Of a stretch of DNA of 51,650 nucleotides, positions 1 to 51,650 are shown piece by piece. The translations under genes were made by a program, and so were the position numbers. Each line of letters begins with the position of its first letter. Position 1 is the first letter of the stretch. Source of the stretch: Candidatus Bathyarchaeia archaeon (GTDB taxonomy: Archaea > Thermoproteota > Bathyarchaeia > Bathyarchaeales > Bathycorpusculaceae); contig JBEKGO010000014.1 in assembly GCA_050012755.1 (NCBI GenBank), positions 1 through 51,650 of the forward strand, given 5' to 3'. A model generated the notes under the pieces. It saw nothing but the letters and a program-made list of their open reading frames with translations, made no database searches and was not told the origin of the DNA.

Positions 1-121
1 ATCAGCATTGGAGTTTTATTCGCTACTATAACTATACGAGGCCTCATGAGGGAATAGGCTATTTAACTCCCGCTGAAATATACCTCAAAGAAAAAGTGTA
101 GCCCATTTTCTAGATAGAACA
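1..121 (+). mobile_element. Right end of an IS481-like insertion sequence: transposase C-terminus (3..101) plus right inverted repeat (97..121)
   Basis: Frame 3 reads QHWSFIRYYNYTRPHEGIGYLTPAEIYLKEKV*, the YN..RPH..L...TP motif of integrase-core DDE transposases. It ends in TGTAGCCCATTTTCTAGATAGAACA, whose reverse complement matches 51532..51556 at 22/25. TGT...ACA ends are typical of IS481. Confidence 0.85.
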
Positions 122-187
122 CTAATTGCCTGAATAGAAAACGATAATAATAACTGCAACAACGATTTAACTAGAGGATTTTACTGA

Positions 188-634
188 ATGACAACGAGCA
201 GCAGTAGTGCACAAACTAGCGGACAAATTGATTTCTCTCTATGGCTCATACGATTGGTCGCTTACATCATTGACACCATAATAATAACTGTAGTTACATT
301 CATACTGTTTATTTTTCTACCGATTGGTATCTGGGGAATCTTTGGACTTTTCGGGTTGCTTTCAATACTGTACTTCATCATCTTAGACGTGGTTTGGGGT
401 GCGACAATAGGTAAAAAAGTCATGGGGTTAAAAGTGGAAACGGTAAAAGATGCCAAGATAACATTTGTTCAATCATTCATCCGCAACATCAGCAAATTCG
501 ACCCGCTTTTCGTGTTCATTGATTGGTTGATAGCAATTGCAACAAATGGACCTGATAAACGCCAAAAATTGACCGATCGTTGGGCAGGGACGACAGTTGT
601 TCAAGCAGGAAAAGCGCCGATAACCTTAATCTAG
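188..634 (+). CDS. RDD family membrane protein
   Basis: RLVAYIID, G.TIGK..MGLKV, FIRN and Q.LTDRWAGT.VV motifs. The frame continues past the TAG to a TAA at 679. Confidence 0.85.
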   Translation: MTTSSSSAQTSGQIDFSLWLIRLVAYIIDTIIITVVTFILFIFLPIGIWGIFGLFGLLSILYFIILDVVWGATIGKKVMGLKVETVKDAKITFVQSFIRNISKFDPLFVFIDWLIAIATNGPDKRQKLTDRWAGTTVVQAGKAPITLI

Positions 635-746
635 CCGGGTTCTTCGTCATCGTCACCTCCACCGCCAACTTCAAGCTAAAAAACAAACACCTCTCTTTTT
701 TCTTTTTACAGATTGATTAGTAAACAACTTCAATTGCTATTTTCGC

Positions 747-1082
747 TTAGCTGTGACCTCTGAAGTTTTCTAGCCAAACATTGAGTTGTTTTTCAGTCAA
801 TCCTACGCCAAACCTTCCATCAAGACGCTTGCTAATCTTTCCTTTCTCGAAAAAAATAACCGTTGGAACTGCCTCGATGTCGTGGTCATCCCATAATTGG
901 TTGTCATAGTCGTCTAAGAGAACATGGATAACTTTTCCAAGGTTAAAATCAATTATTTTTCTTTTAAAGATTGGAACAAAATTTACGCAGTATGGACACC
1001 AGGTCGCGTAAAACAAAACAAGAACTTTTTCTTCCTTTCCTAATATGGCGTTCAATTCTTCCGCATTATCAATTTCTATCAT
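747..1082 (-). CDS. Thioredoxin family protein
   Basis: FYATWCPYC active site and AVPTVIFF cis-Pro motif. Confidence 0.9.
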   Translation of the reverse strand: MIEIDNAEELNAILGKEEKVLVLFYATWCPYCVNFVPIFKRKIIDFNLGKVIHVLLDDYDNQLWDDHDIEAVPTVIFFEKGKISKRLDGRFGVGLTEKQLNVWLENFRGHS

Positions 1083-1198
1083 ATGTTCTCAGATTAAATC
1101 GGTTTTGCGCTTTCATAAATATGTCGTTTTTAGCTTGTTTTTGAGAAGCCTGATGCGAAGACTAAATACTGTAAATCGCTTATCAAATACAGAAAAAC

Positions 1199-1921
1199 AT
1201 GTCGCCGAAATCTTACAGACGCGGGTACCCTGTAGCAGTTCTCATAGGAATAGAAAAGGACAGCGCTTGTCTGTGGCAGGTTTTCAGCCAAGTTGTCAAA
1301 AATCAACAAAACATCGCGTTAAATGGCGACAGAAACGACTCTAAATCCCTCTACAACTTTCATGAATCTATAATAAATGCGATAAGACCAATACTGAAAG
1401 AAGGGATACGAAGCGTAATAATAGCTTCTTCAACAAAAACTGATTATGCACAGCAGTTCCTAAACCACATTAAAGGGCATCACAACTGGCTACTTCAGGG
1501 ACCTGGGAAAGCAGTTTTTTCGCCGATAACTGGTTCAGCAAGCACGTCATCGCAAGTAGCCGCTTTAACGCAAACTTCAATGTTTAAACAGTTAATCAGT
1601 GATACCACGGCTGAAGAAACCGAGAACCTGCTTGAAATCCTAGAAAAAAGGCTAAACACAACTGAAAATCTGGTGTTTTTTTCTTTGACTGAAGCTGAAC
1701 GCCTTATCTTTGACTCGCAGGCAGACGGAAAAGATAAGCCCGAATACCTCATGCTTACCGACGAGTATCTTTCAAAGAGTCGGCATAAATACAGAATCCA
1801 AAGGCTCATGCAGGTTGCAGCAAACAATGGAGTCAAAACCCGCGTTATTAATGCGGAATCGACAGCAGGTAAGCGGATCTCTCAATTTGGTGGAATCGTT
1901 TGCTTGACAAAACGCGAGTAA
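1199..1921 (+). CDS. Pelota/aeRF1-like protein (domains 2 and 3 only)
   Basis: C-terminal S.AGKRISQFGGIVCL motif of the eRF1_3 domain and an RNase H-like middle domain. No N-terminal domain and no GGQ. Confidence 0.7.
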   Translation: MSPKSYRRGYPVAVLIGIEKDSACLWQVFSQVVKNQQNIALNGDRNDSKSLYNFHESIINAIRPILKEGIRSVIIASSTKTDYAQQFLNHIKGHHNWLLQGPGKAVFSPITGSASTSSQVAALTQTSMFKQLISDTTAEETENLLEILEKRLNTTENLVFFSLTEAERLIFDSQADGKDKPEYLMLTDEYLSKSRHKYRIQRLMQVAANNGVKTRVINAESTAGKRISQFGGIVCLTKRE

Positions 1922-1925
1922 TTTG

Positions 1926-2654
1926 TTAAATCATTTTATTCTTTTTTAAATCTTGAATCGAGATTTTGCCTGAATGCAGGGCAGTAGCCACCAAAACGCC
2001 TGACACGCCCAAATTTTCCAGCCAAATCAAATCGTCGATGTCTCGTACTCCCCCGCCAACATAAACATTCACATTTTCTTCAAGCGCCTTTTTCAAAAAA
2101 TCGAGATTGACTCCTTCGCAACTACCAACACGCGTTAAATCCAAAACAATGAAATCTAAAACGCCCATTCTTCTAAACTCACCCAGAAGGCAAAGCGGAT
2201 CTTTGCAGCCTTTAAATCCTAATTTGACGAGAACTTTTTCACCTTTAAAATCCAAACTGACAATGATGCGGTCGTTTCCCCAAATCCTCATTGCTTCCCC
2301 GACAAAACCTTTATTCTCTAATGTTTCTGTTCCGACGATAATTTTAGAAACTCTATTGCCAAGCAGTTTCTCTGCCGTTTCAAGATTAGCTACGCCGGCA
2401 TCAACCATCAACCTGAGTCCTGTTTCATCAGCGATGCAATTGAGCGTTTGAAAATTCACTTGGCTCCCAGTTATAGCATCCAAATCTGCAATGTAAAGAT
2501 CACTAAAACCGAGAGTTTTGAAAGCTTTTGCGACTTCCAATGGCTTAGTCGACTTGCATAGGCTGCTTTGCAGGGGTTGGTACTCTTGTCTTCTTCCCCT
2601 GACAGCATGAACCGCTAAACCATTTAGAATGTCAATTACTGGAATAACCTTCAA
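1926..2654 (-). CDS. HisA/HisF-related TIM-barrel protein (C1-pathway-linked, Orf17-like)
   Basis: VIPVIDILNGLAVHAVRG, YIADLDAI, LDLTRVGS and GGGVR motifs. Divergent from the mfn operon. Confidence 0.85.
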   Translation of the reverse strand: MKVIPVIDILNGLAVHAVRGRRQEYQPLQSSLCKSTKPLEVAKAFKTLGFSDLYIADLDAITGSQVNFQTLNCIADETGLRLMVDAGVANLETAEKLLGNRVSKIIVGTETLENKGFVGEAMRIWGNDRIIVSLDFKGEKVLVKLGFKGCKDPLCLLGEFRRMGVLDFIVLDLTRVGSCEGVNLDFLKKALEENVNVYVGGGVRDIDDLIWLENLGVSGVLVATALHSGKISIQDLKKNKMI

Positions 2655-2760
2655 GCTCTCGACCTACTCGTGAATTGACTCTCAACCAATAGAAAAACCT
2701 AACCATCGATATAGCAAAAGTTTTAAAGGCGTCATCAATGCGCATGTTTATGATGCCCAG

Positions 2761-3501
2761 TTGAAGCTACTCATAAGTCCCATGAATGAAAAGGAAGCAT
2801 CTGCCGCCATCGCTGGAGGCGCAGACATAATCGACGTTAAAAACCCGCTGGAGGGTCCATTAGGCGCCAATTATCCCTGGGTGATTAAGCGAATTAGAGA
2901 AATAACCCCGAAAAACATCCAGGTGAGCTGTACGCTCGGAGAAGTCCCTAATTTACCGGGCTCCATCTCATTGGCTGCATTGGGTGCAGCCTCTTTAGGG
3001 GTCGATTATATTAAAGTGGGTCTTTGCGGATTCAAAATAGCCTCAGAAGCTTCTTGTTTTTTGCAGAAGGTTAACAGGGCAGCCAAAGAATGCAATCCTA
3101 AAATAAAAGTGGTTGCTGCCAGTTACGCCGATGCAGAAAGAGTCGGCGCGTTAAACCCTTTGCTCATTCCCGAAATAGCTAGCAAGGCAGAGGTTGAGGT
3201 TGCAATGCTTGACACAGCGGTAAAAGATGACAAAAACCTCTTTAATTTTTTAACTTCCCGGCAACTCGCGGATTTCGTAAATTCCTCGCACAAGTTTGGC
3301 TTAGAGGCCGCTTTGGCGGGTTCATTAAAAAAACGTGATTTACCTGTAATTTACGGTTTAGGTGCTGATATTGCAGGTTCGCGTGGAGCAGCATGCACAA
3401 ACAATGATAGGGTTAAGGGTCAAATTACCGAAAAACAAGTTCGTGAACTGGTTGAAACGCTCGAACAAGCAGAACATCAAACCAATAAGGCGAGGGCTTA
3501 G
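2761..3501 (+). CDS. mfnB: (5-formylfuran-3-yl)methyl phosphate synthase
   Basis: LLISP, GGADIIDVKNPLEG.LGA, DYIKVG, MLDTAVKD, ALAGSL and RGAAC motifs (DUF556). Confidence 0.92.
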   Translation: MKLLISPMNEKEASAAIAGGADIIDVKNPLEGPLGANYPWVIKRIREITPKNIQVSCTLGEVPNLPGSISLAALGAASLGVDYIKVGLCGFKIASEASCFLQKVNRAAKECNPKIKVVAASYADAERVGALNPLLIPEIASKAEVEVAMLDTAVKDDKNLFNFLTSRQLADFVNSSHKFGLEAALAGSLKKRDLPVIYGLGADIAGSRGAACTNNDRVKGQITEKQVRELVETLEQAEHQTNKARA

Positions 3502-3504
3502 CTG

Positions 3505-4668
3505 TTGCAACCCAAGGGGTTAAGCCGAAAAAAAGTGCTATCTGAGCTCAAAAGAATCCGCCAACTAGACACGCGGTATGATGACGGAAAAATTTTGTGT
3601 TCCATGTGCACCAAACCCCATCCCATCGCGCAAAAAGCACATCAACTTTATATAAACTCAAATCTGGGTGATCCTGGTCTCTTTCCTGGAAGCGTTCAAC
3701 TTGAAAAAGAAGTAATAAATCAGTTGGCAACTCTTTTGCACGGTAAAAACTGTGTTGGCTCTATTGTTTCAGGCGGAACAGAAGCGAATTTGCTTGCGTT
3801 GTTAGCTGCACGAAATAAGGCAGGGGTCAATCAACCTGAAGTTGTATTGCCCGAATCTGTTCATTTTTCCTTCACTAAAATTTGCAACCTATTGAATGTG
3901 AAACCAGTTTACGCAGACTTAGATGGCTCGTTTAAGGCTGTTTTGTCTTCGGTTGAAAAATGTGTTAATAAAAATACTGTTGCTATCGTTGGCACGGCTG
4001 GCACGGCTGAACTTGGCACTGTTGACCCCTTCGAAGGGTTATCGAAGATTGCTCTGGAGCATAGTGTTTGGTTGCATGTTGACGCCGCTTTCGGTGGCTT
4101 GGTAATTCCCTTCTTAAAAGGTTCGAAATCCCAGTTCGATTTCAGCCTCGAAGGCGTAAGATCCATAACTGTTGATCCTCACAAGATGGGTATGGCAGCA
4201 ATTCCTGCGGGAGGAATCATTTTCAAAGATGCTAAGGCATTGGATTTCATTAAAACTGAAACTCCCTACTTAACCGACGGATTTCAATATACATTTGTAG
4301 GAACAAGAACAGGGGCTTCTGCAGCTTCGGCTTGGGCAGTTTTCCAGAATCTCGGCATAGATGGATTTAAGAAAATCGTATCCAAATGCATGAAAACAAC
4401 ACACTTGTTAGCTAAGGCGCTCGAAAATGCAGATTTCAGTCTTGTCGTTGAGCCAACGCTAAACATTGTAGCTTTTCGAAGTGCCAGTGGCACAAGATTT
4501 CTAGCAGAAAAGCTTTGGCGACAAGGTTGGTTTGTATCTTATGTTCCACGCTACGACTGCATTCGAGTTGTTGTAATGCCTCATGTAAAAAGGAAATATG
4601 TTTTGGCTTTTTTGAAAGATTTGGCTGAAAACAAAAACGCTTTAAGCTTAAAGATGCAACATCCATGA
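3505..4668 (+). CDS. mfnA: L-tyrosine/L-aspartate decarboxylase
   Basis: ILCSMCTKPH, NLGDPGLFPG, SGGTEAN, HVDAAFGG and SITVDPHKMG (PLP lysine). Confidence 0.93.
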   Translation: MQPKGLSRKKVLSELKRIRQLDTRYDDGKILCSMCTKPHPIAQKAHQLYINSNLGDPGLFPGSVQLEKEVINQLATLLHGKNCVGSIVSGGTEANLLALLAARNKAGVNQPEVVLPESVHFSFTKICNLLNVKPVYADLDGSFKAVLSSVEKCVNKNTVAIVGTAGTAELGTVDPFEGLSKIALEHSVWLHVDAAFGGLVIPFLKGSKSQFDFSLEGVRSITVDPHKMGMAAIPAGGIIFKDAKALDFIKTETPYLTDGFQYTFVGTRTGASAASAWAVFQNLGIDGFKKIVSKCMKTTHLLAKALENADFSLVVEPTLNIVAFRSASGTRFLAEKLWRQGWFVSYVPRYDCIRVVVMPHVKRKYVLAFLKDLAENKNALSLKMQHP

Positions 4669-4681
4669 AGGCGCTTTTGTC

Positions 4682-5914
4682 ATGAGGATTATAGTTTACG
4701 AGCATATGTCAAGCGGCGGATATGCAGGTCTGCCGATTTCAAACAGCGTCTTATCGGAAGGATTCGGAATGCTCCGGACAGTTGCTTCTGATTTTAAAGC
4801 AGCAGGTTATGAAATAACAGTTTTACTTGATGATAGAATTTCAAAATTGAATCCGCCCATAAATGCCGACTGTACCGTACCTATTTTTTATCCTCAAGAA
4901 GTTAAAAATTTTCTCTCCAACATTGCCAAAATTAATGATGCTGTTTTGATTGTAGCGCCTGAAACAGCGCAAACCTTGCAGTCCATTGTAGAGTTAGTGG
5001 AGAAAACTGGTAAGGTTTCGCTTAACTGTGAATCCAACACCATTTCAAAGGTTGCCAATAAAATAGTTCTTTATCAAGTTCTAAAGACGAATCATTTGGC
5101 AATACCCAAAACATTATCGTTAAGAGTTAATGATGATTTAGCGAAAGTTAAACGGGCGATAAAGAACAAGTTAAGCTATCCTGTGGTTTTCAAGCCTGTA
5201 GATGGAGTCAGTTGTGGCGGCCTAAGCTTTGTTAAAGGAGAATCACAAGTAGAGAAAGCTGTCGAAAAAATAAAAGCAGCGTCTGCAGAAGAGAATTTTG
5301 TTGTTCAGGAATTTATTGAGGGCGAAAGCGCAAGCGTCAGCTTACTTTGCGCGAAAGGCAAAGTCTTCGCAATTAGTCTAAACCAACAAACAACAAGGGT
5401 TGGTGCGCCAGAGGAGGCTTCATGTTATGAAGGCGGCTCAGTTCCATTTGATCACCCGCTTAGGCAAGAGGCATTTACCATGGCTGAGAAAGTTGTTGGC
5501 TGTTTTGAGGGCTTAAGGGGGTATGTGGGGGTTGATTTGGTTTTGTCGAAGGATAAGGTTTTTGTGGTTGATGTTAATCCACGATTAACAACGTCTTATG
5601 TGGGTTTGAGCCGAGTTGCCAGCTTCAATGTTGCAGAAACCATTGTTAATGCGATTATGAAGGGTGAATTTCCAATTAAACCTGAAACAACTGGTCATGT
5701 TTCTTTTTCAAAATTAGAAACTCCCAAGCCGACAATTAACGCTTTCAATAGAACTGCTCAAGTATGCGGAGTTGTTTCACCGCTTTTTCCCCTAAACGAT
5801 AACCAAAAAGCCTGCGGGTTAATTGCTGGGCAAGGAGATTCCATGGAGCAGGCAAGGCTACAGTTAGAAGAAGCTAAAAAGCGCGTTCTCAACATTATCG
5901 GCAGAGGAAAATAA
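4682..5914 (+). CDS. mfnD: Tyramine--L-glutamate ligase (ATP-grasp)
   Basis: SEGFGML, IVAPE, KPVDGVSCGG, QEFIEG, GYVGVD and VNPRLTTSY motifs, plus operon context. Confidence 0.85.
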   Translation: MRIIVYEHMSSGGYAGLPISNSVLSEGFGMLRTVASDFKAAGYEITVLLDDRISKLNPPINADCTVPIFYPQEVKNFLSNIAKINDAVLIVAPETAQTLQSIVELVEKTGKVSLNCESNTISKVANKIVLYQVLKTNHLAIPKTLSLRVNDDLAKVKRAIKNKLSYPVVFKPVDGVSCGGLSFVKGESQVEKAVEKIKAASAEENFVVQEFIEGESASVSLLCAKGKVFAISLNQQTTRVGAPEEASCYEGGSVPFDHPLRQEAFTMAEKVVGCFEGLRGYVGVDLVLSKDKVFVVDVNPRLTTSYVGLSRVASFNVAETIVNAIMKGEFPIKPETTGHVSFSKLETPKPTINAFNRTAQVCGVVSPLFPLNDNQKACGLIAGQGDSMEQARLQLEEAKKRVLNIIGRGK

Positions 5915-5915
5915 C

Positions 5916-6989
5916 TTGGTAAATGTGTTAGGCTACGATATTGGAGGCGCCAACACAAAAGCTGTCTACATAAGCACAAGAAAAGGATTGCTGCAAGATG
6001 CCAGAGAAGAAATGGAATACTTCCCTATTTGGAAAGAACCGAAAAACCTTGCTAAAGTGCTTCTAACGCTTAAGAAGCGATTAAACGTAGGTAGCCTTGA
6101 TGGTTTAGGCTTAACTATGACAGCTGAATTATCTGATGCTTACGTCACCAAGCGTGAAGGTGTCTTAAGAATCTTAGCAAAAGTTAAAGATGCTTTCGCT
6201 GGTGTGCCAATCTACGTTTTGAATACCGATGTTAAGCTTGAACCAATAAGCTATGCAGAATTCAAACCGCTGGATTATGCCGCAGCAAATTGGGCAGCAA
6301 CTGGATGGTTGGTTGCACAGCGGGTTAAGGATTGTGTAGTTGTTGATGTTGGAAGCACAAGCGCAAGTATAATCCCAATATTAGATGGCCAGGTTGTTGC
6401 TAAGGGCAAGACAGATTTGGATAAACTCATGTGTGGAGAACTTGTTTACACGGGCGGCTTAAGGACAAATGTCGCAGCAGTTGTCCATTCTGTTCCAGTA
6501 AAGAATGGCATTGCAGGCGTAGCATCAGAATTGTTTGCGTTGTCAGCTGATGTTCACTTAGCCTTAGGCAACATTACCGAGACACAATACATTTGTGAGA
6601 CGGCTGATGGTCGAGGAAAAAAACTGCCAGACGCCTTAGCGCGATTAGCAAGAGTAGTGTGCGCAGACACTGAAATGTTGACAAAAAAAGAAATCACGTG
6701 TATGGCAAAATATATTTACGAAAGGCAAATCATGCAGGTTGCCGAAGGCTTAAGCAAAGTCTATTCGTACACGAAAAAACTAACTTCTAATAAAGTCCCG
6801 GTCGTGGTTACGGGTCTAGGCAAAGACTTTCTAGCAAGAAAAGCTGCTGAAAAAGTCGGCATTTACGACATAATTGATATAGCCACATTCATGCCAAACA
6901 AGGTTGCCATGGCTACTCCAGCGTTCGGCGTTGCCTTAATGGCTGCAAGCAAACTTGAAGGAGAAACCGTCAGATGGATGCCACAGTAA
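5916..6989 (+). CDS. mfnF: Hydantoinase-A-like methanofuran precursor synthase
   Basis: GYDIGGANTK, TMTAELSDAY, AAANW, DVGSTS, ELVYTG.LRT and TADGR motifs. Confidence 0.88.
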   Translation: MVNVLGYDIGGANTKAVYISTRKGLLQDAREEMEYFPIWKEPKNLAKVLLTLKKRLNVGSLDGLGLTMTAELSDAYVTKREGVLRILAKVKDAFAGVPIYVLNTDVKLEPISYAEFKPLDYAAANWAATGWLVAQRVKDCVVVDVGSTSASIIPILDGQVVAKGKTDLDKLMCGELVYTGGLRTNVAAVVHSVPVKNGIAGVASELFALSADVHLALGNITETQYICETADGRGKKLPDALARLARVVCADTEMLTKKEITCMAKYIYERQIMQVAEGLSKVYSYTKKLTSNKVPVVVTGLGKDFLARKAAEKVGIYDIIDIATFMPNKVAMATPAFGVALMAASKLEGETVRWMPQ

Positions 6990-7642
6990 TAAAGATCGGC
7001 GGCAGCTTAGCGTTACACCCTGAAAAGCTGAAGATCCTGGGTTCAAAGTTGAGTGCCGCGTCAAAGAAACAGAAAATACTAGTGGTCCCAGGAGGCGGTG
7101 AATTCGCTGATGTTGTGCGGGCAGTAGATAAACGGTTCAGTTTATCAGATTCTGTTTCGCATCAAATGGCGATTTTAGGGATGGATCAATATGGTTTTTT
7201 GCTGTCAAATTTGATATCGGGTTCGCAAGCGATAAATCAGTTTGATCAGGTGCAGATTATTTTTGATTCTCATAAGTGCCCTATTTTTTTGCCTTCAAAT
7301 TCTATGCTAAAAAATGGTCATTTAGAAAAGTCTTGGAATGTAACTTCAGATTCAATTGCAGTTTATATTGCGAATCTACTGCATATAAAAAAAGTAATTT
7401 TAGTAACTGATGTTGACGGAATTTTTACACGCGACCCCAAAAAGCATTCAAATGCTCAATTGATTTGTGAAATATCAGCTAAACAGCTTGAAGCAATGAG
7501 TAAGCGAACGAGCGTTGACAAGTTTTTGCCGAAATTGCTTTTAAGAATTCAGATTGAATGCTTTGTTGTTAATGGATTATTTCCTGAGCGTGTTGAAGAT
7601 ATTTTAGATGGACGAAATGCTGTTTGCACCATAATTAATTGA
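6974..7642 (+). CDS. mfnE: [5-(aminomethyl)furan-3-yl]methyl phosphate kinase (amino-acid kinase family)
   Basis: VIKIGGSL, VPGGGEFAD, SWNVTSDSIA and TDVDGIF motifs. Overlaps mfnF. Confidence 0.85.
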   Translation: MDATVIKIGGSLALHPEKLKILGSKLSAASKKQKILVVPGGGEFADVVRAVDKRFSLSDSVSHQMAILGMDQYGFLLSNLISGSQAINQFDQVQIIFDSHKCPIFLPSNSMLKNGHLEKSWNVTSDSIAVYIANLLHIKKVILVTDVDGIFTRDPKKHSNAQLICEISAKQLEAMSKRTSVDKFLPKLLLRIQIECFVVNGLFPERVEDILDGRNAVCTIIN

Positions 7643-7855
7643 TGAAATGCCAAATTCAATTATAGGAAAAAGCGATTATTTAATTCATTGCGCTACGGAT
7701 TTGATTTTAAAAATTGATGTCGAATGATTACTCCTATTATTTGACCCCCCAGAGCCTTTCGAACTCCAGAAATTTCCGCAAAAAAATCAAACCGGCAACG
7801 ACAAAAAAACTGATAAAATAGAAAAAATAGAAAAAGAAATTGGAAGATACTGTAC

Positions 7856-8020
7856 TTAGATTTTTTTCTTGTCTAAGACTTCTCGGAAACTCTTATCACA
7901 GCACTTGTATAGCGCTATGGTGAGTTGTGTTCTTTTTCCTTTTTTGTCTGGTTTTCCAGCCATCTTCCAAGTTTTTGTAGCATTTTTAACTTCTTTTCCA
8001 CAGACTGGGCATTTTGCCAT
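7856..8020 (-). CDS. Cren7-like small chromatin protein, 54 aa (absent from ORF track)
   Basis: Own translation: MAKCPVCGKEVKNATKTWKMAGKPDKKGKRTQLTIALYKCCDKSFREVLDKKKI. It has the K.W.M...K...I.LY....FR pattern of Cren7 and a T-rich terminator downstream. Confidence 0.75.
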   Translation of the reverse strand: MAKCPVCGKEVKNATKTWKMAGKPDKKGKRTQLTIALYKCCDKSFREVLDKKKI

Positions 8021-8238
8021 GATTATCCCTACGGTTCAATGTTATCATATGGATATACATAAAACACTTTCTATCCCTTACCTGCAAAAAGGCTAAAAAG
8101 AGGCTCTTTTGGGTGAAAGTACATGCGGAAACACCTCTTTTTGTTAACATGTAAGGCTCAAATAAGCCTCGATTGCGGGGGGGACGGACATCTCAACTGA
8201 ATATTTAGTGGAACAATTATTAGTAACCTTTTCTTAAT

Positions 8239-8856
8239 TTGACAACAATGTCGATCATCGGTCTAGATTTGGCTGGAGTTGAAACACGACCAACTGGCTA
8301 TTGCAAACTCTTAGACATGAAAGTAGAAACTTCCTTAATTTATACAGATAAAGAAATCCTATCAAAAATCAGAGAGTTCTGCCCAAAAATTGTTGCTATT
8401 GATGCTCCCCTAAGTTTGCCACCTGGAAGAAAATCACTTGAGGAACGAAATGGCAACCATTTAAGAGAATGTGATAGGGAGCTTCTGAATAAAGGCATAA
8501 AATTCTTTCCAATAACTCTAGGTCCTATGAGAAAATTGACGGAGCGAGGCATGCGACTGAAAAAAATTCTAAACAAAGAAAACCTCATGGCCTTGGAGGC
8601 TTATCCAGGAGGAGCTCAAGATGTGCTCGGGATTCCTAGAAAACAAAAAGGACTCGAAAGACTGAGGGCTGGTTTAGAAAATTTAGGCATAATGGGATTA
8701 AGCAGCGGGATGAGTGATCATGAACTAGACGCTGTTACCTGCGCATATGTTGGCAAACTGTTTTTGGAAGAAAAAGCAGTTATTTATGGAAGCCCTGAAG
8801 GAATTATAATGCCCAAAGGCGAAAGAAAAAGTAACCGACATACCACCGATCAATAA
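8239..8856 (+). CDS. DUF429 family predicted nuclease (RNase H-like)
   Basis: IIGLDLAG, VAIDAPLSLP, LRECDREL, EAYPG and HELDAVTCA motifs. Confidence 0.82.
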   Translation: MTTMSIIGLDLAGVETRPTGYCKLLDMKVETSLIYTDKEILSKIREFCPKIVAIDAPLSLPPGRKSLEERNGNHLRECDRELLNKGIKFFPITLGPMRKLTERGMRLKKILNKENLMALEAYPGGAQDVLGIPRKQKGLERLRAGLENLGIMGLSSGMSDHELDAVTCAYVGKLFLEEKAVIYGSPEGIIMPKGERKSNRHTTDQ

Positions 8857-8891
8857 AGTCTAAAAGAATAATAGCTAGGTTGTATGCTCTG

Positions 8892-11800
8892 TTATTTCTT
8901 GACTTTTTGTTTTGATTCATCGGTTTGATTTTTCGCTTTAATTTGATTCTTATCTTCTGTTCCATTTCTGGATAGTTTGTAGGGCCACCAGTTAAATTTT
9001 TGTGCTAAACCCATCAGCGAAGGGACGAAGAAAAGGATGACAACGGTGACGTCGATTACAATGGCAGCGGCTACTGCAAGAGCGATTTCTTGAAGGATGG
9101 CAATGTTCGTTATCAGCAGCGAGGCAAATACAGTGGCGAGGACGAGCCCCAAGCCAAGGATGGTTACCCAAACCTTGTCGATAGCTGTTACTATTGCTTC
9201 ATTATCAGTTTTGCCGCCAAGAACTTCTTCTCGGATGCGTGTAAGGAAAAATATGTCATAGTCTATTCCCACTCCTAGCATAGTTACAACTACGAATAAT
9301 GGCGCAAAGTCTAGAATAGGCAAGTTAAGAGCATCAAAAAATATTAAGGAAATAATAGCCAAAGCGAACACTACGCTGCAAAGTATTGTAATTATCAGTC
9401 GAATTGGTGTGAAGGCAGATCGGAGCTGAATAAACAAGATCACATACACAGCGGCTGCAAGGATTGCCACAACTTCAGGGATCAAATTAGCCATAAACGC
9501 TTGGCTGTCAATAGTTGATTGCGTAGCACCGCCATAGTGCACAGTTATACCGTTCAGGAGGGATAATTGGCTGATGTTTTTCTCTAAGCCATGTAAAGAA
9601 TTCATTGCCGTTGGAGTAAATGCTCCATCCGAGAAATTTACAGTAATCACTGCGGTCTTGTTGTCTTTTCCAATAGTTGTGAATATTTGACTCTTATATT
9701 GGGTTGAGAGTGTTTCCGACATATTTTCCAGTGAAGAATAGTTAAAAGAATTTTCGAATGGTCTTGTAGGACCTGATACTGAAACTACCCCCTTAGAGTT
9801 TGCGGCTGCAACAGTAATTTGCTCTATCTGGTTGAGTAGAGTTTGGTTAAACTGGTTGTTTCCATAAGTTATCTGTGTGGGCGTTGTTATAACGATAGAA
9901 GTTGGCTCAAGTGTTCCGCTTCCAAAGCTGTTTGCTATGGCCGTTAGTCCCTGATTGCTTTGAAAGTTTGGAATTAATTTCAGGAAATCTTCGCCTGTGG
10001 GAGTATTATACATGACAGCGAAAGCGCTTAACGCCACTATGCTAATGATTATTACGATGGGTACTTTACGTTTAAGAGTGCTGTGCGCTAAACGCTTTAG
10101 CACATTTTTGTTCGGATCAGATTTTGCTCTTTTAAGCTTATTCAATCCAGGCCAAAACATTCTGTCGCCTAACGCTATTTCAAGGGAAGGTAATAATGTG
10201 AGGGATGCTGCAAGTAAAATTGAAACACCTAATGCTATTGAAGTTCCGACATCGCTGAAGATCGGTACGTTTGCAACTGCCATAACAATGTAGGCAACAA
10301 TCACTGTCATGCCTGCAGTTAAAACCGCTTGTCCAGCCCACTTAATCGAAGTACTTACACTTTCCTCAATTGATTTGCCTTTTTGCCGTTCTTCTCTTGT
10401 GCGCCTGAGTTGCAAAACTGAGTAGTCTACTGCTAATCCTAACATTAACAAAATCGTTAATGTTGGAGTTAGGAAAGTCAAGTTTCCTTTGCCGATACCT
10501 ACTACTGCTTCGTAGATGGCTGCAAGCGCAACAGAAACTGAGATACCTCCAAGCAGAACCGGAATCAAAGCAGCGACCGGCGCCAAAAACAGAAGCCCAA
10601 CAATTAAGAGCGAAATTCCAATGCCCGGTCCAATGGTTAGTTCCAGTGCAGGCAAGAATGCTTTCTCAACATCTTTACTTAAGACTGATCCGCCAGTAAC
10701 ATAGACAGTTCCAAGGTTGTGTAATCCTGAATTTTGTACGTTTGATTCTACTTTATCTATTGTGTTTTGGTCTGTGCTGGATGAAAAACCGAATATTACT
10801 AGCATAGTGTTATTCTGTGAGTTGACAAAGTTTCCTGTTAAAGCTCTTGAAGCTAGATAGGGGTAGTTTGTGTAGGATTGCGTTGAAATCAGGTTGTTAA
10901 TGACATTGTCTATGTCGGTAATTGTTGCGTTCGGCGAAAGATCAGACAGTAGACTACTGAGTGATGCGCTGTTTATTGTGAATAATGGCGAGTCTTTGAA
11001 AGTGTTTTCAGTAGCGTTTGATATAAAATCACAGGCTAGGTTCCATGTTTGAGTGCTGTTAGGTGATGCACCAAGCTGATATGTGGACTGCATTAGATCC
11101 GAAACCGAAAAACCTGCATCTGCACTTGTTAGGCTAGAGTAGCTTTGTTGTAGGAGCGTAATTGCATAGTTTCCAAGTGTCGAGTTTGAGGGGCTATAAC
11201 CAAAGCTATACAGTTGGTTTACAATGCTTGACGGCGAAGCTCCGAGAGCAGATGAAAGATCTGCAGGAATACTTGAAGTCATAGTTGAAATAGTCAAGTT
11301 TGAGATTGCTTGGGGCCGGTTCCAGTTTAAGACTGTTAAGTTAGATGCTACTGAACTAACCATTATGCTTGTCTGACTATCAAGTTGCCCGCTGATTAAC
11401 ATCGATGTTACGGCTTGATTCACTGCAAATGCTTCACGATTAGACACTGCTGTATCGTTTGATAAAGTTTGAAAACTTGAACTCCAAGCGCCAAAGAAAG
11501 CTTGATAATACCCAATTGATTGAGCGTCGCCTCCAAAGTTGGATGTTAAACTGTACACGGTTGCATTTGCTTCGAGGTTAGCCATTTCCGGGTCAGTTAC
11601 TCCTTGAGCAACTATTCCTTGCCAAGCACCCACGAAGGCTGCAGGTATGCCGTAAATTAACTGCGCTGTTTGGTTGATGCCATCTTGTAGCTGAAACAGG
11701 TTAAGGCTTAATTCAGACAGATTACTCTGCAGCATATACAATCCGGAGTTTATCGAGGAGATGTTGGATTGAAGACCTGCAGCTTGACTAAGTATTGTAG

Positions 11801-12200
11801 GCACTGACGAGTTAAGCAAACTCGCCTCCAAGGAGTAAAGGCTTGATTCACCGGTGTAATTGCCCACATCTTTATCATTATATAGCGTTTCATTGAGGGC
11901 AAGCACCTTCTGCCTTAGCAAGTCCGAATAAACAGGCGTTCCTTGAATGACAACAATAATGATGTTGCTTTCACTGCTACTGCTTGTCGAAGGAAATTGA
12001 GTCTTTACAATACTGGCTGCTTTGTCTGCCTCAGTATTAGGTGGTCCCCCAAAGCTACCAGTTATGTCATAAGAAACAGATGAAAAGAAGCTTGGAATAA
12101 GAACAAGCGAAAGCAGAACTGCAACTACCCAGGCGATGATGATCCATCGATGTCGTTTGCGAATGAACTTGTTTAGTAAATCAAAATATGATTTCGGCAA
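8892..12200 (-). CDS. MMPL (RND superfamily) transporter with a large extracytoplasmic insert
   Basis: Two TM repeats with GLAVDYS and GVGIDYDIFFLTRIREE motifs. Confidence 0.9.
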   Translation of the reverse strand: MPKSYFDLLNKFIRKRHRWIIIAWVVAVLLSLVLIPSFFSSVSYDITGSFGGPPNTEADKAASIVKTQFPSTSSSSESNIIIVVIQGTPVYSDLLRQKVLALNETLYNDKDVGNYTGESSLYSLEASLLNSSVPTILSQAAGLQSNISSINSGLYMLQSNLSELSLNLFQLQDGINQTAQLIYGIPAAFVGAWQGIVAQGVTDPEMANLEANATVYSLTSNFGGDAQSIGYYQAFFGAWSSSFQTLSNDTAVSNREAFAVNQAVTSMLISGQLDSQTSIMVSSVASNLTVLNWNRPQAISNLTISTMTSSIPADLSSALGASPSSIVNQLYSFGYSPSNSTLGNYAITLLQQSYSSLTSADAGFSVSDLMQSTYQLGASPNSTQTWNLACDFISNATENTFKDSPLFTINSASLSSLLSDLSPNATITDIDNVINNLISTQSYTNYPYLASRALTGNFVNSQNNTMLVIFGFSSSTDQNTIDKVESNVQNSGLHNLGTVYVTGGSVLSKDVEKAFLPALELTIGPGIGISLLIVGLLFLAPVAALIPVLLGGISVSVALAAIYEAVVGIGKGNLTFLTPTLTILLMLGLAVDYSVLQLRRTREERQKGKSIEESVSTSIKWAGQAVLTAGMTVIVAYIVMAVANVPIFSDVGTSIALGVSILLAASLTLLPSLEIALGDRMFWPGLNKLKRAKSDPNKNVLKRLAHSTLKRKVPIVIIISIVALSAFAVMYNTPTGEDFLKLIPNFQSNQGLTAIANSFGSGTLEPTSIVITTPTQITYGNNQFNQTLLNQIEQITVAAANSKGVVSVSGPTRPFENSFNYSSLENMSETLSTQYKSQIFTTIGKDNKTAVITVNFSDGAFTPTAMNSLHGLEKNISQLSLLNGITVHYGGATQSTIDSQAFMANLIPEVVAILAAAVYVILFIQLRSAFTPIRLIITILCSVVFALAIISLIFFDALNLPILDFAPLFVVVTMLGVGIDYDIFFLTRIREEVLGGKTDNEAIVTAIDKVWVTILGLGLVLATVFASLLITNIAILQEIALAVAAAIVIDVTVVILFFVPSLMGLAQKFNWWPYKLSRNGTEDKNQIKAKNQTDESKQKVKK

Positions 12201-12412
12201 TTAACGTCAAGTCCAGTTAAGTAATTACTGCGTTGTTACCTTGCATACTAATCGTTCTTCTCAAGTGCGGTTTACGTTGTCTTTCTTAAAGATTTCCCAA
12301 GATTTTGCCATAGACCTATGAAACCAGGATGAATTAATGAAACTGCAAAGTAAGTAAATAGAGCATTGAAATGGTAAGTTTGAAAAAAAAATAGTTCCTG
12401 TATCTCTGTTGA

Positions 12413-12964
12413 TTAATTAATCCACTTAATGATCGGCTTCTTTCTTTTGCCAGCGCCTTGTTTTGTTTTAGGGTGACCAAGTATGAAGGGCACCATCAGC
12501 TCGTAGTTTTCAGGGACCCCGATTTTCCTTAGAATATCTGGTTTGCTGTTTAGTAGACTTACGAATCCCATATAGCATGTTCCAAGCCCAAGCTCATATG
12601 TTTTCAAAAACATGTTTTGAGCAGCAAGAACACAGTCCAACAGATTCAAATCGTTCCACTGAGCGTCTTTTTCTGAACATATCAAAATGAGAACGGGGGC
12701 ATCATAACATATTATGTCTTCTTCTGTCGCGTATCGCTCAGCTAGTGGTGGCCTCATCTGCTGGACAACAAGTTTGGTTTCATCAGATACATACTTGATT
12801 AATTTCTTATCTTCAATAACGATAAATCTCCAAGGCTCCCTTGCCATTCCAGTTGGAGCCCAAATTCCGGCTTCAACAACTTTTTCAATCTGCACCTTCG
12901 AAACAGGCTCGTTCGTATAACATCTAACGCTTCTTCTACCTTTGATACAAGCATCAAGTTCCAT
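12413..12964 (-). CDS. Nitroreductase family protein
   Basis: RRSVRCY, WAPTG..EPWRF and AAQNMFL...LGLGTCY motifs. Start moved to the ATG of MELDAC. Confidence 0.88.
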   Translation of the reverse strand: MELDACIKGRRSVRCYTNEPVSKVQIEKVVEAGIWAPTGMAREPWRFIVIEDKKLIKYVSDETKLVVQQMRPPLAERYATEEDIICYDAPVLILICSEKDAQWNDLNLLDCVLAAQNMFLKTYELGLGTCYMGFVSLLNSKPDILRKIGVPENYELMVPFILGHPKTKQGAGKRKKPIIKWIN

Positions 12965-13192
12965 AAATAATCCCAATTGGCTAACAGTGTTAAAATCAAG
13001 TAAATAAATGTGAGCCACTTCCAAACGGAGAAATCTTGAAGAATTTCCACATCCCATCTAGAAAAACGCTAGGTTCGCTTAGTAATCTCTGATCCCTTGT
13101 TTTAGTTTTTTCCAGAGTCGACTTTATGCTGTATTCTAGATTCATAAATGACTTATAATAAGATTTTAATTATCCAATTTGGGGCATAGCCA

Positions 13193-15526
13193 ATAGAACA
13201 ACTGAATCAAAATGCAACGGTTGTAGAAATAACAGACATCGCGTCTTCAAACAAATGTAGAAACCGAGTTATTCGACTTTTACATGTTGACGACGATCCA
13301 TGCTTTTTAGAGATTTCAAAACAGATTATATCAATGGAAAACAACTTTGAGATCGATAATGCCACATCTGTCGACGAAGCTTTCAAAAAGTTAGAACAGC
13401 AACCATATGATGCAATAGTTTCCGACTATGAAATGCCCCAGAAAAACGGATTAGACTTTCTAAAAAAGATTAGAGAAGAAAATAATCAAATTCCATTTAT
13501 CTTGTTTACAGGCAAAGGAAGAGAAGGCGTTGCCGTTAAAGCTTTAAATTTGGGTGCTGACCGCTACATTGACAAAAATGGTTCGACAGAAACAGTTTAT
13601 TGCGAATTGGCAGACGCAATAAATAAGTCTGTCGAAAGCAAAGAGTCGAAAAAAGCGCTTGCCGAGTCAGAGTTGAATTATCGTACAATGGTTGAGAAAT
13701 CGCTTCAGGGAGTATTAATTACTCAAGTTTCTCCACTGCGTCTGGTTTTTGCCAACGCGTCCATGAGTAAAATGTTGGGCTATTCCATTAAAGAGTTAAA
13801 ATCTCTCTCCCCAAAAGGAGTTGCAGAATTGATATATAATGAAGATAGGATTGCTTTCTTTGCCCGTTTAGAAAGCCGTATGCGTGGTGAACCAGCACCC
13901 TCAAGCCTTGAGTTTAGGGCAGTAAGAAAGAACGGTTCATTAGTTTGGCTGGAAGCATTCGCAAGTCGCATTGAATACATGGGTCAACCAGCGGTACAGG
14001 GCATGTTCTTAGACATTGATGAACGCAAAAAGGTCAACGAGATTTTGCGTGAAAGCGAGCAAAAGTACAGGGAACTGGCAAATTCTTTGCCCAACATTGT
14101 TTATGAATCTGATATAACTGGGAAGGTGGAATTTGTCAACGATAAGGGGCTAGAGATTGCTGGCGTTTCAAATGAGGATTTCAAAAAAGAATTGAATATA
14201 CTGCAGTTCCTTATCCCTGAAGATAGGCAAAGAGCAATGGAAAGTATGCAGCGTTTGTTAGCAGGAGGCAGTAATGTTCCTTCTGAATACGTATTCTTGC
14301 GGAAAGACGGGAGCACTTTTCCTACGCTTATTGCAACAACTCTTCGCATTTCGGGAAACAAGGTGACAGGATTTAGAGGGCTAGTCATTGACATCACTGA
14401 GCGCAAGCAAATGGAACAAGATTTGCAGGCAAGTGACGCTAAGTTTAAGGCCATTAATGAATCTGCGATTGACGCAATTTTTCTATTCGATGAGGAAGAC
14501 AGAATTGTGTATTGGAATCCTGCTGCTGAACAGATTTTTGGTTACACAGCGAGTGAAATAATCGGCAAAAAAGTAAGCGAGAATCTTGTTCCTCCTCGTT
14601 TTGGCAAAGACCACCTTAACCTCATTGCAAAACTTGCTGAAGTCGAAAAAAAGAAGGTTACAGGTGAAATTCTAGAGTTTCCTGCTCTCAGAAAAGATGG
14701 ATCCGAATTTCCGATAGAGCTCTCTATGACTGCTTTCCAACTTGAGGGCATTCGGTACTTTACGGCTATAGCTAGAGATGTCACTGAACGAAAAATAGCC
14801 GAAGAAAAAGTGGATCAGATGGTAAATCAGTTGGTATTGGTTAACGAAAAATTGGGCGTAGTTGGCAGCTTAACTAGGCATGATGTTCGAAACAAGCTTT
14901 CAGCCGTGACTGGTTATGCGTATTTGCTCAAAAAGAAACATAGCGATCTGACAGACATTGTGGATGGACTTAGTAAGATGGAGCAGGCAGTTGCGGAATC
15001 GGTGAAGATTTTTGACTTTGCCAAATTGTATGAACAACTTGGGGTTGAAGACCTGACATACGTCAATGTTGACGCCAAACTGAAAGAAGCCGTTGCTCTT
15101 TTTTCTGGCTCACTCCCCGCTGTCAAAAATGAATGTAGGGGTATGACTGTTTTGGCAGATTCATTTCTAAGGCAACTGTTCTACAATTTCATTGATAATA
15201 CGAGAAAATACGGCGAGAAAACCACAACTATCAGAGTGTATTATGAAGAGGCTGATCAGGAGAGTCTGAAGCTGATCTATGAGGATGACGGAGTAGGCGT
15301 ATCTTTAGAGAACAAACCATGTCTTTTCAAAGAGGGCTTCAGCACAGGCGGTAGCACAGGCTTCGGATTATTCCTAACCAAGAAGATGATGGATGTTTAT
15401 GGCTGGGAAATCCAAGAGAACGGTGAACCTGGCAAAGGAGCCAAATTCACCATAACCATTCCAAAAACGAGCAAGAGCGGCAAAGAAAACTATCGAATCG
15501 ACTCAAAAACAAGTAAAAATTTGTAA
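13193..15526 (+). CDS. REC-PAS(x3)-histidine kinase
   Basis: The frame upstream of 13334 encodes IRLLHVDDD (REC beta1). Also SDYEMP, FTGKG, three PAS repeats, TRHDVRNKL, DDGVG and GFGL. The start is uncertain (ATA 13193 or CTG 13202). Confidence 0.88.
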   Translation: MEQLNQNATVVEITDIASSNKCRNRVIRLLHVDDDPCFLEISKQIISMENNFEIDNATSVDEAFKKLEQQPYDAIVSDYEMPQKNGLDFLKKIREENNQIPFILFTGKGREGVAVKALNLGADRYIDKNGSTETVYCELADAINKSVESKESKKALAESELNYRTMVEKSLQGVLITQVSPLRLVFANASMSKMLGYSIKELKSLSPKGVAELIYNEDRIAFFARLESRMRGEPAPSSLEFRAVRKNGSLVWLEAFASRIEYMGQPAVQGMFLDIDERKKVNEILRESEQKYRELANSLPNIVYESDITGKVEFVNDKGLEIAGVSNEDFKKELNILQFLIPEDRQRAMESMQRLLAGGSNVPSEYVFLRKDGSTFPTLIATTLRISGNKVTGFRGLVIDITERKQMEQDLQASDAKFKAINESAIDAIFLFDEEDRIVYWNPAAEQIFGYTASEIIGKKVSENLVPPRFGKDHLNLIAKLAEVEKKKVTGEILEFPALRKDGSEFPIELSMTAFQLEGIRYFTAIARDVTERKIAEEKVDQMVNQLVLVNEKLGVVGSLTRHDVRNKLSAVTGYAYLLKKKHSDLTDIVDGLSKMEQAVAESVKIFDFAKLYEQLGVEDLTYVNVDAKLKEAVALFSGSLPAVKNECRGMTVLADSFLRQLFYNFIDNTRKYGEKTTTIRVYYEEADQESLKLIYEDDGVGVSLENKPCLFKEGFSTGGSTGFGLFLTKKMMDVYGWEIQENGEPGKGAKFTITIPKTSKSGKENYRIDSKTSKNL

Positions 15527-15610
15527 AACAAAAAAACAAAACAAGGGCAAACAGAAACAAACAACTCAACCTTTGGGTGAACGCTTAACTAAATTTTGAC
15601 TATTACTGTT

Positions 15611-15794
15611 ATGCAGGTCTTAAGTCACAAAAACATCAAGAATACCTTGCTTTCCATACAGCTAATACAAGTGGAGAAGACGACCAATTCATTTGCAAAT
15701 CTACCAAAGCAAAGACAAAATCTAAGACTTGATCAATCAGGATGAGTTTGTCTGCTTCTCGGATGACCTTTAATTCTTTAGAACGAAAATGAAA
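15611..15794 (+). pseudogene. Degraded C-terminus of a tyrosine integrase next to the tRNA-Phe 3' end
   Basis: MQVLSHKNIKNTLLSIQL corresponds to the LGH..I..T..Y box II with G>S and catalytic Y>S. Frameshifted EDDQFICK and EFVCFSDDL*FFRTK follow. Confidence 0.65.
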
Positions 15795-15824
15795 GTGTCG
15801 CTGGGTTATACCAAATTAATGGAT

Positions 15825-15901
15825 TGGTGCCGAGGGCAGGGTTTGAACATGCGACGACTCGGTCTTCAGCCGAGCGCTCTCCCAGGCTGAGCTACCTCGG
15901 C
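15825..15901 (-). tRNA. tRNA-Phe(GAA), CCA encoded
   Basis: Acceptor stem GCCGAGG/CCTCGGC and anticodon arm CTCGG-CTGAAGA-CCGAG. The T arm GCATG-TTCAAAC-CCTGC has one mismatch. Confidence 0.93.
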
Positions 15902-16117
15902 ACATATTTGGATAGACTTGGAACTTTCAGAGAGCTATATGGTTTGTAGCACCCATACTTATTTACGTTTTCGTAGAGTATCAAATTGTTTTTCTGGCAA
16001 GAGATTCAAAACAATTGACAAAATTTGAGCTCTTCAGTTCTAAAATTTTGAAGGTTTGATTTGAGAAACCCTATCCGACAAGTGCCCTGGGCAGAGAATG
16101 AATTCGAATAAACTTTG

Positions 16118-16393
16118 TCAAACTGGTTCAAGCACAACCTCAATTAAACTATCTTTAAGATTGGGCAATATTTGGTTCAATTGGACGATAACTATTCTTG
16201 GAACTGTTACGCGACCGGCGGGAAGCATTTTGCCTAAAAAACTTTCAGAAAAGCCCAGATTGAATATTCTTAGGGTTATTTTCATTGTTTGGGTAGGTTC
16301 AAGTTTGTATTCCCAGCGGACAATTTTTGGGATTTGGAAGCGGCTCTGTTTTTGCAGTTGAACTTTAAATGTTACTCTATGGGTTAGGGGCAA
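16118..16393 (-). CDS. AbrB/SpoVT-like DNA-binding protein (two swapped-hairpin units)
   Basis: Repeated motifs Q.QSRFQIPKIVR and GRVTVPR; AGGAG RBS upstream. Confidence 0.6.
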   Translation of the reverse strand: MPLTHRVTFKVQLQKQSRFQIPKIVRWEYKLEPTQTMKITLRIFNLGFSESFLGKMLPAGRVTVPRIVIVQLNQILPNLKDSLIEVVLEPV

Positions 16394-16872
16394 ATCAACT
16401 TCTCCTTGGAAGTACTTTCCTGTTCTTTTTTATACTTTTTTGTTCATTCCCATTCTTTTCCATTCATTTCTGTTCTTTTCCAACCTTTTCTGTACGTGAC
16501 CTGCAACTAATTTAGACCCGAAATTAAAAAAGCAACCCAAGACACAAAGAAAAAAATTGCGCAAGAAATCCGTCAATAACTCGTTCACAAGAAAGAGACG
16601 CATAGTTTGAAATATGCGTAAACGGTTTAGCCGATTTACCTGATTCTTCTAAGTTGAAACTAATGCAGGAAACTCATTGAGTGGCTTAGGAAATAGCCAA
16701 TTAAACCAGTGCCTACGAAACAAAGCAACATTAAAAATCCTTCTTGATCAGGTGATAACTCGAATTTAAACTTCTTTTTTAGACTCATGTTGTATACCGC
16801 TATCCTGTTTGTGTTTGTGAGGGGAAAGGTTTTATGAAGGGAAAATACGTAGTTTCAATCCATAACTGCATC

Positions 16873-16949
16873 GGGCCGTTAGTCTAGCTGGCTAGGACGT
16901 CGCCCTCACGCGGCGAAGATCACTGGTTCAAATCCGGTACGGCCCACCA
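16873..16949 (+). tRNA. tRNA-Val(CAC), CCA encoded
   Basis: Acceptor GGGCCGT/ACGGCCC; anticodon arm TCGCC-CTCACGC-GGCGA; T loop TTCAAAT. Confidence 0.95.
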
Positions 16950-17266
16950 GTCGTTTTCTTCTGATACTTTTTTCTAAGCTTGCAGTAGATAGGTTTGCCG
17001 CAATAATCGAAGCAGTTTTCGTGGTACTGTTCGCGGTGAGATTGTATTACGGTATAAATCATCCGCATCCAGAGCATTAAATCAATAATTGTTCCAATGG
17101 TCAACCAGAAATAAACAGTTAGTGTAGACTATGAAAAAGTAAAAATCCGTATTACCTTTGTCACTGCTATAAGCCGTTTTGCTGTTGTGCTTGCGCAGTC
17201 ACATATTTTTAAAAGCAGTTTAGCGTTTGATGCTTTAGTGTACTCTGTTGTTGGGAGGTGTAATCT

Positions 17267-17467
17267 GTGCCTGAAACATCAATTAACATAACTGAGAAAT
17301 TACAGAAGATCGGCCAAACCGCTTCAGAATATAAAGATGCTATTGTAAATCAATTTAAGGATATGGAAGTAGACGTAAAAACCTGGAACTTCTCAGTTGG
17401 AAAAGCCGATAAAGAATATATTGTTGAGGTTAACCTTAAGCTTGGCATTCGATCCAAAAAGGCTTAA
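17267..17467 (+). CDS. Small hypothetical protein
   Basis: Strong GGAGGTG RBS before the GTG start; T-rich terminator downstream. Confidence 0.65.
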   Translation: MPETSINITEKLQKIGQTASEYKDAIVNQFKDMEVDVKTWNFSVGKADKEYIVEVNLKLGIRSKKA

Positions 17468-17658
17468 GTAGATTTTTCCGGAAAATAACAAACCCATTTT
17501 CTTTTAAATATCTTATTTTAGGTTTATCTTTCGTTGAAAAACAAGCTTTTCAGAACTTGCTACATATGCAATTGAGCGGGTATGCTTCGGTGATTTGTCA
17601 CCAAAACAGATAAAAACTCGCTTTGCATCCATCAAGGCTACCTACAAGAGGAATGCGT

Positions 17659-17862
17659 ATGCCGTCTGAAATTACTGATGTTGATAAGTTCGTAGCTATG
17701 AGCGCGAAAGCAAAATATTGCTCAGTGAAAAGGCTTAAGGATACAGTTAAATTGAAGCTTCGCACCCCAAGCCAGCTTTACACTTTAAAAATTGAGCCAC
17801 TGAGGGCTGACGAAATAATCAAGAAGCTTCAATGTGAAATCCAAGAAAAGGAAAAAGAATAA
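17659..17862 (+). CDS. rpl38e: 50S ribosomal protein L38e
   Basis: MPSEITD..KF...VKLKLRTPSQLYTLK is the eL38 signature. Start set to the ATG at 17659. Confidence 0.88.
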   Translation: MPSEITDVDKFVAMSAKAKYCSVKRLKDTVKLKLRTPSQLYTLKIEPLRADEIIKKLQCEIQEKEKE

Positions 17863-18653
17863 TTTTTTCAAACAAACCTAATTTTTTGCTAATCATCTTA
17901 AACGTCACTCACTCTATAAAGTTCAAATTAGAATTCGCGTTTTGTATACGAAAGCATAAACAAAGTGATCGCCATTTTAGTTTACCATTTTTGTCTAAAC
18001 TCCCAAAATTCTCGAAAGTTCACGAACGTTAAATATACATGGCTGAACACAGAACAAAAACTAAGCGGAAAGAGTAGGGATGCCCAAATTGAGCGAATGA
18101 ATAGGCAAAAAAGGAAAAAAAGTGCGTAGAAAACCTAATTTGGAGGACTTTCTAGGCCAAATTTGGAGCTCAGTTGTCGTTAGAGAGCTTATTAGGTGAT
18201 TACTTCTGCGATCAGCTAAGTAAAAAGTCCGAAAGCAGCTTATTTGTTTGGCGAAAAATAGTCGAATGGTTATTTTTTACATTTAAAAGTTAAATTGACC
18301 TATTGAATTTAGTTAATAATGGTTTGTATCTGATTAAGTGTCCATGCTCTTTCAGACTATTTGACGATACGAGATGCGAAGGTGGATATTTTTTCTTTTC
18401 TGAAAAACGAAAGAAGGTTTTTCTGCAAGAGCTGTATAAGCGTTAAATAATATCCTAAGAGGGATTGGCCTAAGGAAAGTTAAGTTGAACTATGTTGACG
18501 AAGGGGAATAATTGATTTTAATGGATTTTGAAATGGGTTTGGTTGATGCTTTTGTATACGGCATGAAAAGGCTGACACTAGCGAAACTGCAATTTTCTCG
18601 TTGGTTAACAAGTAACTTTAACATGCTCTTGTTTAATTCTTGAGGTATCGGCG

Positions 18654-19358
18654 TTGAGTGTTGAGTGTAATCTGATTATTTCGCTGCTTAAATTGACCAA
18701 GAAGGGTGACGTTTTAACTGAAGATGTAAAAAAAGACTCGAGGATACCCGCCTCAACAACGAAGAATTTGCTATCAAAACTGCAAAATGAATGTCTCATT
18801 TATGTTAAAGAAGACCAGGTTGAAATCAACAGTGCAATGAGGCTTAAACTGGCCGTCAAAGCAGCATGTTTAGGGGCCGATGTTGAGCACATTAGCAATT
18901 TACTTTGTTGGCAAGAGTTTGAGGAAATTGCCGCTTTTGCCTTAAGCAATTTCGGTTACGCGGTCGCAAAAAACGTAAGATTCAAACATGCAGGGCGCAG
19001 ATGGGAAATTGATGTGGTGGGCTGTAAAAAACCCTTAGTGGTCTGTATAGATTGTAAGCATTGGCAGCATTCAATTGCTCCTTCAGCTTTGAGAAGAATT
19101 GTTGACTCACAGGTTGAACGAACAAGGGCATTTGCTGATTCTCTTCCAAACGTTTCACTGCACATGGAATGTACAAAATGGAATGAGGCAAAGTTTATTC
19201 CAGCAGTATTATCACTTATGCCAAGTTCATTCAAATTCTACGACAAAGTTCCAGTTGTGCCTGTTCTTCAAATGCAGGATTTTCTAAATCAAATGCCAAT
19301 GTACACTGAATCGCTAAAATCTTTCTATAAACACTTTAACAAGTTAAGCCAAATCTAA
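18654..19358 (+). CDS. wHTH + Mrr/NERD-like PD-(D/E)XK nuclease domain protein
   Basis: WQEFEE, WEIDVVG and CIDCKHW motifs; N-terminal HTH-like helices. Confidence 0.8.
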   Translation: MSVECNLIISLLKLTKKGDVLTEDVKKDSRIPASTTKNLLSKLQNECLIYVKEDQVEINSAMRLKLAVKAACLGADVEHISNLLCWQEFEEIAAFALSNFGYAVAKNVRFKHAGRRWEIDVVGCKKPLVVCIDCKHWQHSIAPSALRRIVDSQVERTRAFADSLPNVSLHMECTKWNEAKFIPAVLSLMPSSFKFYDKVPVVPVLQMQDFLNQMPMYTESLKSFYKHFNKLSQI

Positions 19359-19604
19359 AAAATAAATCCAGTTTTAGCTTCAAATGCGCACCCAATAGAT
19401 ATTCATAAAATCCGTTTATGAAAGCGGTTTTTTGACGAAGAAGTGCGCACCCCACTTGGTTCTTCTTCTTTTGGAAGCTTAGAAGAAGGACAATTGGTAG
19501 CAGCACCGTGTCCTTCTTCTTCTTTCAATAATTCAGGTCAATCGGCTTTCGACGAACGGCTTGCTCAAAGTACTCATATTATCAAAAACAAAAGCCAAAA
19601 CAAG

Positions 19605-20039
19605 CTAACTGTAAGTTGTATCTATGTTAAGGTTGCCACGATCACGCTTAAGGATTCTAACTTTTTCAGGAAGTTTATTTTTTTCCCAATCGGTCCAGCT
19701 GATTTCTTTGAAGAGCCACCTTTTGCCAAGGTGTGCTGCGACGACCGCGTGTTTGTGTGCGTTGTCTGAGGGGATAAATTGGTCAAGGAACCTGAAGAGT
19801 TTGTCGATTTGTTGTTTGGGAAAGTAGGCGTAGTAGCTGGCGTTTTTTACTTCAAAAGCGTAGCTATGTTCGCCTTTTCTAGCCATGATGTCGGGTAAGG
19901 GGTTGAGGCTTGGGTTGCTTACAGGAACCCGGACGGCGTAGTAACCTTTTTTCTGCAGCAACTTGACTAGTACAGTTTCGCTGTAGAAGCCTCTTTTCCG
20001 CCAGCGACGAAGTCTTATTCTATCCAAGTCGGTGCTCAC
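19605..20039 (-). CDS. Holliday junction resolvase Hjc-like endonuclease
   Basis: RKRG...E..LV..L...GY.AVRVP.S....PDIMA...AFEVK; AGGTGG RBS. Confidence 0.82.
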   Translation of the reverse strand: MSTDLDRIRLRRWRKRGFYSETVLVKLLQKKGYYAVRVPVSNPSLNPLPDIMARKGEHSYAFEVKNASYYAYFPKQQIDKLFRFLDQFIPSDNAHKHAVVAAHLGKRWLFKEISWTDWEKNKLPEKVRILKRDRGNLNIDTTYS

Positions 20040-22366
20040 AGTTTTCCACCTGAAACGATTGCTGATTTATCGGTGCTTTAGACATAAAAATTGTTGCTCA
20101 GGAGAACAAAGAAAACTGTGTTGTGTTGATGCTTCTGTATACGTTATTATCCGCTAGTGCTTCTGGATGATGCTGGTGAATGTAAAAATTCGTAATAATA
20201 CTAACCTCACCAAAGACACTGACGTCGAGATCATCATCATCTGCGCACCAACAATATCGCCAGTTTAGGCTATACTAAGCGCTTGAAAAGTAAGCGCTGA
20301 ACGTTAGAAAACCAAAAATTAAGTCCCATAGAGACTGAATTTTCACTATCCAACGTTAAGTTAAGACTCATAAACCTGCTTCGGCACTCGCGTGGCATCC
20401 AGAAGCATCAACTGAACAACCTATTTACAGATCAGCCAGCACAGTTGCCTTTCGAGTCTTGTAAGCGGGCAAATTTTAAAAGCGAAATTAACATCAAATT
20501 TCTTCAAAATCAGCGAAGTTTTCACTTCCTTCGCAAAAATTCGCGGAAATGCTCGAAGCCAAAGCGAAAAAATGGACTTTGGCTTCGCATGGAGATTTTC
20601 GAGGGTACTTATATGAGGCCCCGATATTCTCCATACCAGAGTATTCACACTAGTATGATAAAGGCTAAAATGAGTCTATTTGGCTATTTCAGCTCTAAAT
20701 TGAGGTTTCAAATTATCGTTTCCATTAAAAAATATTGGCCGTTTTTTAGCACAACATATTTCGGAATAAAACAACATCATATCGCTTAGTTTATGGCAAA
20801 ATAAGCCATAATTGAGATTTATTTATCAAATTAAGCCAGACGTTAAACCGTTTTTCAAGGCGCTCGAAAATCTAAAAATCAAGAGTTAATCATAACAAGA
20901 AATTTTCTGATCAGCGCAACCATTGGTTGCCCTCAATTCTTTTCCTAGGCGTCGCCACAATACTAATTGAAAATTATTCCTTAACAACTCTAAGCTTACC
21001 AGGTCCTTTTCAATAAAAGAGAATTAAGGTTGCTGCTTGCGAAAACCGTCTCCTGGACATACTGAACACGACTGAAAAGGGCGCATTTTCAGAATGCAGA
21101 AAATCCTCAAAATAGTTAGAGCTGTATTTCTTAGTCTGATCACAACGTGGACTATGCCTTAGGGGTCAAAGCCAAGTAAGTGCAAAGAGAATTTTCTTTT
21201 GAGGAGTTTTAACTGGAGAAAAAACAAGAGGCATTTATTGTCTTAAGCCCCTTTTTTGCGTATGTGTTTTCGTTGGTAATAGTGCAGAGTGGCAATATGT
21301 GGTCTGCTAAGCCTGATCTAAACTATGCTGAATTGAAGCAATCGCTTGAATCAAGAGATATCGCTGGTGAGTTTAGTTGTGGCAGTATTGCCGGATTAGT
21401 TTGCCATCACAAGCGACAACGAACAAATAGAAATATTCAGATCACTACAAGGCGGTCTATTCGGTATACAAAAGCATCAACCAAACACATTTGATTAGCA
21501 GTAAATTAATGCCTATCTTTGGAGTTTCTATACAATATTAGAACGTCTTTTGCACTACGACGATTAATTGTTACTTTAAATCGAGAATCATGTTGTCATC
21601 GACAGTAGTAATTTAGGTTAAGGCCATAGCAAATTTAGTAATTAAGTGGCGCACCCTTTGTCACTTTGGGCAAGTGCGGTAGAACTGATTCGGGGGTCTC
21701 ATTTTTCCTTTTTATCAAAAATAGGCTTTTGCGAAATAGTTGCCACACGGAGTTGACGACTAGTATCATAATTAACTGACAAAGAAGGCATCTTAAAGTG
21801 TATGCGCGGTCAAAAAAATTGCCAAATATTTATTGTTTGGTGAGAAAATGCTTTGCAAAAGTTGGTGATTCCTCTTAAGAGCCTTTGGCTTAATCTAGTG
21901 TTTTAGTCACGAAAGCGTTCGAATAAACGCGAAGGTTAAATATACATCCATTATGGAGTCAAAGTCTAAGCAAATCAACCAGGTGTTTTTACTTAATTGT
22001 TGTCACAGAATGGAAATGATGCCTCAGAATAGCGGACTCGACGGAAAATCAGGTTAAGATTGGTATTTTTTGGTTCTTTTACTTAATTGTAAGAAAAGTT
22101 CAGTCAATGAGAGTTTTAGGCTATCGAAAACTTTGTGCGATGAATTTTTTCAGCATTTAAATTTAAAATGTAGACCACGTTCTATCTGAAAAATTAACTT
22201 TTGAAGTCAATTTGTACATACTGTGCGTGTTTTTTGGGTGCATCTATTCCGAAAAGCAAAGTAAATCGCGCTTGTGGACGAAGTAGCTACACTTCTGCAC
22301 GCGACTGCCCTCCTTATTACCTTAAAGAAGAACACCTTTCGGCATATTACTTCAGCTGTGCATCAA

Positions 22367-22402
22367 ACTGTATATCATACTGTATAACATACTGTATAAA
22401 CT
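22367..22402. repeat. Tandem 12-bp repeat, three units
   Basis: ACTGTATATCAT ACTGTATAACAT ACTGTATAAACT. Confidence 0.8.
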
Positions 22403-22679
22403 CTTGACCTATAGAGGCAGATTGTGAGAGAGAACGAAGAAATCGAGGTAATTCAAAACAGCTAATCACAACAAAGCAAAATAAGCGTTGGTTTCATCTT
22501 CCTTCTGAAACCGTAAAAGAGGAAGATAAAATGGGGCACTGATTCCAGACTTTCAGCCTCTATTGAAGAAGAAAACAACACGTGCTAATTTCAATTGTCG
22601 CTGTTCTGCCTGTTGTCGTTATACTTAATATCAGAAACATTTTTCTGTATTTTCAAATTAAGAAATACAATTAGAAAAG

Positions 22680-23105
22680 GTGCTCAATACGTCAAACTTT
22701 AAAGTTGTGAATAGAAGCATCAATTTTACCACCAAAGGCGAAATAGATTTTGTAGATTTATCCGACAGAATTCAGGAAGAGGTGACAAGTTCAGGTATCA
22801 AAAACGGGCTGGTACATGTCTTTGCGCCTCATGCGACAGGCATTCTTATTTTAACAGAAAACGACAATGCTCTCCTTGATGACATCAAGGTTTTGCTCGA
22901 AGAACTTGCGCCGAGACATAAAGTGTACCAGCATCCATCTAATGCGCATTCCCATTTGCGGTCTATACTTCTGCCGCCAGACAAAACTTTACCAATAGTT
23001 AACGGTTGTGTAACGTTTGGAACTTGGCAATCTCTGCTTTTTGTAGAGACTGATGTGTACTCAAGAAAAAGAACTTTGATAATTCAAGTTTTGGGCGAGC
23101 CCTAA
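22680..23105 (+). CDS. yjbQ: YjbQ/UPF0047 secondary thiamine-phosphate synthase-like protein
   Basis: PHATG...EN, Y.H.SNAHSHLRS and FGTWQS..FVE.D motifs. Confidence 0.88.
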   Translation: MLNTSNFKVVNRSINFTTKGEIDFVDLSDRIQEEVTSSGIKNGLVHVFAPHATGILILTENDNALLDDIKVLLEELAPRHKVYQHPSNAHSHLRSILLPPDKTLPIVNGCVTFGTWQSLLFVETDVYSRKRTLIIQVLGEP

Positions 23106-23622
23106 AACCAACCTTTTCTATGGGTCACTATTCAAAGTTGATGCTTTCGCTTCTCGTACGGCAGAGTAAACGCTCTTTAACATGCAATTTTAACGTTTCA
23201 GTGGTAATCATGCGGTTCTGCATAAGTCTTTTTAACTATTTATTGTAAAAAGTGACCATTCGAATAAATTTCGGAGGCTGTGATAACAAAATGTTTTGAT
23301 AATGAAAGTAAATAGAAGAATTTAACTGGCGAAAACTGTCCAATTTTCAATCAATCTATTCCTGAAACATACAGAATGGATTCTAGAAATGCAAAAAAGG
23401 TGTCTAGCATCAAAAATAGATATTTTCAGCCTCATAAAATTAAATCACTAAAATAAAAGTGACTAAAAAACAATCTATTTTACAGTTTTCTTAGCACTGC
23501 CAAATAGAAAAATAGGCAGAAGTTAATTTAATCTGAAAAACAAAAAGGGAGAGTGAAACTTTAGGCCTTTTCAGTTTTTCAAATTCCATGATTATATAAA
23601 GTTCGCTGCACTTCGACAAAAA

Positions 23623-24351
23623 TTAACCTTTTCGCTCAGTTCGGACCCTTTTAGAGGAGCCTCGTGGTCGCATCCGTGCTTTTTTCTTTACTGCAGCCCT
23701 CTCTGAAGGTTTCTCTTCCAATGCATCAGGAGTGGTTTCTTCTAATGGTAAGGTATCTGCATCATCTGGAAAGTCATCGTTTGTAGCCTGTTCAGCTCCT
23801 GCCTGGAGCATCGTTGCAAACGCTCGATCAACATCACCGGGCTCGGCGTTAATGCCCAACGTAGCATCTGTAAGAACCACTGTCGCGAAGCCAAGCTTAC
23901 GGGCATCAAGAACGGTATTTACTACACAGTAATCAGTTGCTAATCCCCCAACAAAGAGACGTTTAGTCTCACACATTTTTAATTCATGGGCAAAGTTGGT
24001 TCCATCGAAAACGGAATAAGCTTCATGCTCAGGATTTGTAGCCTTTGAAATGACTGCAATAATTGAAGACAGCTTCAAGTCAGGACTAAACTTAGCGCCC
24101 TCTGTTTCCTGGACACAATGAGGAGGCCACGGACCACCTTGTGACTTAAACGATATATGATTGGGCGGATGCCAATCTCTTGAGGCAAAAATGTGCGCTT
24201 TGGCATAAGCAAAACGTTTGATATAGGCATTAAGGACAGGAATTATTTCGTTCCCACCTTCAACTGGGAGAGAGCCGCCTGGCAAGAAATCTTTTTGGAT
24301 ATCGGTTATCAACAGGGCGTCTGAGTTTACTATATTATATTTTGTTTTCAT
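23623..24351 (-). CDS. pncA: Nicotinamidase/pyrazinamidase
   Basis: DIQKDFLPGGSL, SRDWHPPNHISF, WPPHCVQ, AYSVF and GLATDYCV motifs. Confidence 0.92.
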   Translation of the reverse strand: MKTKYNIVNSDALLITDIQKDFLPGGSLPVEGGNEIIPVLNAYIKRFAYAKAHIFASRDWHPPNHISFKSQGGPWPPHCVQETEGAKFSPDLKLSSIIAVISKATNPEHEAYSVFDGTNFAHELKMCETKRLFVGGLATDYCVVNTVLDARKLGFATVVLTDATLGINAEPGDVDRAFATMLQAGAEQATNDDFPDDADTLPLEETTPDALEEKPSERAAVKKKARMRPRGSSKRVRTERKG

Positions 24352-24495
24352 TAAGTCGCCTTATTTTTTATTTAGAAATTTTTAGAAATTCAATATAGGA
24401 ATAAGTAGTAACTATTGAATAAACTTTTTGAAGCAAGCACAATGTCCAATCGAAAAGTAATTAAGTTTTTGTGAGTTTAACTTGATGGTGAAGCC

Positions 24496-24765
24496 ATGTC
24501 GGTTTTAGCTTATGTTCTTTTTAAAGAAGCTTCGGGAACAGAACGTGAAGTTGCTCAAAAAATGACTGAATTTGAAGAGGTTATGCAGGCAGACGTAGTT
24601 TTTGGTGAGTATGATGTGATAGCGAGGCTGGTAACAACTAATTTGGAAAAGCTGCAGGATTTTGTTTCAGACAAAATAAGAACGGTTCCGAACGTACTTG
24701 TTACTTCAACCATGATAATTTCAAAGGAATACAAAGGAAAAGTCTATCGACCCAAAAACAAGTAG
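24496..24765 (+). CDS. Stand-alone Lrp/AsnC ligand-binding (RAM) domain protein
   Basis: AYVL, VFGEYDVIA and IRTVPNV..TSTMI motifs; no HTH. Confidence 0.85.
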   Translation: MSVLAYVLFKEASGTEREVAQKMTEFEEVMQADVVFGEYDVIARLVTTNLEKLQDFVSDKIRTVPNVLVTSTMIISKEYKGKVYRPKNK

Positions 24766-24852
24766 TTTTCAGTTTGTTTTGTTGATGCTTTCGTATACCA
24801 TACGGATATGCTTATCTTTTAATCAGATACAATAAAATACGAGGCATCACGC

Positions 24853-26394
24853 ATGCAAACGAAAGACATTAACACTTTTATATCAAGCAGAGAAATGCGA
24901 GCTTTAGAGACTAATGCGGAATACTACGGTATATCCCTGCTTCAATTAATGGAAAACGCTGGATTCGATGTTGCTAAGGAAGTCATTTCACGTTTCTCTA
25001 ATGAGAAAAAAATTGTTATTTTCTGCGGATTAGGCGGAAATGGCGGCGACGGGTTCGTTGCTGCTAGACATCTCTTAGCAGCTGGGTTCAAAGTAACCGT
25101 TGTTCTAGCTGGAAGAAGCCATGATATTCACCATGAAGCTGCATTACAAAATTGGTTGATTCTTGAATCTTCACATGATAAGGTTTCACTTATTGAAATA
25201 AATGACAGCTCTCTGATACCTAAGGTCTCTGCTGATGTTGCAATTGATGCTTTGCTTGGAACTGGAACCAAGGGGCAACTTAAGCCACCGGTATCCCAAA
25301 TGGTTGAGCACATCAATTCTTTGAAAGCGTTCAAATTATCAGTTGATGTTCCAACAGGTATTGACGCCGATACTGGAGAAATCTTAGGAACAGCAGTTAA
25401 AGCCGATCTTACAGTAACTTTTTACAAGAAAAAGAAAGGTCTAGAAAAAGCCAAAGAATATGTTGGAAAATTAGTTGTGAATGACATAGGGTTGCCTAAG
25501 GAGTATGAACAGTTTGCAGGTCCAGGAGACGTTGTTCTATCAAGAAGGCAGCGAAGTCCGTCGGCTCACAAAGGCGATTTTGGACGATTGTTGGTTATTG
25601 GGGGAAGTGAAGTATATTCTGGTGCGCCAACATTAGTTTCGCTTGGTGCTTTAAGGACAGGCGTAGATCTTGTTTATCTTGCGGCGCCGACGAAATCTGC
25701 TTATGCGATTTCTTCAATGTCGCCAGACTTGATTACAATAAAACTTAATGGTGACAATATAAATCCGAGCAATGTTGAAACATTGAAACCTTATTTGAAC
25801 ATGGTTGACGCGGTTGCAATGGGTCCAGGCATGGGATTAAATCCTGAAACCTCAGAGTTTGTCAAGCTATGCATCATAGAAGTTGAGAAGGCAGGCAAAC
25901 CTCTGCTTTTGGATGCTGACGGGCTTAAAGCGTTTGCAAAGTTTAAGCGACCCCTTAAGGTACCGCTGGTTTTGACTCCTCACTCAGGCGAATACACAAT
26001 ATTAACAGGCGAAATTCTACCTGAAAACCAAGATGAACGCGCTTTGGCAGTACAGAAAACCGCGAAAAAACTCAAAGCTGTCGTTTTGGTGAAAAGCAAA
26101 GTTGACATCATATGCGACACTGAAAAAATTAAATTGAATTTTACAGGCAATGCTGGCATGACAGTTGGCGGTACAGGCGACGTACTCAGCGGTATAGTTG
26201 CTGGTTTGATGGCTCAACATGTTGACCCATTTGAAGCGGCAGTTGCTGGCGCTTTTGTTAATGGTGCTGCAGGCGATTTTGTTGCAGAAGAAATTGGTTT
26301 TCACATGGTGGCGACGGACATTATTGATTGGATTCCTCAGCTTTTGGATGATCCGATGAGTCACTTGAAGGTGCGCAAACCAAATGGAAAATAA
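24853..26394 (+). CDS. nnr: Bifunctional NAD(P)H-hydrate epimerase/dehydratase
   Basis: LMENAG, GGNGGDG, DVPTG, HKGDFG, DADG, TPHSGE and GGTGDVLSG motifs. Confidence 0.93.
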   Translation: MQTKDINTFISSREMRALETNAEYYGISLLQLMENAGFDVAKEVISRFSNEKKIVIFCGLGGNGGDGFVAARHLLAAGFKVTVVLAGRSHDIHHEAALQNWLILESSHDKVSLIEINDSSLIPKVSADVAIDALLGTGTKGQLKPPVSQMVEHINSLKAFKLSVDVPTGIDADTGEILGTAVKADLTVTFYKKKKGLEKAKEYVGKLVVNDIGLPKEYEQFAGPGDVVLSRRQRSPSAHKGDFGRLLVIGGSEVYSGAPTLVSLGALRTGVDLVYLAAPTKSAYAISSMSPDLITIKLNGDNINPSNVETLKPYLNMVDAVAMGPGMGLNPETSEFVKLCIIEVEKAGKPLLLDADGLKAFAKFKRPLKVPLVLTPHSGEYTILTGEILPENQDERALAVQKTAKKLKAVVLVKSKVDIICDTEKIKLNFTGNAGMTVGGTGDVLSGIVAGLMAQHVDPFEAAVAGAFVNGAAGDFVAEEIGFHMVATDIIDWIPQLLDDPMSHLKVRKPNGK

Positions 26395-26941
26395 CGCCGA
26401 ACCTACAGCGCCGAAATTTCCGTTTCGAATAACTATTTATCATGCGGCTCAGGATGACCCTAAAAAAAACACTGCCCTAAGACTAAAGCGTCGAGGATTT
26501 GCCCGGATAGTTACTAGGACACGATTTCTCCCAAAACGAGCCATAGTGCTAAATCCTTTCGGAGAAATAGCCTTTTCGCCAGCGGATAGGGAAAGAATTC
26601 AGCAATTTGGTTTGGCTGCAGTGGATTGCAGTTGGGAACACGCACAAAAAGTTATGAGCACACACGTAAAGGGAACGAGCCGCTGCTTGCCAATTCTTAT
26701 TGCAGGAAACCCCGTCAATTTCGGCAAACTAACAAAGTTGACTACTGCCGAAGCCGTTGCATCCGCCTTGTATATTGCAGGTTTCAAAAAAGAGTCAGAA
26801 GATCTTTTGTCCATTTTTACGTGGGGTCACTCATTTTTTGAATTAAACGGAATGTTGCTTGACAATTACACTACGGCGAAGGATAGCGGTGAAATTGTTG
26901 AAATGCAAACTCAACTCTTAAAAGCCAAAAAGTGCACCTGA
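26384..26941 (+). CDS. tsr3: 16S rRNA aminocarboxypropyltransferase (DUF367)
   Basis: QDDPKKNT, SPAD, DCSW, R.LP.L.AGNPVNFGK..KL..AEA and F.WGH.F..LN motifs. Confidence 0.92.
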   Translation: MENNAEPTAPKFPFRITIYHAAQDDPKKNTALRLKRRGFARIVTRTRFLPKRAIVLNPFGEIAFSPADRERIQQFGLAAVDCSWEHAQKVMSTHVKGTSRCLPILIAGNPVNFGKLTKLTTAEAVASALYIAGFKKESEDLLSIFTWGHSFFELNGMLLDNYTTAKDSGEIVEMQTQLLKAKKCT

Positions 26942-27079
26942 AATGTGTTTTGTTGATGCTTTTGTATACAAAACCTGAAGGCTTATAGCACACAATGGCA
27001 AATTTGATTAAAGCGCAATAGAAAGGAGGGGTGAACCTCGGAATACATAACTGATTTCTATCTATTCTTAGCTTCAGTC

Positions 27080-27667
27080 ATGCTTATTTCACTCTCTGGC
27101 GTCCTAATGCCTGGACCGTTATTTGCAATCACCGTCAAAAAGGCAGCAAAAAGCAAGATTGCAGGCGCTTTAATCGCAGTTGGCCACGGCATAGTCGAGT
27201 TTCCGCTTATGTTTTTGATTTTCTTTATACTAAGTGAATTTAATATTCCAAGCATTGTTCAGGTTGGGGTGGGTTTAGTGGGTGGCTTCTTGATGATCCT
27301 TATGGGCATACAAACATTCAGAAACAGACACAAAAATGAAGAATCACAAGTAAATTTGAAACGGGATTCAATACTTGCGGGAGTTTACACCACTGCAGCA
27401 AATGCAGGCTTTATCCTATGGTGGTTGACCATTGGCACAACTTTGATACTTAATGCCCGACTGTTTGGTTTTGTAGGGTTTTCGGTTTTTGCCGGTGTTC
27501 ATTGGCTATGCGACTTCTCCTGGTACACTTTAGCGGCATTAGTAATTTTTAAGTCACAACGGTTTTGGAACGATCGAGTCAGGATGGGAATTACGATTTT
27601 TTGCGTTGCTGTATTCATCGGTTTCGGAGCATACTTTATGGGTTCTGCCGTGTGGTCCTTAATTTAG
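27080..27667 (+). CDS. LysE family translocator
   Basis: SGVLMPGP, GHGIVE and N..FILWW motifs. The true start may lie a few codons upstream. Confidence 0.85.
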   Translation: MLISLSGVLMPGPLFAITVKKAAKSKIAGALIAVGHGIVEFPLMFLIFFILSEFNIPSIVQVGVGLVGGFLMILMGIQTFRNRHKNEESQVNLKRDSILAGVYTTAANAGFILWWLTIGTTLILNARLFGFVGFSVFAGVHWLCDFSWYTLAALVIFKSQRFWNDRVRMGITIFCVAVFIGFGAYFMGSAVWSLI

Positions 27668-27701
27668 TACAGTTATATAGAAAGGTGAAAATGTAATACT
27701 C

Positions 27702-28241
27702 ATGGAATTTCACGTTGGAAATACAATCTTACTATTAGTCAAAGGCGATATTACAGACATCGAGGCAGATGCGATTGTTAACGCGGCAAATTCATCCCTT
27801 ATGGGCGGTGGCGGAGTAGACGGTGCTATACATAGGAAAGGCGGACCTAAAATTCTTGAAGAATGCAAGCGAATAAGGGCAACTGAGTGGCCTGATGGCT
27901 TGCCAACTGGAAAAGCAGTTGTTACTTCAGGCGGCAACTTGAAGGCTAAATATGTTATTCACACGGTGGGACCTGTGTGGCTTGGAGGCTTTCACGTTGA
28001 AGCTGAACTGTTAAAACAAGCATACAGAAACTCATTGAAACTTGCAGTTGCGAAAGGAATTAGATCAATTGCGTTTCCATCAATTAGCACCGGAGCTTAT
28101 GGCTATCCTATTGAAGAAGCCAGCCGTATTGCAGTAAAAACGGTAAAGGAGTTTTTGGAAAAAGATGGGAGAGTGGAGAAGGTTATTTTCGTTTTGTTTT
28201 CTGAGCAGGACTTAGAAATCTATTTGGACACTGTGAAATAA
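27702..28241 (+). CDS. Macro-domain O-acetyl-ADP-ribose deacetylase (YmdB-like)
   Basis: GDIT, AIVNAANSSLMGGGGVDGAIH, HTVGP and FPSISTGAYGYP motifs. Confidence 0.92.
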   Translation: MEFHVGNTILLLVKGDITDIEADAIVNAANSSLMGGGGVDGAIHRKGGPKILEECKRIRATEWPDGLPTGKAVVTSGGNLKAKYVIHTVGPVWLGGFHVEAELLKQAYRNSLKLAVAKGIRSIAFPSISTGAYGYPIEEASRIAVKTVKEFLEKDGRVEKVIFVLFSEQDLEIYLDTVK

Positions 28242-28367
28242 GCAAGCACGAAGGCATAAACGAAGCAAACCGCGTCCATTCGCAATTATTTTTATGCCAT
28301 CAGAAAGGAAGAGAAGGAATAATGCTTACTTGTGCCCTCTTGGCGCCAAGCTCGAATTAATTAGTTT

Positions 28368-28913
28368 TCATGCACTAGTGGTTTTTATTTGAATCAGTGA
28401 GTAAACATCGTATTTGTCGCCTAAGACTTTTCTTCCGTCTAAGTAGCACAATTCAACTAGAAAGCCTAAGCCAACAACGTTGGCGCCTAATTTTTCAACT
28501 AATTCGATGTTGGCTTTCACGGTTCCACCCGTAGCAAGCAAATCGTCAATTATCAAAATGTTTGCATCCTTCTCAATGGCGTCTTGGTGGATCTCAATAG
28601 TGTCGCTCTCGTATTCTTTCTTGTATGTTAGATTTACGCATTTGAACGGCAGTTTTCCTTTTTTCCTGACGGGAACAAACCCAACGCCCAATTCGTAAGC
28701 CAAAGCAGAGCCAATTATGAAGCCTCTCGCTTCATTTGAAACGATCGCATCGATTGGTTCGCCTCTGTAATGGTCAGCTAATTGCTTGATGGCTGTGTGG
28801 AAGCAGACTTTGTCTTTCAAAAGTGGAGTTATATCCCAGAATACGACACCCTTAAACTCGGGAATTCTTCGAATCTTAGATTTAAGATCAATTTTTTTTT
28901 CAGTTTTAGTCAC
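28368..28913 (-). CDS. apt: Adenine phosphoribosyltransferase
   Basis: F.DITPLL, EARGF, RKKGKLP and IIDDLLATGGT motifs. Start set to the GTG at 28913. Confidence 0.92.
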   Translation of the reverse strand: MTKTEKKIDLKSKIRRIPEFKGVVFWDITPLLKDKVCFHTAIKQLADHYRGEPIDAIVSNEARGFIIGSALAYELGVGFVPVRKKGKLPFKCVNLTYKKEYESDTIEIHQDAIEKDANILIIDDLLATGGTVKANIELVEKLGANVVGLGFLVELCYLDGRKVLGDKYDVYSLIQIKTTSA

Positions 28914-28923
28914 TTTTTTCGCC

Positions 28924-29709
28924 TCAAACAAAAGCTCCTTTGAGGGCTTGGTTACATGCGCAGTTGCATTCACTGGGAGTTTTAGCGACAGTTTCAGCGA
29001 TTACGCGCTTAACATTTTCAATGTTAGACTTCATTGTGGCAAGGATATCGTCAACGCAGACTACGTGGTCTTTCCACACGTCGTAGTCGGTGACGGTTGA
29101 TATGGAAGCATAGCAAATTTCGGCTTCTCTTGCCAAAACGCATTCAGGAACAAGCGTCATGCCAACTACATCAGCGCCCCATTGGCGGTACATTTTGGAT
29201 TCTGCTCTGCTTGAGAATCGTGGTCCTTCGATGCAAACGTAGGTTCCTGTTTCATGCATTTTGATGCCCATGCCCAATGCTACGGATATTATGGTTTTTC
29301 TTAGGTCAGGGCACATGGGTTCAGCCACGGAAATGTGGCACACCTTGTTTTCCGTGTAAAAAGACTGTTCTCGCCGTGTAGTTCGGTCGATGAATTGGTC
29401 AACAAAAACGATTTCGCCTGGACGATACTCCTCTCGCAGAGAACCAACGGTTGAAGGGGCAAGGATACGTTTTACACCAAGCCGTTTTAATGCAAAAATG
29501 TTTGCCCTAACGTTGATATCAGTTGGCCTTATTGTGTGTTTTTTTCCGTGCCTGGGTAAGAAAGCCACGCATTTGCCACCGAGCTCTCCTACGGTTATCG
29601 TGTCTGAGGGCTTGCCGTATGGCGTTTCCATGGCAACTTCTTGAACATTTTTGAGAAGTTTAGGGTCGTAGAGACCTGTTCCACCAATTACTCCAAATTC
29701 CGCTTGCAT
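28924..29709 (-). CDS. mtnP: S-methyl-5'-thioadenosine phosphorylase
   Basis: GVIGGTG, TPYG.PSD, RHG, DQFIDRT, EGPRFS, GMT and TDYDVW motifs. Confidence 0.92.
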   Translation of the reverse strand: MQAEFGVIGGTGLYDPKLLKNVQEVAMETPYGKPSDTITVGELGGKCVAFLPRHGKKHTIRPTDINVRANIFALKRLGVKRILAPSTVGSLREEYRPGEIVFVDQFIDRTTRREQSFYTENKVCHISVAEPMCPDLRKTIISVALGMGIKMHETGTYVCIEGPRFSSRAESKMYRQWGADVVGMTLVPECVLAREAEICYASISTVTDYDVWKDHVVCVDDILATMKSNIENVKRVIAETVAKTPSECNCACNQALKGAFV

Positions 29710-29772
29710 GCCATCTACTTTAAGCGTTCACCTTATAAAAATAGCGACAATGAACTCAGACTATCCCACGAG

Positions 29773-31002
29773 CTAAGAGATTTTTCCTATTGTGACCCCA
29801 ACTGTTTGTGTTTGCCCAGCTCTTACCACCGTGAAATTAGCTGTTTGACCCGGCAAGGTATGCTGCTCCAGAAATGACAGCAAATCATCAGTGTTAGTAA
29901 TTCTTACGCCATTGATAGCAGTTATTATGTCGCCGCCGAGAATTACGTTTGAACCTAGAATTGCCGTTTGCGTTGAACCGCCCTTAAGTCCATTCTGGGC
30001 AGATACACTTTCAACGAGCCATCCATAAGTAACGCTTGTATTCATAGCTTGAGCAATCTGATAGTTCATATCCGTGCCCTGGGCATCAATTGTTGGATGC
30101 TGAGTGTACGAACCAGAAGAAACTAATGAGCTAATTTCACGTGATATGGTGTCAGAGGGAATTGCAAAACCTAAACCTTGAGAGTTACTAATACCAGCAG
30201 TTGTAATGCCGACGACATCGCCTCCATAATCAAGAAGTGGACCCCCAGAATTGCCAGGGTTAATAGCAGTGCTTGTTTGAATAATATCAGGAATTGTCTG
30301 ACCAGCGCTGCCTGAGCTTGATTGTTCAGTGATTGTGCGTCCTAAAGCGCTGATAACGCCTGTTGTTAATGTTCCTGACAAGCCGTATGGTGAACCTACA
30401 GCAACGACTGGGTCGCCTACATTAAGAGTTTCAGAGCTAACAAGTGTCAAAGACGTTAAGCCACTGGGCATCGGGCTAATGGTGAGAACTGCAAGGTCAG
30501 CTAGTGGATCCGACCCTAGCACTTTGGCTGGAAAAGAGTTGCCATCGGAAAAAGTGACGGTTTCATTGATTGCGTCTTGGATCACATGATTGTTAGTGAC
30601 AACGACTTGTTGGTTGTTTACAGTTGCTATGAACCCTGAACCTTGCTGTTGTGAATAACCTAGAGTGCCGAAGAAACTGTATTCAGGCACAAGATCTTGA
30701 ATTACAACCACCGAAGACTTAATTTGTTGATAAAGATTAGAAAGCGAAACATTCGAGCCCGTTAAGTATGTGGCGTTTGGATAAACAATATTGGTGGGAT
30801 TTTGAGTGAAACTTTGCAGTTGACTTTGTAAAGTATTAAGCTTTGAGTTGAAATTTGAATAAGTCAATGCGAAGCCAATTAGACCTCCTGCAATCAAACC
30901 TATGAGAACAAGAATTACTAAAACAACTGCCGAAAAACGTTTAGCTTTTTGTGGCGACGGAATCGAAGGAATAGTAGGGATAGGTGGAGGTGGAATTTCC
31001 AT
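29773..31002 (-). CDS. HtrA/DegP-like membrane-anchored serine protease with PDZ domain
   Basis: GSGF, TNNHV, DLAV and AINPGNSGGPL motifs, a GDII PDZ motif and an N-terminal TM. Confidence 0.92.
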   Translation of the reverse strand: MEIPPPPIPTIPSIPSPQKAKRFSAVVLVILVLIGLIAGGLIGFALTYSNFNSKLNTLQSQLQSFTQNPTNIVYPNATYLTGSNVSLSNLYQQIKSSVVVIQDLVPEYSFFGTLGYSQQQGSGFIATVNNQQVVVTNNHVIQDAINETVTFSDGNSFPAKVLGSDPLADLAVLTISPMPSGLTSLTLVSSETLNVGDPVVAVGSPYGLSGTLTTGVISALGRTITEQSSSGSAGQTIPDIIQTSTAINPGNSGGPLLDYGGDVVGITTAGISNSQGLGFAIPSDTISREISSLVSSGSYTQHPTIDAQGTDMNYQIAQAMNTSVTYGWLVESVSAQNGLKGGSTQTAILGSNVILGGDIITAINGVRITNTDDLLSFLEQHTLPGQTANFTVVRAGQTQTVGVTIGKIS

Positions 31003-31061
31003 CGGTCAACCCTTAAATTTCCCAAAGTTTTTTGGAAGCTTTATTGTCTGGCATTTTCGGT

Positions 31062-31865
31062 TCAGAATATTTCATCGCTTCCATAAATAGGTTTTTTGCA
31101 AGTGGGACATGTATCATCATTCTGTTGGATTGCACTGCCGCAATGAGGACATTTATGGTTCTTTTTGTTCACGTGAAGACCCTGTATTTCTTTAACTATT
31201 TTTCCATCTTTAAGAAGAAGCATCCTTTCAGTATGACGGGCCGCTTGAGCATCATGCGTGACCATTATTATAGTCGTTCCCTGCGTAAGGTTAAGGTTTG
31301 CGAGTAATTTGATGATTCCTTGCTTGTTTTGGCTGTCCAAGTTTCCCGTAGGCTCGTCAGCTAGAATGAAAGCGGGATCATTTGCTAAAGCCCGTGCAAT
31401 TGCTACCCTTTGCTGTTCTCCAGCGCTGAGACGTTGCGGCCTATGTTCTTCTCTTCCTGAAAGACCAACCATCGCCAAGAGTTCGCTTGCCCTCTTCTTT
31501 CGTTCACTTTTTGATTTGATTCGTCCTTCCATGGGTAACTCGACATTTTCTCTGGCATTAAGATAAGGCAATAAATTGAATGTCTGAAAAACGAACCCCA
31601 TCTTGTCTCTTCGGATCTTGTAGAGTTGATTTTCGGGTAAATTAGTTACGTCAACTCCATCTAATTGAATTTGGCCGCTCGTTGGTTTATCAATGCAGCC
31701 AATAACGTTTAGCAGTGTAGTTTTGCCTGAACCTGACGGACCCATAATTGCCATAAACTCACCTTTGTACACGGTGAGATTGAGGTTTGTTAAAGCTGGA
31801 ACGTTTCTTTTGCCAAGGGAATATGATTTGCTCAGGTTTTCTATTTGCAATATGGGTTTACTCAT
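31062..31865 (-). CDS. ABC transporter ATP-binding protein (LolD/MacB type) with C-terminal zinc ribbon
   Basis: GPSGSGKT, LSAGEQQR, ADEPTGNLD and VTHD motifs; C-terminal CPHC..CPTC. Confidence 0.92.
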   Translation of the reverse strand: MSKPILQIENLSKSYSLGKRNVPALTNLNLTVYKGEFMAIMGPSGSGKTTLLNVIGCIDKPTSGQIQLDGVDVTNLPENQLYKIRRDKMGFVFQTFNLLPYLNARENVELPMEGRIKSKSERKKRASELLAMVGLSGREEHRPQRLSAGEQQRVAIARALANDPAFILADEPTGNLDSQNKQGIIKLLANLNLTQGTTIIMVTHDAQAARHTERMLLLKDGKIVKEIQGLHVNKKNHKCPHCGSAIQQNDDTCPTCKKPIYGSDEIF

Positions 31866-33342
31866 ATCTCATCGCCTCTGCTGGTCTTATTTTTGCAGCT
31901 CTCCATGCAGGATACAGACTTCCCAAAGTTCCAAGAAGAATTGCTGCACCAAATAGTATCAGTACAAGTTCGGGGCTTAATGTTGCTACTGATAATCCAC
32001 TGATTCTTGTTGTGCCCGAAAGGAATCCGGCTGCTCTACTTCCTGCACCAATGCCAACGCTCGGGAGTAACGCTGATGCAAGGGTTGGTGCTGCAACACT
32101 TCCTATTGCGATACCCACTACTCCAGCGATTATACTTAGCAAGATGCCTTCAAGCATAAATTGACCCATAACTGCAGAGTTGCTAAAACCGATTGCTTTG
32201 AGGGTGCCAATCTCTTTGGTTCTTTCTTTGACCGTATAGAGCATGACAAATAAAACTATCAAGCTTGTTGCCGCAACAACCACAATAATTTCCTCAACTG
32301 CAGTTGAATATGTTTGACTAGTTGTTGATTGGGCAGCTGCTAATTCTGTATTGTAGGTGGTTTGTAACGTTTGAAGTTGAGTTAAACGGGTTTGGTCTGT
32401 TGTGACTGTAAGTTCTGGATGAATCGCGCTTATGGCATTAGCTACATCTGATACGTCGCCACTGTTTTGAGCAAAGACTGCGAAACTTGTTATGTAGCCT
32501 GTATTGTTGGTTATTGTTTGAGCATCGGATAGGTTCATGTATAATGTTTGTGTTTCCGAAACAGATGATGGACTATAGATTCCTACAACAGTAAAGGTTT
32601 GATCTAAAATAGTGATTGTGTCACCTACCCCTGCATTGAAGTATGCTGAGTTATTTTCGCTAAGCAAAACATCTCCGCTAGAACTTGCCTGTAGGTTGTT
32701 GCCTGCTGTTATGTTTGTTGGCAAAATAGGATAGTTATTTATCAGATCAGAAGTCAGCGGGATACCTTCAATCGTGTAATCGACGGCGAGACGCGTGATG
32801 TCTCGCGTGTATCCGTTAAATGACAAGGTGCTCGTTACGTTTTGCCCTTCAGAGGCTTGAAGTATTGGCTCAACAATTGCAACTCCAGTGACGGTATTGT
32901 TGATATCAGTGTATAGGCTCTCGTTCATGGGATTTGATTGGCCGCCACTAAATGCTCCTCCACCGAACTCGCCGCCCACAGTGCCTCCGCCGAATTGACC
33001 TGGCGTGAAGCCGCTTCCACCAGATGTACCTCCACCAAATTGACCCGGCGTAAAACCGCCGCCCCCAGATGTGTTACCACCGAAATCACGGAATCCGAAA
33101 CCTGAAAAACTAGATGCAAGACTGCAGTCTATTTGAGTTGATGTTTGGTTAATTGATGCGCTAGTTTGGTTAATAATATTCCCTAAGTTTGTAGCTGCTG
33201 TGCTGGCAGACTGCTGATTTGCCAAAACACCGGCAGGAATTGAAACCATTATGGCCATTGAAAAGCCTAACGCTATAATTACGAGTAAAGCTCGAATTTT
33301 TCTTCTTGAAATATTTCTTACTGCTCGATTCATGATTCCCAA
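31858..33342 (-). CDS. ABC transporter permease (FtsX/MacB type)
   Basis: RNISRRKIR, ERTKEIGTLKAIG and YPAWRAAKIRPAEAMRYE motifs. Start set to the TTG at 33342 after an AGGTG RBS (ATG at 33333 is an alternative). Confidence 0.88.
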   Translation of the reverse strand: MGIMNRAVRNISRRKIRALLVIIALGFSMAIMVSIPAGVLANQQSASTAATNLGNIINQTSASINQTSTQIDCSLASSFSGFGFRDFGGNTSGGGGFTPGQFGGGTSGGSGFTPGQFGGGTVGGEFGGGAFSGGQSNPMNESLYTDINNTVTGVAIVEPILQASEGQNVTSTLSFNGYTRDITRLAVDYTIEGIPLTSDLINNYPILPTNITAGNNLQASSSGDVLLSENNSAYFNAGVGDTITILDQTFTVVGIYSPSSVSETQTLYMNLSDAQTITNNTGYITSFAVFAQNSGDVSDVANAISAIHPELTVTTDQTRLTQLQTLQTTYNTELAAAQSTTSQTYSTAVEEIIVVVAATSLIVLFVMLYTVKERTKEIGTLKAIGFSNSAVMGQFMLEGILLSIIAGVVGIAIGSVAAPTLASALLPSVGIGAGSRAAGFLSGTTRISGLSVATLSPELVLILFGAAILLGTLGSLYPAWRAAKIRPAEAMRYE

Positions 33343-33369
33343 ATTTTTACACCTTTCCGTGTTAATGTA

Positions 33370-33468
33370 AAAAGGCAACCAAAAAGAGAATCGAAGGGGT
33401 TTTTTATTTGGGCAGTTATAGGGCTTATGGCCTTTTTTTAGTTCCAATCCTCTTCTTGATTGCCTTTT
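33370..33468 (-). promoter_or_regulatory. Structured 5' leader: 26-bp RNA helix upstream of the ABC operon
   Basis: On the minus strand 33468-33443 pairs without interruption with 33395-33370 (21 Watson-Crick + 5 G-U). It lies between the TATA box (about 33489-33496) and the RBS. Confidence 0.7.
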
Positions 33469-33697
33469 CATTCATACTTGTCGAAGAGTTATTAAACAAT
33501 TTTTCACAATCTTACCCAAATCTAACCCTAATTAGAAAACAATTCAAATTAATTCTATGAAAATTTGATTAAGCACCTGAAAGAATAGATTTGATAAATA
33601 CAAATAATAAAAGCGGTGCAATCGTAAAAGCAAAACTTCATAATTCTGAATATTCGATTCAAAATATTTCAAGTTAGCAAGATGAGAGAAAAAAAAT

Positions 33698-34669
33698 CTA
33701 GATGGGAGGTGGAGGTGGCGGGAGGTCAAATTCAGCATTTCTCTGGCGTCTTCTAAGCAACATTAAGACTACAAGAATGACTAAAACTATTGCAACAGCC
33801 GCTGCGGCCAAATAAATTGTCAGCGATGCAGATATCCCAAAAGGAGAAGCTGAAGACGTAGGCTGATTGGAGGAAGTTGGAGAAGTGGTTTGTATTGGTG
33901 TTGTTATCGGTGTGGGAGTTGGTGTAGCTGACGGAGCAGGGTCTGACTGGATTAAAATACTGTAACTTGTTATTGAACTTGATAACTGTGGCGTATCATC
34001 TACAGGTGTAGCGGTAAACGGTGCTGATTCTCCAGGTGAAAGTGATTGTGAAATATAATCTGTGAAATTCAAGGCTACAACTGTTCCGGAAGCGTTATAA
34101 AATGTTGAAATAACCCAAACGGGCCCTGTAGCTTGATTACCAGTGTTTTGAACTGTTCCGGTTATTGTGTATGGGTCCGTTGTATTCAAAACAGAGACCG
34201 ATCCAGATGGAACTGTCAAACCTGAATATTGAGTTTGATTTGAATCAGAAGCGGTTAGTACTTGAACAGTAACATTAGTTACATAAGTAGCCCAGTTTTG
34301 ATCAAAAGTTGAAATATCGGTTGTAATATCAGGCGCGAAATCTAAGTAAAAGGGAGCCTTCTGGCCTGGACTTAAATAATTTACGTATGCTGTAAACTCA
34401 GCCGAACCCACCAAATCACCAGTCGCGTTATATGCTTCTGCTCCAACAACCACATTACTTAATGTATTTGTACCGACATTCTGTACTTCACCGACCACGA
34501 TTAAATCCCCAATGTACTGCGCTAGTGTAGTTGTGGTAGGAGCAACATACCAACTGTAACTTAAGATCTGGGCTTCCGAAGGATCTGCTTTCACGTTCGG
34601 CGCTGAGAGTAAACTGACTGACGATATGACTAAGGCGACAAGGGCTAAAGCGATAAGTATCTTTTTCAA
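33698..34669 (-). CDS. Secreted, membrane-anchored FxLYD-like domain protein
   Basis: Signal peptide; two GEVQN.G/GTVQN.G...L.PG..APF repeats; PT linker; C-terminal TM, RRR and poly-Pro. Confidence 0.75.
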   Translation of the reverse strand: MKKILIALALVALVISSVSLLSAPNVKADPSEAQILSYSWYVAPTTTTLAQYIGDLIVVGEVQNVGTNTLSNVVVGAEAYNATGDLVGSAEFTAYVNYLSPGQKAPFYLDFAPDITTDISTFDQNWATYVTNVTVQVLTASDSNQTQYSGLTVPSGSVSVLNTTDPYTITGTVQNTGNQATGPVWVISTFYNASGTVVALNFTDYISQSLSPGESAPFTATPVDDTPQLSSSITSYSILIQSDPAPSATPTPTPITTPIQTTSPTSSNQPTSSASPFGISASLTIYLAAAAVAIVLVILVVLMLLRRRQRNAEFDLPPPPPPI

Positions 34670-34923
34670 TTGTTTCCCCTCTATGCTCCTTGGGAGACCT
34701 ATTAACTTGATGATGAGTTATTAAACTTTTTTCAAAATTGTTCCCGAATGAGTAATATCAATCTTTACTCAATAATTGTCAAAAAGGAATTTTCAACATT
34801 AGAACAAAATTAATCCCAAATTAGCTGTAAACTCGATCTTATTCCAATTTAGAGGCTCACATTTATTACTTAAAATAGATTAAAAGAAACAAAGAACCTC
34901 TTCAAATATGCGGGGCCACACAA

Positions 34924-35226
34924 ATGTCTTCAAATGTTCGTTCTCTAAAGTACTTGCTCGGATGGTTGATAGCAGGTACAAGAGGGGGACCAACACGCGC
35001 AAAAATTATGGTGGCATTGAAGCAGTCTCCGCAGAATGCAAATCAATTGGCGACTTTGCTTAAGATGGATTATAAGACCATGCGTCATCACCTTGACGTT
35101 CTCGAAAAAAACAAGATTATCACGTCCATCGGAGACAGGTATGGTGCAACTTATTTTCTTTCGCAAACCATGGAGGAAAATTACGTCATGTTTGAGGAGA
35201 TTGTGAACAAAATCGGGAAAAAGTAG
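34924..35226 (+). CDS. ArsR-like winged-HTH regulator
   Basis: WLIAGTRGG.TR, P.NANQLA..L..DYKT.RHHLDVL and YGA.YF motifs. Confidence 0.87.
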   Translation: MSSNVRSLKYLLGWLIAGTRGGPTRAKIMVALKQSPQNANQLATLLKMDYKTMRHHLDVLEKNKIITSIGDRYGATYFLSQTMEENYVMFEEIVNKIGKK

Positions 35227-35244
35227 AAAAAGGAGCAAAAGAAG

Positions 35245-35688
35245 ATGAAAAAACAAATGGTGGATAACAGAACAAAAATCGTGCTAATATTTGCAATATT
35301 GATAGCAGTTGCAATTCTTGCAACAATCTTGGTTATAATTCAAGAAGCACCGAATTTTGCACCAAGAGGACTTCCTGGAACTAGGTTTATCCCTGGAGAC
35401 CTTGAATTCTTCTACGCTGCTAACTCAATACTTTCAGCTGTCAATATTGCACTTTTAATTGTCTTGACAATAATTTACGTTGACATCTATGTTAAAACCC
35501 GTTCTCAATTTACAATAGGACTAGTAATTTTTGCATTGGTTTTTCTGGTAAAAGATCTAACCTCTAGCCCGCTTATTGTATCGTTATTTAGATTCCGAGC
35601 CTACGGGCTTGGACCATTTGAGTTTCTGCCAGCGTTGTTCGAATTCTTTGCTTTATTCGTTTTGCTGTATTTGAGTATTCGATATTAG
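35245..35688 (+). CDS. Membrane protein (about 4 TM), partner of the ArsR regulator
   Basis: Hydrophobic helices, Y...RSQFTIGL..F motif and AAGGAG RBS. Confidence 0.75.
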   Translation: MKKQMVDNRTKIVLIFAILIAVAILATILVIIQEAPNFAPRGLPGTRFIPGDLEFFYAANSILSAVNIALLIVLTIIYVDIYVKTRSQFTIGLVIFALVFLVKDLTSSPLIVSLFRFRAYGLGPFEFLPALFEFFALFVLLYLSIRY

Positions 35689-36056
35689 AAAAAAAAATCA
35701 GATCTACAAATTGATGCTTATGTTATTTACCAAGCTTTCAGACTTAATTAGAAAAAACCACCCAGAAAGAAAAATTGAAGATTCCTTGCTTCTTTTGCTG
35801 TTTGAAATAATATAGACTATTCTTTACGGATTACCTCGAATTTTTCGGAATCTCCATTTAGCAAACCTATAAGATGAGTTATAAAGTTCAGACCCACAGT
35901 AAGGTAGCTTGCTGCAATACCGGCGATGGCACGTTTCCAACTTATCTTCTTTCCGAGTTAGCGTTCCCTTCCTCCACATAATTCAAAAGGTTTGCTCCAA
36001 GTTGTCGCTAATTTCCTATTTTATGTCTGTTCTATTAACCAAAAGAGAATAAAAGG

Positions 36057-36141
36057 CGCCGAGGATGGGATTCGAACCCATGCGGACCAGAAGGTCCACG
36101 GGCTCTCAAGGCCCGCGCGTTAACCACTCTGCCACCTCGGC
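36057..36141 (-). tRNA. tRNA-Ser(TGA)
   Basis: Acceptor GCCGAGG/CCTCGGC; anticodon arm CGGGC-CTTGAGA-GCCCG; long variable arm GGACC-TTCT-GGTCC; G discriminator. Confidence 0.95.
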
Positions 36142-36297
36142 ACTGACAAATCAACACTTCTATTTCGCTCGCTATTAAAATGTTTACCGAACCGTTCCTG
36201 AAACTATCTTTTTTAAAAGTCTAATTAACAAAACAAATGACTGCTTAAGGTTAATTTCACGTAAAAGTAATTAACCAAGGATGCCTCCTTTTTTGGC

Positions 36298-36711
36298 ATG
36301 GCAACGGCATCACCACTTGTTCAGATACCACAGGACATATTGGAAACGATTTACTCAGGCGCTAAACAACTTTATCCACGGGAAAGCTTTCTTCTATTAA
36401 GAGGCAAAAAAAGTAAAGGCATAATAAAAATAACAGATCTTGTTTTAGCTCCATTTGCAGTTCATGGCGAAGGTAATGTCCATTTCAACCCCTACATGTT
36501 CTCAGGAGACTTCTCTTTAGTAGGTACCGTGCATTCGCATCCATCAGGCAACATTTCACCAAGCCACATAGACATGAACTACTTTTTTGGAAGAATTCTT
36601 ATGATTGTAGGTTACCCATTTGAAGGGAAAAACTGTATTGCAGCATACGATTCAAATGCTGACAAACTAACGATCGAAATTACTTCCCCAATAGGATATG
36701 ATTCCAAATAA
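36298..36711 (+). CDS. JAB1/MPN (JAMM) metalloprotease
   Basis: YPRE plus GTVHSHPSG...PS..D form an intact JAMM motif. Confidence 0.88.
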   Translation: MATASPLVQIPQDILETIYSGAKQLYPRESFLLLRGKKSKGIIKITDLVLAPFAVHGEGNVHFNPYMFSGDFSLVGTVHSHPSGNISPSHIDMNYFFGRILMIVGYPFEGKNCIAAYDSNADKLTIEITSPIGYDSK

Positions 36712-36717
36712 CACATG

Positions 36718-37065
36718 TCAAATTAGGGCGGCTTTCTTGTAAGCTTCGATAAAGTCCAAAGCAAACCTGTCAGCGTTTTTTTCAGTGCCTCGATGCATTT
36801 TATCCACGCCTTTGCTCCGCAGGTGATGATAAAACTCATGCACAATAACAAATGGGTTCACTAAGATGTCGCTGTCTAAAACTGAAATCGTTTGGCTCTT
36901 GGATGTATAACAACCGAACGCTGTTTTCTTGTGCCCTTTCGGTAAACCAACTTTTAATTCAGGAACACTGACTTTATAGTTTTTCGAAAGAAGCTCAAGT
37001 GCTTCTTCTGTTTTTCCATTAAGTATTAGCCAAACTACGAGCGGTTTGAAATTGTCTTGCGCCAT
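36718..37065 (-). CDS. Minimal zincin-like (HEXXH) protein
   Basis: IVHEFYHH followed by E..ADRFA. Confidence 0.7.
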   Translation of the reverse strand: MAQDNFKPLVVWLILNGKTEEALELLSKNYKVSVPELKVGLPKGHKKTAFGCYTSKSQTISVLDSDILVNPFVIVHEFYHHLRSKGVDKMHRGTEKNADRFALDFIEAYKKAALI

Positions 37066-37126
37066 TGTTTAGTCAGCAATACTGGGTTTTGCCGATTAAT
37101 TAACTGCTCACTAAAAAAGCGAAACA

Positions 37127-38377
37127 TTACTCGCCGTAAGTTCCTCTCCTAATTTTTTCTGCCAGCAAATGGATAAACTCAATCGGCCAAACGTCATCAC
37201 AAACATCATCAGTCAAAATTTTTCGTTGATGATATAGTGGAATTAAATCGTTTTTTAGCAAAAGTATCAGGATGAATTCGTGACCATAGGTCCTTTTGAA
37301 CAGCGCATATTTGCGAGCTTGCGTTTTTGTCATTTCGAAATGTGGTTCAAGAACAATTTTTCGTCCGTGAACTTTTTTTTCCAAAATAAAGTCAGGTGTA
37401 TAAACTTCATTGTTAGGCAAAGGAAAACTAATAGTCTCGTAACCGTAGGAAATATGCATTCTCAAAAGTGTAAGGGCAGTTTTTTTCTCCCATCCACTCT
37501 TGTACCGACTCATTTTTTGATAGTAAGCATGGGATTGCCCAGTTATTTTTTGCATGCGATCAAGAAAATCAAGCGCTGTTTTCAGGGTGTAGCGGTTTAA
37601 AGTTTTTTGTCTAAGCCATCTGCCTAAAAGAAAGAATGGATAATCGACTTTTGCAGGGTCCGAAGGAAAAAGGCTTTTTGCAAAGTCAGTTATTTTTTGT
37701 CTTGCCGCGGCTGCAGTTGCTTCATCTCGCCAAAGTGATGGTGAAGCTGAATTTATTAAACCTAAACTGGCGGCGACATTAGCGTTTTCCTTGGTTAATG
37801 GAACGTAGAGGTCTTCTGGGAGCAGATGATCGTAGATTTGCAGGTCAGGTTGGGGTCGCACCATCCAACGCATGTAAATCCATGCCTTATCAATATGCGG
37901 TCCTCCGAACGCTTTGATGTTTTGCGAAATATCATCAACGAAAGCTTTAGGTTTAGTAAATTTTTGAGCATATTTCAACAAGTTTCTTTCAGCGTTAAGT
38001 TTGACAAACAGGTTAACTGATGCCAAAATTTCTGAGGCTGCTTTTTTGTTTGGTCCTAAATCATGGTAAAAATCGAATTTAACAATTTCTTCTTCGAAAA
38101 TATGTCCTTTTTTAACTTCGAAAAGGTTGTTTCCAAAAGCTTCATGAAGATATCCGAGAAGCATTCGGGCATTTTCAGGATAACCTACGACTGTATCATC
38201 TAGTATGGATGATGCTAGCAAAAAATAATGTGCAATCGTTTTGCGCTCATCATATTTTTCTGAATAGGGATTAAAAAGCAACCGTGGACTCATACGTCGG
38301 TCCCACTGGATATCTGCAACATTTGAATTCTTGTTTATGAAATTAACAAGTAGAGTTAGCACTTCGTCGGTTGCCAT
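37127..38377 (-). CDS. DUF2400 (HhH-like) protein fused to a C-terminal PD-(D/E)XK nuclease domain
   Basis: MRWMVR..PDL, VPL and FP.DPAKVDYPFF motifs; C-terminal YKSGWE...YGYE...YTPDFIL...IVLEPH. Confidence 0.72.
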   Translation of the reverse strand: MATDEVLTLLVNFINKNSNVADIQWDRRMSPRLLFNPYSEKYDERKTIAHYFLLASSILDDTVVGYPENARMLLGYLHEAFGNNLFEVKKGHIFEEEIVKFDFYHDLGPNKKAASEILASVNLFVKLNAERNLLKYAQKFTKPKAFVDDISQNIKAFGGPHIDKAWIYMRWMVRPQPDLQIYDHLLPEDLYVPLTKENANVAASLGLINSASPSLWRDEATAAAARQKITDFAKSLFPSDPAKVDYPFFLLGRWLRQKTLNRYTLKTALDFLDRMQKITGQSHAYYQKMSRYKSGWEKKTALTLLRMHISYGYETISFPLPNNEVYTPDFILEKKVHGRKIVLEPHFEMTKTQARKYALFKRTYGHEFILILLLKNDLIPLYHQRKILTDDVCDDVWPIEFIHLLAEKIRRGTYGE

Positions 38378-38571
38378 AAGCCCTTTATCCTAAGTTTACA
38401 TATATACAAACTTCGTAACTTAAAACATCTTTTATCAAGAAAAGATTTAACAGAAACATGCAGGTTTTGGAACATGGAAATAGATTAATAGAAGCGAGAA
38501 TTTTGATATTGCAACACACCTATTAGACGAAGCGCCTATATAGGAAGAATCTTTAGAAAACAAGCATTTGT

Positions 38572-38649
38572 GGGCCGGTCGTCTAGCCTGGTTAGGACAT
38601 CTGCTTGACGTGCAGAAGGTCGCCGGTCCGAATCCGGTCCGGCCCACCA
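38572..38649 (+). tRNA. tRNA-Val(GAC), CCA encoded
   Basis: Acceptor GGGCCGG/CCGGCCC; anticodon arm TCTGC-TTGACGT-GCAGA; T loop TCCGAAT. Confidence 0.93.
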
Positions 38650-38682
38650 CACATCTACTTTTAGCCTTTTGGCAGTTTGTTG

Positions 38683-40524
38683 TTAGCTTTTTCTTTCACG
38701 GTAAATTGCAAAACCTATTAAGCTGCCACCTACGCCAAGAAACAGGATTACCCAAAGCCACCACTGCATCCACAAAGGCTGCGTCTGCTGCTCGACCATA
38801 TTGCTGATGTGTAGTTCATTAATTTCGGTGATAGAGTCGTGGCCGATGTAGAGCTCGTTTTGAGTCACAATTGGACCGCTGGGGTTGGCTACTCCTGAGG
38901 CCACTTGAACTGTTTGTTCTTCTCCGTTAACGTAGATGTGCATTCCTGAAGTTGTGCTACGAGTGAAAACAACGTGGATCCACTGGTTAAGCTGAACAGG
39001 CTGTGTTGTATCTATTTCATTTAGAACACCATTTTGAGTCATTACACAGCCGCGGAGGGCTGCTATAGGCGGCGAGCTTGAATTCTGCGGCGCTTCCCCA
39101 TTTATAGCAATCCCGAGTGTTCTGACTGGCAGTGAAGCGGTGGTTCTCAAGCATTCAACAAGAATGTTGTTGTATGGCACGTTTTTAATTTGTTGTACGT
39201 TTACCCAGGCGTCGATTGTTACCTCTTGTGGTGTTTGCAGACTAGGCGAAGGCGGTACAAACGCATAAGATAAACCATCGAAACTTAACGCTTGACCAAA
39301 CTTGCCCGGCACCTGCTTTGGAGTGTAAGATTGGTTACCTGCCGTTGAAGCTAATACAGCGGGATTGTTGCCAGTGGAATCTGGCATGACACCGTCCGGG
39401 GCAATATTGTCGAACGCCCAAGAAGCAACAATGCTGTTTGATTCTACAGACGCTGGGTGGATTGGCGAAGGTGTTTTTCCAGAGTTTGATGTATCAAATT
39501 GTTTTATGAGCGGGTAGTTGTCTGTATTGTTCGAGTTAATCACGTATGGTGTATCTGCTATTCCTGAACTGTCTCTCTCAACCAAATTAGGATATTTTGT
39601 TTGGTAATCACTCCAGTAGTTTCCGCCTGAGGGGTAACCGTTATCCCAGCTTTCAACAAAAAAAGATGAGTTGCCGAAAGCATTAAAACTGTTGTTTTCA
39701 AAGTTGTTGTGATAAACCTGGTTTGCACGGGGAGCAGCACCCTGAGTAGTAATAAAGACCCCATACTTGTTCGCTTCAAGGTTATTGGCTGTGATTATGT
39801 TGTTTGACCCTGAAAGCCAAATCCCCGATTCAGGATTGGACACTATCTTATTGTCAAAAACTACTGAGTATGAGGAGCCTAAGCCTATGCCTCTAAGGTT
39901 GTTTTGAAGAATGTTTCCGCTGACAATGTTCGAGAATCCACCTAAAGCAATGCCTGAAACAGCATTCCCAATGATACTATTGTCAGAGATGTTGTTTGAT
40001 GAACCCGATAAAAACCGAATACCATCTTTAATGCTTGATGTGATAATGTTGTTGGTTATTGTTGTGGACGATTGCAGGGAACAGAAAATTCCGAAATAAT
40101 TATTCTGAAAAATGTTATCGTTGACAGTACAGTCATCGCCCTGGATATTTATGCCCAGAGCGTTTTGGGAGCGAATTGAGTTATTAGCGCTTTCAATTGT
40201 AAATCCAGAGACTTTAATGCCTTTTGCCGCCAGCGTAAGAACGGCAGGTTCATTTGGCCCACCGTTTCCAATTATTATTGTGTTTTTGCTGTCTTGACCT
40301 TCAAGTGTTAATGATTTGTTAATTTGTATGTCTTCAGGGTAAATGCCTGATTTTACAAATATAACGTCTCCTTGAGAGGCATGGTTGACTGCCAAAGTTA
40401 TCGTAGGATAATTATCGGGTACTGTCAAAGTTGCCGAAGCTCTACTTACTTGAAGGTTAAGCGTCCATACAGCACTAAAGAGAATTATGATTATTGCGAG
40501 AGCTTTGATGAATTCTCTTTTCAC
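38683..40524 (-). CDS. Cell-surface NosD/right-handed beta-helix + LamG-like protein
   Basis: VPDNYPTI, Asn-ladder repeats, WDNGYPSGGNYWSDY and GKFGQALSFDG motifs; C-terminal TM. Start set to the GTG after GGTGA. Confidence 0.85.
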   Translation of the reverse strand: MKREFIKALAIIIILFSAVWTLNLQVSRASATLTVPDNYPTITLAVNHASQGDVIFVKSGIYPEDIQINKSLTLEGQDSKNTIIIGNGGPNEPAVLTLAAKGIKVSGFTIESANNSIRSQNALGINIQGDDCTVNDNIFQNNYFGIFCSLQSSTTITNNIITSSIKDGIRFLSGSSNNISDNSIIGNAVSGIALGGFSNIVSGNILQNNLRGIGLGSSYSVVFDNKIVSNPESGIWLSGSNNIITANNLEANKYGVFITTQGAAPRANQVYHNNFENNSFNAFGNSSFFVESWDNGYPSGGNYWSDYQTKYPNLVERDSSGIADTPYVINSNNTDNYPLIKQFDTSNSGKTPSPIHPASVESNSIVASWAFDNIAPDGVMPDSTGNNPAVLASTAGNQSYTPKQVPGKFGQALSFDGLSYAFVPPSPSLQTPQEVTIDAWVNVQQIKNVPYNNILVECLRTTASLPVRTLGIAINGEAPQNSSSPPIAALRGCVMTQNGVLNEIDTTQPVQLNQWIHVVFTRSTTSGMHIYVNGEEQTVQVASGVANPSGPIVTQNELYIGHDSITEINELHISNMVEQQTQPLWMQWWLWVILFLGVGGSLIGFAIYRERKS

Positions 40525-40703
40525 TTTTTTGTCACCCACTTTCTGTAGATAAATAGAGCCATGTATCATATTACTCTCCCTAAAGAACACACTGTTCTTT
40601 TAGAAGAACACCACAAAGAGACGAAATCAAGAACTTACCGGCTAAACGATTCGTTTTTCTTTTTCCTATTTTCAACAGTTTTTAAAATAGATCGGGAGTT
40701 TTC

Positions 40704-40856
40704 TTAGAGTTCGTATCTCCCGAAATCAAGAGAACCACATTCTGGAGTAACAAAATAAAAGATTTTTCCGCAATGGCAACAATGATACTCCTGATTCTTA
40801 TTTTTTTCAACTTCTAAGGAGCCACATTCAGGACAACAAATTTCAACCTTTGCCAT
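40704..40856 (-). CDS. Small zinc-ribbon protein, 50 aa (absent from ORF track)
   Basis: Own translation: MAKVEICCPECGSLEVEKNKNQEYHCCHCGKIFYFVTPECGSLDFGRYEL. Confidence 0.65.
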   Translation of the reverse strand: MAKVEICCPECGSLEVEKNKNQEYHCCHCGKIFYFVTPECGSLDFGRYEL

Positions 40857-40984
40857 TATTTCTACTTCCCAAATTTAGGTTTAACCCGTTTGCTATTAAA
40901 GATTCTGGACAACTATTGAGCTTGTGCAAGGGGCAAGGTTTTTGAGCAGGGTTGTTTTCTATTGCCAGCCAAGGATGATGAATT

Positions 40985-41116
40985 TTGTCTAGAAAAGCGA
41001 AGAAAGCTGAAGGTTTAGAAAAACATAAGCAACTGCAACGAGAAAAAGATCAGAAACGAAAACAGAAGAAACAAGTCTCTCTCCCAGCAAAACACGCCTC
41101 CAAAGGCAAAAAATAG
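40985..41116 (+). CDS. Small, very basic protein, 43 aa (absent from ORF track)
   Basis: TTG start after GGATGA; MSRKAKKAEGLEKHKQLQREKDQKRKQKKQVSLPAKHASKGKK. Confidence 0.5.
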   Translation: MSRKAKKAEGLEKHKQLQREKDQKRKQKKQVSLPAKHASKGKK

Positions 41117-41212
41117 TTTTGCTTGACTGATTTTGCTTAATCCACTTTTTCATTTGCTAACTTCTTGGTTTCTGATTTTCAGTTATTGAGATTTATATTT
41201 CCCGGAATTATT

Positions 41213-42427
41213 TTAGTCGACACTTTCGCGGATGACAATTACAATGAATTGCCCTAATCTGGTTTTTACCAAATTAGAGTATAATTTTATGTGCATCTGA
41301 GATTTGTTTTTACGCAGATGAATCATTTCAAGACTGGTTTCGCCTTTTTCAACAATGCGTCTTAGTAATAAATTAACTGAGGAAGCATCGTTTGACGGCA
41401 GAAGTGATCGAATATTGATGTTGAGGAATTCATCAAGTGTATAACCATACACTTTTGTGGCAGCTTCATTTGCATATTGAAAGTCGCCTTTCTCATTTAA
41501 GAGAAATATGGCTTCTCCTGCATTATCAAGAATCGTTGCTCTCAGTTTAAGCCCTTCTTCAGTTTTACGATGCCCTTGAATTTCACGTCTTAATTCTTCG
41601 TTTGCTTTCGCATATTCGACTGTTCGCTCTGCCACTACATGCTCCAGTCGATATCGATATTTGTTTAGTTCAGATTCTATCTCTTTATTTTTAGTTATGT
41701 CAATAGATAGAATTAGTATTCCTTCAGGAACCGGATTAATTCGAAGTTCAAACCAGCCTTTGGTTCCGTCTGGGAATGCAAATTCATTATCCAAATGGTT
41801 TGGGACACGATTTATCATGCAGTTTCGAAGGTGACTGAACATTTCTGTTCTATCTATGCCAGGATAAACTTGCATCATTGTATATCCTAACAATTCTCCC
41901 TTGGTCTTTCTTCCCTGTTTAGCCGCAGCCTCATTTACGTAAACATAACGCCAATCATAATCAATAATTTGACAACCCTCAATCATGAAATCCAGAGAAA
42001 TCTGAAGACGATTTTCAATTTCTCTTGACGATTTTTCCATTCGTTTCTTCTCAGTAACGTCATCTGCTGAGCTAAGCATGCCAATGGTTTTCCCTTTTTC
42101 GTCGCTAACAAGCAGGTTATGGAAGTTGAATGTCCGTTCTTCTCCTTGTTTAGTAATTAAAGGATATTCCAAATGTAAATGACGAAGATTTCCGTTTAGG
42201 GCATCATGAAACAAACGTTTCGCCTCTGTTTTTTTTGCTGTTGGCACAAAGTTTTCAAACCAATTTTTGCCCTTAACTTCATTGCTTGAATAACCGAGTA
42301 TTTCACACGCTTTTTTGTTTATGTCGACTACGACTTCATCGCTGCTAATAGCAACCATGAAGACGTCGGTTTGGTTAAAAAACGATTTTGCTAAGCTATT
42401 GTGTGTTTCCAACTTCTTTTCCCTCAT
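41213..42427 (-). CDS. Multi-PAS-domain protein with no output domain
   Basis: Three PAS/PAC repeats and a LE..V.ERT coiled coil. The protein ends after the last PAS. Confidence 0.82.
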   Translation of the reverse strand: MREKKLETHNSLAKSFFNQTDVFMVAISSDEVVVDINKKACEILGYSSNEVKGKNWFENFVPTAKKTEAKRLFHDALNGNLRHLHLEYPLITKQGEERTFNFHNLLVSDEKGKTIGMLSSADDVTEKKRMEKSSREIENRLQISLDFMIEGCQIIDYDWRYVYVNEAAAKQGRKTKGELLGYTMMQVYPGIDRTEMFSHLRNCMINRVPNHLDNEFAFPDGTKGWFELRINPVPEGILILSIDITKNKEIESELNKYRYRLEHVVAERTVEYAKANEELRREIQGHRKTEEGLKLRATILDNAGEAIFLLNEKGDFQYANEAATKVYGYTLDEFLNINIRSLLPSNDASSVNLLLRRIVEKGETSLEMIHLRKNKSQMHIKLYSNLVKTRLGQFIVIVIRESVD

Positions 42428-44579
42428 CTGTTCTTGATTCTTCCTGTCCGGCGGCAGGCAAATACATTCTTTGAGTGTATTCTTTCATCATTCTGCAAGC
42501 GTTAAAAGCAGGAGTGATTGATTTTATTGTTTCTTTAATGAATTTTATCCATTGATGCGGCACTCCCCTTCGGTCTCGGTCATAATAGAGTGATGCTATT
42601 TCGTTTTCGAGCAGGCTATAAAGCGATTCAGCATCCGTTTTGTCTTCTTCCTCAGGGCTGCCCCCTTGAAAACTGTCTATTGCCCACCCATTCTTTCCGT
42701 TGTAAGCTTCGTCCCACCATCCATCACGAACGCTGAGGTTTACCACGCCGTTCATCGAAGCTTTCATTCCGCTTGTTCCACATGCTTCTTGCAGTCGTCT
42801 GGGTGTATTGAGCCATACGTCAACGCCGCGGACAAGTTCACGTGAAAGATTAAGGTCATAGTCTTCAACAAAGACAATTCGCCCTTGAAAACCTCTATCT
42901 AAACTTGCCTGATACACCCGTTTAAGAAGTTGCTTTGATTGGTAATCGGCTGGGTGAGATTTGCCAGCAAAGATTATCTGCATTGGTCTTTCCGGATTTG
43001 TTATTATTCGTTTGAGACGATCGATGTCGGATAGCAGTAAGTATGGTCGTTTATACTCGGTAAATCGGCGTGCAAAAGCAATAGTTAAGGCATATGGATC
43101 AAGTAGAGACCCCATTGCAATCACTTGTTGAGTTGTTACAGCATTTTGGGTCCAGCGCTGTTGTGCTCTATCTTGAATGGTGTTTATCAATCGTGTTTTT
43201 AATGTTTGACGCGTCTGCCACAATTCTTCATCAGGCAAATCTTCAATGCATTTCCAATATTCGTCTTCGTCTTGTTTTTGCAGAAGTTCTGCACCAAGGT
43301 ATTTATCACAGAGAGCGCTGATCTCTGGCGCTTGCCAACTTGGTAAGTGAACGCCGTTTGTCACGGATATAATTGGTACTTGATCTTCCGGCTTATCTGG
43401 CCAAAGTACTTGCCACATTCTTCTAGTTATTTTACCGTGAAGTTTAGAGACAGCGTTATAATAAGCAGATAAACGAAAAGCGAAAGCTGTAAGGTTGAAT
43501 CTTTCGGGACCGAAGCCTGGATGCTGACCCAGCTTTAGGAAACTCTCTCGATCAATTCCGAGAGGTTCCCAAAGATTACGTGCATAGTTGTCCATTAGTT
43601 GAAAACTGAAAACATGGTGACCTGCTGCAACTGGAGTGTGCGTTGTGAAAACTGTGCTTCGCTGCACTTTCTCTATAGCGGAATCAAAAGATAAGCCGTT
43701 GGCTCGCTCTATGCGGAGACGTTCAAGCATCATGAAAGCCGTATGGTCTTCATTAGCGTGCCACACAACAGGTTGAATGTGAAGCTCCCTCAACGCGCGA
43801 ACTCCACCTACACCTAGTACAATCAGTTGACGGAGCCGTTCTTCTGGATCTGCGGTATACAAACGCGCTGACAATGTCATATCTTCAGGACGATTTTCTT
43901 CAACATTAGTATCCATCAGATAAAGAGCCACGCGACCAACATTTACTTGCCAAACTTTAAGGTAAATTTGGCGGTCAGCAAGTTGAACTGGAATAAGAGG
44001 TCCACATCCGTGCGGCCAAGCGCAAGGTGAAATGGGTGCGTCATCAAAGTTGAGTTGTATGTAATCTTCTTGTTGATCTCCTTCGGGTGAAATATGCTGC
44101 CGAAAGTAGCCTTGAGGATACATGAATCCGACCGCAACGAATGGCAGCCCCCTATCTGAGCATTCTTTACATATGTCTCCCGCCAGTACGCCTAAGCCGC
44201 CTGCATAAATTGGCAAGGAATTATGGATAGCGTACTCAGCCGAGAAATAAGCTATTTGACCGTTTGGTTTAGCAGGGTTGGTTTGGCCGCACCATTCATG
44301 ACCTCTCAACATTTCTTTGTCGAAATTGGACATCACCATATCATAGAGTTCTAAAAAAACAGGGTCTCTTGCCGCTTCTTCCAGCTTCTCTTTGCTGATA
44401 CTGCGCAGTTGTTTAACTGGGTTGTGCCCGCTGGTTCGCCATAGACCGTAATCCAAGGAGCGAAAAACTTGTCGTCCTTCCTCATGCCAACTCCACCATA
44501 AATTGTTGGCAAGCTCCAATAATCTGCCTATTCTTGCCGGAAGATTTGGCGATTCTCGTTCAGGGATGTTTACTGTCAT
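42396..44579 (-). CDS. glgP: Alpha-glucan (glycogen/maltodextrin) phosphorylase
   Basis: NLWWSW, YFSAEY, YAGGLGVLAGD, FARRF..YKR and EACGTSGMK motifs. Confidence 0.94.
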   Translation of the reverse strand: MTVNIPERESPNLPARIGRLLELANNLWWSWHEEGRQVFRSLDYGLWRTSGHNPVKQLRSISKEKLEEAARDPVFLELYDMVMSNFDKEMLRGHEWCGQTNPAKPNGQIAYFSAEYAIHNSLPIYAGGLGVLAGDICKECSDRGLPFVAVGFMYPQGYFRQHISPEGDQQEDYIQLNFDDAPISPCAWPHGCGPLIPVQLADRQIYLKVWQVNVGRVALYLMDTNVEENRPEDMTLSARLYTADPEERLRQLIVLGVGGVRALRELHIQPVVWHANEDHTAFMMLERLRIERANGLSFDSAIEKVQRSTVFTTHTPVAAGHHVFSFQLMDNYARNLWEPLGIDRESFLKLGQHPGFGPERFNLTAFAFRLSAYYNAVSKLHGKITRRMWQVLWPDKPEDQVPIISVTNGVHLPSWQAPEISALCDKYLGAELLQKQDEDEYWKCIEDLPDEELWQTRQTLKTRLINTIQDRAQQRWTQNAVTTQQVIAMGSLLDPYALTIAFARRFTEYKRPYLLLSDIDRLKRIITNPERPMQIIFAGKSHPADYQSKQLLKRVYQASLDRGFQGRIVFVEDYDLNLSRELVRGVDVWLNTPRRLQEACGTSGMKASMNGVVNLSVRDGWWDEAYNGKNGWAIDSFQGGSPEEEDKTDAESLYSLLENEIASLYYDRDRRGVPHQWIKFIKETIKSITPAFNACRMMKEYTQRMYLPAAGQEESRTDEGKEVGNTQ

Positions 44580-45053
44580 GAGTGAAATTAGCCCCGCTTT
44601 TTGGGCTTACCTAATCAAAAGGATTCAAATCGTTGAATTCTACTTAATATTTTAAGCGCCGACTTAATATACATAATGTGAATGAGCATGTTCAAGTTTT
44701 TCGCATCATTCTCAAAGGGAAAAATAAAAAAAACTAGAAAAGTTGAATGAGAATTTTGTCGGCCTAAATTGGTGCCCGCATTTGTAACGTAAAGTTGGCG
44801 TCTTCTGTTTGCAGTTTAGCACCGATTCTAAGAGTACTACCGCTAGCCATTCTTTGGGTGCACCAGTAATGGATACTGATCATTTAGTGTGCTACTATAT
44901 AATAAGGTAATTTGGCGCTCGTTCTGCCACTTGAACAACGCTGAGTTGTTTGGGGTCTGTCAACTTTAATTCTTCATCTTTCCCGATCAGACTGGGACGG
45001 CGACATCATCCCCCAACAAACAAACATCATCCCGTATCATTTTAAGTATTCCT

Positions 45054-45240
45054 AACGTAATGCTATGGCTGAAGAAGAACGCTTACGAAGAAATAACAAT
45101 AAGAAAAACTTCCATCTTATCTCATAGCAATAGAATCCGAAATGTACCGCTGGAAAAATTACAGAGACGTTTTGCCAAGTGAGGAGAATAAGCAAGCTTT
45201 TGAGGAAATTATGGACTTGTGCAGAGCCAGCGTGGGCTAA
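45054..45240 (+). pseudogene. Joined gene remnants: integrase-like N-terminal fragment and a fragment of a small alpha-helical conserved protein
   Basis: NVMLWLKKNAYEEITIRK (45054-), then start-less EKLPSYLIAIESEMYRWKNYRDVLPSEENKQAFEEIMDLCR (45103-45240). Confidence 0.5.
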
Positions 45241-45303
45241 ACAAAAACAACTTTGACTTAAAACAAAAACCCTTTATGCAAGAGGCCATATCAAAAATTA
45301 GAG

Positions 45304-45750
45304 TTGCATAAGATGTCAAAAACCGGCAAACTTCTTACAAAAGACGCTTTAGTTTCTATGCAAGTGATAGATTCAAAAGGACGGTTGATGGGAAAAGTTA
45401 AAGATGTCGCGCTCGAAGTTGGAAAAATTGGAATTTCGTTAGCCGTCCAAAACGACAATGGGGAAATCCAAATCGTTCAATGGGGAGACATTCAAGCAGC
45501 ATCAGACTTCATAATACTGAAACCTCAATCTCAAAACGTCACTCAAGTGCAGCCCCAAGAACAAACTCAACAACAAACAAAAGTGGAACCGATGACCAAG
45601 CAAAAAACTCCGCCAACTTGCTCAATGTGCGGTAAACCTCTCAAATGGATTCCACAATACGAAAGATGGTACTGCTACAAAGACAAGATATATGCAGATC
45701 AAACGGAATCATCAAAAGATGAAGGTTGGAAAGAAGTGTTCGGAGAATAG
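45304..45750 (+). CDS. PRC-barrel domain protein with C-terminal zinc ribbon
   Basis: MQVIDSKG..MGKVKDV PRC motif; CSMCGKPLKWIPQYERWYCYKD. Confidence 0.8.
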   Translation: MHKMSKTGKLLTKDALVSMQVIDSKGRLMGKVKDVALEVGKIGISLAVQNDNGEIQIVQWGDIQAASDFIILKPQSQNVTQVQPQEQTQQQTKVEPMTKQKTPPTCSMCGKPLKWIPQYERWYCYKDKIYADQTESSKDEGWKEVFGE

Positions 45751-45788
45751 TACACAGAACAGCGTCCCCGGCTGATAAGAATATTATC

Positions 45789-45835
45789 AACGTCATGCTT
45801 TGGATGAAAAGAAACGCATATCAGGAAATCACAAT
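45789..45835 (+). pseudogene. Second integrase-like N-terminal fragment
   Basis: NVMLWMKRNAYQEITI is 13/16 aa identical to the 45054 fragment, with mostly third-position changes. Confidence 0.5.
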
Positions 45836-45995
45836 CGCGCACAAGAGTAATCAGAAAGCCTTTTTTTCGGAACCTGCACTTCCAATCATTTAGAGAATAA
45901 AATTGTCACTTGTTAAACTTGATAGCAACCTTCAAGCTGGAAGCCACCCTTCATTATTCAAATAAAAAAATGGGTGAGTCCTTAAAGCAGACTCA

Positions 45996-46205
45996 TTAAT
46001 GGCGCTTATAAATAAACCTTAAGACAGCAATGATCAGCAGTATGACACCCAACACAAATAAGAGAGTGCCTGCACCTGAGCCTCGCAGTGGAGCACCATG
46101 AACATTTATTATATATTCTCCAACGATCACTAAGAGTATTCCTAGCACACCCAGAATGATAGCATGCATGTTGCGGTTGTTAGTTGTTTTTCCTTGTTCT
46201 CCCAT
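45996..46205 (-). CDS. Small 2-TM membrane protein
   Basis: Two hydrophobic helices; GGGAGA RBS. Confidence 0.7.
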   Translation of the reverse strand: MGEQGKTTNNRNMHAIILGVLGILLVIVGEYIINVHGAPLRGSGAGTLLFVLGVILLIIAVLRFIYKRH

Positions 46206-46405
46206 TTCAAAATCTCCCTTTATCCTCCATCATTTCTTTTAGTATTTAAGCTTATACCGAAAAATTATATGACTTTTATGCAGTCTATGCAACCACAAGA
46301 AAACCAGAAATCAGTTTTTGTCACCCCAAGACCTAAAAAATCAGCCCACAACCATCAAACCATAATCATAAACCAAAAACACCTCGCTTAGTGAGGAACA
46401 CCACC

Positions 46406-46447
46406 CTAAAGGGTACACCCCTCACAAGCAAGGACTCTGGTTTTGCA
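46406..46447. repeat. 42-bp direct repeat, copy 1
   Basis: CTAAAGGGTACACCCCTCACAAGCAAGGACTCTGGTTTTGCA, 36/42 identical to 47663..47704. Confidence 0.85.
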
Positions 46448-46550
46448 TGTAATGTACATAGCATAGAATTAGTCAAGAAATGTCAACTAAGTGTAGTCAA
46501 GAAACTTTTACGAAAACCTTTAATTTAAAGTCTACGCCAAGGCTTCATGA

Positions 46551-47087
46551 ATGAGATTGAAAACGCTTATCAAAGCAGTCACTGTTTCGCTCGTTATAGT
46601 TACCCTTGGTCTTTCTTTTTTAGCCTTGTCCCTTGGGAACCAAATGAACCAAGCCCAGAATAGAGTGAGTGAACTGCAAAACCAAGTGGTGAACTATGAA
46701 AAAATGATGAATGCACCCCCAAATGTGACTTTCACTAATGTTTCAGTGGGAAGCTGGTATTCAGAAGAATATAATGGTTCTCCTCTTCCTCCGTACACCA
46801 AACCCATCAATGCAACATTTCAGAATTTAGGAACAAGGAGCATAGGTGGATTAAGTTTAAACTGCACAGTGGAAGGGAATCCAACCAAAATTGGCGATGA
46901 TTTCTTAATTTATATTGACCCTCAACAGCTTGGAATCCTTCACCCCCATGAGTCGAAGAGTTACTTTGTGCGAATAGTGACTGGTTCCGCTTCCCGAGAG
47001 GCAACATTATCCCAATGCAGATTAGTGCTTACACTAATGCTTGATAAGCTTGTTGTCGATGAAAAAACGGTGACTATAGGAGATTGA
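46551..47087 (+). CDS. Membrane-anchored coiled-coil + Ig-like hypothetical protein (paralog 1)
   Basis: N-terminal TM; NVT..NVS, N.G...IGGL and QL..LH..ES shared with the next gene. Confidence 0.75.
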   Translation: MRLKTLIKAVTVSLVIVTLGLSFLALSLGNQMNQAQNRVSELQNQVVNYEKMMNAPPNVTFTNVSVGSWYSEEYNGSPLPPYTKPINATFQNLGTRSIGGLSLNCTVEGNPTKIGDDFLIYIDPQQLGILHPHESKSYFVRIVTGSASREATLSQCRLVLTLMLDKLVVDEKTVTIGD

Positions 47088-47611
47088 CAAAGATGGCGCC
47101 CCGAGAAATATTGCCCATCTTCCTGCTGTCAATCGTCATAATTGCATTGATTGGTACAATAGGGTATTTTCAAACACAAACAGACAATGCACACAAGCAA
47201 GCAAGCAATCTAGAAGTACAGCTCAATAGCCTTCAAAATCCAACATATAATGTGACTATAGCAAATGTTTCTGCTGCGGATTCATGGTCACCTATAGTGG
47301 GATTGACTTTAGAAAAAACGTTCTACATTACAATCAAAAACAATGGGGATACAGATATTGGAGGATTAACTACTAAAACCGAAGTCTTTGATAATGGCAA
47401 CGTCACGAACAGCGGTGAGCTTTTTACTGATACAATTACCCCCCCGCAACTCAGCTTTCTTCACGCCAACGAATCAGCGCTCATATATGTGGATGTCTAT
47501 GCTAATTTAGGTGTTTCACTCGATGGTAAGAATGTTGTCTTTACACTGATATTAGATACGACTGTTCTGGACAATTGTACACTTAACTTAGGGTCACGCG
47601 TGACCCTTTGA
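47084..47611 (+). CDS. Membrane-anchored coiled-coil + Ig-like hypothetical protein (paralog 2)
   Basis: Same motifs as the 46551 gene; 4-nt overlap with it. Confidence 0.75.
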   Translation: MTKMAPREILPIFLLSIVIIALIGTIGYFQTQTDNAHKQASNLEVQLNSLQNPTYNVTIANVSAADSWSPIVGLTLEKTFYITIKNNGDTDIGGLTTKTEVFDNGNVTNSGELFTDTITPPQLSFLHANESALIYVDVYANLGVSLDGKNVVFTLILDTTVLDNCTLNLGSRVTL

Positions 47612-47662
47612 CACCTAAATCCCTTTTCTCTATCTTAAGGAACATAGGGGCTTTAACTTTTT

Positions 47663-47704
47663 CTAAAGGGCGCCATCCTCACAAGCAAGGACTCTGTTTT
47701 TGCA
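47663..47704. repeat. 42-bp direct repeat, copy 2
   Basis: CTAAAGGGCGCCATCCTCACAAGCAAGGACTCTGTTTTTGCA. Confidence 0.85.
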
Positions 47705-47742
47705 CTAACAACAATTCAAGTTACATAAAGGCTCAAAGAAAG

Positions 47743-48180
47743 TTAAGCTATCGTCTGTTTATTTTCTCTTAATTCAACGAACAAAAAGGCAGCGAGAGCA
47801 GGAAAGAACAGAAAGAAAAGATTTCCCGACAAGTAATTCAAATAATTGAAAATATCAGAATTGAGAAAGAATAGGTTGGTTTGGAGATTAAAATACATTT
47901 GATTGAGTATGTTGCCTACCAACAAGCCAAATATTAGAGCTAAAATGATTGTTTTTTCTGCTTTAATTTTTCCTTTTTTAGCCAAGAAGTAGAACGAGGC
48001 AAAAACTGGAAGGGCAATCAGGAAATTAACTAGGGTGATTAAGACCAACGCCCAATAAGGATAGGTGAACCCACTAAAAGTATTCAAAGAGACTCTCAAC
48101 GTCTCCGCAAGATATAGGATGAAGGAACCCCCTATCGTAACAGCGAAAACCAACAGCGGTTTTTTCGTTTTACTTCCCAA
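47743..48180 (-). CDS. Hypothetical 4-TM membrane protein
   Basis: Four hydrophobic segments; GAGGA RBS. Confidence 0.65.
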   Translation of the reverse strand: MGSKTKKPLLVFAVTIGGSFILYLAETLRVSLNTFSGFTYPYWALVLITLVNFLIALPVFASFYFLAKKGKIKAEKTIILALIFGLLVGNILNQMYFNLQTNLFFLNSDIFNYLNYLSGNLFFLFFPALAAFLFVELRENKQTIA

Positions 48181-48323
48181 GTTAGCACTTCCTCACACTA
48201 AACTATTTGCGGTAAGTGCCTTTTAGCTCTCCCTAAAGAACAGATTGTTCCGCATAAAGAACAGAAGGTCTAAATTAGGTCTAACCATAAGACAGATGCA
48301 TTTTCCTGAACGCGCGCTTCGAG

Positions 48324-49331
48324 TCAAACACGTAACCAAAACGTTAGCAACACATAAGCTGCAAAGAATGTCAATCCGAATACCAGACCGTACCATGGTA
48401 TCCTCCTTCTGTAGACAAAGAAAAACATCAACAACGAGACTACTGAAGTGGCTAGAACACTCAGATAAACCTGAATGTCTAGCGTCCATGAAGTAACAAA
48501 CAGCCCAATCGCAGGGTACAACGTGGAATAAAGAACTTTCTCGCCAACCAGTGACCCTATGCTTAACGTGTCTTTTCCTCTAAATCCCCAAATCAAAGCG
48601 CTTGCGGTCTCGGGAACCGCTGTCGCCATAGGTATCACAATTATCGCCAATCCCAAAACGCTAACTCCCAAGCTGACAGCTATCTGGTTCACGGCAGACA
48701 CCAACTGGCTTGCACCAAAATAAAGGATAACGACTGAAACAATCAACTGGGCAAAACCAGCCAGCTCTCTGTTTCGGCAAACTCGGCAAAAGTAAGGTTG
48801 CTCGGCCTCACTGATGGCTTCAAGTGAACGTCTTTTGTACATTATTGCTAGGTAAACAAAATAGGAACCTAGGAAAATCAATCCAAAAAGAAAATGCGCT
48901 ATCCTTGACGAGAACAAGGATGGTATAAGAGTAAACGGGAACAGGATTGTTACGAAAATGAACGGTATCGCCAATGTCCGACTTACTTCCATGTAATTGT
49001 GTTTTCGCTTCTTTAGAATGAAACTTAAGAGAACCAAAACCCCAACCAACCCGTACGAAAGACTAGACGCCATAAAAGGCTGACCAAATATTGTACCTAC
49101 TCCTATTGCAGAACCGTTCGTTCCTCCAAACTCAAAAACCGCAATCAAAAGAATGGTAAGCTCAGGAAGCGAAGTAAATAGCGGAGACAAAATAGCTCCA
49201 ACAAAAGAACCGCCCATACTGTATCTGAAGCCCAGAAACTCGATGGAGTTAACGTACAGCAAAGCCGAAACAAGAACGGCCAGAATGCTGAATATCAAGA
49301 GCAGAACGGAGTCTATCATTGCAATTTCCAA
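48324..49331 (-). CDS. Sodium:calcium antiporter (CaCA family)
   Basis: Two alpha-repeats, FTSLPE...GVGTIFG and ATAVPE...GSLVG. Confidence 0.87.
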   Translation of the reverse strand: MEIAMIDSVLLLIFSILAVLVSALLYVNSIEFLGFRYSMGGSFVGAILSPLFTSLPELTILLIAVFEFGGTNGSAIGVGTIFGQPFMASSLSYGLVGVLVLLSFILKKRKHNYMEVSRTLAIPFIFVTILFPFTLIPSLFSSRIAHFLFGLIFLGSYFVYLAIMYKRRSLEAISEAEQPYFCRVCRNRELAGFAQLIVSVVILYFGASQLVSAVNQIAVSLGVSVLGLAIIVIPMATAVPETASALIWGFRGKDTLSIGSLVGEKVLYSTLYPAIGLFVTSWTLDIQVYLSVLATSVVSLLMFFFVYRRRIPWYGLVFGLTFFAAYVLLTFWLRV

Positions 49332-49734
49332 GTTGAGTCGAAGGTCTATATCTGCATATCCTTTTTGGCTTGTTATTTTCGATATTCAGTCTGGCATGCC
49401 CACGAAATCATAGCCAGCGTTAAACGCTCCGCTACGCTCAAAAAACCAAAATGGCTAACCAAGATAGCTATTTCTCAGAACGCAAACGACCACAACCCAG
49501 AAAATCATAACTTATACTAAACTTATCAAAAAAGCCGTGAGAGAATGGCTTACACAAATACCCAAAAATCGGGAAAGGGCGTCAAGATAGTCAGTAAAGG
49601 AATTGATAACACAGGTTTACTTGCAAGAAAATCTCACGTAACGGAAATTAATATGCTCTTGAAGGAACTAAACTAGAGTTAGAAAAAAAGGGGAGTATAA
49701 GTCTCCTTTGTTGTAGTTCGAGCTCGTTCTACAG

Positions 49735-50535
49735 TCATAGTGGGGTTAGTTTTGTGGTTTGTCGTTTCCGTAGGAGGTAGAATCCTAAAAGCATAGCTGC
49801 AGAAGATAGTATCAAAATAGGGCCTATGCTAATACTCTCTGGTATTGAGGCGGCATAGTCCGCTATTAGTCCCCAGCTATTCGGGTTGTCAGTTGAGGCT
49901 GGTGGGGTTGGTGGCCAAGCTATCGATCCTTGGGCTGCGTGATCCGCGCTGTACATAGCAACATAAACTCCATCAGGCGGCGCACTTGCGCCCCAATCGC
50001 CTAGGGATCCCTTGTCTGCTTGTACTTCCAAGATCCAGTGGCTGTAGGGGATGTAAGAAGATGTGCTTAAGCTGTCTTTCCACGTTACTGCATTTTTCTG
50101 TGCCGTTGAAGCGGCAACCCAAGCTGTTCCGCTTCCTACATACACAGCAAGTGTTGTGTGCCCTGTAATCACAATTTTAACATCGTTTGCTTGAGGAGCA
50201 GTGCCACCGGCGGCGCCGCCGTCGATGCATATTGTCCAGGTGTCCGCAGCATTAGTTGTATTGTAAGGTGATTCGAGAAGGAATGACATCAGATATGTTC
50301 CGGAGTTCGTATCCATTTTGTAACCAAATATAGCATTTGTTCCACCTACGTTGAGGTTTATCCACGCGTCACTCCATTCAGTAGAGCTTGTCCACTTTCC
50401 GTCAACAGTGACCGCATTAACAGTGTAAGCTTCAGTCATCGAATAGCCTGCTGCAGATGCCTTGATTGGCTGTGCTAGCAATATACTGCTGAGCATGAGC
50501 ATGCAAAGAAGAGCAATTAAGTAAATTTTTTTCAA
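49735..50535 (-). CDS. Secreted protein with a CBM9/DOMON-like region and PEF-CTERM-like sorting signal
   Basis: Signal peptide; VTVDGKW...EWSDA; C-terminal IPE + TM + RKR. Confidence 0.7.
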   Translation of the reverse strand: MKKIYLIALLCMLMLSSILLAQPIKASAAGYSMTEAYTVNAVTVDGKWTSSTEWSDAWINLNVGGTNAIFGYKMDTNSGTYLMSFLLESPYNTTNAADTWTICIDGGAAGGTAPQANDVKIVITGHTTLAVYVGSGTAWVAASTAQKNAVTWKDSLSTSSYIPYSHWILEVQADKGSLGDWGASAPPDGVYVAMYSADHAAQGSIAWPPTPPASTDNPNSWGLIADYAASIPESISIGPILILSSAAMLLGFYLLRKRQTTKLTPL

Positions 50536-50803
50536 CGCAAATTTCTCCTTTTTTTGAGTAAAGATATATCTAATTGGTTCGCCTTAAGAATTTTTCTATA
50601 GACTAGAATATTGATGAAGAAATTCGTTCTAGGTTTGAACATCAACACCTAAATTGACAGCCTACGGAACCCTGCTAAATGAAATACCGTCTCCAAATTC
50701 CAACCTTCTGATGCAAAGTTAATTGGCGAGTAAAGAATCCAAAACTCTACCATGATTATAGGTTTCTCAAAAAATAGAAAAATGAAAAAATGGAGTTTTT
50801 TTG

Positions 50804-51466
50804 TTAGACGGGTGTTGGCGTTGGTGAACTTGCGGCTTCCATCGGGGACGGCTGTGCTTCCTTTGGCTTCATCGTGAAAAACGCAATTGCCAAGATCAGT
50901 GCTGCTATCCACATGAGAATTAGACCTAAACCAATAAGGATAATCAAAACTGCTCCTATCAACAACAGCAATCCTGCAGTTGAGAATAGGCCTGTACCCG
51001 ATTTTTCCGTGACCTGTCTAAGCGAGCGTCTAAGAAGGAAGGTTGCGATTATTGCAAATACCCAAAGGATAACGAAAACCACAATGGCGGCTGTAATGAA
51101 AGGTACAACGTCTGAAAAACTGATGTTGCTAGTGTTTGGTGTCCCAGAAATTGATGGAAGAGTTGACAAGCTGCCGTTCCAACTATATCCAAGTTTTGTC
51201 AAGAAATCTTGAAGCTTTGGAAGAACGAGTGCAATGCCAACTGCCGCCGCGACTACAACACCAACTATGCCGGTAATTATTCCATAAAGTGCATTACTGA
51301 AGATTCCATTTTCTTTATAGTAGCCGGCGAAACCATGTAACGCAACTAGAACAAGTATTGCTCCAATAAGTTCGACGATGCCAAAAGTGTCAATGTATGG
51401 AAATATGCCAACAAACATTAATAGTGCGCCTACGCCACCCAAATTTTTGCTCGATTCAAGAGTCAT
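50804..51466 (-). CDS. DUF996 family membrane protein
   Basis: KNLGGVGALL, YY....IF.NALY and F.TAG.LLLIGA.L.ILIG motifs. Confidence 0.82.
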   Translation of the reverse strand: MTLESSKNLGGVGALLMFVGIFPYIDTFGIVELIGAILVLVALHGFAGYYKENGIFSNALYGIITGIVGVVVAAAVGIALVLPKLQDFLTKLGYSWNGSLSTLPSISGTPNTSNISFSDVVPFITAAIVVFVILWVFAIIATFLLRRSLRQVTEKSGTGLFSTAGLLLLIGAVLIILIGLGLILMWIAALILAIAFFTMKPKEAQPSPMEAASSPTPTPV

Positions 51467-51531
51467 TATTTTTTCCCCTGTTTTTCTGTCATCTTATTTA
51501 GCATAAAAGCTTTTTCATGCTTGTCCACCAT

Positions 51532-51650
51532 TGTTCTATCTTTAAAATAGGCTACATTCTCCCTAAAATGGGGGAGTGCTTGGTTGGAAAGAGATCGGGA
51601 AAAACTTAGAAAATGGATAATCAAAAAGAAACTTGAAGGTAGAGCCGTTA
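51532..51650 (+). mobile_element. Left end of an IS481-like insertion sequence: left inverted repeat (51532..51556) plus transposase start (51584 to window end)
   Basis: TGTTCTATCTTTAAAATAGGCTACA matches the inverted repeat at 97..121. A GGGGAG RBS precedes TTG and MERDREKLRKWIIKKKLEGRAV, which runs off the window. Confidence 0.82.

Follow-up and report, generated by a model that had tools for sequence, protein, structure and literature searches.

A short asymmetric motif, here termed M1, is clustered on the chromosome of a Candidatus Bathyarchaeia archaeon at a locus that may mark the end of chromosome replication, because it is conserved order-wide and lies directly opposite the origin. We tentatively favour, at somewhat less than an even chance, a reading in which M1 copies are polar, putative protein-binding sites at the replication terminus that would work like bacterial Ter sites; if true, this would be a replication-terminus marker, a kind of site so far undescribed in archaea.

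The window, the whole stretch of 51,650 bases analysed here, was searched with the core query GTTGATGCTTTTGTATAC at up to 3 mismatches, with 100 shuffles as control. Eight matches were found, all at 17226–26969 (a span of about 10 kb), against a shuffle expectation of 0.05, and none of the 100 shuffles attained eight. The cluster had been described in an initial annotation made from the letters alone, and the description is borne out: a 13-nt partial copy lies at 23137, a longer match of roughly 29 nt is present at 18531, 26941 and 21492 (reverse complement), the remaining ~40 kb contain no copy at ≤3 mismatches, and all window copies are intergenic relative to conserved genes. The clustering is valid genome-wide, because the 2.41-Mb genome (65 contigs, 2,408,866 bases) holds outside the window just two further exact copies, C5:63877+ and C15:21069−, and five weak matches with 3 mismatches. 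The features are listed below in window coordinates.

17215..17243 (core 17226–17243), +: degenerate M1 copy, 3 mismatches, 24 nt 5′ of a 66-aa ORF
17944..17972 (core 17944–17961), −: M1 copy, 2 mismatches, left arm of divergent pair
18252..18294 (core 18262–18281), +: M2, a second conserved motif, midway in the divergent M1 pair, BRE/TATA-like
18531..18559 (core 18542–18559), +: M1 copy, exact core, 95 nt 5′ of the wHTH-NERD nuclease gene
18654..19358, +: single-copy gene for a wHTH + PD-(D/E)xK (NERD/Mrr_cat) nuclease
19605..20039, −: hjc (Holliday junction resolvase), its transcription leading away from the convergent pair
20114..20142 (core 20125–20142), +: M1 copy, 1 mismatch, left arm of the putatively ancestral convergent pair
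20143..20394, +: interior of the convergent pair, polar, no ORF or Rfam match
20395..20423 (core 20395–20412), −: M1 copy, 3 mismatches, well preserved among relatives, the convergent pair's right arm
21464..21492 (core 21464–21481), −: M1 copy, exact core
23137..23149, +: partial M1 copy, 13 nt, GTTGATGCTTTCG, 32 nt past the UPF0047 stop codon
23229..23273 (core 23244–23263), −: second M2 copy, inverted relative to the first
24770..24798 (core 24781–24798), +: M1 copy, 1 mismatch
26941..26969 (core 26952–26969), +: M1 copy, exact core, begins at the stop codon of tsr3; lysE follows after 111 nt

The copy at 17944(−) lies 82 nt past the rpl38e stop codon and faces that gene, and the copy at 24781(+) is 5 nt past the stop codon of an AsnC-domain ORF and 55 nt before the nnr start. 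At 21464, the motif overlaps only a mechanically called 76-aa ORF (21264..21494), in a stretch not conserved in relatives.

All 24 of the 24 genomes from the same genus contain M1, as do 34 of the 41 relatives taken overall, other families of the order included, with hits concentrated at one syntenic locus; a reversed-motif control gave 0–1 matches per strand per genome. A profile built from 76 copies in 18 genomes is conserved from −13 to +14, defining an asymmetric site of about 28 nt that comprises two TTTTGT-centred halves 12 nt apart and has a sharp edge, with conservation at background directly past GTATAC. A convergent pair with arms 220–590 bp apart recurs in seven families (f1, f2, f3, f7, f8, f9 and f11), and its interior can be aligned between families, with CTGGWG repeats, an AT-rich stretch of ~29 nt, TCACCA repeats, TTAGMCTAC and AAAGCC as blocks common to several of them. 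Judged from these alignments, the ancestral unit consists of a single convergent M1 pair (→ ←), its arms about 270 bp apart and its interior polar and partly conserved. In the window's family, extra copies surround this pair, and the array around it in the genus is two-fold symmetric (−,+,+,−,−,+).

The position of the locus was examined relative to the origin. Canonical ORB boxes with a G-string and an AT-rich stretch occupy an 800-bp spacer upstream of orc1-1 on contig C5, an arrangement also found in two relatives (G040 at 115,327; G385 at 2,099,291/2,099,542). Across seven single-contig genomes, representing 6 genera, 2 families and sizes of 2.15–3.04 Mb, the distance from cluster midpoint to orc1-1 is 0.484–0.500 genome lengths in every case. 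In G040, an unbiased two-change-point fit to strand-corrected codon-3 AT skew (955 long ORFs, 53% of the genome) placed one switch at 115.7–116.5 kb, beside orc1-1 at 113.6 kb, and the other, of opposite sign, at 1,221.7 kb, about 15 kb from the M1 cluster (1,202,978–1,207,739). The fit scored 11,619 compared with 3,874 ± 459 in 200 permutations, and arcs set a priori gave p = 4e-23. G003 gave no clear skew signal (40 samples); G385 has a switch of origin type, but none of terminus type was seen from −40 to +53 kb around the pair (AT3 p = 0.49; GC3 p = 0.02, in the wrong sense); and the window's own genome shows a weak change (p 0.03–0.1) that ranks fourth of 26 contigs. The skew inflection that the initial annotation had asked about is thus found at the locus in one closed relative, and it is of terminus type, not origin type. 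Its suggestion of a lineage-specific cis-acting locus holds as regards order-wide conservation, a single syntenic place and a fixed chromosomal position; an ordinary signal serving individual genes fits less well, and the option of an origin does not fit.

Orientation is also organized with respect to replication. Among M1 copies more than 20 kb from the cluster, 22 of 24 point from origin to terminus, compared with 518 of 955 (54%) long ORFs in G040. The 22/24 count overstates the evidence, because the relatives are not independent and many solitary copies are orthologous. The copies in G003 (962907−, 963531+, 967475+, 967745−, 969043−, 971230+) follow the same order as in the window, such that each incoming fork would meet a copy in the 'blocking' sense first.

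We propose that a sequence-specific DNA-binding protein would recognize M1 and that M1 would act at the DNA level through that bound protein, affecting replication in a direction-dependent manner, as bacterial Ter sites do. A fork would pass an M1 copy pointing its own way and be slowed or stopped by one pointing against it; the convergent pair would thereby let both forks into its interior and not out, and the origin-proximal copies would stop forks heading back to the origin. In the genus, the additional copies probably assemble into a larger terminus complex, or influence neighbouring promoters as well. One M1 copy lies 95 nt upstream of the gene for the wHTH-nuclease, which is only a candidate M1-binding protein. 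In all families of the order that yielded this gene, it is syntenic with M1.

The parallels with Tus/Ter of Escherichia coli and RTP/Ter of Bacillus subtilis, bacterial replication fork traps described in a review (PMC10331603), include asymmetric sites of ~23–30 bp, in few copies concentrated opposite the origin, and distal copies oriented such that the fork of each replichore meets them in one sense. The B. subtilis terminus has an inverted pair at its centre and sites made of two half-sites, resembling the convergent M1 pair and its TTTTGT-centred halves, and both tus and rtp have a ter site in their promoter area (PMC10331603), as one M1 copy lies just 5′ of the gene for its candidate binder. 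M1 differs from Ter in that it has no sequence likeness to it, that genome G000 has no Tus or RTP homologue, that 6–9 copies lie within 10 kb in orientations that do not form two clean opposed groups, and that the host is an archaeon; fork arrest by M1 is suggested by analogy. The archaeal replicative helicase is MCM. Like KOPS/AIMS-type polar words, M1 is oriented origin-to-terminus along each replichore, with a single point of convergence; those words, however, are 8-mers in hundreds of copies, and M1 is 28 nt with 2–8 copies outside the cluster.

We count in favour of a terminus role the conservation, the convergent pair, the DNA-level pattern of change in family f7, the siting of the ORB-marked origin elsewhere, the antipodal position, the G040 skew, the 22/24 polarity and the Ter parallels. 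Against it we count the extra cluster copies, which violate strict trap polarity; the skew support, which comes from one genome, with G385 lacking a local terminus-type switch; the absence of a Tus or RTP homologue; the copies 55–95 nt before the nnr and wHTH-nuclease starts, placed like operators or upstream activating sites; the G040 copy at 1,171,318, inside an ORF; and the wHTH-nuclease family, which occurs almost throughout the phylum (270 of 301 genomes), with no M1-like repeats beside the gene and no terminus position in other classes. The locus may also be a centromere or parS site, a reading without support here.

Those promoter-proximal copies bring in a second explanation, doubtful but with an appreciable chance of being right, in which M1 serves a local regulator as operator or upstream site. 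That regulator, perhaps the wHTH-nuclease or a different wHTH/RHH protein, would control neighbouring genes and a few elsewhere, and the terminus position would be incidental. M1 lies 24–111 nt before the starts of the ORF at 17267, the wHTH-nuclease, nnr, lysE and an RHH-like ORF on C5, with spacing roughly preserved in the genus (68–95 nt to the wHTH-nuclease, 55–75 nt to nnr); promoter-like M2, then M1, then the nuclease gene follow one another in fixed order at the genus loci; and one solitary copy adjoins RFC genes, near GINS-like and MCM-like ORFs named from N-terminal sequence only. However, the distances to starts and TATA-like boxes vary (24, 55, 95 and 111 nt), the copies at 17944(−) and C15:21069(−) are directed towards 3′ ends of convergent genes, and the neighbours (rpl38e, hjc, nnr, tsr3, lysE, UPF0047 and isochorismatase) have no common theme. 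Neither the antipodal position in 7 of 7 closed genomes nor co-orientation of distal copies well beyond that of genes is predicted by a regulon.

It is unlikely that M1 copies are sites of recombination or cleavage by a site-specific enzyme such as a tyrosine recombinase or the FokI-like wHTH-nuclease, or domesticated terminal inverted repeats used by it, serving terminus-linked chromosome resolution or segment inversion. Such a role would suit the terminus position, dif-like, and the sharp outer edge of M1 at the palindrome GTATAC, whose copies face outward in the '− … +' units, each with one M2. In G013 and G005, relative to G000 and G003, the block from wHTH-nuclease to isochorismatase is inverted, and inverted M1 copies lie at the ends of the inversion. 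Across 14 sequences, the active-site residues of the nuclease (E88, E90, D120, D133-x-K135) do not vary, and a fold search matched FokI and other PD-(D/E)xK nucleases. Integrase genes or fragments lie 10–35 kb away in three closed genomes, and weak tyrosine-recombinase-like ORFs (PF00589, E about 1e-3, sub-cut-off) occur in G040 within the pair and in G030 next to it; these two, however, have no homologue in G000, and that of G040 sits in a ~900-bp insertion between 11-bp direct repeats. In four metagenome runs, exact-match contigs cross every M1 copy with no alternative junctions, although contigs mask rare variants, and the divergent pair showed no target-site duplications on inspection by eye. 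The archaeal dif/XerA chromosome dimer resolution site shares the terminus-region location with M1 but, as described in Cortez et al. 2010 (PMC2958812), is a single 11-6-11 imperfect palindrome, whereas M1 is asymmetric and multi-copy, with no conserved dif-like palindrome between the pair arms.

We consider it decidedly improbable that M1 works at the level of transcripts, whether as a T-rich directional terminator or 3′-end signal, or as an inverted-pair stem flanking and processing a non-coding RNA encoded in the interior. The motif's forward strand is rich in T and includes two TTTT runs, forward copies lie 0–32 nt past co-oriented stop codons (tsr3, the AsnC-domain ORF, LigB, UPF0047 for the partial copy, and a ribosomal-protein gene in G003), the right arm in G026 and G030 lies ~10 nt past the stop codon of an AEP-like gene, and the pair arms could form a stem of at least 18 bp around the conserved ~250-nt interior. 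Archaeal intrinsic termination requires only T-runs, which alone would not account for 28 conserved positions, and the copies at 17944, 18542, 20125 and 21464 have no co-oriented gene upstream. RNAalifold on six genus copies gave little besides the terminal stem, and the covariation term was about 0; the interior matches nothing in Rfam even when E is allowed up to 10, and SRP RNA and RNase P RNA are located elsewhere in the genome. In family f7, GTATCC replaces GTATAC in every M1 copy, including solitary ones that lack a pairing partner, a pattern that, read from sequence comparison, is one of DNA-level rather than RNA-stem evolution.

The leading option of the initial annotation, boxes around the unwinding element of a second, orc-independent origin, is very improbable: inverted asymmetric boxes do border ~270-bp and ~600-bp non-coding stretches, the interior carries CTGGWG/TCACCA repeats every ~10 nt around its AT-rich stretch, an AEP primase-like gene abuts the pair in f3 and f7 and an antipodal second origin is geometrically sensible, but G040 skew has exactly two turning points instead of the four expected from two origins, no orc1/cdc6 gene lies nearby and M1 is unlike the canonical ORB beside orc1-1 in the same genome. 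ORB and mini-ORB boxes, bound by Orc1/Cdc6, do resemble M1 in being asymmetric, ~25–30 bp, inverted around non-coding DNA and conserved over large distances; they differ in sequence, in lying opposite the M1 locus and in the sign of the G040 skew change. The M1 locus is not the origin: canonical ORBs with a G-string mark that beside orc1-1, on another contig. As the initial annotation had stated, the window lacks cdc6: Cdc6_C (PF09079) is absent from its contig, with matches on C5 and C16 only.

The hjc gene adjoins the convergent pair in families f2 and f3 too. The two M2 copies are the only ones in the genome at ≤2 mismatches in the 20-nt core, and one 3-mismatch match lies on C22 (979, −). 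The G040 copy at 1,171,318 has 2 mismatches, and the ORF that contains it encodes 255 aa.

An 18-mer repeated in both orientations had been described in the initial annotation, and the repetition is real: at up to three mismatches the core GTTGATGCTTTTGTATAC has eight copies in the window, all within 17226-26969, where shuffled sequences give an expectation of 0.05. Also genuine are two further features claimed there, a partial copy at 23137 and a longer match of about 29 nt. Across the source Bathyarchaeia assembly (G000; 65 contigs, 2,408,866 bases, the window being contig C14), only two more exact 18-mer copies (C5:63877, plus strand; C15:21069, minus strand) and five weak matches were found outside the window, so the clustering is genome-wide and not merely window-wide. 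Homologues of one neighbouring protein carry names that assign the organism to Bathyarchaeia. A profile built from 76 copies in 18 genomes is conserved over positions -13 to +14, counted from where the core begins, with the consensus AnTKTGTTTKGTTGATGCTTYTGTATAC and an abrupt drop to background past GTATAC. This motif, M1, is asymmetric, with two TTTTGT-centred halves 12 nt apart. Its copies are spaced 270 to 3300 bp apart in both orientations with genes between them, which is not the arrangement of a CRISPR array. The core of the cluster reads -,+,+,-,-,+ in the window and in the relative G003, and is two-fold symmetric about a convergent pair (plus at 20125, minus at 20395, about 270 bp apart). 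The solitary copy C15:21069 sits within a replication-gene neighbourhood (C15:18374-24070) containing, in order, ORFs for RFC small and large subunits and glutamate-dehydrogenase-like, GINS-like and MCM-like ORFs, names assigned by eye from N-terminal sequences only.

The window locus comprises rpl38e, a gene for a winged helix-turn-helix (wHTH) plus NERD/Mrr-type nuclease, hjc, UPF0047, an isochorismatase-family gene, an AsnC-ligand-domain ORF, nnr, tsr3, lysE and a macro-domain gene. Features with coordinates, including a second conserved motif, M2, are as follows.

13334-15526, large response-regulator/PAS/histidine-kinase hybrid gene, directly left of the cluster
15825-15901, minus strand, tRNA-Phe, after the hybrid gene
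16873-16949, tRNA-Val, after the hybrid gene
18252-18294, M2 (consensus CGAAAwwwwwTCGAATGGTnAyTTTTTACAwTAAAyAGTTAAA), first copy
18654-19358, wHTH plus PD-(D/E)xK nuclease gene
23229-23273, M2, second copy, inverted relative to the first

At up to two mismatches in its 20-nt core, M2 has just these two copies in the source genome, with one three-mismatch match on contig C22; by its sequence it looks like a BRE/TATA promoter. The order is invariable: M2, 250-290 nt, M1, about 95 nt, and the start of the wHTH-nuclease. In the loci of G013 (L014) and G005 (L023), the block from the wHTH-nuclease to the isochorismatase gene is inverted relative to G000 and G003, with the inversion ending at M1 copies, and M2 lies on the opposite side of the isochorismatase gene from that in the window; tblastn with the window ORF as query (E below 1e-5) did not recover the AsnC-domain ORF from the locus of G013. 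Window 20856-22630, about 1.8 kb, holds no notable ORF and no nucleotide conservation in the genus relatives compared, and could represent inserted or degenerated sequence. For an ABC ATPase paralogue (window 31062-31865; within the cluster in G003, G013 and G040), identity as a recombinase was rejected.

M1 is present in all 24 genus genomes and, taking the relatives together, in 34 of the 41, against 0-1 matches per strand per genome for a reversed control pattern; among 40 relatives it was not found at up to two mismatches in G027, G028, G029, G033, G035, G037 and G039. The bulk of the copies in each genus member falls within a single syntenic region some 10 kb long. Elsewhere in the order, families typically carry just one convergent pair, M1(+) ... 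M1(-), spaced 220-590 bp. Eleven pair interiors from six families align in one polarity and have blocks in common (CTGGWG repeats, an AT-rich stretch of about 29 nt, TCACCA repeats, TTAGMCTAC and AAAGCC). On these alignments we take the convergent pair as the probable ancestral unit, the extra copies in f1, the family of the window, being presumed later additions. Every copy in family f7, solitary ones included, reads GTATCC in place of GTATAC, a change better matched by co-evolution of M1 and a protein that binds it than by covariation of an RNA stem. Inside the pair of G040 (L015:10545-11460), past the conserved interior and before the right arm, lies an insertion of about 900 bp bounded by 11-bp direct repeats, TCCTAACAGTT, with a weak tyrosine-recombinase-like ORF. 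In families f3 and f7 the pair is adjoined on its right arm by the gene for a 273-312-aa protein resembling archaeo-eukaryotic primases (AEP-like), with D-I-D, SGNGxH and RVFTCPxSLH-type motifs recognized by eye, no Pfam match and no homologue found in G000 (tblastn, E below 1e-3). Its genes are:

L110:3911-4849, AEP-like protein gene in G026
L016:8411-9232, AEP-like protein gene in G030

The cluster is not a canonical origin: M1 differs from the origin recognition box (ORB), and canonical CTCCAGTAGAAGC...GGGGTGT boxes are instead found upstream of the initiator gene orc1-1 (C5, G040 and G385). The canonical origin of G000 is an 800-bp spacer (C5:47260-48058) upstream of orc1-1 (46033-47259, minus strand), with three to four ORB boxes of this type, G-strings, both orientations and an AT-rich stretch. 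The reported lack of cdc6 in the window was borne out, with PF09079 matches on C5 and C16 only and none on the window contig, and in relatives closed into single contigs both orc1 genes lie 0.4-1.5 Mb away from the cluster. In seven of seven closed genomes (2.15 to 3.04 Mb; six genera, two families), the distance from orc1-1 to the cluster midpoint is 0.484-0.500 genome lengths, a deviation of 0.03-1.6% of the genome from the exact antipode; for a locus placed at random, the chance of lying within 1.6% of that point is about 3%. Retention of the antipodal position through a 0.9-Mb change in genome size is an argument for a tie between locus and terminus. In this respect it also differs from parS and segS sites, which lie beside parAB or segAB and are usually origin-proximal.

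Copies of M1 at distances above 20 kb from the cluster have a consistent polarity when orc1-1 is set as origin and the cluster as terminus: 22 of 24 are directed away from the origin and towards the terminus (G040, 5/5; G003, 2/2; G013, 3/3; G353, 6/7; G382, 1/1; G385, 1/1; G402, 4/5), a count that overstates independence because several of these copies are orthologous. Both exceptions are two-mismatch matches. Many distal copies sit in the origin-proximal part of each arm, directed away from the origin, and the arrows meet at the ancestral convergent pair. Gene orientation is not the cause of this polarity, as just 518 of the 955 long ORFs of G040 run in the direction of replication.

Plain GC skew and gene-strand bias (40 samples of 20 kb in G003 and G040) were noisy, and a gene-strand peak at the G003 cluster was dropped as it was estimated to be within random-walk range. 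Codon-3 AT skew was computed in G040 for each long ORF (53% of the genome) after subtraction of the coding-strand mean and projected on the plus strand. Its cumulative curve is a clean V. An unbiased two-change-point fit places the switches at 115.7-116.5 kb and 1,221.7 kb, with a score of 11,619 compared with 3,874 +/- 459 in 200 permutations; the first adjoins orc1-1 (113.6 kb) and an ORB (115.3 kb), and a plateau from 1.165 to 1.225 Mb contains the cluster (1,202,978-1,207,739), about 15 kb from the second switch. With just two switches of opposite sign, G040 has one origin and one terminus. The skew inflection anticipated at the locus is present in G040, with the opposite sign to the orc1-1 switch. 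The G003 curve was without clear signal; G385 has a clear origin switch (p = 2e-5), and a terminus-type switch was not seen within -40/+53 kb of its M1 pair. A change near 30-36 kb in G000 is weak and in the expected sense. The terminus assignment accordingly rests on geometry in seven genomes and skew in one.

We tentatively propose, as a reading that is plausible though short of probable, that M1 copies are polar, protein-bound sites at the replication terminus, comparable to bacterial Ter sites. We infer both the step from terminus element to bound protein and that from bound protein to fork barrier. If a copy were passable by forks running in its own sense, the convergent pair would act as a minimal trap, each fork passing the first arm, traversing the interior and meeting the second arm head-on. 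The main internal contradiction is that head-on copies are outermost in the -,+,+,-,-,+ array, in conflict with a strict trap; possible explanations are that the extra cluster copies are leaky, that they help to assemble a looped terminus complex or that they double as regulatory sites. A fuller version is more doubtful, namely that M1 is the first sequence-defined archaeal terminus, with polar barriers to the MCM replisome, the pair as minimal trap, origin-near copies as guards stopping origin-ward forks and a lineage-specific binder. That binder could be the adjacent FokI-like wHTH-nuclease, a candidate that might act alongside the neighbouring Hjc in processing the last replication intermediates. 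As set out in a review of bacterial systems (PMC10331603), Ter sites resemble M1 in being few, asymmetric and centred opposite the origin, in having distal copies in the sense passed by the replichore's own fork, and in having one copy right before a DNA-binding-protein gene. Tus (PF05472) and RTP (PF02334) had no matches in G000, in searches that matched the E. coli and B. subtilis controls, respectively. We file the M1 system as a putative functional analogue of Ter systems without homology, outside the Tus and RTP families; if the terminus reading is true, it arose independently of both.

That M1 is instead the site of a local transcription-factor regulon is unlikely. Copies 55-95 nt ahead of gene starts suit such a role, but the geometry of the cluster and the polarity of M1 are at odds with it. 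Nor does M1 look like a promoter-linked site with fixed spacing and a common orientation to genes, a possibility raised in the initial annotation: M1-to-start distances are 24, 55, 95 and 111 nt, and the 3' ends of convergent genes are what two of the copies face.

A role as rearrangement sites is distinctly unlikely, even with an inversion in the genus whose ends coincide with inverted M1 copies, the sharp GTATAC edge, and integrase-like ORFs inside or beside the pair in family f7. Against it, exact contigs from four metagenome runs (16500-28500) bridge every M1 copy without alternative junctions. The metagenome joints listed have short sides (18-33 letters) or lie in contigs differing from the window; we interpret them as coming from relatives or from cross-matching between motif copies, and as evidence neither for nor against active inversion. 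M1 is also not dif-like: dif is a single imperfect palindrome with 11-bp arms and a 6-bp spacer, whereas M1 is asymmetric and multi-copy, and no conserved dif-like palindrome (10-12/4-9/10-12) was found in 11 pair interiors. The inverted repeats flanking Thermococcales dif, as treated in Cortez et al. 2010, may bear on this comparison.

An element acting at the RNA level is improbable. The T-rich strand and the M1 copies closely following stop codons would suit it, but solitary copies change in concert, structural covariation is lacking and RNAalifold gives little besides a terminal stem. Searches of Rfam returned only tRNAs above the gathering score in the window and nothing relevant at E up to 10 in 16000-28000; identification of the pair interior as SRP RNA or RNase P RNA was rejected, both being located elsewhere in the genome. 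A second origin at the locus is highly improbable, being contradicted by the two-switch skew curve of G040.

To our knowledge, Sulfolobus is the only archaeon studied for replication termination, and we know of defined termination sites only in some bacteria, and in eukaryotes as local barriers. The M1 motif string was not found in the literature searched, and searches on Bathyarchaeia origin, terminus or skew, and on archaeal termination, returned nothing relevant and no defined archaeal terminus sites, respectively. If the terminus reading is true, a single-origin archaeal lineage evolved its own terminus marker. These Bathyarchaeia are hardly cultivable; the 28-nt M1 would be a concrete DNA bait with which to pull out its binding protein, and a cheap anchor to orient and check Bathyarchaeia assemblies, with ORB and orc1-1 marking the origin and the M1 cluster the terminus. 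Even if M1 is regulatory, its fixed antipodal position over genomes of 2.15-3.04 Mb needs explanation. Termination in Sulfolobus is reported as stochastic fork collision (PMC3020120).

The wHTH-nuclease is a candidate M1 binder, no more. In each family of the order with a detected gene, that gene is single copy and sits 1-3 kb from M1. Of 40 relatives, 28 carry nuclease and M1 together, four neither, three the nuclease only and five M1 only (mostly incomplete genomes). The PD-(D/E)xK residues are invariant in 14 aligned sequences from this order, and the AlphaFold model is confident (pLDDT 89.8), resembling FokI and other restriction-fold nucleases at the domain level only. A sequence search against solved structures, at E up to 1, gave no match, and from Pfam and NCBIfam it had nuclease-domain matches only. 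A general partnership of the nuclease with inverted repeats was rejected: none was convincing within 6 kb either side of the gene at 20 loci from other classes, and a dedicated repeat search of eight of these likewise gave no convincing repeats. At one locus, beside the homologue in G143, from another class, an unrelated CRISPR array (L175:7172-8270; 16 repeats of about 26 nt, period about 70 nt) adjoins the gene, probably incidentally. We also rejected the nuclease as a general terminus marker, its genes in other classes lying 0.14-0.41 genome lengths from orc1 (genome sizes rounded) and, in G117, adjoining orc1. The family, found as a single copy in 270 of the 301 genomes that sample the phylum, may merit its own study.
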